The notes under the pieces: model-generated | Database searches by the model: none | What the model was told of the DNA's origin: nothing | Seen by the model: the letters and a program-made list of their open reading frames with translations, nothing else | Program-made: the position numbers and the translations under genes | DNA from: Aciduliprofundum boonei T469 | GTDB taxonomy: Archaea; Thermoplasmatota; Thermoplasmata; Thermoplasmatales; Aciduliprofundaceae | Direction of reading: 5' to 3' | Assembly (NCBI RefSeq): GCF_000025665.1 | Contig: NC_013926.1 | Span: 1,140,001 to 1,172,000 of the forward strand | DNA length: 32,000 nt | Shown: piece after piece, positions 1-32,000 of the stretch | Position numbering within the stretch: position 1 is the stretch's first letter | How the letters are laid out: the number at the start of each line of letters is the position of its first letter

Positions 1-252
1 GCTATTGAGAAATTCAAAGAAGAGAAGCCAGATATAGTTTTGGTGGATATTATACTCTCAGATTCAAATGGAATTGATGTAATTAAAGAGATAAAAGCTC
101 TGGACAAAGATGCGAATATAATGGTGATAAGTGGACTTGATAAACAGGATGTGATAAAGGAAGCTTTGGATGCGGGAGCAAGGGACTATATAGTGAAGAA
201 TGTAAGCCCAAAATATTTCCGTGAGGAAATTTTAAAAGCTTTGAAGACCTAG
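1..252 (+). CDS. Response-regulator receiver (CheY-like) domain protein; N-terminus lies outside the window
   Basis: Frame 1 is open from nt 1, and the track ORF 40..252 is only its Met-initiated part. The translation AIEKFKEEKPDIVLVDIILSDSNGIDVIKEIK...IMVISGLDKQDVIKEALDAGARDYIVK shows receiver hallmarks: an acceptor Asp in DIVLVD, Ser in VISG and Lys in YIVK. Confidence 0.85.
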   Translation, partial: AIEKFKEEKPDIVLVDIILSDSNGIDVIKEIKALDKDANIMVISGLDKQDVIKEALDAGARDYIVKNVSPKYFREEILKALKT

Positions 253-267
253 CTCCAAGATTAATTT

Positions 268-1836
268 TTGCAAAAACAATTATATAAGAGCAAAGCTGAT
301 GCTATAATAATGGATGGAGGGGTGATTGCCGATATAGCCACTATTCTGATTTTCAGTTTCCTTTGCTCCTATTTATATTATAAATTGGGTAACTCAGTTC
401 TTAGTTATGTAGTACTCCTATTTAGCTCGGGAGTAGCCATATTGGCAATATCGGATATAATCTCACTTTTATATCAAAACTTGCCGTCGGTGGAGTGCAT
501 TGCAGGAAAATTTACAGCGATGGGATCACTTATTGCAATACTTGGGCTTTTACACCTAGTTTCTATTTTCCCTCGTAAAAGTACGCGTATCCACACAATA
601 CTTCCATCAATCTATTTTATATCTGCAATTCAAATCATTTACCTATTCTTCACACCCCACTTTCTTTCCTGCGATCCAATAATGGGGGGAGTTAGAAATC
701 ATCTATGGTCCATTTATGCGCTATGGGCTTATTCACTTCTTATTTTTGCCTCTTTAATTCCTATTTATCATATGTTCACCTCCATAACAAAAATTGAAAA
801 AATTGCAACATTCTATATGGTAATTGGCTCACTCTTGGTAATAGGATACCTTGGACTTGCACAAATTGTTCCGATGTATTATCCAGAGTTTGAAGTTTTC
901 AGTGCTGTTCACATTCTACCTTTAATGGGTGTGCTTTTCACTGTTGGTATCATAAAATACGGCATATATGTTATGGTTCCGTATAAAGAGGTAAGTAAAA
1001 AATCTGAAAATTTACCTGAAATAAGATATGGAGAGATCAATGGAATAGCCAACATAGATGCTGCCTATAAAATATTTAGACAAGAAATATCGGAGCATTT
1101 AGGTATGGTTATCACCATTCGCCCACCCACAATAATTAAAGAAAGATATTCTATAGAGAGAACACCTATTATATGGCTTACATATTTCTCTAATGGATAC
1201 GATCTGGCAATAGTTCCAGATAGATTGCACTTTGAGGCTACATATTCCATAGCAAATTTTCTAGACAATGGTGGAGAAATTGTAATTATGGATGGTGTAG
1301 AATACATAATAAAAAATTATGGGAGGCGATTTTTTGCTGAATTTTTAGAGGAGATAAAAACAGTAAAAAATGATGCTACAATAATTCTCGCCGTAAACTC
1401 ATTAGATTGCTTAGAGGGACTTGCTGATAATGTTATCTACACCGAAGGAGCTATTGAGGCTCCCAGGGTTATAATGGTCAATAATATAAAGTATATTAAA
1501 AAGAGAGATTTGCTAATAATAACTTCAAAATCAAGGAAGCATCTAGAGTTCGAATTTGAAGAAAATCCAGAAATAATAAGCATATCTAATGAGTTCAATA
1601 TAGACCGCTTTTTGTTTGAAGGAATAGGAAAAATAGAAGATAGCCCAAAGAAGAATGTGTATATAGAATGCATGGATTATATAATGTCAATGGGTGAGGA
1701 AAAGGATGTCATGAACTTCATAAAAGATATAATAGACATAATACTTTTCCGCAATGGATATGTATTCCTAAGATACACTCCAAGGGCTCTAGAATCACCG
1801 GCGATTAAACAATTTGTTGAAGAAATAAAATTATAA
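268..1836 (+). CDS. Polytopic membrane protein with a soluble C-terminal DUF835-like module (putative sensor)
   Basis: 522-codon ORF with TTG at 268 and the first ATG at 310, so the start is uncertain. The N-terminal ~230 aa form about seven hydrophobic helices. The C-terminal part (VITIRPPTIIKERYSIERTPIIWLT...EIVIMDGVEYIIKNYG...) resembles the archaeal DUF835 domain from memory. It begins 15 nt after the receiver gene. Confidence 0.65.
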   Translation: MQKQLYKSKADAIIMDGGVIADIATILIFSFLCSYLYYKLGNSVLSYVVLLFSSGVAILAISDIISLLYQNLPSVECIAGKFTAMGSLIAILGLLHLVSIFPRKSTRIHTILPSIYFISAIQIIYLFFTPHFLSCDPIMGGVRNHLWSIYALWAYSLLIFASLIPIYHMFTSITKIEKIATFYMVIGSLLVIGYLGLAQIVPMYYPEFEVFSAVHILPLMGVLFTVGIIKYGIYVMVPYKEVSKKSENLPEIRYGEINGIANIDAAYKIFRQEISEHLGMVITIRPPTIIKERYSIERTPIIWLTYFSNGYDLAIVPDRLHFEATYSIANFLDNGGEIVIMDGVEYIIKNYGRRFFAEFLEEIKTVKNDATIILAVNSLDCLEGLADNVIYTEGAIEAPRVIMVNNIKYIKKRDLLIITSKSRKHLEFEFEENPEIISISNEFNIDRFLFEGIGKIEDSPKKNVYIECMDYIMSMGEEKDVMNFIKDIIDIILFRNGYVFLRYTPRALESPAIKQFVEEIKL

Positions 1837-1839
1837 GAG

Positions 1840-3582
1840 CTAAAATTCCTCTGCGGGACATTTTCCAAGGCAGTCCAAGCAATGTATACATTTCTCTTCT
1901 TTTATTGCTATCTTTCCATTTTCAAGATATAAAGCCCCAACAGGACATCTCCCAAGACATATACCGCATCCAATGCACTCCTGAGAGCGTATTATTAAAG
2001 ATTTTGCTTCTTTTACAAAATTCCCAGAAACTTCTAATTTTTTATCATACCTAAAAGAACCTTCAGGTAAGGCATAGAGAATATTGAGCATTCTTTCTTC
2101 ATCAATTTCTCTATCAAACCTTACCTCTTTCCACTCATCGCCCACAAATTCCACATGAAGTTTATCTCTCTCTACCTTTATGCCTCCTGCCCACCGCGGT
2201 GGGTTTTTCCAGCGCCAAGAAGATTGAACCCATTTTTCAGAGATCCCATTTTCTTTCGCATAATCTTTTAAATACGAGAACCATCCATCTATGCCATCAA
2301 AGTATTTTCCCACAATTTCAAAATCTGCAAGATCTGAAGATGGACACAAATAGCATCCAATTCTTGTCAACCCTCTCTTATACCATACATTTATCGGTGC
2401 CCTCTTCCAGAGTATATAAAGCCAAACTTCTAATGAACTCCAGTTTTGAATGGGACTTGCAGATAATTGATTTGGCACCCATTCGTTTCTCCAAATATTT
2501 CCCTTTCTCATTCTCTCCATACTTTCATATCTTCTCTGTCCTATGAGTGTGAGTAATCCAGATGGATAATTTTCAAGTATATACTTGGTTGTTGGGCCAA
2601 GTTTAGTTACTTTGCAGCACCATCTATAATCTCGTCCAGGAGGACCAAAATGCTCTAAAGATCCCCAAAACGCATTTCCTGCATCTATTCTATCCATTTT
2701 TATCCCGTATTTTTTCTCAATTTCATTTACATATTCAACAGTCTCTGGAAGCTCTATGCCAGTATTCAAAAAGAATGTATGAAAATCCATGCCACTTTTC
2801 AAAGCAAGGAGAAGAACCGCTAGAGAATCTTTTCCACCACTAAATGAAACAGCTAAAGGTAAATCGTATCTCATTTTTGTTTCTCTAATGAATTTTACAG
2901 CCCTATTTTCTATATTTTCCAGATGCTGTATGTTAGCTTCTATAACATCATCCAATTCTGCTTGCTTTCTTTTTTCCCAGTTTCCATAGCCACTGTGCCT
3001 AATCTTAACAGCCATCCCATGGGTAGATTTGCACATATCTTCCGAATCCATTCTCGCTATACCAACAGCTAAAGCCCTACCAGCAGAGTCCCGTATTATT
3101 ACTTCATCCCCGTTCTTTATGCCCTCTGCGCAATCTTTCACTCCCGGGGCCATTAAATTCTTTCCACTCAAAATAGGTTCTATAGCGCCATCATCGATTT
3201 CAATCCATCCCTTGGACATGCAACTGTTCAATAGATAAGCCCCATCCATTCTAAGTGCAATTTTAAATTTTTTTTCCTCTATATCATATCTCAAGTTTCC
3301 TATTACCTTTCCATCAATTATAATTTCATCCATTCTGTCGTAATGTGGAACTCTATTGAAGAGCACAAAAAAATTTTCAAGTTTGCAACCAAATGCCCTT
3401 TTTAATGCATCATTTAAAATCTCCAAATCTCCCTCAAATCCAATTCTAACCTCCCCTGGTGGAGTTATAGAAACTTTCCTACCCTCTTTCCCACATTTGC
3501 TGCAATGCTTTGTAAGAATTGGAACATTACATTTATCACACCAGTAAAACTTGATTTTTCCAAGATAAACAGGTTTTCCCAT
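1840..3582 (-). CDS. Zn-ribbon / PUA domain / PAPS-reductase-like PP-loop ATPase / 2x[4Fe-4S] ferredoxin fusion protein (probable RNA-modifying enzyme)
   Basis: 580-aa ORF. N-terminal CDKCNVPILTKHCSKCG zinc ribbon. PUA-like segment (GDEVIIRDSAGRALAVGIARM). PP-loop SFSGGKDS followed by PAPS-reductase-family motifs (YRWCCK, IGQRRYES). C-terminal CIGCGICLGRCP and CIHCLDCLGKCP ferredoxin motifs. Confidence 0.85.
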   Translation of the reverse strand: MGKPVYLGKIKFYWCDKCNVPILTKHCSKCGKEGRKVSITPPGEVRIGFEGDLEILNDALKRAFGCKLENFFVLFNRVPHYDRMDEIIIDGKVIGNLRYDIEEKKFKIALRMDGAYLLNSCMSKGWIEIDDGAIEPILSGKNLMAPGVKDCAEGIKNGDEVIIRDSAGRALAVGIARMDSEDMCKSTHGMAVKIRHSGYGNWEKRKQAELDDVIEANIQHLENIENRAVKFIRETKMRYDLPLAVSFSGGKDSLAVLLLALKSGMDFHTFFLNTGIELPETVEYVNEIEKKYGIKMDRIDAGNAFWGSLEHFGPPGRDYRWCCKVTKLGPTTKYILENYPSGLLTLIGQRRYESMERMRKGNIWRNEWVPNQLSASPIQNWSSLEVWLYILWKRAPINVWYKRGLTRIGCYLCPSSDLADFEIVGKYFDGIDGWFSYLKDYAKENGISEKWVQSSWRWKNPPRWAGGIKVERDKLHVEFVGDEWKEVRFDREIDEERMLNILYALPEGSFRYDKKLEVSGNFVKEAKSLIIRSQECIGCGICLGRCPVGALYLENGKIAIKEEKCIHCLDCLGKCPAEEF

Positions 3583-3888
3583 TTAAACCACAAGAGTTAA
3601 AACTTTCTTTCTCAGTATTTTAACTATATTTTCTATTTCCCCAAATTGCTCAGCAAGTTCTAGTAAATCGTCTTTAATATTTCCCTCTATCACAGCCCCA
3701 TTAGGTGTAGGTCTTATAAATCCATTATTCTCTAAAACAGCTAAAGAGCGTCTTACTTCATGCTCCTCAAGACCCAAAATTTGGGACATTCTTATTATAC
3801 CTACAGGTTGCTTTTTCATAACAACCTCTAATACCCTTATATGTCTAGATAACAATTCAAGCTCGTCATAAATTCTCTTTGTAAGCAT
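3583..3888 (-). CDS. Small winged-helix DNA-binding protein, abutting the PAPS-reductase-like gene
   Basis: The track ORF starts at TTG 3930, but ATG 3888 is preceded by GAGGTGA plus 5 nt, a strong SD. HTH-like segment GIIRMSQILGLEEHEVRRSLAVLENNGFIR. Its stop codon directly abuts the downstream gene start at 3582. Confidence 0.7.
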   Translation of the reverse strand: MLTKRIYDELELLSRHIRVLEVVMKKQPVGIIRMSQILGLEEHEVRRSLAVLENNGFIRPTPNGAVIEGNIKDDLLELAEQFGEIENIVKILRKKVLTLVV

Positions 3889-3987
3889 TCCGTTCACCTC
3901 CGCACATTGCAAAAGGTGTAAAATTTCCAAGAATAAAAAATTTTATATCCACCATGCTTATACGCCTTTGCAACAGACAAATATGAT

Positions 3988-4062
3988 GCTCCGGTGGTGT
4001 AGCACGGCCAAGCATTAGGGGCTCTCAACCCCTCGACCCGGGTTCAAATCCCGGCCGGAGCA
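3988..4062 (+). tRNA. tRNA-Glu (anticodon CUC)
   Basis: Hand-folded cloverleaf. Acceptor GCTCCGG/CCGGAGC. Anticodon stem AGGGG/CCCCT with loop CT-CTC-AA (anticodon 4024-4026). T arm CCGGG-TTCAAAT-CCCGG. Discriminator A. No encoded CCA. 75 nt. Confidence 0.9.
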
Positions 4063-4190
4063 CTAAGAAGCCCCTTTCTTAGAAAGAAAAAGTGCTTCAT
4101 CCCAAAAGAAACTCATTCTTAGGTTGCTGGAGATGATAAGAACCCGCTGGAGGTTCTTAGAAAGAAAGGGGCTTCATCTCGAAAAGAAAC
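4063..4190 (+). repeat. Repeat-rich, hairpin-forming element directly 3' of tRNA-Glu, related to the tRNA-Gln intron
   Basis: 14-bp perfect inverted repeat GAAGCCCCTTTCTT (4067-4080) / AAGAAAGGGGCTTC (4162-4175) enclosing 81 nt. Two 37-nt imperfect direct units (4076-4112 and 4154-4190). TTCTTAG occurs three times and GCTGGAG twice. The first 11 nt (GAAGCCCCTTT) and GTGCTTCATCCC match the intron at 23438-23467. Confidence 0.6.
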
Positions 4191-4247
4191 ACTGAGATAC
4201 AACTTCTTTTTAACAAATGTTTTTATGCCATTGTTCCATTTAACATT

Positions 4248-4709
4248 ATGCTTTCTGACAGAGATATAGCCACGGCAATGAAAAAAGGAGAGATTGACAT
4301 AAAAGGTTTTAGAGAAGAAAATATGACTCCAAACGGGTATGATCTAACGATTGGAGAAATAATGATTCCGAGCAAGAATTTGCATATAAAGGAAGGAGAG
4401 ATAAAAATCCCATCTTTAACAAGATTCCTGGTGGGGAGTAAAGAGTATATAAAATTAGATGAAAATCATGCAGCGCAAATATGGATAAAGAGCAGGTGGG
4501 CTAGAAGGGGTGTTTTAGCATCCTTTGGAGTTGTTGATGCAGGATTTGAAGGAATACTAACAATGGGTGCCTTTGCTACAGAGGAAATAGTTATAAAAAT
4601 AGGAGATAAGTTTGCACAAATAAGCTTCTTCGACCTAAAATCTCCTGCCCACAAAACATATGCTGAAAGGTCAGGTAATTATCAAAAACAAAAAAGTATA
4701 AAGATATAA
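4248..4709 (+). CDS. dCTP deaminase/dUTPase-fold protein, short form (probable dUTP diphosphatase)
   Basis: 153-aa ORF. MLSDRDI...NGYDLTIGE and GVVDAGFEGILTMG motifs are typical of the trimeric dCTP deaminase/dUTPase family. Its length fits the short archaeal dUTPase-like members. Confidence 0.75.
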   Translation: MLSDRDIATAMKKGEIDIKGFREENMTPNGYDLTIGEIMIPSKNLHIKEGEIKIPSLTRFLVGSKEYIKLDENHAAQIWIKSRWARRGVLASFGVVDAGFEGILTMGAFATEEIVIKIGDKFAQISFFDLKSPAHKTYAERSGNYQKQKSIKI

Positions 4710-5438
4710 TTAGGCAGCAATGAGCATGTTTGCATAAACTTCCTCTACTATAGTATCTACCTCTCTTAGATACATCTCCCTGAATTTTTTCTCTATCTCT
4801 CTTCTCGTTACATTAGTTATTCTTTCCACAAAATTTGAAATCTCATCGTACATTATTTTATATGCTTCAGATATTTTTACACTTGGTTTCTGCAGGAGTA
4901 TATCACTATCAAGCACTATTGATTTTGTCACAAGGGCTTTTACTTTATTCACGGTCTCTATTGCAATTTCTCTTCTCTTTCCCTCAATGCTAAATGGAAG
5001 TATCATTATTGCTACGATTGGCTTGTCAAATCTCTCGTTAATTATCTTTGCCGTTTCTAAAATTCCACCTGTACCAGTACCACCTCCAAGAGCAGCAAGA
5101 AGTACAATCACATCAGCATTATTTGCTTCCTCCAATATCCATGCCTTGTTTCTGCTCATTATGTATTCTGCCACTTTCCTTTCCCCATTGGTATCCCTAT
5201 GCTCGCCAAGAACATCCTTACCCATGTGCATCTTTTTATCCGCATCTATGCTTTCTAATCCTTTCTCATCTGTGTTTATAGCTATGACCCTGAGTCCTTC
5301 AATTTTTTTATTGGCTATGAAAGATGCTATTCTCCCAGCACCTCCACCGAAGGCAAACAGTCGAACATCCGGTCTTATGCTAAATTCTTCGATTAACAGC
5401 TCTTCTATATTCTTTCTAACTTCATCAATATCGCGCAT
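4710..5438 (-). CDS. FtsZ/tubulin-superfamily GTPase-domain-only protein (no C-terminal domain)
   Basis: FAFGGGAGRIASF (T1-like), AINTD, tubulin signature GGGTGTG, and PFSIEGKRR, followed by the IVLDSDILL helix. The ORF ends ~60 aa later. ATG 5438 has GGTGAT plus 3 nt upstream, whereas the track start 5462 overlaps the upstream stop as ATGA. The stop codon abuts the convergent dUTPase-like gene. Confidence 0.8.
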   Translation of the reverse strand: MRDIDEVRKNIEELLIEEFSIRPDVRLFAFGGGAGRIASFIANKKIEGLRVIAINTDEKGLESIDADKKMHMGKDVLGEHRDTNGERKVAEYIMSRNKAWILEEANNADVIVLLAALGGGTGTGGILETAKIINERFDKPIVAIMILPFSIEGKRREIAIETVNKVKALVTKSIVLDSDILLQKPSVKISEAYKIMYDEISNFVERITNVTRREIEKKFREMYLREVDTIVEEVYANMLIAA

Positions 5439-5458
5439 TCCATCACCTTCTGGCATTC

Positions 5459-5839
5459 TCATTTATAAGGCAAAGGGTTCTTCTCCTTCTCACCCTCACT
5501 TAATCTTAAAGATGATAGCCCCCGGGTGTATGATTTTAAAATTCTGGCAAGCTCCCCGTTGGATACCAGAATCCTAAGCACATAAGTTATTAAATCCCCC
5601 ATATCCTTGAAATATTTGTAATCTACATAGTCCTCAAGTACACTCAAGATCCTGTCTTCCATCTCCACCTTTAGCCCAGAGTCCTTCAATAATCCCCTAT
5701 CTGCCATTTTTATGTAGGACATCAAGGCATTTCTTATGAACTCAGAGCGATTTCTGTACTCTGGATGTCTAGCTAGAAAATCATCAATCTCATCAAGCTC
5801 CACGTCTGACAGCCTAATAGTCAGTCTGGTACCATTCAT
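5459..5839 (-). CDS. Ribbon-helix-helix (CopG/Arc-type) DNA-binding protein with a C-terminal extension
   Basis: The N-terminus TRLTIRLSDVELDEIDDFLARHPEYRNRSEFIRNALMSYI has the beta-strand/helix/helix pattern of RHH proteins. GGGTGA plus 4 nt precedes the ATG. It lies immediately upstream of the FtsZ-like gene on the same strand. Confidence 0.7.
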   Translation of the reverse strand: MNGTRLTIRLSDVELDEIDDFLARHPEYRNRSEFIRNALMSYIKMADRGLLKDSGLKVEMEDRILSVLEDYVDYKYFKDMGDLITYVLRILVSNGELARILKSYTRGLSSLRLSEGEKEKNPLPYK

Positions 5840-6067
5840 ATATTCACCCTTTGCCCACTGGGTAAGGAAGATATGTACTTAAACATATATAAAGTTTTTG
5901 ATTTTAACATAAAAAAATTTTATTTTTATGACAAAATTAATTTTTAAACGCTTGCATAGAACAAATTATCAAATAAATCATATTAAAAATGTATGACGAG
6001 ATATGACAAAATATGCCGTTTTGTATAACAAGTTTTGCTCTTTGGCATACTTTTCGGGTTTTTTGTC

Positions 6068-6388
6068 TTACTTTAATAAATCCGACAGCAGTAGTTTATC
6101 CATCAATTTTGCCTTTATTTTTATCTTCTTCGTTAGATATGCCGTAAGAGCATCTTCTTTCTTATCCAGTATGTCTTTAAATATCTGAGTTGTGGTCTCT
6201 ACCAGTATATCTGCTTGAATCTCACCTTCTTCCACATCAGATAACTTTGCATCTTCGAGCTTGAAGTTGTAAGTGCCATCATCCGTGAATCTAATAACTA
6301 TGGTTCTCCTCAAATCTTTTATTTTCTCCTTTCTTGGATCATCCTTTGCGTTGAACTTATCTACCAATTCTTGCAATATCTCCTTCAT
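6068..6388 (-). CDS. SCP2 (sterol-carrier-like) domain protein
   Basis: 106 aa. The pattern TIVIRFTDDGTYNFKL...ADILVETTTQIFKDILDKKEDALTAYLTKKIKIKAKLMD matches the SCP2 fold consensus (..G.l.i.G d...a.kl). GGTGATAAA precedes the ATG, 9 nt after the cobO stop. Confidence 0.65.
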   Translation of the reverse strand: MKEILQELVDKFNAKDDPRKEKIKDLRRTIVIRFTDDGTYNFKLEDAKLSDVEEGEIQADILVETTTQIFKDILDKKEDALTAYLTKKIKIKAKLMDKLLLSDLLK

Positions 6389-6397
6389 TTTATCACC

Positions 6398-6907
6398 TCA
6401 GTATTCTATTCCTTCCCTTGCCATAATACCTATCTGGTAATAATGCTTTATCTCTTTCATCTCTGTCACAAGATGAGCTCTTTCTATTATTTCATTTTTT
6501 GCATATCTTCCCGTAAGTATCAACTCGGTTTTTTCTGGAATTGAATCCATCAGGGAGAGAACATCTTCTAACTTTATCAAATTGAAATCTAAAGCCACAT
6601 TTATTTCATCAAGTACCATCATATCATACATTTCTTTTAGTTTTTCTTTGGCGAATTCCAGAGCTTTGTTTGCTCTCTCGATATCTTCCTTTTTAGGATT
6701 TTTCTTGCTTACAAATCTATTTGTGCCAAAGGGATACACTTCAATACCTAATTTTCTAGCAGAGACCTGCTCGCCATACCCTTTATCTGGCTTCATAAAT
6801 TGAATTATAATCACCTTTTTTCCTCTGCCTGCTGCACGCATTGCAAGGCCAAATGCTGCAGTGGTTTTCCCCTTTCCATTGCCAGTATAAACATGGATGT
6901 AGCCCAT
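6398..6907 (-). CDS. cobO: Cob(I)yrinic acid a,c-diamide / corrinoid adenosyltransferase (CobA/CobO/BtuR family)
   Basis: 169 aa. GYIHVYTGNGKGKTTAAFGLAMRAAGRGKKVIIIQFMK P-loop region and LDEINVAL...GRYA are characteristic of the family. Confidence 0.88.
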   Translation of the reverse strand: MGYIHVYTGNGKGKTTAAFGLAMRAAGRGKKVIIIQFMKPDKGYGEQVSARKLGIEVYPFGTNRFVSKKNPKKEDIERANKALEFAKEKLKEMYDMMVLDEINVALDFNLIKLEDVLSLMDSIPEKTELILTGRYAKNEIIERAHLVTEMKEIKHYYQIGIMAREGIEY

Positions 6908-6994
6908 GGAGGGGAGTATGAAAGAGTGGATTAAATAATTATCACCAAAAAGTTAAATAGTTTCAATCTCTTATATTTTGAGAGGTGGCTAAAC

Positions 6995-7807
6995 ATGGGA
7001 TTTGATATAGGTGCACCATTGCCGTATATAGGATTCTCTGTGATACAGATAATCTGGTTCGCAGTAATTATAGTGGTGGGTTTTGTACTAGTAAAATACC
7101 TCATAGTTCCATTGATGAGAAAGAGTATGAAGAAGACAAAATTACCTGAGATACTCATTGAATTTATGGTAAGAGTAACTGCCATATTTTTATACATTTT
7201 GGTGTTCTTACTCTCCCTCACAGCGCTTGGCTATGACATGAGTGCCATAGTAATAGGACTTTCAGCAATCTTGGGTTTGATGTTAGGCTTTGGCTTGCAG
7301 GATACAATAACAAATATGGCCAGCGGTTTCTGGATTGCCCTTACTAGGCCCTTTGATAAAGGGGAAGTTGTTAGTGCTCAGGGATTAACAGGAAAAATAG
7401 TGGGAATAGGAATAATGTCTACAAAGATGCTCACACCTGATAATGTCGTGATTACTATACCAAACAAAATAATATGGGGCAGCCCAATGATAAACTATAC
7501 ACGGATGAACATAAGACGGGTGGATGTAAATGTTGGAGTGGCATATGGCACGAATTTAGATAAAGCAGTGAAAATAGCAATGGATATGATGAAGAAGCAT
7601 GAGTTAGTACTGGATGATCCAGAGCCATCTGTGGCAATAACCGAGCTTGCAGATTCATCCATAAATCTACAACTGCGTGCATGGACCAAAACAGATGATT
7701 ACTGGACTGTGAAAGGAGATCTTACAAAGCAAATATACGAAACTTACGGAAAGAAGAAAATTGAGATACCGTTCCCCCAGATGGATGTGCATTTGAAAAA
7801 AGAATAA
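6995..7807 (+). CDS. Small-conductance mechanosensitive channel (MscS family)
   Basis: 270 aa. Three N-terminal TM helices, then the DTITNMASGFWIALTRPFDKGEVV...GKIVGIGIMSTKMLTPDNVVITIPN beta-domain signature. GAGAGGTGG SD upstream. Confidence 0.85.
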   Translation: MGFDIGAPLPYIGFSVIQIIWFAVIIVVGFVLVKYLIVPLMRKSMKKTKLPEILIEFMVRVTAIFLYILVFLLSLTALGYDMSAIVIGLSAILGLMLGFGLQDTITNMASGFWIALTRPFDKGEVVSAQGLTGKIVGIGIMSTKMLTPDNVVITIPNKIIWGSPMINYTRMNIRRVDVNVGVAYGTNLDKAVKIAMDMMKKHELVLDDPEPSVAITELADSSINLQLRAWTKTDDYWTVKGDLTKQIYETYGKKKIEIPFPQMDVHLKKE

Positions 7808-7862
7808 CTTTTTTCTTTATTTTTTCAAAATCTTTATATCGTTATGCTCATTAAGGTATATC

Positions 7863-8789
7863 GTGAAGGATAAGTTTGGAAGGCCTGTGAAGAGCATTCG
7901 TGTTTCTGTTACAGAAAGATGCAATCTCAACTGCTTTTACTGCCACAGAGAGGGAGAGTGGCATAGGCATCATAGTGAGATGACCCCTGATGAAATTGAG
8001 AGAATTTTGAAAATTGCGAGAGAGCTAGATATAAGGAAAGTAAAATTCACGGGAGGAGAACCTTTGTGTAGGAATGATATAGTGGAAATAGTGCTTAAGA
8101 GTGCACCTTTGATGGATAGGGATGTTTCTCTTACAACGAATGGAACTTTGCTTTCCAAATATGCTTATGAGTTGAAAGAAGTGGGATTGGATAGAGTTAA
8201 TGTGAGTTTAGATACTCTTGATCCTGAGAAATATAGGAGAATAACGAGAAAGGATATGCTGAATGATGCAATTGACGGAATTTATGCTGCAGTAGATGCT
8301 GGATTAAATCCAGTAAAACTCAATATGGTGCTCCTAAGGGGAATAAATGAGGATGAAATTGAGGATATGATTCGCTTTGCAGCTGATACTGGGGCAATTC
8401 TACAGATAATTGAGCTTGAGGCGCCTGTAGAAAAAGAGCAAACTGGATTTTTCAAAAAATATCATGTAAATCCAAAGTTTATAGAAGAGCACTTGGAAAA
8501 AATTGCAGAGCAAGTAAAGTACAATGAGCTGCACAGGAGAAGGCGGTTTGTATTCAATTTCGAGGGGAAGAAAGCTGAAGTTGAGATTGTTAGACCTATG
8601 CATAACAGTGAATTTTGTATGTACTGCACAAGAATTCGTCTTACTAGTGATGGTAAGTTAAAACCCTGTTTGCTTCGGGATGATAATTTAGTTGATATTC
8701 TTACTCCTCTCCGTAGTGGAGCTACGGAGAAAGAGCTAAAGGATTTGTTTATAGAAGCCATTATGCGGCGCGAGCCCTATTGGAAGTGA
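7863..8789 (+). CDS. moaA: GTP 3',8-cyclase (molybdenum cofactor biosynthesis protein A)
   Basis: 308 aa. Radical-SAM cluster motif CNLNCFYCH, FTGGEPL, NGTLL, and the C-terminal CMYCTRIRLTSDGKLKPCL second-cluster motif. GTG start with a TATA-like TTTATATC about 22 nt upstream. Confidence 0.9.
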   Translation: MKDKFGRPVKSIRVSVTERCNLNCFYCHREGEWHRHHSEMTPDEIERILKIARELDIRKVKFTGGEPLCRNDIVEIVLKSAPLMDRDVSLTTNGTLLSKYAYELKEVGLDRVNVSLDTLDPEKYRRITRKDMLNDAIDGIYAAVDAGLNPVKLNMVLLRGINEDEIEDMIRFAADTGAILQIIELEAPVEKEQTGFFKKYHVNPKFIEEHLEKIAEQVKYNELHRRRRFVFNFEGKKAEVEIVRPMHNSEFCMYCTRIRLTSDGKLKPCLLRDDNLVDILTPLRSGATEKELKDLFIEAIMRREPYWK

Positions 8790-8824
8790 AAATTTAAATA
8801 TTCCTTTCTATTACACCAGATTGT

Positions 8825-8898
8825 GCCGCCGTAGCTTAGTTGGCTGGAGCGGCCGGCTGTTAACCGGCAGGTCGCAGGTTCGAATCCTGCCGGCGGCG
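8825..8898 (+). tRNA. tRNA-Asn (anticodon GUU); integration target
   Basis: Hand-folded. Acceptor GCCGCCG/CGGCGGC. D stem GCTT/GAGC. Anticodon stem GCCGG/CCGGC with loop CT-GTT-AA. T arm GCAGG-TTCGAAT-CCTGC. Discriminator G. 74 nt. Confidence 0.92.
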
Positions 8899-8900
8899 CT
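8887..8900 (+). repeat. attL core (CTGCCGGCGGCGCT) overlapping the last 12 nt of tRNA-Asn
   Basis: Exact 14-mer, identical to 22183-22196. Confidence 0.75.
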
Positions 8901-8970
8901 GCTTTGAATTTATCTGCACCCATCAATAATTTTTTAGAGCTAGTGTTTTACGGGTTCTGTTTGAATTTGG

Positions 8971-9044
8971 ACGCCGTTTGGCGTGCTATAAAGTTTTCGG
9001 TTACCCCCTCAAAAATGCAGAGATCATGCGCCGCCGATTGGCGT
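8971..9044 (+). promoter_or_regulatory. Paired GC-rich palindromes (CGCCG-WTT-GGCGT) flanking a TATA-like box; candidate operator/promoter of the element's left-end operon
   Basis: CGCCGTTTGGCGT at 8972-8984 and CGCCGATTGGCGT at 9032-9044, exactly 60 bp apart. CTATAAAG lies at 8986-8993. The GGAGGTGG SD of the first element ORF follows at 9059. Confidence 0.4.
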
Positions 9045-9070
9045 CTGTATCGAAAAAGGAGGTGGTATGA

Positions 9071-9310
9071 ATGAAGAGGCCATATAAGTTGGAGATTTTG
9101 TGGAGCACGGGAGATTTAACGGAGAGTGGAATAACGGAAATAGAGAAAGAGCTTATAGGGGAGTATGGCTCTCTTTACATACTAACGAGGTACGAACTTA
9201 AAGGAGAGCCAAATGCTAGGCCAGTGAGCTATCAAGTGTGGGATAAGGAAGATAATCCGTTGATACCAATAGATACACAGCCCAGAGCGGAGGAATCAGC
9301 ATCTGCATGA
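9071..9310 (+). CDS. Hypothetical protein (79 aa), first gene of the element
   Basis: ORF with GGAGGTGG a few nt upstream of the ATG. No recognisable motif. Confidence 0.5.
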   Translation: MKRPYKLEILWSTGDLTESGITEIEKELIGEYGSLYILTRYELKGEPNARPVSYQVWDKEDNPLIPIDTQPRAEESASA

Positions 9311-9362
9311 TGTACTACATAGGGATGTTGGAAAAGGATGAAGTAGCACTGGAAGATGAACT

Positions 9363-10703
9363 ATGAGTACAGTGACAAATTCCTTGATTGAAGTGTTTCG
9401 TAATGGTGTTGCACTTACACCAAAAGAAGCTTTTTACATACTTCAAAGTAAAGGGATTAAAACAACATACAAGTCAGTGAGCAAGATTCTCTCTAGGCTT
9501 TATTACAGGGGAACATTAGAGCGTGCTGGAGGCAAATATATTTTTTCCTCACAAGGGCGACAGGTTGTTTCAAGCAAGGCGACATATGGAGACAATTTAA
9601 AGGTAGAGGGCGACAGTCAGAAAATGCAATATATTTCTGATTTTCCAAGCAGATATGTTTCAAATACAGTAAAATTGAAACGAAACGGCATAAGAAGTAA
9701 GCTAATGAAGAGATTTCTGGCCATATTGATGAACAACAACATAGAATTTTTTGATTCTAACAAGTTTTATCAATCTTTGCAGTCCAAGTATTGTTTCCAT
9801 CTCAATAGAAGCACTTATAGAGTGATATTACATAGGTTGAAACTCCGTGGTTTTCTAAGTTTCAGATTCAAAAGGTACTATGTGAATATGAATAAGGTGA
9901 GAGATTTCTTTAGCGTTTCAGATTTTGAGATTGGAGGTGCGAGTACCCATAGCATACCAAAAAATGGTGAAAATTACAAATTCCCCAAATACAAGGGTAC
10001 CCAACCATCCGTTTCAGAAATATTATCCGTTCGTGTCAGCGAGCATGCCCCAAGAGTGGATATAAAGATAAGCAAGTTCAGAAAAGAGATCGTAGAAGAG
10101 AAGTACAATCTTAAGGTGATAAATCCTAGAGATCCTTCTGGAAAGATGCGCTTCAAAGGAAAGCATATCAATGCCATAATAACGAAGAATGGGTATGTCA
10201 TGATAATTCCAAAAGATTCACAATGGCTAGAAGAGGTAAGGGAAGTTTTTGGAGAAGAGGCAGCTGCCAGTGCAAAGCTAAAGGGAGCTATGAAGCATAA
10301 GGAGTATGCGCTAGGAGATTTAGTCAAGCTTTACAAGTCAGAGAGGTTTGGAGCCCAGATAGATTATTCAGAGTTTAATGGGGACATAGGATTTCAAGGA
10401 GATGCGGAAAAAGTTGAGGTTGCGGATGAGATTTTTAGGCAGGAGATAATGAGCAAGGTATCTCAGAGCGCTTATCTGGCCGATATAATAGTTGATTTAG
10501 ATAGGACCTCAGAAGAGTTAAAAGAATTACTCAAAAATACGAGGGAAGAGGTCATGGCCCAAGTATTATTGAATTCTCAAGCGGTAAGTGCCATACGGGA
10601 ATCTGCGAGGGAGATAAGCAATGTTATGCGTCAATTTATAGATATATTAAAAAATGCCCAGAACGGAATGTTTTCTGGAGGAGAGGTTGAGGGTTATGCA
10701 TGA
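9363..10703 (+). CDS. Hypothetical 446-aa protein with two N-terminal wHTH-like segments and a helical/coiled C-terminus
   Basis: LTPKEAFYILQSKGIKTTYKSVSKILSRLYYRGTLER and NRSTYRVILHRLKLRGFLSF look like winged-helix recognition units. The C-terminal ~100 aa are heptad-like and rich in charged residues. No enzyme motif recognised. Confidence 0.6.
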   Translation: MSTVTNSLIEVFRNGVALTPKEAFYILQSKGIKTTYKSVSKILSRLYYRGTLERAGGKYIFSSQGRQVVSSKATYGDNLKVEGDSQKMQYISDFPSRYVSNTVKLKRNGIRSKLMKRFLAILMNNNIEFFDSNKFYQSLQSKYCFHLNRSTYRVILHRLKLRGFLSFRFKRYYVNMNKVRDFFSVSDFEIGGASTHSIPKNGENYKFPKYKGTQPSVSEILSVRVSEHAPRVDIKISKFRKEIVEEKYNLKVINPRDPSGKMRFKGKHINAIITKNGYVMIIPKDSQWLEEVREVFGEEAAASAKLKGAMKHKEYALGDLVKLYKSERFGAQIDYSEFNGDIGFQGDAEKVEVADEIFRQEIMSKVSQSAYLADIIVDLDRTSEELKELLKNTREEVMAQVLLNSQAVSAIRESAREISNVMRQFIDILKNAQNGMFSGGEVEGYA

Positions 10704-10935
10704 GCTAAAGAGATTTCAGATAAAGAGAATTATAGAGGAGGCTATGAGGATCACGAATGATATAACTCTGAGAGAGGATGTAAAGCTTGAGGACATTTAC
10801 AAGATAGCAGAGGCGGTTAAGGGAGAGAGATTAACAAAGAGGGAGAAGCTGATGATAGCAGGCATTGTGAAAAGGCACTATTCAACATATAGGGAGTTAG
10901 AGGATAATGAGTTGAAGGTTGTGGTGATGGTGTAG
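10696..10935 (+). CDS. Hypothetical protein (79 aa), translationally coupled to the upstream gene
   Basis: ATG 10696 overlaps the upstream stop (ATGCATGA) and is preceded by GGAGGAGAGGTTGAGGG. The track start at 10654 is inside the previous gene. Confidence 0.5.
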   Translation: MHELKRFQIKRIIEEAMRITNDITLREDVKLEDIYKIAEAVKGERLTKREKLMIAGIVKRHYSTYRELEDNELKVVVMV

Positions 10936-11080
10936 GAGCCAAATATAATCTATGCAACAGCATATAGTCTTTCTGCTTCTGCAAGAACTTCATTAGCAAT
11001 TGCATTTATCTTTCTATAATCTATTTTCATATTTGATTTTTCTAAAAGCACTTCTTTTACTATTACTCTTATTCTCTCTC

Positions 11081-12313
11081 TTACGTTCTCCTTTTTATTC
11101 CAATCTGCAATAGATCTTCTGGAGTAAGAATTTCAACATTTCTCATACCCTTAATTTTTCTGCGAGTAAAGAATATCTTTCTGCAGTAAAAATTCTCGGT
11201 TTTCTTCTCAAAGCTTTCTATGTCCTTTTTTGTTGCTTTTCCCCACTTAACCTCTCCAACTATTATGGGCTTGTTCCTTTTAGTTATCAGCATATCTATT
11301 TCCCTGTTTGCTTCCTTGAGGTATTCAACTCTACCTCCGTAGAGCTCTGCAAAAAGATCTGCAACGAATCTCTCTATAGCTAGGTTGTGAAGCTTCTCCA
11401 GTGTTGGTTTTACTTCATCGTAAGTGATTTCACGGGATAAGTCGTATCTAGAATCTAAGTAGTAAAACATCTTGGCTGGTTCTGAATCTATCTCGTAAAC
11501 ATACCTCTTCTTTCCGTACCTTTTTATCTCCCTCAAGATTCCCATATCTCTGAGGTTCTTTATGTAGGGAAGTACTGAAGAGCTCGCCGGGGATTTGATT
11601 ATTTTTCGTGAATATAATATGGAAGCAATTTCACGATAATCTAAATAACCTTCTCCTATCAGAGAAATTATAGAGTAATATGTCTTCGTTAACTCTCTCT
11701 CCTCCTCAGTGAATATTTCTCCTATGAGTGCTGGAATTGCGTACGGCAGAATGTTAAGTAGCGAGGGAAAGAATTTTTCAGGTGAGGTAAAAAGAGGAAT
11801 TGTCCAGGGATCACGGAGATAGGGGGCAACTTCAATAGCCTTCTCTGGAGAGAGATAAGAAAGAAGAGAATTAAGAATATCTTTTGCTCTTATTAATCCA
11901 AGGCGATAGGGATATATTATTCCCAAAAATGGTGAGTTCTTGGATAGAAGCTTTGATACAACGCTCATGCTTGAGCCGGAGAGTATAAGCCTGCCAGAAG
12001 GATGCACACTTGCAATATCGTCCCATACTTCCTCGGGCAATCTCTGAAACTCGTCAATTACCACAGTTTTTCCATCCACAAGGCCCCTCTTAACCTTTTC
12101 AATCATGCCCCCCGTATCTATTTTTTCATTCCCATTTTCCATTCTAATCCTGCCATCTCTCCGAATGAAAAAATAAATGTCATAATTTAGAAAATTCTTT
12201 ATGAGAAATGTTTTTCCAACTTTCCTCCTGCCAAAGAGCAGAATCCAGCCACCCATGCTTTTTATCTCCTCCGCCTCACTTCTGTTAACCACTATTCTTG
12301 AACCCATATTCAT
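11081..12313 (-). CDS. P-loop ATPase of the archaeal ATPase/DUF234 type with a C-terminal PD-(D/E)xK-like motif
   Basis: 410 aa. Walker A LLFGRRKVGKTF, Walker B VVIDEFQ, a central wHTH-like region (SSSVLPYIKNLRDMGILREI), and C-terminal REIDMLITKRNKPIIVGEVKWGK (D...E-V-K). Confidence 0.8.
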   Translation of the reverse strand: MNMGSRIVVNRSEAEEIKSMGGWILLFGRRKVGKTFLIKNFLNYDIYFFIRRDGRIRMENGNEKIDTGGMIEKVKRGLVDGKTVVIDEFQRLPEEVWDDIASVHPSGRLILSGSSMSVVSKLLSKNSPFLGIIYPYRLGLIRAKDILNSLLSYLSPEKAIEVAPYLRDPWTIPLFTSPEKFFPSLLNILPYAIPALIGEIFTEEERELTKTYYSIISLIGEGYLDYREIASILYSRKIIKSPASSSVLPYIKNLRDMGILREIKRYGKKRYVYEIDSEPAKMFYYLDSRYDLSREITYDEVKPTLEKLHNLAIERFVADLFAELYGGRVEYLKEANREIDMLITKRNKPIIVGEVKWGKATKKDIESFEKKTENFYCRKIFFTRRKIKGMRNVEILTPEDLLQIGIKRRT

Positions 12314-12618
12314 GAATCATGGTTCACAAATATTTAAGGGTTGTGATTTTGTGTTAGGCAATTTTGCTACGAAGTTTGAGAATAAATAGAAAGCTTTAAA
12401 GTAAAACCTTCGTTAATTTGTAAATATTTCCGCAATAGCAAGATAAATGAATAAATGGATAAATGATTTCGTTTTGGCCTAAAACGACACTATTAGAGCC
12501 CATAAATGCCTTTTCAAAGCTATGGGGTATATAAATAAACGGGCAGTTTTAGTATCGTTTAAAATAAACGAAACTAAAGATAAATCTCTCCAGGAAACTG
12601 AGTTTGACCGTAGAGCTT

Positions 12619-13380
12619 TCACCATAGCAGGTTCTTTTCCCTCTCCATCTTCCTTTTCCACTTCGCAACTTCTTCCTTCGTCACCAGCCAAGCACCCAAA
12701 TACAGATTGTAGATAGAACCATCCTCGTAAATCACATTGTTTCCATCCACCTTGTAGTGCAGTCCCGGTACCTTTGGAAAATCTATCTTCTCCTCCTTAT
12801 CTTCTTTAGCTGGAGATTCTTCAACCTGTGAGCTCTGTGTCTGGACAGCATCTGCAATCATGTCCAGCCTGTTCTTTATCTCCTCCAACTCTGGATAAAG
12901 CTCCGTTGCCACTGCCATCCCAACTCTGTCCTCTATGTTGAGAATCTCATTCGTTTTCCTGTAGTACTTCTCTCGGACATAGAGCTTCAGAGCTTCTCTC
13001 ACGATAGAGGATAAATTCTTGCCTCTCATTCTTGCTATGGACTCTATATCTTCCTTCAACTCACTGCTTACCTTTACCCGTATCTCTGGCATACTTCCCG
13101 CCATTTTTATCACCGCTTTTTCTCTCTTTAGAACCTCTATATAAAATTGTCTATGGGAGCGGAGTTCAATTTTTGCTGTATAGAACACATTCTCTTTGCA
13201 ATTTGCATTTTTGAAGTGGAAAATTTGCCAAATTTTTAGTGGAATTCTGGAAAACCCTTCTACAACATTATTTCCTTTCAATTTCTCCACTGTTTGGTGG
13301 AATTTCTCCTCCCTGAAATACACTTTTGGGATGTTGAAAATTCTTCGTTCTTTTCTGCTTCTCCTTACAAGGCACTTCAT
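12619..13380 (-). CDS. Ribbon-helix-helix domain protein (start uncertain: 13380 or 13104)
   Basis: The RHH segment MPEIRVKVSSELKEDIESIARMRGKNLSSIVREALKLYV lies mid-ORF. ATG 13104 has GGTGATAAAA upstream. ATG 13380 sits 24 nt downstream of a TTATTTATA box, which fits a leaderless start. No stop codon lies between the two. Confidence 0.6.
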   Translation of the reverse strand: MKCLVRRSRKERRIFNIPKVYFREEKFHQTVEKLKGNNVVEGFSRIPLKIWQIFHFKNANCKENVFYTAKIELRSHRQFYIEVLKREKAVIKMAGSMPEIRVKVSSELKEDIESIARMRGKNLSSIVREALKLYVREKYYRKTNEILNIEDRVGMAVATELYPELEEIKNRLDMIADAVQTQSSQVEESPAKEDKEEKIDFPKVPGLHYKVDGNNVIYEDGSIYNLYLGAWLVTKEEVAKWKRKMEREKNLLW

Positions 13381-13978
13381 TTTGGTGGAGCTCGCTTATC
13401 TTGCTATAAATAATAAATATTTTATAAGGGAACTCCACAGAATTGCGTTGAATTGCTAGCAGGATTAGATTTACACGGTGTCTTCTGGATGTACATTGTT
13501 TGTATATCCCTACGAGTATATTTCGGGAAATGATGTGCTAAGTCAATAGTATATAAAGCCTCTTTTTCAGAATTGCAAGGAAAGTATGTATTATAATACT
13601 TCAACTTACAATTTATTAATTGATTGATTAATTAATTAACTCCAAAAATAAAATAATAAGGGGAGAGATGGTATCTCACCTATAATATCTCCGTTTATTA
13701 AAAAAGAAATTATTAATTCTGGCGGGGGAGGTTTAAAATTTGGGATTGCTAGAGAAATTAGTTCTATGTTTGTTCTCTGCGATGTGGCATTTTCTTCTAA
13801 ACTTAGTGGAGCTAAATGTAATGAAGTTAGTAAAATGAAATCTTTAAAGAGATGTGGAAAGAAGGTATGTTGAGATGTAATATTACAAACGTAATTAAAG
13901 TTAAAATAAATTTTATAATAGCTTATTTCGTAAAGTATTTATAATATAAGTTGCATATCTTTTGCCGTTGCATAGAAG

Positions 13979-16900
13979 GTGGTGGAAACGAAGAGTAGTG
14001 GATTTGTGAAGGTATTGGTGATTTCCTTGGTTCTTTTAATGATTTTCAGTGGGCTTGGAGTTGTTATGAATGCCACGGGAGTTAGTACTCATAAAACATC
14101 TTTAACTTCTAATGAAGCAAATGTTGTGAAGGCGCATATACTTGATACATCCTTCTCTGATTTCAAATTCAAGAAAATTAGCCAAGGAGATATAAATAAA
14201 ATGTTAGAGCTGAGAGAAAAGATAATTGGGAGATTAAATGAAAGTGATGGTGGAAAATCATACCATAACTTACCTGAATATAATATGGAAAATTCTGCAG
14301 TTCGTATGGAACATCTATCGTATATGAATACCCGCATAGATTTTAATAATAATGCCACGCCCATGATAGATGGACATGCTACAGGATTGATCTTACCCGA
14401 TAGAAAAGAGCTTGAGAATTTGATTGGACACAAGATGATAATCGGTTTGAATACAAAGGTAAGAGAGCCAAGCAGTGTAAGGTGGGACTTAGATCCGCAT
14501 TTTCCACCGGTGGGAGATCAAGAATGGCAAGGATCTTGTACAGCTTGGGCTGTAAGCTACTATCAAAACGGGTTTTTGCAGAGAATGATTTACAACTGGA
14601 CAGATGACTCTCTCGGTCACCTTATGAGCCCTTCTTGGACTTACAACAAGGCAAATTTTGGAGAGGATGGAGGGAGTACTTTTGAAGGTAATATTGAGGT
14701 GATTGAGAGTGTTGGAGATGCCACTCTGGCCAACATGACTTATAATCCTTCAGATTATGTCTCTTGGGGAGATGAGAATGCTTGGAGAGATGCACCCAAG
14801 CATAGAATTGGGAATTATTACCTTGTTTATTTTGGAAACGATAGTGGAATTGCAACTATAAAAGAGCTATTGCAAGAAGGTTATTTGGTTACATTCGGTA
14901 TAGATGCCTCTCAATTTGGTAATGGCTTTGCAGATGGAAACTACATAATTTCTTCGCAGGAATACAATTCTAACTCTCCTAATCATGCTCAAACAATCGT
15001 GGGATATGATGATAACATAACAGATGATGGAGATGTTGGAGCGTTTAGAGTTGTAAATTCATGGGGTACAGACTGGGGAGATCATGGATTTTACTGGATT
15101 ACATACAAAGCCTTGGAGGAAAAAATATCTCAGGGTTGGCCCTATGCTCGTGTTCTAGTTCCACTCTCTCAACATCCATATAATCCAAAGCTACTTGCCA
15201 TTTGGCATTTTAGCAATCCTGGACCGAGAGATGCACCTGTAAACATAACAATAGGCTCTGAAAACTCAAGTTTATATAGAACTCCAATCTGGAATGGAGG
15301 AAATCACTATTTTCCAAGTTTTATGGCTCTTGATATTACTGAGTTCTACAATGAATGGGTAAATTCGAGCTATAAGGATAAGTTCTACCTAAAGATCGGA
15401 TCGAGCAGCAGCGGCTCTAGCACAGTGGACTCTTTCAAGATAGACTACTATCCATACGGATATAAATACTTGTGGCAAAACTCCACAGAATCTCGAGATG
15501 TTCCTGCCATCACTCCTTTAATAATAAAATCCGCTGAATTCATGCCTAGTGAATACTTTCCTTACATATATATAAATCCTATACATACTATTTTTCATAA
15601 ATACTATCATTTAAATGTGACTGATGTTATTTTAGGTAATGCAGGTAATTCCACAGATGCTTTACTTTTTTATGCTGAAGCGACAAATGGATGGTCTGTT
15701 CATCCCTCTTATAAAAAAATAGTCTTACGTTCTAATGAAATTCAGAATATTGAGCTGAATATAACACCGCCAAACAATGTTAAGTTAGGTGACAAGACAA
15801 CAATAAAAATAAAAGTTATTTCACAAAATGATACATCCAAATCATATATGTTAAATATAAAAGAGATCTACCTTTCAAATATAATATACATCGATGGAGA
15901 TTCAGATTTTAAATATCAAGCAAAAATTTTTGGCTGGCCTGGAAATGGTTCTGAAGATAACCCATACATTATATCTGGTCATAAAATAGATGCTAGTAAT
16001 ATAAGCTTTGGTATTTATATCCGCAATACTAGAGTTCATTTTATTGTAACTGACTGTGAAATATATCATAGCAGTGCTTATTACTCTTGGCCCACCCCAT
16101 ACGGTGAAGGAGTTTGGCTTTATAATGTATGGTATGCCAAAATATACAACAACATCTTTCATAATAACGGAAATCATACACTTCTAAGAGGTGGCGATGG
16201 TATATTCTTACAATACTCCCTCTATTCCCTAGTTTTCAACAATATAGTTTATAATAATTGGAATGGAATTACATTGTATTACTCTTATGAAAATATAATA
16301 AAAAGTAACATTATTAAAAATAATGGAGAATCAGGCATATCTATTTTATCTTCAGGTAAAAATAGCTTATATCATAATAATATGACTAACAACGGAATCT
16401 TTTTATATGGGGGATTTAATACATATATAACACAGAAAATTCCTATCAATAATACAATAAATGGCAAATCCGTATTTTACTATATAAATAGTAATCACAA
16501 TTTTACAGCTCCACCAAATATTGGTGAAATTATTTTAGGAAATGTTAGTAATTTAAAAATAGAAAATACAACCTTACTAGGCCTAAACTATGGTATTCAA
16601 ATAGCCTACTCATCTAATGTTACAATAATAAATTCAACCGTAGAAGGTATCAGTATTCAGGGTTCAAATAATATAACAGTCGACAACACACATTGTGAAG
16701 GTGGTATAGACGGTGTAGTAACTATGGGATCTTCAAAAATTTTGATAAAAAACAGCACTTTTAAAAATAAGCAGATTGGAGTGTACTTTTTTGATACTGA
16801 AAAAAGTATTGCAGTAAACAATACATTTTATGATTGTGAGAGTGGAATTGAAATAGTTTTCTCTAGTAATAATTTAGTTAAAAATAATCATATTGTTGGA

Positions 16901-17707
16901 AATTATAATGAAGATGGAATTTATGTATATTATTCACAAAAAAATTCAATAGAAAATAATACCATTTATTATGAAAAATATGGCGTATTTTTAAATAGAT
17001 ATTCAAAATACAATATATTGATATATAATACTATTTCTAAAAGCTCTAAATATGGGGTGTATATGGCCTCTTTCTCGGAGTATAATATAATTTACAATAA
17101 CTCATTCTATTACAATCACGGCTCAGGAGATACTTACAATTCGTCGCATATTCAAGCGCGAGATGATGGCTCTGATAATTGGTGGAATTCCACATCAGGT
17201 ATAGGCAATTACTGGCAAGATTGGGCAAACAACAATAATAGCAATGATAAAAATGGAGATGGTATTGTGGACTGGCCCTACAATATAGACGGCTCTGCAG
17301 GTGCGAAGGATTATTATCCACTAAGATGCTCGGTAGAGGAATCTACACCATCTCACCCTTTTAATTTAAATGCTAAAACAGGTAATGGTTATGTAAATTT
17401 AAGCTGGAATCAACCACTATGTAATGGGAGTTCTAATATTACATTATACAAAATATATCGCAATGGTACTCTAATAGCAACAGTACCTGCTACTCAACTT
17501 TGGTACAACGACACTAATGTAGTTCCTGGAGTTAATTACTCATACTATGTCACTGCAGTAAATTCAGTTGGAGAGTCACAGCCCAGCAACACCGTAAAAG
17601 CTACACCAACAGGGGCCATACCAGAGTTCTCAAGTGCGTGGATAGCAATAATAACAATACTATCCTTGCTTGTAGTATTTCGTAGGAGGAAAGTCAAGAA
17701 AACCTGA
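13979..17707 (+). CDS. Secreted, surface-anchored multidomain protein: papain-like (C1) cysteine protease + beta-sandwich domains + right-handed beta-helix repeats + Fn3-like domain + PEF-CTERM-like anchor
   Basis: 1242 aa with a GTG start after GAAGGTGG. Signal/anchor VKVLVISLVLLMIFSGLGVV. Protease motifs DQEWQGSCTAWAVSYY, SPNHAQTIVGYDD and VVNSWGTDWGDHGFYW. About 450 aa of N/G/I-rich ~22-aa repeats ending DKNGDGIVDWPYNI..DYYPL. Fn3-like YVNLSWNQP..YSYYVTAVNSVGES. C-terminus PEFSSAWIAIITILSLLVVFRRRKVKKT. Confidence 0.85.
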   Translation: MVETKSSGFVKVLVISLVLLMIFSGLGVVMNATGVSTHKTSLTSNEANVVKAHILDTSFSDFKFKKISQGDINKMLELREKIIGRLNESDGGKSYHNLPEYNMENSAVRMEHLSYMNTRIDFNNNATPMIDGHATGLILPDRKELENLIGHKMIIGLNTKVREPSSVRWDLDPHFPPVGDQEWQGSCTAWAVSYYQNGFLQRMIYNWTDDSLGHLMSPSWTYNKANFGEDGGSTFEGNIEVIESVGDATLANMTYNPSDYVSWGDENAWRDAPKHRIGNYYLVYFGNDSGIATIKELLQEGYLVTFGIDASQFGNGFADGNYIISSQEYNSNSPNHAQTIVGYDDNITDDGDVGAFRVVNSWGTDWGDHGFYWITYKALEEKISQGWPYARVLVPLSQHPYNPKLLAIWHFSNPGPRDAPVNITIGSENSSLYRTPIWNGGNHYFPSFMALDITEFYNEWVNSSYKDKFYLKIGSSSSGSSTVDSFKIDYYPYGYKYLWQNSTESRDVPAITPLIIKSAEFMPSEYFPYIYINPIHTIFHKYYHLNVTDVILGNAGNSTDALLFYAEATNGWSVHPSYKKIVLRSNEIQNIELNITPPNNVKLGDKTTIKIKVISQNDTSKSYMLNIKEIYLSNIIYIDGDSDFKYQAKIFGWPGNGSEDNPYIISGHKIDASNISFGIYIRNTRVHFIVTDCEIYHSSAYYSWPTPYGEGVWLYNVWYAKIYNNIFHNNGNHTLLRGGDGIFLQYSLYSLVFNNIVYNNWNGITLYYSYENIIKSNIIKNNGESGISILSSGKNSLYHNNMTNNGIFLYGGFNTYITQKIPINNTINGKSVFYYINSNHNFTAPPNIGEIILGNVSNLKIENTTLLGLNYGIQIAYSSNVTIINSTVEGISIQGSNNITVDNTHCEGGIDGVVTMGSSKILIKNSTFKNKQIGVYFFDTEKSIAVNNTFYDCESGIEIVFSSNNLVKNNHIVGNYNEDGIYVYYSQKNSIENNTIYYEKYGVFLNRYSKYNILIYNTISKSSKYGVYMASFSEYNIIYNNSFYYNHGSGDTYNSSHIQARDDGSDNWWNSTSGIGNYWQDWANNNNSNDKNGDGIVDWPYNIDGSAGAKDYYPLRCSVEESTPSHPFNLNAKTGNGYVNLSWNQPLCNGSSNITLYKIYRNGTLIATVPATQLWYNDTNVVPGVNYSYYVTAVNSVGESQPSNTVKATPTGAIPEFSSAWIAIITILSLLVVFRRRKVKKT

Positions 17708-17863
17708 GGTTCAAAACCACAGATTGCAAGGAAATTAAGCTTTACAATATAATCTTGCATATTCTCTCACATAGACAATTTAAAATGACGCCAGAAACAA
17801 ATCTTTATGATTAGCTTTGAATCTATTGAGGGAAAAATATATTCCATGAGGAAATAACAAATA

Positions 17864-17878
17864 GAAAAGTTTAAAATA
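17864..17878 (+). promoter_or_regulatory. BRE/TATA promoter (GAAAAG-TTTAAAATA), 21 nt before ATG 17900
   Basis: A/T-rich TATA box preceded by a purine-rich BRE-like hexamer. The spacing is typical of leaderless archaeal mRNAs. Confidence 0.45.
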
Positions 17879-17899
17879 GAGTGGGGAGATGTATAAATA

Positions 17900-18106
17900 A
17901 TGAGCAAGGAGATCAAGGACAAGAACTATGAGTTCTACATAAATGCGGATTTGAGTGAATATGCTGGGAAGTGGATTGCGATAGTGGATGGCAAGGTTGT
18001 GGCCAGTGGGGAAGATCCTGAGGAAGTATATATGAAAGCAGAGAAAAAAGGTGGTAAGGACATATCCCTAGCGTATGTGCCAACTGATGATCTCTTGATT
18101 TTGTAA
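17900..18106 (+). CDS. Small DUF5678-like protein (68 aa)
   Basis: GKWIAIVDGKVVASGEDPEEVYMKAEKKG is the signature I recall for the small archaeal DUF5678 family. The function is unknown. Confidence 0.55.
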   Translation: MSKEIKDKNYEFYINADLSEYAGKWIAIVDGKVVASGEDPEEVYMKAEKKGGKDISLAYVPTDDLLIL

Positions 18107-18130
18107 ATTATTCTTCCTGCTATATCGTAA

Positions 18131-18145
18131 GAAAACTTTAAAATA
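18131..18145 (+). promoter_or_regulatory. BRE/TATA promoter (GAAAAC-TTTAAAATA), 20 nt before ATG 18166
   Basis: Near-identical to the 17864-17902 cassette, including AGATGTnTAAATA just before the ATG. Confidence 0.45.
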
Positions 18146-18165
18146 TAAGCAAGAGATGTGTAAAT

Positions 18166-18321
18166 ATGGAAGATGTGGGCACGATAGAGAGATTGTACAA
18201 GAAGCTGGACGAGGAAGAGCCAACTGAGGAGGAGCTAAAAATAATAAAAGAGGGTAGAGAAGAGATAAATAAAGGGCAATATGTAAAGCTTGAAGATGCT
18301 TTGGAAATTTTAGATGAGTGA
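18166..18321 (+). CDS. Small acidic antitoxin-like protein (51 aa; below the track's 60-aa cutoff)
   Basis: ATG 18166 to TGA 18319-18321 gives MEDVGTIERLYKKLDEEEPTEEELKIIKEGREEINKGQYVKLEDALEILDE. Its C-terminal pattern is like the aRelB-like protein at 19935 (..G..V.LE....L). It has its own TATA box. Confidence 0.45.
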   Translation: MEDVGTIERLYKKLDEEEPTEEELKIIKEGREEINKGQYVKLEDALEILDE

Positions 18322-18455
18322 AAATAGCTAGTAATCGCTCATAGAAGGAAAATACATTAACTCATCAATGGTAGAAAGTTATAAAGAAAAATTTCCCACC
18401 GGAGTAAGACAAAAATGTTAAATATGTCTTAGTTGTATAGAACAAATTGGTTGAA

Positions 18456-19739
18456 ATGCTCTTGGAAGAGGTCATAGCTGAGTTTCATCGCTTTGGAATT
18501 CCGAAATTGAAGGAGAGGAGCTTAGATTTACCTTTGAATTTGAACAAAGCAATCACTCTTGTTGGACTACGAAGAACGGGAAAGACATATCTATTGTACC
18601 AAACGATACAAAAATTGATAGAAAGGGGAATGAGAATAGAGCGGCTCTTTTACATAAACTTTGAAGATGAGAGAATAGGAAATATGGACTCCAAAGATTT
18701 ATCTCAAATTGTGGAAATATATAGAAAATACAATCCTGATGCAAAGAGCATGTATCTTTTCTTGGATGAAATACAGAATGTAAAAGGTTGGGAGAAATTC
18801 GTGCGCAGGCTTTTGGAGAGAAGAAATGCAAGGCTCTTCATCACAGGCTCATCTTCCAAACTTCTAAGCAAGGAAATTGCAACGACTCTTAGAGGGAGAA
18901 GCTTGAGTTATCATCTTTTTCCTTTATCGTTCAAAGAGTTCTTAAAGTTCAAGGAGTTTAAGCTCAGAGAACCTTTGATAGAAGATGATAGGGGAATGAT
19001 AAAGAAGTATCTAGATGAGTACACCAACTTTGGAGGATTTCCAGAGATTGTAAATTACGAAGAGATACTGAAGATAAGAACTCTCCAAGAATATCTAGAT
19101 TTGATAGTTTACAAGGACTTGGTAGAGAGATACGGAATAAAGAAAATTGGTGTGATGAAGGCATTGATAAAAGCCACAGTGAAGAATTTTGGAAACAGAA
19201 TATCTGTTAAGAAACTCTACAATAGCCTTGGGTCTGGAAATGAGCTTAGCAAGAACAAGATCTATGAGTATTTCTCGTACCTTGATGACATTGGGTTTGT
19301 TATTCCAGTGAGAAAATTTAGCTACAGCGAGATTGAATCTATGAGGAGCATGCCCAAATTATATGTGGTGGACAATGGATTTCCCACACTCTATGGAATG
19401 AAAGATATGGGAAGGAGGATAGAGAATATAGTTGCAGTGGAGCTGATGCGTAGAAAATACTACTACAATCCCACACAAGAATTTGCCTACTATATGGCGG
19501 GAAACAAAGAGGTGGACTTCGTTGTCTACGAGGGGCAAAGAGTTAAAGAATTAATACAAGTTTGTTACGATGTTAGCGATATAAACACCAAAAACAGAGA
19601 GATAGACGCCTTGATAAGAGCTTCCAAAGAGCTGAAATGCAATGATTTAAAAATAATCACATGGGACCATGAGGGCCAAGAGGAAGTAGAGGGAAAGAAA
19701 ATAGAGTATGTTCCACTGTGGAAGTGGCTTCTTGAGTAA
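18456..19739 (+). CDS. AAA ATPase of the AAA_14/DUF4143 (COG1373-like) type
   Basis: Walker A VGLRRTGKTYLL and Walker B YLFLDEIQ. C-terminal EVDFVVYEGQRVKELIQVCYD segment. The start is ATG 18456 or TTG 18447. Confidence 0.8.
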   Translation: MLLEEVIAEFHRFGIPKLKERSLDLPLNLNKAITLVGLRRTGKTYLLYQTIQKLIERGMRIERLFYINFEDERIGNMDSKDLSQIVEIYRKYNPDAKSMYLFLDEIQNVKGWEKFVRRLLERRNARLFITGSSSKLLSKEIATTLRGRSLSYHLFPLSFKEFLKFKEFKLREPLIEDDRGMIKKYLDEYTNFGGFPEIVNYEEILKIRTLQEYLDLIVYKDLVERYGIKKIGVMKALIKATVKNFGNRISVKKLYNSLGSGNELSKNKIYEYFSYLDDIGFVIPVRKFSYSEIESMRSMPKLYVVDNGFPTLYGMKDMGRRIENIVAVELMRRKYYYNPTQEFAYYMAGNKEVDFVVYEGQRVKELIQVCYDVSDINTKNREIDALIRASKELKCNDLKIITWDHEGQEEVEGKKIEYVPLWKWLLE

Positions 19740-19897
19740 CATGATAAGTTAGGTCTAAGAGCTTTCAAAAACATCCATATTTTGTCCTCTTTGAAGGAAA
19801 ATTTGCCCGATATTGAAGTTTCTCCTTGAGGGTGGTATAATTACACCTGTAAAGGTGAAAAACGCTCTCAAATCAAAAAATTTGTAAAAATCCCTTA

Positions 19898-19912
19898 GAA
19901 AAGATTAAAATA
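19898..19912 (+). promoter_or_regulatory. BRE/TATA promoter (GAAAAG-ATTAAAATA), 22 nt before ATG 19935
   Basis: Same architecture and spacing as the promoters at 17864 and 18131. This supports ATG 19935 rather than GTG 19920 as the start. Confidence 0.45.
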
Positions 19913-19934
19913 CAATAAGGTGATAGTAAAGGTG

Positions 19935-20150
19935 ATGGCAACGAATGGCACTGTAGAGATTTTAGAACGACTTGAGGGGGAGATACAAGACATAAAGAAG
20001 ATGCTAGAGAGATTGGAGACTATGCTAATTGGTGAGGAAGAAATATCGGAAGAGGAGAGAAAAGAGCTTGAAGAGAGGATAAAAGAGGCAAAGAATGGAG
20101 ACACAGTGAGCTTGGAAGAGTTTCTCCGTGATTTAAATGTACAGAGTTGA
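19935..20150 (+). CDS. relB: aRelB-like antitoxin (71 aa)
   Basis: Helical acidic protein (LERLEGEIQDIKKMLERLETMLIGEEEISEEERKELEERIKEAKNGDTVSLEEFLRDL). It overlaps by 14 nt the ATG of a RelE-like reading frame. Confidence 0.6.
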   Translation: MATNGTVEILERLEGEIQDIKKMLERLETMLIGEEEISEEERKELEERIKEAKNGDTVSLEEFLRDLNVQS

Positions 20151-20419
20151 GATACATCGCAAAGCCCAGAAAGAGATAAAGTACTTGCCGGAAGATATAA
20201 GAGAAGGTTTTGAATTTAATTATCAATCTGCAATACGCTCCGTATCCTTTTAAAGAGTATGACCTTAAGAAGATTAAAGGATTGAAAGATGTTTATAGGG
20301 TGAGAATAGGAGATTATAGGGTAATCTATCTTGTTAATGATGATCTCAAGAAAGTTACAATTTTAGAGGTAAAAAGGAGAGAAAAAGCATATAGAGATTT
20401 AAAAAATAGAATGCCCTGA
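20137..20419 (+). pseudogene. relE: aRelE/ParE-type toxin gene disrupted by a frameshift in a T-run
   Basis: Frame 1 from ATG 20137 reads MYRVEIHRKAQKEIKYLPEDIREGF... and stops at 20251-20253. Frame 2 from ~20201 reads ..LNLIINLQYAPYPFKEYDLKKIKGLKDVYRVRIGDYRVIYLVNDDLKKVTILEVKRREKAY. The two halves together make one typical RelE. The switch point is GGTTTTG (20206-20212). Confidence 0.7.
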
Positions 20420-20421
20420 GA

Positions 20422-20709
20422 TTATCTTCTCAGCTTCTCAAACAGCCAAGGCTTGTCCTGGGCAAGAGTAATTATTATGCCTTCTAGGTCCTCATCCTCC
20501 GGGTATGTGAGTAATATATTTTCCACCATTTCCTTCATTAGCTTTGCTGGGAGATCTATTGTATGCGGGCCAATCTGAATAAGGTATCTTTCAGATGCTC
20601 TTCTAATCTTCACAAAATTTGTGGTATCCATGCCCTTTATTTCCACCAATCTGGTTATCTCCTCTCCGCCGGATAGCAGAAAGGAGAATCTTACCACATC
20701 ATCACTCAT
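20422..20709 (-). CDS. Hypothetical protein (95 aa), coupled to the upstream wHTH gene
   Basis: Its ATG overlaps the upstream stop (ATGAGTGA, 8 nt). No recognisable motif. Confidence 0.5.
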   Translation of the reverse strand: MSDDVVRFSFLLSGGEEITRLVEIKGMDTTNFVKIRRASERYLIQIGPHTIDLPAKLMKEMVENILLTYPEDEDLEGIIITLAQDKPWLFEKLRR

Positions 20710-21010
20710 CGTTCCTCACCTCTCTTACAAGTATTTTAACATCCTTCTTCAAAATCACATAATCCTTACCTTCAATCCTTATAATTTCTATTATTCCACT
20801 GTACATCAGCTTGTAAAGATGGGGCCTTATAGAGTTTCTCTCCACTGGCAAATCTTGATCTTTTAGAACCTTCAAAAGCTCGGGAATTCGCATTTTTTGT
20901 TTTTTCTTTAAAGCTTGCAGAACCGCAGCCCGTATGTAGTGAGAGAGTCCGTCAGCTAGCACTTCTATGGTGTAAACATCTTTAACTTCTTCATAATTAT
21001 TCATCATCAT
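20702..21010 (-). CDS. Winged-helix (ArsR-like) transcription regulator, divergent from the integrase
   Basis: IRAAVLQALKKKQKMRIPELLKVLKDQDLPVERNSIRPHLYKLMYSGIIEI is a wHTH pattern. The ATG triplet run at 21010/21007/21004 lies 17-23 nt from a TATATATAT box (21028-21036). The track start at 21076 would leave only 24 bp before the integrase ATG. Confidence 0.65.
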   Translation of the reverse strand: MMMNNYEEVKDVYTIEVLADGLSHYIRAAVLQALKKKQKMRIPELLKVLKDQDLPVERNSIRPHLYKLMYSGIIEIIRIEGKDYVILKKDVKILVREVRNDE

Positions 21011-21100
21011 GTAGGTAAGACGAAAGGTATATATATGTTTTTTGCATGATGTCAAAATGTCATTAAATTTAGACATTTAGAAAATGATGAGGGAAGTGAG

Positions 21101-22168
21101 ATGAACATAAGAAAGATAAAAGAGGTGGTAGACGAGGTAAGTAAGGCGTTAGAAAATGGAAACTATGAAGATGCAAGAGATTTGATAGAGAATCTCAGGG
21201 CCATGCTAAAAAGCACAACAGAGTCTAAGGGGTGGCAGAAAAACAAGGATGAATACTTTGCATACTTGAAAACTACGCGGGAAATAAAAACTGTGAAGGA
21301 TCACAGAATCAAGCTTGAAAAAGCAGAAGAGTTTTTGAAGGAAAAGTACGGATATCTTCCAAATCCAGCCTCTATAACGGAGAAAGATGCTAGAGAGTAC
21401 CTTTATTGGTTAAAGCTCAAGGGATACGATAGGAACTATTATCGCAGAGTTTTCCAAGTTTTTATCCAGTTTTTGGCATTCTCTATGAACCCCAGAGCTT
21501 TTAAAATGAGATTTTTAGTGCCAAGAGAGGATAAGAAGCCCATTCTCTACATGGCTGTGGAGGATGTTAAAAAGGCACTTGAGATGTTTGGAGAGCAGAA
21601 TTTTGAAGAGCTAAAGCATAGGACTATGATATGGATCTACGCGTGGACGGGTATAAGATATTCGGAGGTGATAGTCTTAAAGAAGGATGACATAGATTTG
21701 AAAAACAATCTTATCATTGTGAGAGAAGGAAAAGGTGGGCATGAGAGAGTAGTATACATACCTCCAGTGTTGAAGGGTCTTCTTGAAAAATACATTGAAA
21801 GATGGGAAAAGTACATGAAACTGAGAGAGGAGATGGGGTTGAGAACTTCAGAATACCTGTTCTTCTGGATCAAAAGAAACGGGGAGATAATGGATCCTTA
21901 CTGGGGATTTAGAGGATACTTCACACATTTTGCAGATAGGGCAAAGGAAGTAGGCATAGAGAAATTCAATATAAAGAAGTTCAGGGCTACTATAGCTAAG
22001 TTGCTTAGGGAGATAGGAGGTGTAGATCTATCAACAGTTAGTGCTCAGCTTGGACATAGTAGAACTTCCACAACCGAAGAATTCTACCATAGAATGGGAC
22101 CTGTTGGATTGGAAAAACCTTATGAAAAAGTTGAAAAACTTCTTTTGGGTGATAAAAAGGATGATTAG
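21101..22168 (+). CDS. int: Tyrosine recombinase / integrase (intact)
   Basis: 355 aa. Catalytic-type residues appear in order: AWTGIRYSE (R), GKGGHER (K), KKFRATIAK (R), LGHSRTSTTEEFY (H..Y). The stop is 14 nt before attR. Confidence 0.9.
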   Translation: MNIRKIKEVVDEVSKALENGNYEDARDLIENLRAMLKSTTESKGWQKNKDEYFAYLKTTREIKTVKDHRIKLEKAEEFLKEKYGYLPNPASITEKDAREYLYWLKLKGYDRNYYRRVFQVFIQFLAFSMNPRAFKMRFLVPREDKKPILYMAVEDVKKALEMFGEQNFEELKHRTMIWIYAWTGIRYSEVIVLKKDDIDLKNNLIIVREGKGGHERVVYIPPVLKGLLEKYIERWEKYMKLREEMGLRTSEYLFFWIKRNGEIMDPYWGFRGYFTHFADRAKEVGIEKFNIKKFRATIAKLLREIGGVDLSTVSAQLGHSRTSTTEEFYHRMGPVGLEKPYEKVEKLLLGDKKDD

Positions 22169-22182
22169 GTTATTATTCTATA

Positions 22183-22196
22183 CTGCCGGCGGCGCT
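22183..22196 (+). repeat. attR core (CTGCCGGCGGCGCT), a displaced copy of the tRNA-Asn 3' end
   Basis: Exact 14-mer, identical to 8887-8900. It is followed by ATTTTTGT, an oligo-T tract expected of the original tRNA terminator. Confidence 0.75.
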
Positions 22197-22292
22197 ATTT
22201 TTGTATCGCTGGTCGGATGGATTCGCACCCTTCCGACTTTCTTCCAAATTCCTAAGCAAACCTTAAATATTCTGTGTGGATTTTAATTCTTA

Positions 22293-23345
22293 ATGAGAAA
22301 GAGTATTGCAGTTGCAATTAGTGTGGTAATCATAGTGTCAGCAATTGCGGGTGTAGTTCTTCTAGGCACCTACCAGAATAATGATACTCTTAAGATTAAA
22401 ATCCATTTACCTGTGAACTCCTATTTTTATACCACTGGAATCTTTACATTTAAGAATGAGACAATGCTATATCTTGGAGCTAATGTAAGACCGAATGTGG
22501 ATGAAGAAAATAACAGCTATGGTATATTTTATATAACGGCTATCCAAAATAGATATTCCATAGAGGGTAAAGACTGGAAAGAGATATTAAGAGTTAGTGA
22601 AAAAATAGATAGGATAAAAGAATACAGTTATGGAGACTCCGCATATTTTTCTATTATACTATCAAATTTAACCTCCTTGATTGTGAAAATAAACGAGAAT
22701 TTGCAAGTTGATAAAATATGGTATACACACAAATTGGAAATTTATTCTATGCTTATTTCAAACGGATATTTTTATCTATTTGAGAAGAACGAAAATTCCG
22801 CAGAATTAGTGAGAACTAAGGATTTTAACAACTTTACAGAGATTTACAGAATTAAAAATGTTGCATTCATTTTCAACAGTTATTTATTCGCTTTAAATAA
22901 TGAAGTATACCTTGCATATGGAGTCGCTATTTCAAATCTTAGTAATGGAGAAGGTGCTCTTCTGAAAACAAGAGGAACGGGATACAAAGTTATACTAAAT
23001 AATACGCACGCATGGGAAATTTTTGCGTTTTCGCAGGATAATAAAATATTTTATTATGAAACACTAGAGAAAAATATAAATCTATTTGTGATAAATCCAT
23101 TTACCGATAGAATTGAGGGAAAATACAACATTTACTGGGTGCCATTTTACCATAATAATGGCATAACAATTGCAGTAGGGAAGGATATTCTCTATTCAGA
23201 AAACGGCATAAAATTTAAGCCAGTATGCTCCCGTGATGGTATGAGTTTTGATATAAATTCTCCTGACCAAATTGCAATAATAAACCATGAACTTTATGTT
23301 CTACTATTTAATGGTCAAAGTGTAATGGTGAAATGCAGAATATAA
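22293..23345 (+). CDS. Hypothetical N-terminally membrane-anchored protein (350 aa)
   Basis: N-terminal anchor IAVAISVVIIVSAIAGVVLL, then a beta-rich N/Y/I-rich sequence with no recognisable motif. TTAAATAT box 22 nt before the ATG. Confidence 0.6.
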   Translation: MRKSIAVAISVVIIVSAIAGVVLLGTYQNNDTLKIKIHLPVNSYFYTTGIFTFKNETMLYLGANVRPNVDEENNSYGIFYITAIQNRYSIEGKDWKEILRVSEKIDRIKEYSYGDSAYFSIILSNLTSLIVKINENLQVDKIWYTHKLEIYSMLISNGYFYLFEKNENSAELVRTKDFNNFTEIYRIKNVAFIFNSYLFALNNEVYLAYGVAISNLSNGEGALLKTRGTGYKVILNNTHAWEIFAFSQDNKIFYYETLEKNINLFVINPFTDRIEGKYNIYWVPFYHNNGITIAVGKDILYSENGIKFKPVCSRDGMSFDINSPDQIAIINHELYVLLFNGQSVMVKCRI

Positions 23346-23398
23346 CGCCGTTTAACTGCGCAAAATTTTAATATCGCACCGATATTTACCCATTGCAT

Positions 23399-23518
23399 AG
23401 CCCCGTGGTGTAGTGGTCAAGCATCGGGGACTCTGGCGAAGCCCCTTTAAAAAGGTGCTTTATCCCCAAAGGGCTTCGGAGAGATCCCTGGACGGAGGTT
23501 CGAATCCTCCCGGGGCTG
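23399..23518 (+). tRNA. tRNA-Gln (anticodon CUG) with a 47-nt canonical (37/38) intron
   Basis: Acceptor AGCCCCG/CGGGGCT (A1-U72). Anticodon stem GGGGA/TCCCT, anticodon 23433-23435. T arm GGAGG-TTCGAAT-CCTCC. Intron 23437-23483 is flanked by a textbook helix-bulge-helix-bulge-helix: CUCU/GGAG central helix, bulges GG|c and ag|A, inner helix GAAGCCC/GGGCTTC. An oligo-T tract follows. Confidence 0.88.
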
Positions 23519-23615
23519 CTTTTTCAAATTTTATATAACCATGATACGCTCTTTCAATCAAGAAAGTTTATATCTATTACTGCGATTTCCCCTTGCCTAA
23601 AAAGAAGGTGATAAT

Positions 23616-24986
23616 ATGAATGCAAAAGAATATGTGGAAAATATAATAGAGAATGTGAAGGCAAAGAACCCTGCACAGCCTGAGTTTCACCAGGCAGTCA
23701 CTGAAGTGCTTCACACTTTGATACCTGTAATAGAGAAGAACCCTAAGTATATGAAGCACAAGATTCTAGAGAGAATAACAGAGCCAGAGCGTGTAATAAT
23801 GTTCCGTGTAACATGGGAGGATGACAATGGAGAGCTTCATGTAAATCGTGGTTACAGAATCGAGTTCAATGGAGCAATAGGCCCATACAAGGGTGGTTTG
23901 AGATTCCATCCAACTGTCACACTTGGAGTATTGAAGTTCTTAGGATTTGAACAAATATTCAAGAATGCCCTGACCGGCATACCTATGGGCGGAGCCAAGG
24001 GCGGTTCTGATTTCGATCCTCACGGTAAGAGCGACTCTGAGGTAAGACGCTTCTGCGAGAACTTTATGATGGAGCTATACAGACATATTGGACCAAATAC
24101 CGATGTCCCTGCTGGAGATATTGGTGTTGGTGGAAGGGAAATAGGTTATCTCTTTGGAGCATATAGAAAGATTGTAGACCGCTGGGAAGGAGTTCTCACT
24201 GGTAAGGGCTTGAACTGGGGCGGTTCATTGATAAGGCCTGAGGCAACTGGATATGGTGCCACATACTATCTAATTGAGATGCTCAAGAAGTTCAAGGGCA
24301 AGAAAGATTTGAAGGGCTATAATGTTGCAATCTCTGGCAGTGGTAATGTTGCCCAATTTGCCTCTAAGAAGGTTACTGAATTTGGCGGTAAAGTTGTCAC
24401 ACTCTCAGATTCTAAGGGAGCAATGTATCTACCAGATGGTATAAATGATGATATTTGGAACGCAGTTTATGAGACAAAAGCCATAAAGCATGGTCGCTTG
24501 CAGGAAGTCGCTGAGAAATTCGATTTACCATGGTTCCCTGGCAAGAAGGCTTGGGAAGTTGCAGCTAAGGAAGCAGGAGAGGTACATATTGCATTCCCGA
24601 GTGCAACCCAGAATGAAATAAATGCAGAGGATGCAAAGACATTAATTAATGCAGGGCTTATAGCTGTTGTAGAGGGTGCAAATATGCCAAGCACATTGGA
24701 CGCAATAAATCTCTACTTTGAGAATGATGTGCTCTTTGGACCTGCAAAAGCTGCCAATGCTGGTGGTGTGGCTGTAAGCGGTCTTGAGATGAGTCAGAAT
24801 GCACAGTTCACCTATTGGAGCGCAGAGGAAGTGGATCGCAAATTGCACGATATAATGGTAAACATCTTCAACACTGGTGTAAAGTATGCAGAGAAGTACG
24901 ACAAGCCCACAAACTTGCTATTGGGATCAAACATAGGTGGCTTTGTGAAAGTAGCAGATTCCATGATAGACCAGGGAATCTACTAA
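23616..24986 (+). CDS. gdhA: Glutamate dehydrogenase (hexameric GdhA family)
   Basis: 456 aa. Catalytic region GGAKGGSDFDPHGKS and dinucleotide fold ISGSGNVAQFA. AGAAGGTGAT SD upstream. Confidence 0.95.
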   Translation: MNAKEYVENIIENVKAKNPAQPEFHQAVTEVLHTLIPVIEKNPKYMKHKILERITEPERVIMFRVTWEDDNGELHVNRGYRIEFNGAIGPYKGGLRFHPTVTLGVLKFLGFEQIFKNALTGIPMGGAKGGSDFDPHGKSDSEVRRFCENFMMELYRHIGPNTDVPAGDIGVGGREIGYLFGAYRKIVDRWEGVLTGKGLNWGGSLIRPEATGYGATYYLIEMLKKFKGKKDLKGYNVAISGSGNVAQFASKKVTEFGGKVVTLSDSKGAMYLPDGINDDIWNAVYETKAIKHGRLQEVAEKFDLPWFPGKKAWEVAAKEAGEVHIAFPSATQNEINAEDAKTLINAGLIAVVEGANMPSTLDAINLYFENDVLFGPAKAANAGGVAVSGLEMSQNAQFTYWSAEEVDRKLHDIMVNIFNTGVKYAEKYDKPTNLLLGSNIGGFVKVADSMIDQGIY

Positions 24987-24990
24987 ACCC

Positions 24991-25020
24991 TCTATTTTTT
25001 ATTTTTAAAATAAAAAAATT
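24991..25020. terminator. AT-only near-palindrome giving oligo-T tracts on both strands (bidirectional terminator between convergent gdhA and TIP49)
   Basis: TCTATTTTTTATTTTTAAAATAAAAAAATT lies between the gdhA stop (24984-24986) and the TIP49 stop (25019-25021). Confidence 0.45.
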
Positions 25021-26365
25021 AGTCATAAATCATTTCTTCTTCCATCTTGCGCAGGTAGTTCACTGAGCGTTTTACATCTGCAAAGAGCTTGTATACTCTC
25101 TCTATGTGCTCTCTCTTTATCTCTTCCTTATTTGCAAGCTCCCACGCTGGAGCCAAGAGCTGTATTGCGTACCTCAAAGAAGCTTTCTGGCCTATCTCTA
25201 CAAGATATTCCATTGCATCTTTCTCTATTTTTATCCCTTCTTTTTTAGCTCTTGTCATTATGATCTCCTTCATATCCTCCGCATCGTATTTCTTCGTTGT
25301 TATGACCAATAATCTATCCAGCAGGTCCAGAGGCATACCAAACGGTGATTTTATATCAGTACCGCGTACAGTTGTTATTCCTCTATTGGTTGCGAATATG
25401 ATAATAGGAGAGAGCTCCTGCTCCATGGCCTTATTTAGAAAAGCGTATGTTTCTATATCTAACATTGAGCATTCATCAATGAACAGAACTCCTGGGATTA
25501 ATTCTGCTCTTCCATCTTCCACTAACCTCTTTACCTGTTCATCCACTCTTCTTCTGACATCCTCGCTTATCTCTTTTCTTTCAGAGGCACCAAATAGCAA
25601 AGATGCTAAATCCATTCCAGAGCGGGACTGCATCATGTCCAAATCGTTGAGAGTTAGGGTATAGACAAATTCTTTTTCTTTCAGCACGGAGCCATCTGGG
25701 ATATCCATAATCTTCTCAGAGGACAAATCGTAGCTTTTCTCCTCCACAGCATCTTTGGAAATGCCTATTTTCACTACTCTTCCACTATCTGCATCAATCT
25801 GAATAATATCGCCCTCTTCAATTCCCTGCTGCAATAACTGCATAGCAAAGCTTTGATCCATTTTTAGTTTTTTCTTCTCATTTTTTGTTTTAAGCGTAAT
25901 TGTTGCGGTTGCAGGAATCTTCTGATACGGATTGTAAGGATGCTGCATATACTCCACACTCAAACTCTCAACCTTTCCCTCATATATATTGCGCATTTCG
26001 TGAATTCTCACCCCTATCGCCTTACGCAATGTCTGAGTTAAGAATTCCGTCTTTTTCACCTCACTGCTATAAATCTCACTGCCAGCGATGTGCACGAAGG
26101 GTACATCCTCACCAAGCTCTTTTGCAATTCCTATGGCAAGGGCAGTTTTGCCACTTCCCGGAGGGCCTGCAATTAGAATGGCATTACCTGCAAATTTACC
26201 CTCTTTAATCATCTTGACAATTATACCCGCTGCCTCTCTTGCCTCTATCTGTCCTATCATACCATCCGCTTTTCTCAAAGCCCTGTAATTCTCATCAAGC
26301 CCCAGTCCAAGAATGTGAGAATGCGCAGATATTCTTTCCCACTCCCTCATCTCGGATATCTCCAT
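25019..26365 (-). CDS. TIP49 / RuvB-like AAA+ ATPase (archaeal homologue)
   Basis: HSHILGLGLDE...GQIEAREAAGIIVKMIKEGKFAGNAILIAGPPGSGKTALA (Walker A) and VLFIDECSMLD (Walker B), with an inserted domain II between them. ATG 26365 has GGTGA plus 5 nt upstream. The track's N-terminal 27 codons are an unlikely extension. Confidence 0.9.
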   Translation of the reverse strand: MEISEMREWERISAHSHILGLGLDENYRALRKADGMIGQIEAREAAGIIVKMIKEGKFAGNAILIAGPPGSGKTALAIGIAKELGEDVPFVHIAGSEIYSSEVKKTEFLTQTLRKAIGVRIHEMRNIYEGKVESLSVEYMQHPYNPYQKIPATATITLKTKNEKKKLKMDQSFAMQLLQQGIEEGDIIQIDADSGRVVKIGISKDAVEEKSYDLSSEKIMDIPDGSVLKEKEFVYTLTLNDLDMMQSRSGMDLASLLFGASERKEISEDVRRRVDEQVKRLVEDGRAELIPGVLFIDECSMLDIETYAFLNKAMEQELSPIIIFATNRGITTVRGTDIKSPFGMPLDLLDRLLVITTKKYDAEDMKEIIMTRAKKEGIKIEKDAMEYLVEIGQKASLRYAIQLLAPAWELANKEEIKREHIERVYKLFADVKRSVNYLRKMEEEMIYD

Positions 26366-26453
26366 TCCCATCACCTCAAAAATGAAAAAATATTCTTCTA
26401 TATAAAATTTTTCAATAGTAAAGTTAAATAAGAACATTTGCATCAAGGCTCAA

Positions 26454-27362
26454 ATGTCCCAAATATACGGTGAGATTGCAGCCTTATCGGCAGCTTTTAT
26501 GTGGAGCGTATCTTCTACCTTATTCACCAAGGTTGGGAAGAGAATCGGTCCTTTAAGTTTAAATGCTTTAAGAATAACAATCAGTGCATTTCTTTTTTCA
26601 GTTTCAAATTTTATTCTTTATGGAACATTTTTTCCAATAGTTAGTTATAACCAAATTGCTATACTATCCTTAAGCGGTATAATAGGGCTTGCCGTGGGCG
26701 ATTTAGCTTACTTCGGAGCTCTGGTGGAGATGGGTGCAAGAAAGGCAATATTAGTTTCCTCAATGGCTCCAATTTTTTCGTTGATTGGAGGCTATATTCT
26801 TTTACACGAGGTACCTACACATATAGCACTAATTGGAATACTATTAGTTTTATTGGGTATATGGATTGTAATTATCGAAAAAGAGGAAAGGAATGAGAAT
26901 AAAAAATTTAAAACTCATATCTTTAAAGGAACAATCTTTGGAACAATAGCTGCTATTGGACAGGGTATAGGCGTAGTGTTCTCGAAGTACGGGATGTTTT
27001 ATTCTTCCATCCCCCTCAATCCACTCTCAACCACAGTGATCAGAGTTTTTGCAGCTCTACCGGTTATATGGCTTACCCTTATTATATGGAAAAAACCCAA
27101 GCATATATTAAGCGGTTTGAAAGATAGATATGCACTAAAACTCTTGATTTTTGGATCTCTTATAGGACCATTCATAGGGCTTTGGCTCTCAATGATCGCA
27201 ATAAAGTATGCACAGGTAGGTATAGCATCCACTTTGCTCTCTACTACCCCCCTCATGGTTCTTCCTGTGGTTTATTTGATGGACAAAGAGAAAGTAAATC
27301 TTCGTGGCATATTTGGGGCACTTATGGCAGTGATAGGCGTAGCCTTAATCTTCTTATTTTGA
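26454..27362 (+). CDS. EamA/DMT-superfamily transporter (10 TM)
   Basis: 302 aa. Two repeated ~140-aa halves of five hydrophobic helices each, the typical EamA duplication. TTAAATAA box 22 nt before the ATG. Confidence 0.85.
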   Translation: MSQIYGEIAALSAAFMWSVSSTLFTKVGKRIGPLSLNALRITISAFLFSVSNFILYGTFFPIVSYNQIAILSLSGIIGLAVGDLAYFGALVEMGARKAILVSSMAPIFSLIGGYILLHEVPTHIALIGILLVLLGIWIVIIEKEERNENKKFKTHIFKGTIFGTIAAIGQGIGVVFSKYGMFYSSIPLNPLSTTVIRVFAALPVIWLTLIIWKKPKHILSGLKDRYALKLLIFGSLIGPFIGLWLSMIAIKYAQVGIASTLLSTTPLMVLPVVYLMDKEKVNLRGIFGALMAVIGVALIFLF

Positions 27363-28299
27363 GGGTAAGTTGCAACCCTACAGAAAAATAAAATAGGAGA
27401 GATAAATAAAGGATGAGCAGGAAATTAGAGTTATACAAGATTGTGAAGATAGGATTAAGAGCAATGAAGAGGGCGAAACTCCCGCTTTACTGGAGCAAGT
27501 ATTCTAGGAAGGACTACACTCTGCACCAGCACATAATGCTGATAGTGCTGGTGCAGTATGCAGGAAGCATAGAAAGAATGCTCCAGATTGTGCGAGAAAT
27601 GAGAAAGATAAAGAGGGTAATGAGATTGAAGAAAATCCCCCATAAAAGCACAATTTCAAGAGAGTTGAGAAGAATACCAGAACGATGGATTCGCATTGTG
27701 CTTAGAGAAATAGTGAAAATAATGGGAATACCCAATAAATTTGCAGTGGATTCCACAGGTATTCAAATTTATTACCGTTCATACTACTACACACAGCGAA
27801 TCGGAGAAGTAGGAAAAATAAGAGAAGGATTGAAATTGCATGCTGCTGTGGATATTGAGAGGAAGCTCATTACCAATGCAATAGTTACAAAATGGCACAC
27901 TAACGATTCACCGTACCTCATTCCTCTTTTGGAGGAAGAGAGAGTAAAAGAAGTGTATGCAGATAAGGGCTATGATTCTCTACGTAACATACGATTTGTT
28001 CTGAATAAAGGAGGAACTCCATACATAGCAATCCGTAATAAAGCAAGAAGAGGATTGCGAAGGAGATTGTTAGAAAAGAGCAAATCACCTGACTGGAAAA
28101 AGAAGTACTCGCATAGAAATGTAATTGAATCAGTCTTCCACTCTTTCAAAAGAGTTGTTGGAGATTACATATTTTCCCATTCTTTCTCTGGTGCTTCTAA
28201 ACTCCTGCTCTTCAAAGTTCTTGCCTATGATCTCTATGTCTAATCCTTCCTTATTTTTATTCTTCTTTTTTCATGTTTTTCGAGGAATTCAACTTAACC
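27363..28299 (+). mobile_element. IS5-family (ISH1-like) insertion sequence, 937 bp, with an 8-bp target-site duplication
   Basis: Terminal imperfect inverted repeats GGGTAAGTTGCAACCCT (27363-) and GGTTAAGTTGAATTCCT (reverse complement of -28299), 13/17 identical. Direct repeat TATTTTGA at 27355-27362 and 28300-28307. A single transposase ORF lies inside. Confidence 0.78.
27413..28243 (+). CDS. DDE transposase, IS5 family
   Basis: 276 aa. DDE residues in AVDSTG, ADKGYDS and NVIESVFHSFKR, with the exact Y-2-R-3-E-6-K signature (YSHRNVIESVFHSFK). Confidence 0.88.
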   Translation: MSRKLELYKIVKIGLRAMKRAKLPLYWSKYSRKDYTLHQHIMLIVLVQYAGSIERMLQIVREMRKIKRVMRLKKIPHKSTISRELRRIPERWIRIVLREIVKIMGIPNKFAVDSTGIQIYYRSYYYTQRIGEVGKIREGLKLHAAVDIERKLITNAIVTKWHTNDSPYLIPLLEEERVKEVYADKGYDSLRNIRFVLNKGGTPYIAIRNKARRGLRRRLLEKSKSPDWKKKYSHRNVIESVFHSFKRVVGDYIFSHSFSGASKLLLFKVLAYDLYV

Positions 28300-28342
28300 T
28301 ATTTTGAAATAAATTTTTATATCTTTATCTCTACACAAACTC

Positions 28343-31015
28343 GTGTTTGAGACATTACATCCCTCAATTCAAAAGGTACTGGAAGAAAAAGGCATATTCG
28401 AGCCAACCGAGCCACAGAGGGAGGTTATACCATATATTCTGGAGGGAAAGAATGTATTGCTTGTATCTCCCACTGGTAGTGGAAAAACGGAAGCAGCTAT
28501 GCTGCCCATATTTCACAAATTAGTGGATGGAAATTATGGGAAAATTGCGTGTATCTACATAACTCCTCTCCGGGCTTTGAATAGGGATTTATTGAAGAGA
28601 TTGGAAGATTTCGGAAAGAAATTGGGGTTGAGAATAGCGGTCAGGCATGGAGACACCACTGCTTATGAGAGAAGACAGCTCTCTTTACATCCCCCTGATG
28701 TTCTAATTACCACGCCAGAGACATTTCAAATAATGTTTTTAGGAAAGAGATTAAAAGAGAGCTTGAAAAGTGTGAAATTTGTTGTCATAGACGAGATTCA
28801 CGAGCTTGCCAGTGATGAGCGCGGTGCGCAGCTTGCAGTTGGGCTTGAGAGATTGAGAAAAATGACTCGTTTCCAGGTCATAGGGCTCTCGGCAAGTGTA
28901 GGAAACCCAGAGGAGATTGCAAAGTTCTTATCGCCTAATGAAAGTATTGAGATTGTGAAAGTAAAATTGAGAAAGAGGATAGATGTGAATATCAGGGCTC
29001 CGCAGAAGAAATACGAGAAAGAAGCTCAGATTATGGGGAGTGATGTTGATTATGCCTCTACCCTTATGGAAATGTGGGAAGAAATCAACAAAGCAAGAGC
29101 TACTCTAGTTTTCACAAATACAAGATGCACAGCGGAGGATATAGGCATGAGATACCGTCTCCTCTTTGCAAATCCGCCAATTGAAGTACATCACGGCTCT
29201 TTAAGCAGAAAGGTTAGAATTGAAGCTGAGGACAAATTTAAGAGGGGAGAGCTAAAAGCTCTCATATGCACATCCTCGTTAGAACTTGGAATAGATGTGG
29301 GTATCGTTGATTTTGTAATTCAATTCAACTCCCCCAGGCAAGTTACAAAACTCTTGCAGAGAATTGGGAGGGCAGGGCACAGGATTGATGAGGTTTCGAG
29401 AGGTACAATATTTGCCCACACACCAGTGGAGCTCTGGGAATCTGCATCCATACTATCCCTTCTGCACGAGGGAAGGATAGAGAGTGTAAAAATAAGAGAG
29501 AAGCCCTTGATGGTTCTTATTAATCAGCTCGTAGCCATGGCTAACTCTGAAGGAAAAATGAATGCAAGAGAAGCTTATGAAATTATAAAAAATGCATATC
29601 CATTTAGAAATTTGAGCTTTGAAGAGTTTGAGGATATTTTGAATTTTATGAAAGATATAGGAAAGGTTTGGTACGATGGCATAGCCTTTGGAAAAACAAG
29701 GGGAGGGAGAGAGTATTTTTATCAGAACATATCAATGATTCCAGATGAGAAATTGTACAAGGTTATAACACTTCATGGTGATTTTATAGGTACTTTGGAT
29801 GAGAGCTTTGTATCTACTCTCAATTATGGAGAGAGTTTTGTTATGAATGGCATGGCTTGGAGAATAGTGGATATAAGGGAGGATAAAGTGCTTGTTGAGT
29901 ACTTGCGAGATATAGCTATGCCCCCATCATGGGTGGGTGAAGAGATCCCTGTGCCATATCAAGTTGCATCTCACGAGCCAGATATGAAATATCTCAACTC
30001 TGCAGCTAAGAAAATCCTTGAAAACTGGAAAATGGATTGGAATGAAGGGAGAATAGTTATAGAGAATGGTAATGGCATAGTATTCATCGGTGTACGAGGT
30101 GGGAGCAAGGCGAATTATACACTCGCTTTGATCCTTTCATCTATTCTATCACAAAAAATAGGAGAGAGTGTGGAATTCTCAGTATCTCCATACCATATTG
30201 CTCTATTCAATCCCCATGTCAATGCTCCTTATATTAAAGAACTTTTGGAGAAATTGAGAAATGTAGAGGGCTTAGTGAGGCTTGTGGCCAAGAATTCCCG
30301 TTTATTCAACTACATATTTATGCATGTTGCAAAAAAGATGGGTGTGATAAAGAAAGGGGCAGATATGAAAAAGGTAAGAATTGAGAAAATCGTGGATGCT
30401 TACAAAGGTACACCCCTATACAAAGAAGTGCTAAACAAGATGAGCTTTGATTATATGGATGTTGAGGTTGTAAATTTAATATTAGAAAAGATAAGAGAGG
30501 GGAAGACGGAAATAATCGTTAGAGAGATGAGCGATAAAAGCAAGATACTTCTGGAGGAGCATGGAGATTTGGTGTCACCAATCATAGCCACAAGACCCAT
30601 TATAGAGGCCGTTCAGAAAAGATTATTGGAAGAGGATATGATTCTTGCCTGCCTATCTTGTGGAAAGAGCATACATATTAAAGTTAAGGATTTCAAAAAA
30701 CCGATTTGCCCGTTTTGTGGAAGCGTGCGAGTAACTCTTTTAAAGCCCTATGAAGAGGATAAGCTTAAAATTCTAAAAAAGAAGAAATTCACGAGAGAGG
30801 AGAAAAAAGAGTTAGATAGGATGATGGCAATTTCTCATCTTCTCAGAGTACATAAAAAAGCTGCAGCTTTAGCACTTGCAGGACGTGGCATAGGACTTAC
30901 AACTGCAGCCAGGATATTACAAGTACCTTACGAGAACGAGTTCGAGATCGCAAAAAGAGTACTCAAAGAAGAATTAAAATATGCGCAGAATAAACAATTT
31001 TGGGATTTAAGATAA
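28343..31015 (+). CDS. lhr: Lhr-type (large helicase-related) DEAD/DEAH-box ATP-dependent helicase
   Basis: 890 aa with a GTG start. PTEPQREVIPYILEGKNVLLVSPTGSGKTEAA (Q motif and motif I), VIDEIHEL (motif II), SAS, QRIGRAGHR (motif VI), a long Lhr-like C-terminal extension, and a CxxC...CxxC zinc ribbon (CLSCGK..CPFCGS). Confidence 0.9.
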   Translation: MFETLHPSIQKVLEEKGIFEPTEPQREVIPYILEGKNVLLVSPTGSGKTEAAMLPIFHKLVDGNYGKIACIYITPLRALNRDLLKRLEDFGKKLGLRIAVRHGDTTAYERRQLSLHPPDVLITTPETFQIMFLGKRLKESLKSVKFVVIDEIHELASDERGAQLAVGLERLRKMTRFQVIGLSASVGNPEEIAKFLSPNESIEIVKVKLRKRIDVNIRAPQKKYEKEAQIMGSDVDYASTLMEMWEEINKARATLVFTNTRCTAEDIGMRYRLLFANPPIEVHHGSLSRKVRIEAEDKFKRGELKALICTSSLELGIDVGIVDFVIQFNSPRQVTKLLQRIGRAGHRIDEVSRGTIFAHTPVELWESASILSLLHEGRIESVKIREKPLMVLINQLVAMANSEGKMNAREAYEIIKNAYPFRNLSFEEFEDILNFMKDIGKVWYDGIAFGKTRGGREYFYQNISMIPDEKLYKVITLHGDFIGTLDESFVSTLNYGESFVMNGMAWRIVDIREDKVLVEYLRDIAMPPSWVGEEIPVPYQVASHEPDMKYLNSAAKKILENWKMDWNEGRIVIENGNGIVFIGVRGGSKANYTLALILSSILSQKIGESVEFSVSPYHIALFNPHVNAPYIKELLEKLRNVEGLVRLVAKNSRLFNYIFMHVAKKMGVIKKGADMKKVRIEKIVDAYKGTPLYKEVLNKMSFDYMDVEVVNLILEKIREGKTEIIVREMSDKSKILLEEHGDLVSPIIATRPIIEAVQKRLLEEDMILACLSCGKSIHIKVKDFKKPICPFCGSVRVTLLKPYEEDKLKILKKKKFTREEKKELDRMMAISHLLRVHKKAAALALAGRGIGLTTAARILQVPYENEFEIAKRVLKEELKYAQNKQFWDLR

Positions 31016-31045
31016 AAGTTAATAATTCTTCGCCCATACCCCTTT

Positions 31046-32000
31046 ATGAATCCTGAGCCTGGAGATTATGTGGAAGTCAAGACGGATAAAGGAATATTTA
31101 AAGGAGTTTTAATGCCAAGAAATAAATTTAGTGATGAGGATATAATCATTCTCAAGCTTGATAATGGATATAATGTGGGCATTGCGCCTCTCGAGATAAA
31201 GGTTCTTAAGAAGGGTGAGAAGAAAAAAAGAGTTAAAAGAGAGATAAAAAGCAGAGAAGGATTACCAACAATATCCATAATAGGCACAGGGGGCACCATT
31301 GCGAGTTATGTGGATTATAGGACAGGTGCAGTACATCCAGCATTAACTGCGGAAGATTTAATATTCTCCGTGCCCGAAATTGAGGAAGAGTGCAATGTCC
31401 GTGCTGAGGTGCTTTTCAATATTTTAAGTGAGGATATGAAACCTGAGTATTGGATCAAATTGGCAAAGCATGTGAAAAAAGAATTGGATAACTCGGAAGG
31501 AGTGGTTATACCTCATGGTACAGATACAATGAGCTATTCAGCCTCTGCCTTATCCTTTATGTTTGAGAACCAAACAGGTCCTATTGTTTTCGTTGGAGCC
31601 CAAAGAAGTTCAGACAGGCCAAGCAGTGATGCGTATATGAATCTTCTCTCAGCCGTAAAGGTTGCCAAGAGCGATTTAGGCGAGGTTGCAGTTGTGATGC
31701 ATGCGACCACAAGCGATGATTACTGCCATATTCATAGAGCTACGAGAGTGAGAAAGATGCACACCTCAAGAAGAGATGCTTTTAAGAGCATAAACTCAAA
31801 ACCTTTGGGGGAAGTTAGGGGAAATGAGATAAAATTTTATGGAGAGTACAAGAGAAAAAGTGAAGAAAATGTACTCTTAGAGAAAATGGACGAAAAAGTT
31901 GCCCTTATTTACTACTATCCGGGATTAAGTGAGGATATGCTTGAAAGAATGCTTGAGGGCATGCATGGAGCAATTATCATCGGTACAGGATTGGGCCATG
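31046..32000 (+). CDS. gatD: Glutamyl-tRNA(Gln) amidotransferase subunit D; C-terminus lies outside the window
   Basis: Not in the ORF track because no stop occurs before the window end. ATG 31046 gives MNPEPGDYVEVKTDKGIFKGVLMP... (GatD N-terminal domain), then asparaginase-type motifs IIGTGGTIAS and HGTDTMSYSA. Confidence 0.9.
   Translation, partial: MNPEPGDYVEVKTDKGIFKGVLMPRNKFSDEDIIILKLDNGYNVGIAPLEIKVLKKGEKKKRVKREIKSREGLPTISIIGTGGTIASYVDYRTGAVHPALTAEDLIFSVPEIEEECNVRAEVLFNILSEDMKPEYWIKLAKHVKKELDNSEGVVIPHGTDTMSYSASALSFMFENQTGPIVFVGAQRSSDRPSSDAYMNLLSAVKVAKSDLGEVAVVMHATTSDDYCHIHRATRVRKMHTSRRDAFKSINSKPLGEVRGNEIKFYGEYKRKSEENVLLEKMDEKVALIYYYPGLSEDMLERMLEGMHGAIIIGTGLGH

What the first reader, a model, noticed from the sequence alone, without database searches (positions are those of the whole stretch)
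4710..5839. RHH DNA-binding protein coupled to a minimal FtsZ/tubulin GTPase-domain-only protein
Seen in sequence: the 242-250-aa protein has the T1-like GGGAG loop, AINTD, the tubulin signature GGGTGTG, the PFSIEGKRR segment and the following helix. It then terminates. There is no FtsZ C-terminal domain and no recognisable T7 synergy loop (NxDxxD-type), and the T3 region looks degenerate. Its stop abuts the convergent dUTPase-like gene, so a recently split-off C-terminal half is not nearby. The gene lies 20 nt downstream of an RHH protein gene on the same strand, or overlaps it as ATGA if the longer start is used. Established knowledge: cytomotive segregation systems pair a small DNA-binding adaptor with a filament-forming NTPase, for example ParR (RHH) with ParM, or TubR with the tubulin-like TubZ. 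Inference: this could be a hybrid-style DNA-segregation or positioning module, or a GTP-binding regulator that caps or sequesters true FtsZ/CetZ filaments because it lacks the catalytic T7 face.
Basis: partly seen in the sequence, partly recalled or inferred. Interest (0 to 1): 0.65.

Follow-up and report, generated by a model that had tools for sequence, protein, structure and literature searches.

The report
Half-FtsZ paired with double RHH regulator
An Aciduliprofundum chromosome carries a conserved two-gene operon for a duplicated ribbon-helix-helix DNA-binding protein and an FtsZ that keeps only its nucleotide-binding half, apparently an undescribed offshoot of the archaeal cdrS-ftsZ2 cell-division operon that may act as a natural cap on FtsZ filaments.

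Summary
Window 4710-5462(-) encodes a 242-250 aa FtsZ homologue with only the N-terminal GTPase domain plus one long C-terminal helix. It has no T7 loop and no C-terminal domain. Window 5459-5839(-) encodes an RHH protein.

- **Not a truncation:** about 25 sequence clusters are all 241-250 aa, and dN/dS is about 0.05.
- **The pair is conserved:** more distant short FtsZ-like proteins of other Thermoplasmatota (Methanomassiliicoccaceae-type) sit in unrelated gene neighbourhoods. Each still has a homologous 113-139 aa RHH gene directly upstream.
- **The partner is a tandem RHH:** its first repeat is closest to CdrS.
- **The GTPase domain is closest to FtsZ2**, not FtsZ1.
- **Operator-like repeats:** 10-bp-spaced GTCATA repeats lie upstream of the operon promoter, and related repeats occur in the remote loci.

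The locus is chromosomal and vertically inherited, so a plasmid-style segregation module is unlikely. The best reading is a derived cdrS-ftsZ2-type operon. In it, an autoregulating RHH factor is paired with a "top-face-only" FtsZ2 derivative that cannot polymerise head-to-tail. That protein probably modulates or caps canonical FtsZ filaments; this step is inferred. I found no description of this pair in the literature I searched.

The parts
4710..5462 (-). Short FtsZ-like gene. It encodes the GTPase domain, helix H7 and a conserved C-terminal helical extension. The longest ORF is 250 aa; the probable true start is the ATG at 5438-5436, giving 242 aa.
   Evidence: ORF. Pfam Tubulin domain only. 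Family of 241-250 aa proteins. AF2 model with pLDDT 87.8. Foldseek match to the FtsZ N-domain. GGTGAT at 5447-5442 precedes the third ATG. dN/dS 0.045-0.064.
5459..5839 (-). Tandem ribbon-helix-helix protein, 126 aa. RHH repeat 1 covers about residues 4-45, RHH repeat 2 about 55-95, followed by a conserved C-terminal helical tail.
   Evidence: RHH_1/RHH_8 and CdrS/NikR/ParR-type hits on repeat 1. Internal repeat by hhalign: 92% probability, E 7e-7. Family of 139 clusters of 113-139 aa. hhalign to a haloarchaeal CdrS-like protein: 89% probability, E 2e-6. dN/dS 0.024.
5992..6017 (-). Distal operator-like array: three hexamers with a 10-bp period (GGCATA-N4-GTCATA-N4-GTCATA).
   Evidence: This is the only place in the 32 kb that matches GTCATA-N4-GTCATA with up to 1 mismatch (0.09 expected by chance). 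The same array lies upstream of the RHH gene in L001, L007, L008 and L018.
5927..5937 (-). Proximal operator-like site ATTTTGTCATA, about 35 nt upstream of the TATA box. It is an exact 11-nt repeat of 6002-6012.
   Evidence: It is conserved in L001, L003 and L007. Related TGTCATAC and TTGTCCGACA repeats abut the TATA box in the remote loci L019, L021 and L010.
5885..5894 (-). Putative archaeal TATA box (CTTTATATAT) of the operon. It lies about 50 nt upstream of the RHH start codon.
   Evidence: Read from the sequence. It is invariant across five aligned loci, including the most distant one, L005. Its function is inferred.
5844..5850 (-). Shine-Dalgarno-like AGGGTGA in front of the RHH start codon.
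   Evidence: Read from the sequence. Conserved in L001 and L003. Inferred.
4683..4696 (-). Oligo-T tract (CTTTTTTGTTTTT) just after the short-FtsZ stop codon. It is the likely archaeal terminator and lies inside the 3' end of the convergent dcd gene.
   Evidence: Read from the sequence. Inferred.

Best explanation
This is a conserved, chromosomal two-gene operon of Thermoplasmatota. It is related to, and probably descended from, the archaeal cdrS-ftsZ2 cell-division operon.

**Gene 1.** It encodes a single-chain tandem RHH protein whose first repeat is CdrS-like. The two repeats are expected to fold into one pseudo-dimeric RHH unit that reads an asymmetric GTCATA-type hexamer. Several copies would bind the 10-bp-spaced repeats upstream of the operon's own TATA box and so set operon expression. 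The site positions, roughly -65 to -155 from the predicted transcription start, resemble those of the activator CdrS. The protein may have other targets elsewhere in the genome.

**Gene 2.** It encodes an FtsZ2-derived protein that keeps the nucleotide-binding N-domain and H7. The T7 loop and the GTPase-activating C-domain are replaced by a conserved amphipathic helix. It therefore still offers the 'top' (nucleotide) longitudinal face but has no 'bottom' (T7) face. It cannot build a head-to-tail protofilament on its own.

**Most likely action.** It docks with its top face onto the T7-exposing growing end of canonical FtsZ filaments, or onto a free FtsZ subunit, and blocks further addition. This would make it a dosage-controlled modulator or cap of the division ring. 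The C-terminal helix would serve as the site for dimerisation or partner binding.

**Shown:** domain content, conservation of both genes and of their pairing, purifying selection, FtsZ2 and CdrS affinities, and the conserved upstream repeats.

**Inferred:** DNA binding to those repeats, nucleotide binding, and the capping or modulating action.
For: **Family.** All 25 close clusters are 241-250 aa. More distant short forms of 231-291 aa exist, some annotated as Methanomassiliicoccaceae. The short forms that were included in the NJ tree group together, except P0077 and P0110.

**Pairing.**
- All four partner-family genes looked up (L009, L010, L019/L020, L021/L022) lie directly upstream of a 231-242 aa Tubulin-domain-only gene on the same strand.
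- The flanks differ between lineages: CobA-SCP2/dcd, IleRS/NAPRTase and NAD kinase.
- Contig-length matches link further pairs.

**Selection.** dN/dS is 0.045-0.064 for the FtsZ-like gene and 0.024 for the RHH gene. The C-terminal extension is as conserved as the GTPase core, 0.70 against 0.73 mean column identity.

**Structure.** AF2 pLDDT is 87.8. The model shows the FtsZ N-domain plus a helix at 197-249.

**FtsZ2 affinity.**
- With the T5-H5 indel masked, every short member scores 15-30 bits higher on the HMM of the '16-spacing' archaeal clade than on the FtsZ1 or bacterial HMMs.
- That clade includes haloarchaeal ftsZ genes. One of them (L024) has a CdrS-type RHH gene directly upstream.
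- BLAST scores agree.
- The T5-H5 spacing itself matches FtsZ2.

**CdrS affinity.**
- CdrS (NF058555) is the top NCBIfam hit for partner-family members P0317 (E 1.7e-7) and P0137 (E 1.3e-4).
- hhalign to a CdrS-like protein gives 89% probability.

**Operator.**

**Canonical FtsZ is available as a target.** A published survey lists five FtsZ-family proteins and one SepF for Aciduliprofundum sp. MAR08-339 (PMC8178401 Supplementary Data 1).

**Growth polarity.** The T7-exposing bottom end is taken as the growing end of FtsZ filaments. Bottom-interface mutants are toxic, and bottom capping by MciZ shortens filaments (PMC8936486).
Against: - No experiment or complex model links the short FtsZ to canonical FtsZ.
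- In the Aciduliprofundum clade the top face is itself remodelled. T3 GAGG becomes H.D., the T1 Asn becomes Arg, the T6 Asn becomes Ser, and the H7 Asp that reads guanine aligns with an invariant Tyr. Canonical GTP sensing, and docking onto an FtsZ T7 loop, may therefore be altered or lost in this clade.
- The partner scores far below the CdrS equivalog cut-off (16-31 bits against 100). It has a different architecture: tandem and about 120 aa.
- The FtsZ2 affinity of the window protein itself is modest in pairwise BLAST (53-55 against 40-54 bits).
- The tree is a crude NJ tree on long branches.
- Descent from cdrS-ftsZ2 is parsimonious but not proven.
Confidence: 0.5

Rival explanations
1. This is a DNA segregation or positioning module. 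The RHH protein would be a centromere-binding adaptor on the upstream repeats, in the way tubC-tubR-tubZ or parC-parMR are organised. The short FtsZ would be the cytomotive or DNA-tethering NTPase, with its C-terminal helix binding the adaptor.
For: - The gene order (repeats, then adaptor, then tubulin-like NTPase) mimics tubC-tubR-tubZ.
- Iterated 10-bp-spaced repeats lie upstream.
- A ParR model appears among the weak RHH hits (E 8e-4 to 0.14).
- The NTPase has a conserved C-terminal helix that could act as a docking element.
Against: - The locus is in chromosomal core synteny and is vertically inherited.
- No plasmid carries a relative of either protein family. The only plasmid hits are ordinary haloarchaeal ftsZ2 genes.
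- The protein lacks the T7/C-domain face needed for a polar filament.
- There are only 3+1 repeats, at positions typical of a transcription-factor operator next to a TATA box. In the remote loci the repeats abut the TATA box.
- Both proteins are closest to CdrS and FtsZ2 rather than to TubR/TubZ. TubZ-like RepX scores E 0.006, against 1e-16 for FtsZ.
Confidence: 0.12
2. The two proteins form a nucleotide-switched transcription-factor complex with no link to FtsZ filaments. The short FtsZ would be a GTP- or GDP-sensing co-regulator that binds the tail of the tandem RHH protein and tunes its DNA binding. This would couple gene expression to guanine-nucleotide or energy status.
For: - Co-occurrence and co-orientation are strict across lineages.
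- Both proteins carry clade-specific but conserved C-terminal helices that could have co-evolved.
- The remodelled T3 and H7 nucleotide contacts in this clade suggest a changed ligand or sensing mode rather than a polymerisation role.
Against: - I know of no precedent for a tubulin-fold domain acting as a transcriptional co-regulator.
- The less derived family members keep near-canonical FtsZ2 top-face loops (KGEGAKGD T3, GGAGCN T1). That fits retained FtsZ-FtsZ contacts.
- There is no direct evidence that the two proteins interact.
Confidence: 0.2
3. This is a toxin-antitoxin-like cassette. The truncated FtsZ would be a dominant-negative poison of cell division, and the upstream RHH protein would be its autoregulating antitoxin.
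For: - The layout resembles a type II TA module: an RHH gene first, a closely spaced second gene, and operator repeats at the promoter.
- ParD-type antitoxin models appear among weak hits for a related CdrS-like RHH protein.
Against: - The operon holds a fixed chromosomal position with vertical inheritance across an order-level clade and beyond.
- Purifying selection is very strong, and the 'antitoxin' evolves more slowly than the 'toxin'.
- I saw no association with mobile elements. The integrated element in the window is elsewhere, at 8.9-22.2 kb.
Confidence: 0.04
4. The gene is a recently truncated ftsZ pseudogene or a gene-calling artefact.
For: None beyond the short length.
Against: - About 25 clusters share the same length and a conserved C-terminus.
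- dN/dS is about 0.05.
- There is no room for a split-off C-terminal half, because the stop abuts the convergent dcd gene in all loci.
Confidence: 0.01

Closest known systems
cdrS-ftsZ2 operon of Euryarchaeota (CdrS RHH transcription factor co-transcribed with FtsZ2; Darnell et al. 2020, PMC7439475; Liao et al. 2021, PMC8406309)
   Same: - A small RHH gene lies directly upstream of, and co-oriented with, an FtsZ-family gene.
- RHH repeat 1 is closest to CdrS among the NCBIfam models for two partner-family members, and hhalign gives 89% probability.
- The GTPase domain is closest to the FtsZ2 clade.
- The predicted binding sites lie upstream of the promoter, like the CdrS sites at -41 to -110.
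   Different: - The FtsZ lacks T7 and the whole C-terminal domain, and ends in a conserved helix.
- The RHH protein is a tandem duplication of about 120 aa rather than the roughly 60-residue single RHH domain that the 61-position CdrS model describes.
- It scores far below the CdrS equivalog cut-off.
- In this clade the T1, T3, T6 and H7 nucleotide contacts are remodelled.
Canonical FtsZ (TIGR00065; structures 1FSZ, 1W5A)
   Same: The N-terminal GTPase fold, the GGGTGTG signature, NTD, the PFxxEG T5 loop and H7 are all present. The Foldseek rmsd is 1.8-3 A over about 190-200 residues.
   Different: There is no T7 synergy loop, no C-terminal domain and no disordered linker with a C-terminal peptide. 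TIGR00065 scores 74 bits against a cut-off of 295.
FtsZ end-cappers and interface mutants (MciZ; bottom-face FtsZ mutants; Du et al. 2018 as cited in PMC8936486)
   Same: The predicted functional logic is the same: a molecule that occupies one longitudinal interface of FtsZ and cannot be extended blocks the growing end.
   Different: - MciZ is a 40-aa peptide that binds the bottom face of the FtsZ monomer.
- The capper proposed here would itself be an FtsZ paralogue that uses its top face.
- Nothing has been tested experimentally for this family.
TubZRC and ParMRC plasmid partition systems
   Same: The layout is similar: upstream DNA repeats, then a small DNA-binding adaptor gene, then a cytoskeletal-fold NTPase gene. 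RHH adaptors such as ParR and ParG are known in partition systems (from my own knowledge).
   Different: - This locus is chromosomal and not on a mobile element.
- The NTPase has only one longitudinal face.
- Sequence affinity is to FtsZ2 and CdrS, not to TubZ, TubR, ParM or ParR.
FtsZl-1 family (Makarova & Koonin 2010, PMC2875224)
   Same: It is a divergent FtsZ-like GTPase domain without the canonical FtsZ C-terminal domain, and its ability to polymerise has been questioned.
   Different: FtsZl-1 proteins are long, with a coiled-coil and an alpha-helical C-domain. They lack T6-H7 and sit in membrane-remodelling operons. The protein here is about 240 aa, keeps T6-H7, and is paired with an RHH gene.

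Membership tests
Canonical FtsZ (TIGR00065 / Pfam Tubulin + FtsZ_C) | N-terminal tubulin/FtsZ GTPase domain with the GGGTG(T/S)G signature | tested here: met
   PF00091 E 4e-20, residues 25-190. GGGTGTG at 126-132. Fold match.
Canonical FtsZ (TIGR00065 / Pfam Tubulin + FtsZ_C) | C-terminal GTPase-activating domain (FtsZ_C, PF12327) | tested here: not met
   No FtsZ_C hit. The model ends in a single helix, 197-249. Foldseek aligns only about 190 of the 300+ target residues.
Canonical FtsZ (TIGR00065 / Pfam Tubulin + FtsZ_C) | T7 synergy loop (N-x-D-x-x-D) after H7 | tested here: not met
   No N.D..D motif follows the signature loop in any family member.
Canonical FtsZ (TIGR00065 / Pfam Tubulin + FtsZ_C) | Score at or above the curated equivalog cut-off | tested here: not met
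   74.2 bits against a cut-off of 295.2.
Canonical FtsZ (TIGR00065 / Pfam Tubulin + FtsZ_C) | GTP-dependent head-to-tail polymerisation | not testable with these tools
   This needs biochemistry. The absence of the bottom interface argues against it.
cdrS-ftsZ2 operon | RHH gene immediately upstream of, and co-oriented with, the FtsZ-family gene | tested here: met
   The window has a 20-nt gap or an ATGA overlap. The same arrangement holds in every locus inspected.
cdrS-ftsZ2 operon | The RHH protein is a CdrS equivalog (NF058555 at 100 bits or more) | tested here: not met
   The window protein scores 15.8 bits and family members 18-31 bits. CdrS is nevertheless the top-ranked model for P0317 and P0137.
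cdrS-ftsZ2 operon | The FtsZ gene belongs to the FtsZ2 clade | tested here: inconclusive
   The GTPase domain scores 15-30 bits better on the FtsZ2-type HMM than on the FtsZ1 or bacterial HMMs, and BLAST agrees. There is no robust maximum-likelihood phylogeny, and the protein is not full length.
cdrS-ftsZ2 operon | The RHH protein regulates transcription of division genes | not testable with these tools
   Only conserved operator-like repeats upstream of its own promoter are seen.
TubZRC / ParMRC-type partition system | Encoded on a plasmid or prophage that it stabilises | tested here: not met
   The locus sits in conserved chromosomal synteny. The RHH protein has no plasmid hit, and the FtsZ-like protein hits only haloarchaeal ftsZ2 genes.
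TubZRC / ParMRC-type partition system | NTPase with both longitudinal interfaces that forms dynamic filaments | tested here: not met
   The C-domain/T7 face is absent. Filament formation itself was not assayed.
TubZRC / ParMRC-type partition system | Centromere made of iterated repeats bound by the adaptor | tested here: inconclusive
   A 3+1 set of GTCATA repeats lies upstream. The number and position fit an operator at least as well as a centromere.
Type II toxin-antitoxin module | Patchy, mobile distribution with rapid turnover | tested here: not met
   The position is fixed and syntenic, dN/dS is 0.02-0.06, and the locus is retained across lineages.
FtsZl-1 (Makarova & Koonin 2010) | FtsZ-like N-domain lacking T6-H7, followed by a coiled-coil and an alpha-helical C-domain | tested here: not met
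   T6 and H7 are present and aligned to FtsZ. The protein is only about 240 aa. The family is described.

The most novel reading that the evidence does not exclude
The tandem RHH protein, bound at GTCATA arrays on the chromosome, directly recruits the short FtsZ through the two proteins' conserved C-terminal helices. This would create a DNA-anchored, nucleotide-switched FtsZ cap. Such a complex would couple the chromosome to the division ring, working as an archaeal nucleoid-occlusion or chromosome-positioning device built from a half-FtsZ.
Probability: 0.1. Interest if true: 0.85.

Novelty: new variant of a known kind. Interest (0 to 1): 0.6.

Why it matters
Archaeal FtsZ-based division is poorly understood. 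Only FtsZ1, FtsZ2, SepF, PRC-barrel proteins, CdpA and the regulator CdrS are known. No negative regulator or end-capper of archaeal FtsZ has been described in the papers I found.

A conserved, naturally 'one-faced' FtsZ2 derivative has exactly the architecture that bottom-interface mutant work in bacteria predicts to be a potent growing-end cap. Its own CdrS-like regulator is encoded beside it. This makes a concrete, testable candidate for such a regulator.

The pair also shows that the cdrS-ftsZ2 operon has diversified: the RHH gene has duplicated into a single-chain pseudo-dimer and the FtsZ has lost its C-domain.

Finally, genome surveys that count 'FtsZ' copies probably include non-polymerising members. 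One example is the five FtsZ-family proteins listed for Aciduliprofundum sp. MAR08-339.

Tried and rejected
- **Labelling FtsZ1 and FtsZ2 clades by gene context.** Four look-ups on full-length hits were uninformative. P0119 turned out to be bacterial (ftsA-ftsZ), and P0090, P0057 and P0044 had no informative neighbours. I did not use it for fold search.\n- **Pfam scan of RHH repeat 2 alone.** It gave nothing. The repeat is supported only by profile-profile self-comparison.\n- **Literature searches for a described GTPase-only FtsZ or RHH-FtsZ pair in Thermoplasmatota.** They found none. The library excludes most subscription journals, so absence is not proof.\n- **P0015, 357 aa.** It looked like a longer homologue. 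It is a Cas3-HD segment joined to the last 187 residues of a mini-FtsZ on a 1.5-kb contig, probably a chimeric assembly.\n- **Pseudogene and TA readings.** I rejected both on conservation and synteny.
Full report
**Organism and setting.** The window is from an Aciduliprofundum (DHVE2, Thermoplasmatota) chromosome. Two Aciduliprofundum MAG contigs carry the same gene at 90-93% protein identity. GC content is about 37%.

The two genes of the finding lie on the minus strand. They sit in a co-oriented run MscS(+) / CobA-CobO / SCP2 / RHH / short FtsZ. This run converges on a dCTP-deaminase gene. An integrated element is present elsewhere in the window (see the last section), but the finding lies outside it, in core chromosome.

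- ORF 4710-5462(-) has FGGGAGR, AINTD, GGGTGTG and PFSIEGKRR.
- Pfam finds only the Tubulin/FtsZ GTPase domain (E 4e-20) and no FtsZ_C.
- The FtsZ equivalog model scores 74 bits against a cut-off of 295.
- PDB sequence matches are all FtsZ (best E 1e-16). They stop at about residue 217 of the query.
- An AlphaFold2 model built on a 52-sequence alignment is confident (pLDDT 87.8). It shows helix H0, the six-stranded GTPase domain, and one uninterrupted helix from 197 to 249.
- Foldseek aligns about 190 columns to FtsZ N-domains at 1.8 A rmsd and nothing beyond.
- No N.D..D motif follows the signature loop.

In the alignment to M. jannaschii FtsZ, several nucleotide contacts are changed:

| Element | Canonical FtsZ | This protein |
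|---|---|---|
| T3 | GAGG | H-R-D-T |
| T1 | Asn | Arg |
| T6 | Asn | Ser |
| H7 | Asp (guanine-reading) | aligns with an invariant Tyr |

The stop codon abuts the stop of the convergent dcd gene.

The RHH stop overlaps the first ATG of the FtsZ-like ORF. The third ATG (5438) is preceded by GGTGAT and matches the start of most homologues. The real product is therefore probably 242 aa, with a 20-nt intergenic gap.

**Not a truncation.** The 5.8-billion-protein search returns about 25 clusters at 46-99% identity, all 241-250 aa. Scores then drop sharply, from 237 to 96 bits, to other FtsZ-family proteins.

- The C-terminal extension (218-250) is as conserved as the GTPase core, 0.70 against 0.73 mean column identity. 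It is amphipathic.
- dN/dS against two close relatives is 0.045-0.064. For the RHH gene it is 0.024.
- The one longer 'homologue' (P0015) is a Cas3-HD/mini-FtsZ chimera on a 1.5-kb contig.

**A wider family of half-FtsZ proteins.** Below the close family sit other short FtsZ-like proteins of 231-291 aa. Some are annotated as Methanomassiliicoccaceae or Thermoplasmata.

- An exhaustive profile search puts many 250-290 aa proteins at the top of its list, and none of those examined has a T7 motif.
- In a crude NJ tree of the GTPase domain, the short forms group together, apart from full-length FtsZ. P0077 and P0110 are the exceptions.
- The less derived members keep near-canonical T1 and T3 loops (GGAGCN, KGEGAKGD). 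The Aciduliprofundum clade is the most derived.

**The RHH partner and the conservation of the pair.** The partner is more conserved than the FtsZ-like protein: 84% against 62% identity on the same 437-kb contig.

- Within the Aciduliprofundum clade the whole block CobA-SCP2-RHH-FtsZ/dcd is syntenic, down to 46% FtsZ identity. On its own, that could be simple vertical inheritance.
- The decisive test came from remote relatives. The short FtsZ-like genes P0048 and P0098 lie in quite different neighbourhoods (IleRS/NAPRTase, NAD kinase). Each still has a 116-120 aa gene directly upstream on the same strand.
- Those upstream proteins are clear homologues of the window RHH protein: RITLRMG...DDYL..HPE..RSQFIR.AL.
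- A profile of the partner finds 139 clusters, all 85-169 aa and mostly 113-139 aa.
- Two further members on long contigs were looked up. Both are followed about 105 nt downstream by a 231-232 aa Tubulin-domain-only gene.
- Matching contig lengths tie several more pairs together.

**The partner is a tandem RHH.** The family alignment shows two strand-helix-loop-helix units. Profile-profile comparison of the N-half against the C-half aligns them in register over 37 columns, with 92% probability and E 7e-7.

A single chain should therefore form a pseudo-dimeric RHH unit with two different ribbon strands. That fits an asymmetric recognition sequence. The monomer AF2 model was of low confidence and I did not use it.

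**Operator-like repeats.** The 228-nt spacer upstream of the RHH gene contains these elements:

- a TATA box (CTTTATATAT, 5885-5894), invariant across all five aligned loci;
- an exact 11-nt repeat, TATGACAAAAT on the plus strand, at 5927-5937 and 6002-6012;
- a 10-bp-period triple array, GGCATA-N4-GTCATA-N4-GTCATA, at 5992-6017.

GTCATA-N4-GTCATA with up to one mismatch occurs nowhere else in the 32 kb, where 0.09 matches are expected. The array is found at the equivalent place in L001, L007, L008 and L018.

The remote loci also carry TGTCATAC or TTGTCCGACA repeats upstream of their RHH gene, often abutting the TATA box. The invariant Thr and Arg of ribbon strand 1 across the whole family fit a conserved specificity. 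That the RHH protein binds these repeats is an inference.

**Relation to what is known.** An RHH gene co-transcribed with an FtsZ gene is the hallmark of the cdrS-ftsZ2 operon. That operon is reported as widely conserved in Euryarchaeota (PMC7439475). In it, CdrS is a transcription factor that binds 41-110 nt upstream of transcription starts (PMC8406309).

I tested both halves of the comparison.

*FtsZ half.*
- Full-length archaeal hits split by a one-residue indel in T5-H5. One type has 17 residues, like M. jannaschii FtsZ1 and bacterial FtsZ. The other has 16, as in PFNVERAR...KAExGL.
- The 16-type is found in the haloarchaeal megaplasmid ftsZ genes L023 and L024. L024 has a CopG-family RHH gene directly upstream, and that gene's best NCBIfam hit is CdrS. 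I therefore take the 16-type to be FtsZ2.
- All short proteins have the 16-type spacing.
- With that segment masked, they score 15-30 bits higher on the FtsZ2-type HMM than on the FtsZ1 or bacterial HMMs.
- Pairwise BLAST agrees. The difference is strong for the less derived short forms and weak for the window protein.

*RHH half.*
- CdrS is the top NCBIfam model for two partner-family members (E 1.7e-7 and 1.3e-4), but it is far below the equivalog cut-off.
- hhalign to the CdrS-like protein gives 89% probability.

The most economical reading is a derived relative of cdrS-ftsZ2, in which the RHH gene duplicated internally and the FtsZ2 lost its C-domain. It is probably a paralogue rather than a replacement. 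A published survey lists five FtsZ-family proteins and one SepF for Aciduliprofundum sp. MAR08-339 (PMC8178401 Supplementary Data 1). A full-length 16-type FtsZ also exists in a Thermoplasmatales MAG.

**How it most likely works.**

*Shown:* the short protein keeps the nucleotide-binding 'top' surface and lacks the T7 'bottom' surface.

*Established knowledge:* the FtsZ active site is completed by the T7 loop of the next subunit. Incoming subunits add with their GTP-bound top face to the T7-exposing end of the filament. Bottom-interface mutants are toxic, and bottom capping by MciZ shortens filaments (PMC8936486).

*Inference:* a top-only FtsZ paralogue can dock onto the growing end of a canonical FtsZ filament, or onto a free subunit, but it cannot be extended. 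It would then act as a cap or sequestering agent whose level is set by the co-encoded RHH regulator.

The conserved C-terminal helix replaces the C-domain. It is a candidate surface for dimerisation or for binding the RHH tail, SepF or another partner.

One caveat applies. In the Aciduliprofundum clade the T1, T3, T6 and H7 contacts are remodelled. Nucleotide sensing and docking may therefore differ from the ancestral state in this clade.

**Rivals.**
- *Segregation module.* It is disfavoured by the chromosomal core location, the lack of plasmid relatives, the single longitudinal face, and the operator-like number and position of the repeats. It is not excluded.
- *Nucleotide-switched co-regulator of the RHH protein.* It remains possible and would explain the remodelled pocket.
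- *Toxin-antitoxin reading.* It conflicts with the fixed synteny and very low dN/dS.
- *Pseudogene.* It is excluded.

**Novelty.** Reviews and surveys mention 'non-canonical' archaeal tubulin-superfamily proteins (PMC9856176) and FtsZl-1/2 (PMC2875224). I found no description of a GTPase-domain-only FtsZ2 derivative paired with a tandem RHH protein in Thermoplasmatota.

The library searched is incomplete, so this is a provisional statement. I rate the finding as a new variant of a known kind, the cdrS-ftsZ2 operon. Interest is moderately high, because it offers a concrete candidate for a natural FtsZ end-capper or regulator in archaea.

**Seen in passing.** A roughly 13.3-kb element is integrated at tRNA-Asn. 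It is bounded by a repeat of the tRNA 3' end at 8884-8905 and 22180-22201, and a tyrosine integrase gene lies at its far end.

Noticed in passing
window 8825-22201: An integrated element of about 13.3 kb sits at tRNA-Asn (8825-8899). The tRNA 3' end, ATCCTGCCGGCGGCGCTGCTTT (8884-8905), is repeated at 86% identity at 22180-22201, right after a tyrosine integrase gene (21101-22168). The cargo includes two AAA_14 ATPases, one of them with a DUF4143 domain, a 253-aa protein with an RHH_1 domain (12619-13380, minus strand), and a 1242-aa beta-helix/NosD/papain-like/fn3 protein (13979-17707). A 27% GC stretch lies at 16-17 kb. In the related locus L007, MoaA is followed by glutamate dehydrogenase after a gap of only about 0.4 kb, so it has no such insert.
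   Followed up: partly
window 27413-28243 (+): A DDE_Tnp_1 transposase gene (E 9e-23) lies between an EamA transporter gene and an Lhr-type helicase gene. It is probably an insertion sequence.
   Followed up: no
proteins P0140 (826 aa) and P0142 (744 aa): The best non-short hits of the mini-FtsZ profile are single polypeptides that hold two complete FtsZ units in tandem. Their T5 loops are FtsZ2-like (PFRLERAR and PFNLERAR in P0140). This covalent double FtsZ architecture is unusual, and I did not pursue it.
   Followed up: no
protein P0015 (357 aa, 1.5-kb metagenome contig): A Cas3-type HD domain is joined in frame to the last 187 residues of a mini-FtsZ. This is most likely a chimeric assembly rather than a real fusion.
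   Followed up: partly
L024 2009-3703 (Salinibaculum sp. KK48, 560-kb plasmid) and L023 2465-3655 (Haloarcula sinaiiensis pHsi204): Haloarchaeal megaplasmids carry extra ftsZ2-type genes. The Salinibaculum copy has a 111-aa CdrS-like RHH gene directly upstream, so this is a plasmid-borne copy of the cdrS-ftsZ2 pair.
   Followed up: partly
window 3583-3930 (-) and tRNA-Glu 3988-4063 (+): A small 115-aa winged-helix protein, with weak CggR_N, TrmB and Lrs14-type hits, lies next to a PUA-PAPS-reductase-ferredoxin fusion gene (1840-3582). It is uncharacterised and its neighbourhood was not examined.
   Followed up: no
window 25019-26446 (-): A TIP49/RuvB-like AAA+ ATPase (PF06068, E 5e-142) is encoded in this Thermoplasmatota genome.
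   Followed up: no

Follow-up and report, generated by a model that had tools for sequence, protein, structure and literature searches.

The 32,000-nt window analysed here contains a 13.3-kb region bounded by two copies of the 14-mer CTGCCGGCGGCGCT (positions 8887-8900 and 22183-22196), the first of which overlaps a tRNA-Asn gene, and the locus raises the question of whether this region still moves, what kind of element it represents and which of its genes might maintain it. A sequence-only reading of the window had left two alternatives, an undescribed element family or a decaying remnant. The region is very probably an integrative element that is still active and specific to the Aciduliprofundum lineage (DHVE2 group, deep-sea vent); its mode of integration is familiar, and its core genes are unlike known families. 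The target and the element comprise the following features:

8825-8898, + strand: tRNA-Asn(GTT), integration target (ARAGORN 8825-8899; Rfam RF00005 8825-8898, 70 bits)
8887-8900, + strand: attL core CTGCCGGCGGCGCT, also present as a single copy in attP (DS990543.1) and attB (S013_35)
8901-9070, + strand: non-coding left end (P' arm and regulatory region), as read from the sequence
9071-9310, + strand: first module gene, 79-aa protein (94% identical in S145_39, 67% in the related locus L012)
9363-10703, + strand: 446-aa hallmark protein (AF2 models, Foldseek, family alignment)
10696-10935, + strand: third module gene, 79-aa protein, with the gene callers' start at 10696 (longest ORF 10654-10935, 93 aa); 97% identical in S145_39, two paralogues of 57-60% in L012
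11081-12313, - strand: 410-aa P-loop ATPase with a C-terminal DUF234-like (nuclease-like) region (AAA_14 5.7e-8, DUF234 0.007)
12619-13104, - strand: ribbon-helix-helix (RHH) protein, probably 161 aa (start MAGSMPEI; RHH_1 7e-6; Arc/CopG-like PHROGs)
13979-17707, + strand: 1242-aa surface protein, cargo (Pfam; TIGR03024 33.2 bits against a cutoff of 23)
17900-18106, + strand: DUF5678 protein, 68 aa (PF18929 5.9e-19)
18166-18321, + strand: 51-aa protein (no family match in Pfam, PHROGs or NCBIfam)
18447-19739, + strand: 430-aa ATPase, AAA_14 and DUF4143 (Pfam 3.8e-39 and 4.9e-16; PADLOC PDC-S01 2e-109)
19920-20150, + strand: intact RelB-like antitoxin (67% identical to the RelB that partners an intact RelE in L012)
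20137-20419, + strand: relE/parE toxin pseudogene (frameshift at about 20189-20199, in-frame stop)
20422-20709, - strand: 95-aa protein, no family match in Pfam, PHROGs or NCBIfam (98% identical in S145_39, dN/dS 0.03)
20702-21076, - strand: winged-helix (wHTH)-like regulator, 102-124 aa (weak PADLOC wHTH matches: Csa3 1.7e-4, AbiEi 1.2e-3)
21101-22168, + strand: tyrosine integrase, 355 aa, intact after integration (PF00589 3.2e-17; phrog_1 7e-32)
22183-22196, + strand: attR core CTGCCGGCGGCGCT, directly followed by the original tRNA trailer ATTTTTGTATCGC

The acceptor stem of the tRNA (GCCGCCG/CGGCGGC) places the discriminator at 8898, so the 14-mer consists of the last 12 nt of tRNA-Asn plus 2 nt, as had been claimed earlier and as ARAGORN and Rfam confirm. 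Exactly two copies occur in the window with one mismatch permitted; none of 100 dinucleotide-preserving shuffles contained a match, zero chance occurrences are expected, and among all loci retrieved the 14-mer is confined to tRNA-Asn or element ends. Directly 5' of the core, two of three further nucleotides agree between the copies (ATC and ATA). The attR copy lies 14 nt past the integrase stop and is followed by ATTTTTG, and the trailer ATTTTTGTATCGC matches the sequence found after tRNA-Asn in the empty site described below; the earlier proposals of an intact integrase next to the second copy and of an oligo-T tract belonging to the original tRNA both hold.

Public data contain attB in its empty state, the two junctions of the integrated form and the joined attP junction, and so include the empty site and the circle junction that the sequence-only reading had suggested looking for. 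In the metagenome-assembled genome (MAG) Aciduliprofundum sp. S013_35, AGTTTTGTATCGCTGGTCGGATGG comes immediately after tRNA-Asn and shares 95% identity with window positions 22180-22239 (60 nt); the break falls precisely at the core, and no element genes are present at this locus. The 11.4-kb contig DS990543.1, from a draft assembly of A. boonei with >99.8% identity to the window, runs from the integrase end through a single 14-mer into the left end, joining window positions 11755-22196 to 8884-9925 via one core, base-exact, as an attP junction does; two further contigs of the assembly, DS990527.1 and DS990518.1, have attL and attR. The Logan assembly graph uses k=31. Logan contigs from two runs (SRR9419353 and SRR9419354) stop precisely at 22196, and one contig stops at 8916 (8886+30), the ends expected of a k=31 attR/attP fork and an independent hint; contigs from SRR606249 pass straight through both junctions. 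An attP fork was seen in these graphs and an attB fork was not, which hints weakly that attP is the more abundant. Instead of a replicating plasmid, the source of the attP junction could be a tandem dimer or a circle excised only transiently; the finished window contains one copy of the element.

A second host, MAG S145_39, has this backbone at its tRNA-Asn as well, with other cargo: a 1527-aa beta-helix protein replaces the 1242-aa protein and there is an extra 1852-aa protein. A second giant surface protein and a methyltransferase count among this cargo. Between the two hosts, the main backbone genes (446-aa gene, integrase, both ATPases, first 79-aa gene, RelB and 95-aa gene) show dS values of 0.10-0.31 and dN/dS ratios of 0.02-0.16 (0.02-0.10 for the integrase, the 446-aa gene and the ATPases); dS reaches 0.43-0.89 in the short second 79-aa gene, the RHH gene and DUF5678. 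For the flanking host genes dS is 0.67-1.42, and the values in the element are 3- to 10-fold lower. Judged by these ratios, the element genes are under purifying selection, and the low dS relative to host genes points to recent transfer of an element that is, by the same measure, much younger than the split of its two hosts. Composition cannot be distinguished from the surroundings (GC 0.366 in the element, 0.366 and 0.391 in the flanks). The sequence-only reading had counted this against integration only jointly with further points, among them the lack of an empty site in any relative; the match in composition is real, and the further points fail.

Alignment to P. abyssi XerA (4a8e) places the catalytic residues of the integrase at R186, K211, R295, H319 and Y329, with Lys292 in place of the first His of the HxxR box. 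The enzyme is XerA-like; its score of 105 bits falls short of the 220-bit XerA equivalog cutoff. The integrase would recombine the attP core of the circular form with the 3' end of tRNA-Asn; a replacement 3' end supplied by the element would keep the tRNA intact, the displaced original 3' end with its oligo-T terminator would come to lie at attR, and the integrase gene would not be split, as in pNOB8-type (type II) archaeal integration, which leaves the integrase intact. The wHTH-like gene, divergent from the integrase gene, and the 95-aa gene in the same orientation probably control integrase expression. With archaeal integrative plasmids and cryptic integrated elements the region shares a tyrosine recombinase, an att core formed by a tRNA 3' end, an intact integrase, direct repeats at both ends, mixed cargo and the lack of virion or conjugation genes. 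It differs from them in an integrase without close relatives (99%, 62% and 62% identity, the next only 27%), in a core of only 14 bp and in a 79/446/79-aa backbone that matches no described plasmid family. Classes of integrated elements have been described for Thaumarchaeota (PMC6563490); for the DHVE2 lineage, a casposon was the only element described in the literature searched.

The gene inventory of the sequence-only reading was largely right (AAA_14 with weak DUF234, RHH, Peptidase_C1/beta-helix/fn3, DUF5678, AAA_14 with DUF4143, frameshifted RelE), as was the absence of recognisable replication and virion families: MCM, primase, Rep, capsid and terminase families gave no match in Pfam, PHROGs or NCBIfam, and among the element genes there are no conjugation or virion genes and no recognised replication protein, origin, partition or transfer apparatus. 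The only gene set common to other vent mobile elements is the 79/446/79-aa module, and the remaining genes are exchangeable cargo, comprising defence-candidate ATPases, a PEF-CTERM surface protease and relB with a dead toxin gene. The 430-aa ATPase is a candidate anti-virus defence gene; the 410-aa ATPase, 96% identical in S145_39, has a weak PADLOC PDC-S01 match (3e-9). The 1242-aa protein combines a signal/TM segment, a papain-like C1 protease with intact motifs (QGSC...NHA...NSW), a parallel beta-helix, fn3 and a PEF-CTERM archaeosortase signal. A tblastn search with the 94-aa RelE of L012 aligned residues 1-21 in frame 1 and 19-93 in frame 2, and ParE_toxin matched the C-terminal piece only (1.7e-7).

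The left end contains a T6 tract (8930-8935), a TATA-like box CTATAAAG (8986-8993) and, on either side of the latter, two palindromic boxes CGCCGWTTGGCG (8972-8983 and 9032-9043), which occur nowhere else in the window (0.01 expected) and are kept in the S145_39 copy; no iterons were found in the window. The AF2 model of the 446-aa protein shows winged helices at residues 1-64 and 107-184, a single TBP-like alpha/beta domain at about 223-308 and a helix of about 90 residues (coiled coil); its family has a conserved C-terminal EVEGYA tail. In the family alignment no catalytic Tyr or His is conserved, which makes an initiator of the enzymatic kind improbable; the protein is a candidate origin/operator-binding or maintenance protein. 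The module probably binds the two CGCCGWTTGGCG boxes bracketing its own promoter, an arrangement that fits plain autoregulation as well as an origin. It is possible, if rather doubtful, that the module provides replication initiation or episome maintenance.

The 446-aa family is rare (5 clusters in 5.8 billion proteins; seven matches in 1.84 billion representatives). It has no match in PLSDB, INPHARED or IMG/VR, and deposited plasmids and viruses gave no tblastn match; all relatives lie in mobile-element-like contexts from vents. One is on an episome of about 19.5 kb, probably circular as inferred from two permuted assemblies. In L009/L010 the module is followed by at least 12 co-oriented genes, several of them read as secreted or membrane-anchored, and a P-loop ATPase; L014 and L108/L109 are elements of about 20 kb with large unknown proteins, DUF5131 and PAPS reductase. 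A P-loop ATPase-HTH protein encoded separately in the episomal relatives, with weak matches of DnaA-like and Zot-like type, is absent from the window element and could be their initiator. The relatives' proteins match no known virion proteins, so their viral nature is not established.

Tandem winged helices are found in the iteron-plasmid initiators RepE, pi and RepA, which the 446-aa protein resembles in its two N-terminal winged helices and in a gene adjoining short G+C-rich repeated sites (an array of GGGGGC motifs in L012). Unlike them, it carries a TBP-like domain in addition, together with a coiled coil and a conserved tail, yields no sequence or Foldseek match to them, and is accompanied in the window by two palindromic boxes instead of an iteron array. 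MCM is among the hallmark genes of the pTN3/TKV4-like and pT26-2 families of Thermococcales and Methanococcales integrative plasmids. These resemble the element in their vent euryarchaeal hosts, tRNA targets, tyrosine integrase and many ORFans, whereas no MCM or other hallmark gene of theirs was detected in the element, and the 446-aa protein has no tblastn counterpart among deposited plasmids or viruses. As in the betapleolipovirus SNJ2 (PMC13107129), the integrated form has its integrase at one end and its candidate core module at the other, and circularisation brings the two together across attP in the same orientation; the T6 tract and separate TATA-like box between attP and the module do not support a restored read-through operon. 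The pairing of winged helices with a TBP-like domain, whose fold class is that of the Rep-Arvir/Rep_trans catalytic domains, also recalls Rep-Arvir (DUF7845; PMC13107129), but the 446-aa protein has no DUF7845 Pfam match, the reverse domain order and one TBP-like repeat, and distant family members do not conserve the Tyr of its KHKEY motif.

The element may conceivably be an excisable, non-replicative genomic island with defence and surface-protein genes, a reading we hold at somewhat less than even, in which circles are transient, inheritance is mostly chromosomal, spread is passive (vesicles, DNA uptake) or helped from outside, and the 446-aa module is only a transcriptional regulator. The lack of recognised Rep, helicase, primase or partition genes is consistent with such an island, as are the boxes around the module's own TATA-like element, the missing catalytic residues, the fully host-matched composition and cargo typical of defence islands (the PDC-S01 match of 2e-109, toxin-antitoxin genes, the methyltransferase of the sister copy). 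It accords less well with an attP form abundant enough for an assembled 11.4-kb contig and, as a weak hint, with the Logan attP fork unaccompanied by an attB fork; the 446-aa family also occurs on a free episome that is probably circular and in further mobile-element-like settings, as suits a core gene better than a private regulator. That the region is a satellite of a virus-like element or a defective form derived from one, dependent on a helper for packaging and transfer and retaining the module shared with larger vent elements that encode numerous membrane or secreted proteins as well as a P-loop ATPase-HTH protein, seems unlikely. The gene content of L009/L010 and of the elements of about 20 kb would suit it, as would the fn3 segment of an L009 membrane protein (42% identical to that of the window surface protein), but known virion proteins have no match among the relatives, IMG/VR holds no relative, and no helper is known in A. 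boonei T469, in which the search found one gene only of the 446-aa family.

A static, decaying remnant, with the repeat a relic or coincidence and the attP contig an assembly artefact or tandem duplication, is highly improbable. The repeat is short, relE is frameshifted, the composition equals that of the chromosome and the finished window has a single copy; yet the empty site breaks exactly at the core, the base-exact attP junction agrees with fork positions in two other read sets, chance copies of the 14-mer are not expected, and only relE is broken, all backbone genes being intact, with low dN/dS and with dS well below that of host genes. The empty site, the attP junction, the second host and the low dS together therefore indicate a live mobile element. 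Of the two alternatives first proposed, decay is at odds with dN/dS ratios of 0.02-0.10 and an element younger than the host split, and the undescribed family is supported, its core genes resembling no described plasmid or virus family; as then proposed, core functions may lie among the hypothetical proteins.

Among the smaller genes, the first 79-aa protein has no family match in Pfam, PHROGs or NCBIfam; small ORFs of similar size occur directly 5' of distant 446-aa relatives, a likeness in size and position. A 56-aa ORF with a TTG start (8904-9074) is probably no gene, since none of the gene callers predicted it. The open frame of the RHH gene continues to 13380, and this N-terminal extension is broken in S145_39. 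A 37-nt promoter-like repeat, D2 (17863-17899 and 18130-18166), lies upstream of both the DUF5678 and the 51-aa genes.

The element inserted in tRNA-Asn(GTT) of A. boonei T469 is bounded by two copies of the 14-mer CTGCCGGCGGCGCT, at 8887-8900 and 22183-22196, a sequence found at no other site in the window with up to one mismatch and in 0 of 100 shuffles. As judged by acceptor-stem pairing, this core consists of the final 12 nt of tRNA-Asn plus 2 nt; its second copy lies 14 nt past the integrase stop codon and is followed by ATTTTTG. The ends are direct repeats, one of which overlaps the tRNA 3' end, and a relative has the empty site, as in tRNA-targeting integrative elements. The core pair, the tRNA overlap and the intact recombinase before the second copy had been described accurately in the sequence-only reading, as confirmed by the sequence, ARAGORN, Rfam and PF00589. 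The features, from left to right, are:

8825-8898/9, plus strand: tRNA-Asn(GTT) (ARAGORN, Rfam)
left end: 170 nt, non-coding; T6 tract at 8930-8935, TATA-like box at 8986-8993
9071-9310, 9363-10703 and 10696-10935: hallmark module of a 79-aa gene, a 446-aa gene and a second 79-aa gene
after the module, minus strand: AAA_14/DUF234-like ATPase, then an RHH protein
surface protein of 1242 aa: intact papain-type catalytic motifs, parallel beta-helix, fn3 and a PEF-CTERM archaeosortase signal
after the surface protein: small genes for a DUF5678 protein and a 51-aa protein
right end: relB and a frameshifted relE, then 95-aa and wHTH-like genes, divergent from the integrase gene
21101-22168, plus strand: intact tyrosine recombinase, 355 aa (PF00589, 3.2e-17)

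All four att junctions of the element are documented in public data. The draft assembly GCA_000151085.1, a 99.9% match to the window, carries attL and attR on DS990527.1 and DS990518.1. The empty site, attB, is found in the metagenome-assembled genome (MAG) Aciduliprofundum sp. S013_35 (L015; MoaA 90% identical), where tRNA-Asn is followed directly by AGTTTTGTATCGCTGGTCGGATGGATTTGCACCCTTCCGACTT, a 95% match to window 22180-22239; this locus contains none of the element genes and shares with the window the syntenic genes for MoaA, a 350-aa protein, GDH, TIP49, EamA and Lhr. The fourth junction lies on another draft contig, DS990543.1 (L002; 11,454 bp), which corresponds to window 11755-22196 followed by 8884-9925 and reads from the integrase end through TTATTCTATA, the core and GCTTTGAATTT into the element left end. 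Such a junction with one core fits attP of an excised circular form; a tandem dimer would also produce it. Both the empty site and the joined junction that would follow from the integrated element proposed earlier were recovered. Logan assemblies are built with k=31; the Logan contigs of SRR9419353 and SRR9419354 stop exactly at 22196 and a left-flank contig stops at 8916 (8886+30), the break points that a k=31 graph would show in the presence of both attR and attP and of no detectable attB; the contig ends thus hint at this situation in these runs. Contigs of the mock-community run SRR606249 cross attL and attR unbroken. The integrase would recombine inside the 14-bp core, and the element would thereby regenerate the tRNA-Asn 3' end.

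Two further observations concern this site. In a third relative (L017; MoaA 86%), the 39 nt after the tRNA-Asn core (ACTTTTTCCATGGGAAAG...; 2030-2068), at which the contig stops, resemble neither the empty site nor the element, and a different insertion is possible there. In S013_35, a 701-aa molybdopterin oxidoreductase gene (formate-dehydrogenase-like; L015 10877-12982, minus strand) lies between attB and the 350-aa gene, to be compared with window 22240-22393; it is absent from both element-bearing genomes, either by coincidence or through an element-linked deletion.

Alignment of the integrase to Pyrococcus XerA (4a8e) identifies the tyrosine-recombinase catalytic residues R186, K211, R295, H319 and Y329, with Lys292 in place of the first His of HxxR (box II). 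It is distinct from the host XerA, since it scores 105 bits against an XerA equivalog cutoff of 220 and is missing from this locus in S013_35. Its family is tiny, with matches at 99%, 62% and 62% identity and then at 27%; among deposited plasmids and phages it matches only bacterial Xer/IntI proteins, at about 27%. Unlike SSV-type (type I) elements, in which attP lies inside the integrase gene and integration splits it, the element has an unsplit integrase ORF of the whole 355 aa with the core 14 nt beyond its stop, and this mode of integration was rejected. The divergent wHTH and 95-aa genes would control the integrase gene.

Two copies of the palindrome CGCCGWTTGGCG flank the TATA-like box of the left end, starting at 8972 and at 9032; they are unique within the window and kept in the sister copy described below. 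Searching the element for iterons or an origin revealed no repeat arrays, just these two boxes, which a module protein would bind. An AT-rich spacer of 598 nt follows the RHH gene. A 37-nt direct repeat (78% identity; 17863-17899 and 18130-18166), located directly upstream of the DUF5678 and 51-aa genes, holds a TATA-like box, AAAGTTTAAAATA, together with GAGATG, a motif resembling a ribosome-binding site, which suggests a promoter cassette common to both genes. The second ATPase, of the AAA_14/DUF4143 type, belongs by its match to PADLOC candidate PDC-S01 (PDLC04787, 2e-109, residues 30-430) and is thus a defence candidate; no solved-structure relatives of the two ATPases were found. RelB is intact and RelE is broken by a frameshift and a stop codon, leaving no intact relBE pair.

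The second MAG, S145_39 (MoaA 88%; L016 for the left part and L103/L101 for the right), has the matching backbone inserted in tRNA-Asn as in the window; its tRNA-Asn gene contains an intron, and the core is identical at both element ends. Between the two copies, dS is 0.10-0.31 for the main backbone genes (446-aa, integrase, both ATPases, first 79-aa, RelB and 95-aa) and 0.02 for the wHTH gene, with higher values for the second 79-aa gene (0.89, a short gene), RHH (0.43) and DUF5678 (0.54). For the flanking host genes it is 0.67-1.42. The two copies are consequently much younger than the split of their hosts and were transferred horizontally.

Table. Divergence between the window and S145_39 for element and host genes
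Gene: dS; dN/dS
446-aa gene (element): 0.10; 0.10
Integrase (element): 0.25; 0.023
Two ATPases (element): 0.20; 0.07-0.09
MoaA (host flank): 1.42; 0.046
TIP49 (host flank): 0.86; 0.026
GDH (host flank): 0.67; 0.022

The dN/dS ratios indicate that the element genes are under purifying selection. Together with the youth of the copies, this overturns the earlier suggestion of a decaying remnant: the toxin is indeed pseudogenised, but relE is the sole pseudogene, and the decay of the element that had been read from it does not hold. No relE was called at the corresponding position in S145_39. A comparison of composition with the flanks, proposed earlier as a check, gave no compositional signature of the element. 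The sister copy contains in addition an 868-aa HsdM-like methyltransferase, a remnant of which was sought in the window and not found, and a 1852-aa fn3/beta-propeller protein; where the window element has the protease, it has a 1527-aa beta-helix protein. From these differences, the backbone is stable and the cargo exchangeable, and defence-candidate and giant surface-protein genes are exchanged horizontally between Aciduliprofundum species.

The earlier statement that no recognisable replication or virion module is present stands, as Pfam detects no helicase family, including MCM, and neither Pfam nor PHROGs detects structural genes. As a provirus, the element would require capsid, spike or packaging genes, none of which was recognised (no structural family in Pfam; in PHROGs, the integrase and an Arc/CopG-like protein only), although its ORFs may include dark virion proteins of archaeal viruses yet to be recognised. 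As an integrative conjugative element, it would require VirB4/TraG-type ATPases and a mating-pore module; only AAA_14-type ATPases were found, and its 13.3 kb could not accommodate a conjugation module. Transfer between cells could be by vesicles or a helper element. The casposon, the only Aciduliprofundum mobile element described among the literature searched, combines a Cas1 integrase, a family B polymerase and terminal inverted repeats; the element ORFs match neither Cas1 nor PolB and the ends are direct repeats, such that this identity was rejected. For known integrative plasmids, we take the hallmarks to be an MCM helicase in pTN3/TKV4-like elements and a conserved core set in pT26-2-like plasmids; no MCM or other helicase family was detected in the element, and its 446-aa protein has no tblastn match in PLSDB. 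Like archaeal integrative plasmids and cryptic integrated elements, it targets a tRNA 3' end and leaves its integrase intact, and we rate it as a new family of a known type, whose way of integrating a specialist would find unsurprising. It is not described in the literature searched; it may be listed in automated island databases.

The 446-aa protein matches nothing in Pfam, PHROGs, NCBIfam or PADLOC, nor in INPHARED or IMG/VR, and its family amounts to five clusters among 5.8 billion proteins and seven matches among 1.84 billion representatives. Searches for the element or its hallmark in IMG/VR, JGI metagenomes, PLSDB and INPHARED yielded nothing, or one 1.1-kb contig. AlphaFold models predict two winged-helix domains, an alpha/beta domain (pLDDT ~88-91, sub-model) and a helix of ~90 residues; the best Foldseek matches of the alpha/beta domain are an RNase HIII N-domain and many TATA-binding proteins, at weak E-values of 0.01-0.6. 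At ~21% identity, distant homologues still share this architecture and the (G)EVEGYA tail at the extreme C-terminus (window 10683-10700), the penultimate Tyr of which is the only Tyr kept in all full-length homologues aligned (Phe in the partial homologue P0007); the tail resembles a peptide that docks onto a partner protein.

We compared the protein with rolling-circle nucleases of the Rep-Arvir/Rep_trans or HUH types (PMC13107129). Rep-Arvir (DUF7845) has at its N-terminus a TBP-like catalytic domain whose catalytic Tyr is invariant, with a wHTH domain behind it. The 446-aa protein has the opposite order, wHTH domains first and then a single TBP-like repeat, in which no Tyr is family-conserved. 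The candidate KHKEY Tyr and its nearby His are not kept in the distant homologues, which makes rolling-circle nuclease activity unlikely; there is also no DUF7845 (PF25227) match at E<=0.01, and a Rep-Arvir/HUH initiator was rejected.

Where the contexts of the relatives allow a judgement, they resemble mobile elements and not chromosomal housekeeping loci. L009/L010 is an island within a contig of 437 kb; there, at least 12 co-oriented genes come after the module, several of them read as secreted or membrane-anchored, along with a P-loop ATPase. L012 (5195-8908) has two divergent paralogous 79/446/79-aa modules, with large proteins just 21-24% identical, and also carries intact relBE and hicAB. 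The intergenic region separating these modules (7040-7215) has an array of GGGGGC/GCCCCC motifs, five or six in number, among them GGGGGCAATTGCCCCC, a perfect palindrome; the pair may represent two incompatible or co-operating systems with their binding sites. At L014, which further includes a resolvase and large unknown genes, an integrase lies directly upstream of the module and co-oriented with it, the order found in the circularised window element. For the window element, an SNJ2-like operon restored across attP would fit the gene order but was rejected, since the T6 tract and a separate TATA-like box intervene between attP and the module. The module of L100, a 1.1-kb JGI contig, is 97% identical in DNA to that of L014 across the 704 nt common to both; some 330 nt upstream of it, in inverted orientation (323-340, minus strand), is an 18-nt tRNA-Asn 3' segment, AATCCTGCCGGCGGCGCT, with no tRNA gene, so that this second sub-lineage probably also targets tRNA-Asn. 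Two independent assemblies, L108 1-18020 (ENA k141_40950) and L109 1-11393 (JGI Ga0190313_1000688), are circular permutations of one element of ~19.5 kb; the 19,606 bp of the JGI contig would be accounted for by 127 nt of terminal overlap, provided that the part of it left unread runs collinear with L108. Its genes encode a distant 446-aa homologue, a serine recombinase (resolvase), PAPS reductase, DUF5131, several unknown proteins of 580-640 aa and a P-loop ATPase-HTH protein with weak DnaA-like and Zot-like matches; the element is probably a vent plasmid or virus that has not been described before.

The candidate core module marks a small network of vent mobile elements that had gone unnoticed. 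Because it is the only gene set common to their architectures, a core function in replication, maintenance or regulation is to be expected of it. Alternatively, the ATPase-HTH protein would be the initiator in the relatives; the window element has no such protein. That the circle replicates is conceivable, with our judgement leaning against it. The fuller reading is still less probable and we advance it only tentatively: the 79/446/79-aa module would be a new, non-enzymatic replication-initiation or maintenance system, built on a protein of tandem winged helices, a TBP-like domain and a coiled coil whose conserved EVEGYA tail docks a host factor, and common to otherwise unrelated DHVE2 plasmids and virus-like elements, and the window element a true integrative plasmid replicating in T469. 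Aciduliprofundum is DHVE2, a widespread thermoacidophile of deep-sea vents; the lineage could not be cultivated until 2006, and we know of no genetic tools for it. An integrase with a defined 14-bp target offers a practical start for an integration vector and a possible entry to DHVE2 genetics. If the module is a new replication or maintenance system, the tRNA-Asn element could become the first DHVE2 vector backbone. It also provides a route to asking how replicons without a recognisable Rep persist.

The right host flank contains a third tRNA gene (23399-23518, plus strand; Rfam, 45 bits), with the anticodon read as CTG (Gln), which ARAGORN missed because of its intron; a tRNA-like remnant at 23.4 kb, considered as an older att site, is in fact this complete gene. 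Its intron is ~76% similar to that of the S145_39 tRNA-Asn (~L016 1609-1657), the window tRNA-Asn being intronless, which suggests that related introns move between different tRNA genes. A full-length TIP49/RuvB-like AAA+ protein (25019-26446, minus strand; PF06068, 5e-142) is kept in the relatives; this family is mainly eukaryotic and occurs in only some archaea. Between EamA and the Lhr helicase is a DDE_Tnp_1 transposase gene (27413-28243, plus strand), within a stretch of ~0.9 kb (27363-28298) that is absent from L015 and from L101, where EamA is directly followed by Lhr, and that is hence a strain-specific IS insertion.

Follow-up and report, generated by a model that had tools for sequence, protein, structure and literature searches.

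A predicted surface-displayed papain-family protease carried by a tRNA-Asn-integrating element of Aciduliprofundum boonei

Introduction

The window analyzed here, a stretch of 32,000 nucleotides from Aciduliprofundum boonei T469, raises the question of what a large multidomain cysteine protease is doing among the genes of a mobile element. As had been pointed out in a preliminary description, the open reading frame concerned (13979..17707, + strand, stop codon included) is the largest in the ORF list of the window; its 1242-aa product is predicted to be secreted and anchored at its C-terminus. A. boonei is a thermoacidophile from a deep-sea vent. The organism is a peptide-utilizing anaerobe and a scavenger of fermentable peptides (PMC3282477), and high expression of an extracellular C01A peptidase has been reported from the related Thermoprofundales (PMC6461988). 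Multidomain C1A proteins have been recorded in Thermoplasmatota, although they were explicitly left unanalyzed (Kordis & Turk 2023, PMC10380794).

Results and discussion

Modular organization of the protein

The gene begins with a GTG codon, a start supported by the N-termini of the orthologue P0002 and the paralogue P0009, which align from residue 1. Profile searches and confident structure models (pLDDT 84 and 90) agree on the architecture originally proposed, i.e., a C1 protease, a β-helix, an Fn3 domain and a PEF-CTERM tail. All modules are given below with their + strand coordinates. The motif DKNGDGIVDWPYNI, cited in the preliminary description, was confirmed in the protein.

Residues 1-33 (13979..14077) represent a signal peptide or signal anchor, as first suggested, with a K-rich n-region and a hydrophobic core (residues 4-22 by Kyte-Doolittle analysis); a cleavage site is predicted, and the segment is 68% identical to the N-terminus of P0009. 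Hydrophobic segments are confined to the two termini of the protein. The following N-terminal extension (residues 34-165, 14078..14473), defined by the structure model and alignment, is a possible propeptide, with a confident helix at about residues 69-90 and a low-confidence linker at about residues 92-123; a near-invariant motif, DGHxTGL..P, spans residues 130-140. It gave no I29, other Pfam or PDB sequence match, and zymogen control would operate without a recognizable I29-type propeptide.

The papain-family (C1) peptidase domain (residues 166-400, 14474..15178; PF00112) is directly followed by β-sandwich domain 1 (residues 401-525, 15179..15553), which is kept family-wide, with Pro446 and Asp452 invariant in the family alignment; a PDB sequence search gave no relative of this domain. 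The structure model then delineates a second, Ig-like β-sandwich (residues 526-640, 15554..15898), which is hypervariable (40% amino-acid identity to the sister-element orthologue) and shows a weak match to choice_anch_T. Next comes a right-handed parallel β-helix of the NosD/PbH1 type (residues 641-1115, 15899..17323), identified by profiles, periodicity and the structure model. The Fn3-like module of the initial reading is a genuine fibronectin type III domain (residues 1116-1210, 17324..17608), scoring 32 bits with PF00041 (curated cut-off 25) and matching the fold of titin Fn3 at a TM of about 0.8 in Foldseek. The protein ends in the PEF-CTERM sorting signal (residues 1211-1242, 17609..17704), composed, as previously noticed, of IPEF (P1215-E-F), a hydrophobic helix and RRRKVKK, and recognized over residues 1214-1238 by TIGR03024 (arch_PEF_CTERM) at 33.2 bits (curated cut-off 23).

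The peptidase domain

The catalytic motifs indeed occur in the canonical order of the papain fold. Cys187 (codon 14537-14539) lies within QGSCTAWA, His336 (14984-14986) within NHAQTIVGYDD and Asn360 (15056-15058) within NSWGTDWGDHGFYW, and all three, together with the oxyanion-hole residue Gln181 (14519-14521; all four codons on the + strand), are invariant in a 61-sequence homologue alignment. Gln181, in GDQEW, is the equivalent of papain Gln19 and precedes Cys187 by six residues; the Gln of QGSC was ruled out for this position. The Peptidase_C1 profile scores 32.5 bits, compared to a curated cut-off of 20.7. The best structural match in Foldseek is xylellain (E 2e-12), and cathepsins match at target-normalized TM values of 0.76-0.82. 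Relative to the sister element, the dN/dS of the domain is 0.11, i.e., it is under purifying selection. The complete conserved residue set and this selection suggest that the peptidase is likely to be catalytically active.

Like the present domain, xylellain of Xylella fastidiosa (PDB 3ois; MEROPS C1A) displays the papain fold, the Gln/Cys/His/Asn order and an N-terminal extension, but it is a short single-domain enzyme, whereas the A. boonei protein adds a family-specific β-sandwich and about 700 aa of stalk and anchor. We know of no multidomain archaeal C1A protein that has been characterized biochemically. The cysteine peptidases of sediment Thermoplasmatota (Thermoprofundales/MBG-D) are likewise secreted, C01A-type enzymes of peptide-fermenting relatives and are expressed in situ (PMC6461988). 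They are, however, chromosomal, about 930 aa in length and carried on PKD stalks, as opposed to the element-borne β-helix and Fn3 arrangement found here.

The β-helix stalk

The preliminary description recognized a β-helix of about 450 aa built of repeats of approximately 22 residues. Its extent is now put at about 475 aa, and the assignment is borne out by the Beta_helix (138 bits) and NosD (120 bits) profiles, both above their curated cut-offs, and by a periodicity of z = 4.3 at offset 22, where a control region shows no comparable peak. The helix terminates in the cap motif GNYW..DKNGDGIVDWPY..DYYPL, and the GC content within the region is only 27% at 16001-17000. The β-helix constitutes a hypervariable cassette, with 45% identity between sister elements and saturated synonymous sites. 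The hypervariable stalk is also compatible with an interaction or recognition function.

The Foldseek matches of the helix include the AlgE4 epimerase, a galactosidase, phage tailspikes and depolymerases, and there is a weak match to the AlgG profile. Such matches could indicate a bifunctional enzyme, in which the helix serves as a polysaccharide lyase, hydrolase or epimerase (in the manner of tailspike depolymerases or AlgE) and the protein degrades glycoprotein matrices. We consider this very unlikely: the matches are all generic (TM 0.14-0.37, rmsd above 12 Å), the helix body contains no invariant residue, acidic, basic or otherwise, across the homologue alignment, its four invariant columns all being located in the C-terminal cap, and a conserved active site is difficult to reconcile with the saturated divergence (45% identity) seen between sister elements. 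Because of this lack of invariant body residues, the low sister identity and the generic fold matches, we infer that the helix is not an enzyme; it would act as a rigid spacer and probably also as a glycan- or surface-binding module. It shares its fold, PbH1 repeat and C-terminal cap with NosD/CASH-type surface proteins and phage tailspikes, but differs from them in that a specific structural match is absent (TM 0.37 or lower), catalytic residues are not conserved, and the helix serves as a stalk that links a protease to a membrane anchor.

The stalk might alternatively be the business end of an adhesin, binding glycans on minerals, biofilm matrix or cells, with the protease serving mainly for self-maturation or shedding. 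NosD/PbH1-type β-helices and Fn3 domains are both frequent in adhesin-like surface proteins of archaea, the variable part of the protein is precisely the stalk cassette, and the paralogues P0003 and P0009 consist of a β-helix and Fn3 without the protease, so that the stalk is a functional unit by itself. On the other hand, no part of the protein is better conserved or more widely distributed than the protease together with β-sandwich domain 1. This pair occurs with many unrelated stalks (PKD, CARDB, Big, Fn3), an indication that the stalk serves the protease and not vice versa. Since binding specificity is not deducible from the fold matches either, an adhesin appears quite unlikely.

Predicted glycosylation and anchoring

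An earlier hand count of roughly forty N-x-S/T sequons proved close to the mark: the protein contains 39, compared to 20.8 ± 4.0 in composition-preserving shuffles, the highest count in 2000 shuffles being 34. Each region, taken separately, has about twice the expected number, and the reversed motif S/T-x-N, used as a control, shows no excess. Given this real enrichment, the protein is presumably N-glycosylated.

The C-terminus conforms to the PEF-CTERM/archaeosortase C sorting system (TIGR03024, IPR017474/IPR022504), reportedly described by Haft et al. in 2012, in that a tripartite arrangement of motif, helix and basic cluster occupies the extreme C-terminus of a surface protein with a signal peptide and scores above the curated cut-off. 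Tails above the cut-off also occur in P0009 and P0002, several proteins of the A. boonei genome carry PEF-CTERM tails, and so do about 35 of the 120 top homologues. Lipid anchoring of the protein is conceivable. Archaeosortase processing, lipid attachment and covalent anchoring are known only from PGF-CTERM/ArtA of Haloferax volcanii, the analogue that has been studied by experiment, and not from PEF-CTERM.

The mobile element and its cargo

That the gene is element-borne, as originally claimed, is strongly confirmed. An integrated element of 13.3 kb (8900..22195) is supported by the att repeats at its ends, by an unoccupied site in a related genome and by a contig spanning the attP junction. 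Its target is the tRNA-Asn(GTT) gene (8825..8899, + strand), whose 3' end includes the attL core CTGCCGGCGGCGCT (8886-8899); the attR core, CTGCCGGCGGCGCT (22182..22195, + strand), lies 13 nt past the integrase stop codon. The repeats are 14 nt long, at a spacing of 13,296 bp. The DNA beyond attR matches the sequence directly 3' of tRNA-Asn in a syntenic related genome, L001, which presents an empty site without the element. The attP junction is found on contig L089 of a draft assembly of the same strain, T469, and the element therefore exists as a circle or tandem copy. The tyrosine integrase gene (21101..22168, + strand; PF00589 63 bits, phrog_1 integrase 7e-32) is intact after integration, and its product is XerA-like, with a score below the equivalog cut-off. 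The protease gene is accessory cargo of this tRNA-Asn-integrating, tyrosine-integrase element.

The hallmark of the element family is a 446-aa ORFan (9363..10703, + strand), the sole gene common to the element, L104 and L105; L106 is a further variant that carries it. Searches of Pfam, NCBIfam, PHROGs, PADLOC and PDB, and of plasmid, phage and IMG/VR collections, gave no match to the ORFan. Among 5.8 billion proteins it is represented by only 5 clusters, and a set of 1.84 billion yields only 3 representatives; the ORFan is possibly involved in replication. The backbone includes an AAA_14 ATPase (11081..12313, - strand; 96% identity in the sister element). Divergent from the protease gene is a ribbon-helix-helix (Arc/CopG-like) regulator (12619..13380, - strand); the intervening gap of 598 bp (13381-13978) gave no Rfam match and holds just short ORFs (45-87 aa) overlapping on either strand, which were not counted as genes. 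Directly 3' of the protease gene lies a gene for a small DUF5678 protein (17900..18106, + strand), also present downstream of P0002, followed by an AAA_14 + DUF4143 ATPase (18447..19739, + strand), a putative antitoxin (19920-20150, + strand) and a ParE-family toxin (20210-20419, + strand; ParE_toxin 32.1 bits, cut-off 23).

The element resembles the pNOB8/pTN3-type archaeal tRNA-integrating elements in its terminal integrase, the att site overlapping the tRNA 3' end, the circular form, and the toxin-antitoxin and ATPase cargo. In that type, as opposed to the SSV type, the tyrosine integrase gene stays intact on integration. The present element departs from this type in its att core of only 14 nt, in a hallmark gene without detectable relatives among known plasmids or viruses, and in that no replication or transfer function can be named.

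The cargo position bears on a further suggestion of the preliminary description, remodelling of the host envelope through S-layer processing or superinfection exclusion. In this reading the protease would trim host S-layer proteins or receptors and thereby block adsorption of competing viruses or elements. The gene shares the variable region of the element with the ParE toxin and the ATPase, which falls into the PADLOC candidate defence family PDC-S01 (364 bits); the sister element has an extra N6-methyltransferase at the same position; the protease is the only exported or membrane protein of the element; and a hypervariable stalk is expected of an arms-race surface. The protein itself, however, is unmatched in PADLOC, the gene is missing from some elements of the family, a protease at the distal tip would be far from the membrane and the S-layer plane, and in other archaea the module is overwhelmingly chromosomal and set in metabolic neighbourhoods. 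S-layer processing or superinfection exclusion thus found no specific support and is unlikely, the family context favouring extracellular proteolysis.

The spike-like topology (signal peptide and C-terminal anchor) of the only membrane protein of the element, a hypervariable, receptor-binding-like β-helix, a circular or tandem form and hallmark-gene relatives that head long ORFan arrays resembling virus or plasmid genomes would also suit a device displayed on vesicles or virus-like particles carrying the circular 13.3-kb DNA, attaching to the recipient S-layer and penetrating it by proteolysis. Yet genes for capsid, packaging or small membrane proteins are absent from the element, and IMG/VR, phage and plasmid collections yielded no close relatives. 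The variability resides in the stalk and not in the distal tip, the same architecture occurs in chromosomal paralogues and homologues, and the PEF-CTERM tail is shared with the ordinary paralogue P0009. Such a role is highly improbable.

Homologues and mosaic evolution

The combination of domains had not been recognized at first and was implied to be rare. This impression was mistaken: P0002, P0004, P0005, P0006 and P0008 are near-full-length homologues, over 300 surface proteins of archaea, mostly chromosomal and many of them PEF-CTERM-tailed, start with the C1 module, and C1 + β-helix and C1 + PEF-CTERM arrangements are met repeatedly in Thermoplasmatota-type archaea, for the most part at ordinary chromosomal locations. 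The host itself possesses a chromosomal paralogue, P0052, with C1 and β-helix modules, which makes the benefit of an additional, element-borne copy less evident.

Between sister elements, dS is about 0.2 in backbone genes and about 0.6-0.8 at the ends of the protease gene, whereas its middle is saturated; in addition, the last 86 residues (1157-1242) are 100% identical to those of the same-genome paralogue P0009. By these comparisons, the gene is a mosaic, in which the protease and anchor ends were kept and the β-helix middle was swapped, with exchange of the stalk cassette by recombination with paralogous surface-protein genes.

Proposed function

We propose, with a probability of roughly 0.55, that the protein is a surface-displayed papain-family cysteine endopeptidase that degrades proteins, carried as accessory cargo in peptide-fermenting A. 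boonei. The protein would be exported via Sec and then N-glycosylated. Its C-terminal helix would keep it in the membrane, as a plain transmembrane anchor without archaeosortase C; were archaeosortase C present in the genome, it would cleave off the helix and leave the protein covalently anchored. Because the anchor is the C-terminus, the protease would sit at the distal tip of a stalk made up of the Ig-like sandwich, the β-helix and the Fn3 domain, about 20 nm out and past the S-layer. In this position it would break down proteins of the environment into peptides for the obligately peptide-fermenting host, and cysteine cathepsin-type chemistry would fit the acidic, reducing habitat.

This nutritional role draws on host physiology and on the context of distant homologues, not on the present gene: C1 + PKD + PEF-CTERM homologues adjoin C11 peptidase and amino-acid catabolism genes, and distant PEF-CTERM family members adjoin C11 peptidase, TldD/PmbA, aminotransferase and ammonia-lyase genes. 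Rather than being unique, the protein belongs as a well-formed member to an archaeal protease family that is widespread but unstudied, and the family context, with its peptidase and amino-acid-catabolism neighbours and peptide-fermenting host, points to extracellular proteolysis.

Modular organization of the protein

The largest open reading frame of the window (13979..17707, + strand, GTG start) encodes a protein of 1242 amino acids, which we regard, with a probability slightly better than even (about 0.55), as an exported, N-glycosylated, membrane- or sortase-anchored and active cysteine endopeptidase, whose role would be to break down external proteins for a host that ferments peptides. The ORF lies where the preliminary description had placed it, its rank as the largest is borne out by the ORF lists, and all of the motifs quoted in that description occur in the translated protein. 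The proposed architecture of C1 peptidase, beta-helix, fn3 and PEF-CTERM also held, as all four models exceed their curated cut-offs. The fn3 profile scores 32 bits (cut-off 25), and the helical region is matched by Beta_helix (PF13229, 138 bits), NosD (PF05048, 120 bits) and TIGR03804 repeats.

The modular order can be followed in two AlphaFold models, covering residues 40-660 (pLDDT 84.3, pTM 0.77) and 637-1242 (pLDDT 90.4, pTM 0.82). The signal sequence (residues 1-33) is followed by an N-terminal extension (residues 34-165), composed of one confident helix and a disordered linker and bearing a near-invariant DGHxTGL..P motif. Next come the modelled papain-fold domain (residues 166-400), a first beta-sandwich that is kept family-wide (residues 401-525), a second, Ig-like sandwich in the model (residues 526-640), a right-handed beta-helix (residues 641-1115) that closes in the cap motif GNYW…DKNGDGIVDWPY…DYYPL, and a modelled fn3 domain (residues 1116-1210). 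The C-terminus consists of a PEF motif (P1215-E-F, residues 1215-1217), a terminal helix and the basic run RRRKVKK; the hydrophobic stretch spans residues 1213-1231.

The estimate of roughly forty N-x-S/T sequons proved accurate: 39 were counted, where composition-preserving shuffles gave 20.8 +/- 4.0. Sequons are enriched about twofold both within the beta-helix and elsewhere in the protein, and since the reversed motif shows no excess, the enrichment is not an artefact of composition or of the repeats.

The peptidase module

The Peptidase_C1 profile PF00112 matches residues 175-377 with 32.5 bits (gathering score 20.7). Gln181, Cys187, His336 and the segment Asn360-Ser-Trp-Gly are invariant across alignments of 18 and 61 sequences, and the catalytic order Gln-Cys-His-Asn aligns to Gln19/Cys25/His159/Asn175 of papain; Cys187 is the sole cysteine of the domain. 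In the HMMER alignments the GSC(T) motif stands opposite the xylellain segment 'GSCTANA'; the H and NSW motifs align with Der p 1 as well as with xylellain. The model shows a two-lobed papain fold, for which Foldseek returns xylellain as the best PDB match of the protease half (E 2e-12), with cathepsins S/K/L and Der p 1 at target-normalised TM scores of 0.76-0.82. Judged by these alignments and the model, the protein is predicted to be a papain-family C1A peptidase with a complete catalytic set. The N-terminal extension (~130 aa), a possible inhibitory propeptide that would make the enzyme a zymogen, gave no match in I29/Pfam and PDB sequence searches, and the PDB sequence search found no relatives of the sandwich domains.

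The beta-helix

A periodicity of 22 residues is evident in the helix region (z = 4.3), with no such peak in a control region, and the helix half is modelled at pLDDT 90 as regular three-strand coils. Its fold matches in PDB and BFVD are generic only, comprising NosD, AlgE4, tailspikes and helices of giant viruses and phages (TM <= 0.37, rmsd > 12 A), and the columns invariant among homologues are confined to the C-terminal cap. For these two reasons we read the beta-helix of the model as a probable stalk or binding module rather than an enzyme. If the helix were instead a glycanase, lyase or epimerase, the protein could be a bifunctional glycanase-protease; conserved groove residues and a specific structural match are both lacking, the AlgG model reaches 18.8 bits against a cut-off of 700, and this reading has less support than that of an anchored endopeptidase. 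The GC content of the helix region is 27%, compared to ~37% for the window, which partly reflects its Asn/Ile/Tyr-rich sequence.

Export and the C-terminal signal

The N-terminal hydrophobic segment (residues 4-22) is preceded by a Lys-containing n-region and is predicted to be a signal peptide. At the other end, the PEF-CTERM model TIGR03024 matches residues 1214-1238 of 1242 with 33.2 bits (cut-off 23), and the tail is under purifying selection (dN/dS 0.14). P0009, a T469 paralogue that carries a beta-helix, fn3 and PEF-CTERM without the protease, scores 33.6 bits on the same model; at least two PEF-CTERM proteins of T469 thus stand above the cut-off.

The PEF-CTERM signal is recognized by archaeosortase C, according to a review (PMC5244752). 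None of the archaeosortase Pfam families occurs among the neighbors of six C1-family loci, and NCBIfam scans for an archaeosortase were negative in four unannotated genes of L085/L086 and in four genes, three of them unannotated, of L082, all adjoining or close to loci of the family. The literature searched for archaeosortase contained no data on the DHVE2. Indirect indications of an archaeosortase are two, the purifying selection on the tail and the signal in at least two T469 proteins. As a substrate of archaeosortase C, the protein would lose its C-terminal helix and become covalently (lipid) anchored. We know of no experimental test of PEF-CTERM sorting by archaeosortase C, and the present protein would be a large, readily detected candidate substrate in a cultivable organism.

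Relatives of the protease

The protease and sandwich module stands at the head of at least 346 proteins from Thermoplasmatota, Methanomassiliicoccales, Promethearchaeota and others. The stalks of this family are interchangeable (PKD, CARDB, Big, fn3 or beta-helix modules) and the anchors differ; 'IPEF' followed by a helix and a basic end is found in ~35 of the best 120 homologues. Near-full-length homologues are P0002 (62% identity, 97% coverage), P0004 (58% identity), P0005 (54%), and P0006 and P0008 (44% each). T469 itself codes for a chromosomal paralogue with C1 and beta-helix modules (P0052), which sits amid housekeeping genes. More distant C1 + PKD + PEF-CTERM members share a conserved chromosomal neighborhood (C11 peptidase, TldD/PmbA, aminotransferase and aromatic ammonia-lyase), and a C1 + Big_5 + PEF member is located amid ribosomal and housekeeping genes. 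Since near-full-length homologues exist and C1 + beta-helix/PEF members recur, the architecture is uncharacterized yet not unique. Multidomain archaeal C1A proteins have been recorded but left unanalysed (PMC10380794), and an extracellular C01A peptidase of the Thermoprofundales is highly expressed (PMC6461988). The protein belongs with these known, uncharacterized multidomain surface C1A peptidases of archaea that bear archaeosortase-type tails.

IMG/VR contains no close relatives of the protein, and the family alignment retrieved 14 loci weakly from that database. The best of these, on a 38-kb viral contig (L090, 9914-11065), codes for a short C1 peptidase (383 aa, one domain) that shares 45% identity with the query catalytic domain. 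Xylellain-type C1A genes have been reported in Caudoviricetes, and this locus agrees.

Two further observations concern the family. The P0007 locus (L083, 8955-12448), next to urocanase and a DUF835/STAND ATPase, bears a 56-59% identical homologue that a frameshift around residue 258 divides in two; the split reflects either a pseudogene or an error of assembly. A subset of family members without a transmembrane anchor (P0071, P0072, P0077, P0088, P0102, P0048, P0051, P0068 and P0079) ends in a conserved motif of the '…GYWLYN…V.WTV.Y' type, which appears to be an unrecognized C-terminal module or sorting signal.

The mobile element

The protease gene had been described as element-borne, and att repeats, an empty site and an attP junction were all found. 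The element is flanked by housekeeping genes, with MoaA to one side, and glutamate dehydrogenase together with TIP49 to the other. Its attL lies in the 3' end of a tRNA-Asn(GTT) gene that terminates at 8899: an exact 14-nt att core (CTGCCGGCGGCGCT) occupies 8886-8899 and recurs at 22182-22195, beginning 13 nt past the stop codon of the tyrosine integrase (21101-22168) at the element end. In an element-free Aciduliprofundum MAG (L001), collinearity with the window extends as far as the tRNA and resumes at ~22392, the intervening 13.3 kb being absent, and the 45 nt after its tRNA-Asn are the 45 nt after the attR of the window. In a second MAG (L002/L081), a related element with the same gene order and extra cargo occupies the same tRNA and carries the closest orthologue of the protease. 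In an independent draft of T469 (DS990543.1, L089), position 22196 of the window is joined to 8884 via the att core with 99.9% identity, the junction reading …TTCTATACTGCCGGCGGCGCT/GCTTTGAATTT…. This is the attP junction, formed by an excised circle or, with lower probability, by a tandem copy; a tandem duplication would yield the identical sequence. The empty site, the related element at the same tRNA and the attP junction are three independent tests, which confirm that the element is mobile.

Besides the integrase and the protease, the element codes for an orphan 446-aa protein (9363-10703), two AAA_14 ATPases, an RHH regulator, a DUF5678 protein and a toxin of the ParE family preceded by a putative antitoxin (19920-20419). 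One of the ATPases (AAA_14+DUF4143, 18447-19739) matches the PADLOC candidate defence family PDC-S01 with 364 bits; the protease itself has no PADLOC match, and its membership of a defence system was rejected on that ground. PHROGs matched only the integrase and a repressor, with no genes for virion, packaging or conjugation, and a provirus was rejected for want of capsid, terminase or portal genes in that search.

Hydrophobic segments occur in no element ORF other than the protease. This bears on the proposal that the protein is a device for attachment of vesicles or particles, for which there is less support than for an external peptidase. In its fullest form, which we consider very unlikely, the protein would be the element's own transmission device, C-terminally anchored in vesicles that A. 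boonei sheds with the circular 13.3-kb DNA inside; the hypervariable helix would recognize surface glycans of the recipient and the distal protease would breach its proteinaceous S-layer. Against this, the element holds no other membrane protein, no structural gene and no phage or IMG/VR match, and an assignment to the pleolipovirus-like or plasmid-vesicle class was discarded on the same observations, the lack of PHROG structural matches included. Were the transmission reading true, the element would be a minimal, capsid-less, vesicle-borne 'one-spike' element, representing a new family defined by the 446-aa orphan gene.

Relatives of the 446-aa protein form five clusters in 5.8 billion proteins and three in 1.84 billion representatives, and none was found in PLSDB, INPHARED or IMG/VR. 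As a hallmark, the gene defines a narrow and highly variable family of DHVE2 elements, in one lineage of which the protease gene is accessory cargo. The element is of the conventional tRNA-integrating type and is undescribed in the literature searched.

At three other loci (L104, 10001-21242; L105, 1-14577; L106, 1-9559), relatives of the 446-aa gene head long, otherwise unrelated, co-directional ORFan arrays. Among the products encoded there are a DUF2341 protein, a resolvase, HicAB/ParE pairs and proteins of 550-660 aa, and in L105 an integrase directly precedes the hallmark gene. From their gene content, these arrays look like an undescribed DHVE2 virus or plasmid family. The extra cargo of the sister element L081 (97-2703 and 6752-9550), absent from the window, comprises an 868-aa HsdM_N/N6_Mtase/YgjP-like fusion and a 932-aa ORFan without an NCBIfam match, the latter immediately upstream of the protease gene, at the position of a 598-bp gap in the window.

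A. boonei is, to our knowledge, the only well-studied cultured member of the DHVE2, an abundant vent lineage, and we know of no genetic system for it. Because its attP/attB sites are defined, its integrase is intact and a circular form is indicated, the element is a candidate integrative or shuttle vector for this group.

Neighboring features of the window

Just outside attR (22293-23345) is a 350-aa ORF, rich in N-x-S/T sequons and with a hydrophobic segment at the N-terminus, which has no Pfam or NCBIfam match and is kept in L001 (65-75% identity by tblastx); its sequence suggests that it is probably another exported protein. Between the tRNA-Asn and the orthologue of this ORF, L001 contains a gene for a 701-aa molybdopterin oxidoreductase of the formate-dehydrogenase-like type (10877-12982, - strand), missing at the T469 counterpart (22196-22292), beside the molybdenum-cofactor gene moaA.

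An Rfam tRNA call of 120 nt (23399-23518, 45 bits), for which ARAGORN made no call, probably represents a tRNA gene with an intron, close downstream of the right flank of the element. The tRNA-Asn of L002 (~1584-1700) was also missed by ARAGORN, because its anticodon-loop region carries a 41-nt insertion that T469 and L001 lack; the insertion is possibly a tRNA intron, present or absent among close relatives. Further along, an IS5-family transposase gene (27413-28243; transpos_IS5_2, 129.8 bits in NCBIfam; DDE_Tnp_1) represents a strain-specific insertion, since the whole surrounding region (~27352-28298) is missing from the otherwise collinear L001.

Mosaic evolution of the protease gene

The window element and the sister element L081 were compared gene by gene. 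The backbone ATPase genes are 96-97% identical (dS ~0.2), and the ends of the protease gene (signal/pro region, C1, fn3 and PEF) are 78-87% identical (dS ~0.6-0.8), with a dN/dS of 0.11 for the C1 domain. Sandwich 1 retains 78% protein identity with synonymous sites near saturation (dS ~1.9), and sandwich 2 and the beta-helix are 40-45% identical with synonymous sites saturated. Both kinds of site diverge far more in this central part than in the genes on either side, which marks it as a swapped-in, distantly related cassette and not the product of mere fast evolution. Diversifying selection was rejected as the only explanation for the divergence of the stalk, given saturated synonymous sites against a backbone dS of ~0.2; cassette exchange fits better.

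The last 86 residues of the protein are 100% identical to P0009, compared to 82% for residues 1041-1120 and 20-58% for the helix body. This identity of the tail next to a diverged helix body bears the signature of a recent gene conversion, which suggests exchange between the element and another locus. With its catalytic head and anchor retained, its stalk exchanged and its tail converted from that of a chromosomal paralogue, the gene is a clear case of exchange between element and chromosome among the surface proteins of archaea.

The protease gene is flanked by an imperfect direct repeat of 27 nt (22/27 identical; 13572-13598 and 17723-17749). It is not kept in the sister element, the test that gave it an expectation of zero is circular, the pattern having been derived from its own two copies, and the repeat is probably due to chance.

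Proposed function

The preliminary description was sound as to the architecture and the carriage by an element, and its more specific speculation on function was not supported. It had envisaged remodelling of the host envelope, superinfection exclusion or adhesion; both element-driven surface remodelling or exclusion and an adhesin with a self-processing protease have less support than an anchored endopeptidase acting on external proteins. In the case of the endopeptidase, the C-terminal anchor would place the fn3 module, the beta-helix and the two sandwiches in this order outward from the membrane, with the protease at the tip; the stalk would supply reach and perhaps binding. Papain-type enzymes work best in acidic, reducing conditions, and acidic, reducing surroundings would suit the chemistry of this protein. 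A. boonei, a thermoacidophilic member of the DHVE2, is a peptide-utilizing anaerobe that scavenges fermentable peptides (PMC3282477).

The protein would be a thermo- and acid-adapted cysteine protease for reducing conditions, of possible biotechnological interest. Multidomain C1A peptidases of this kind are numerous in the sediment and vent archaea that have been implicated in protein remineralization, yet they are uncharacterized.
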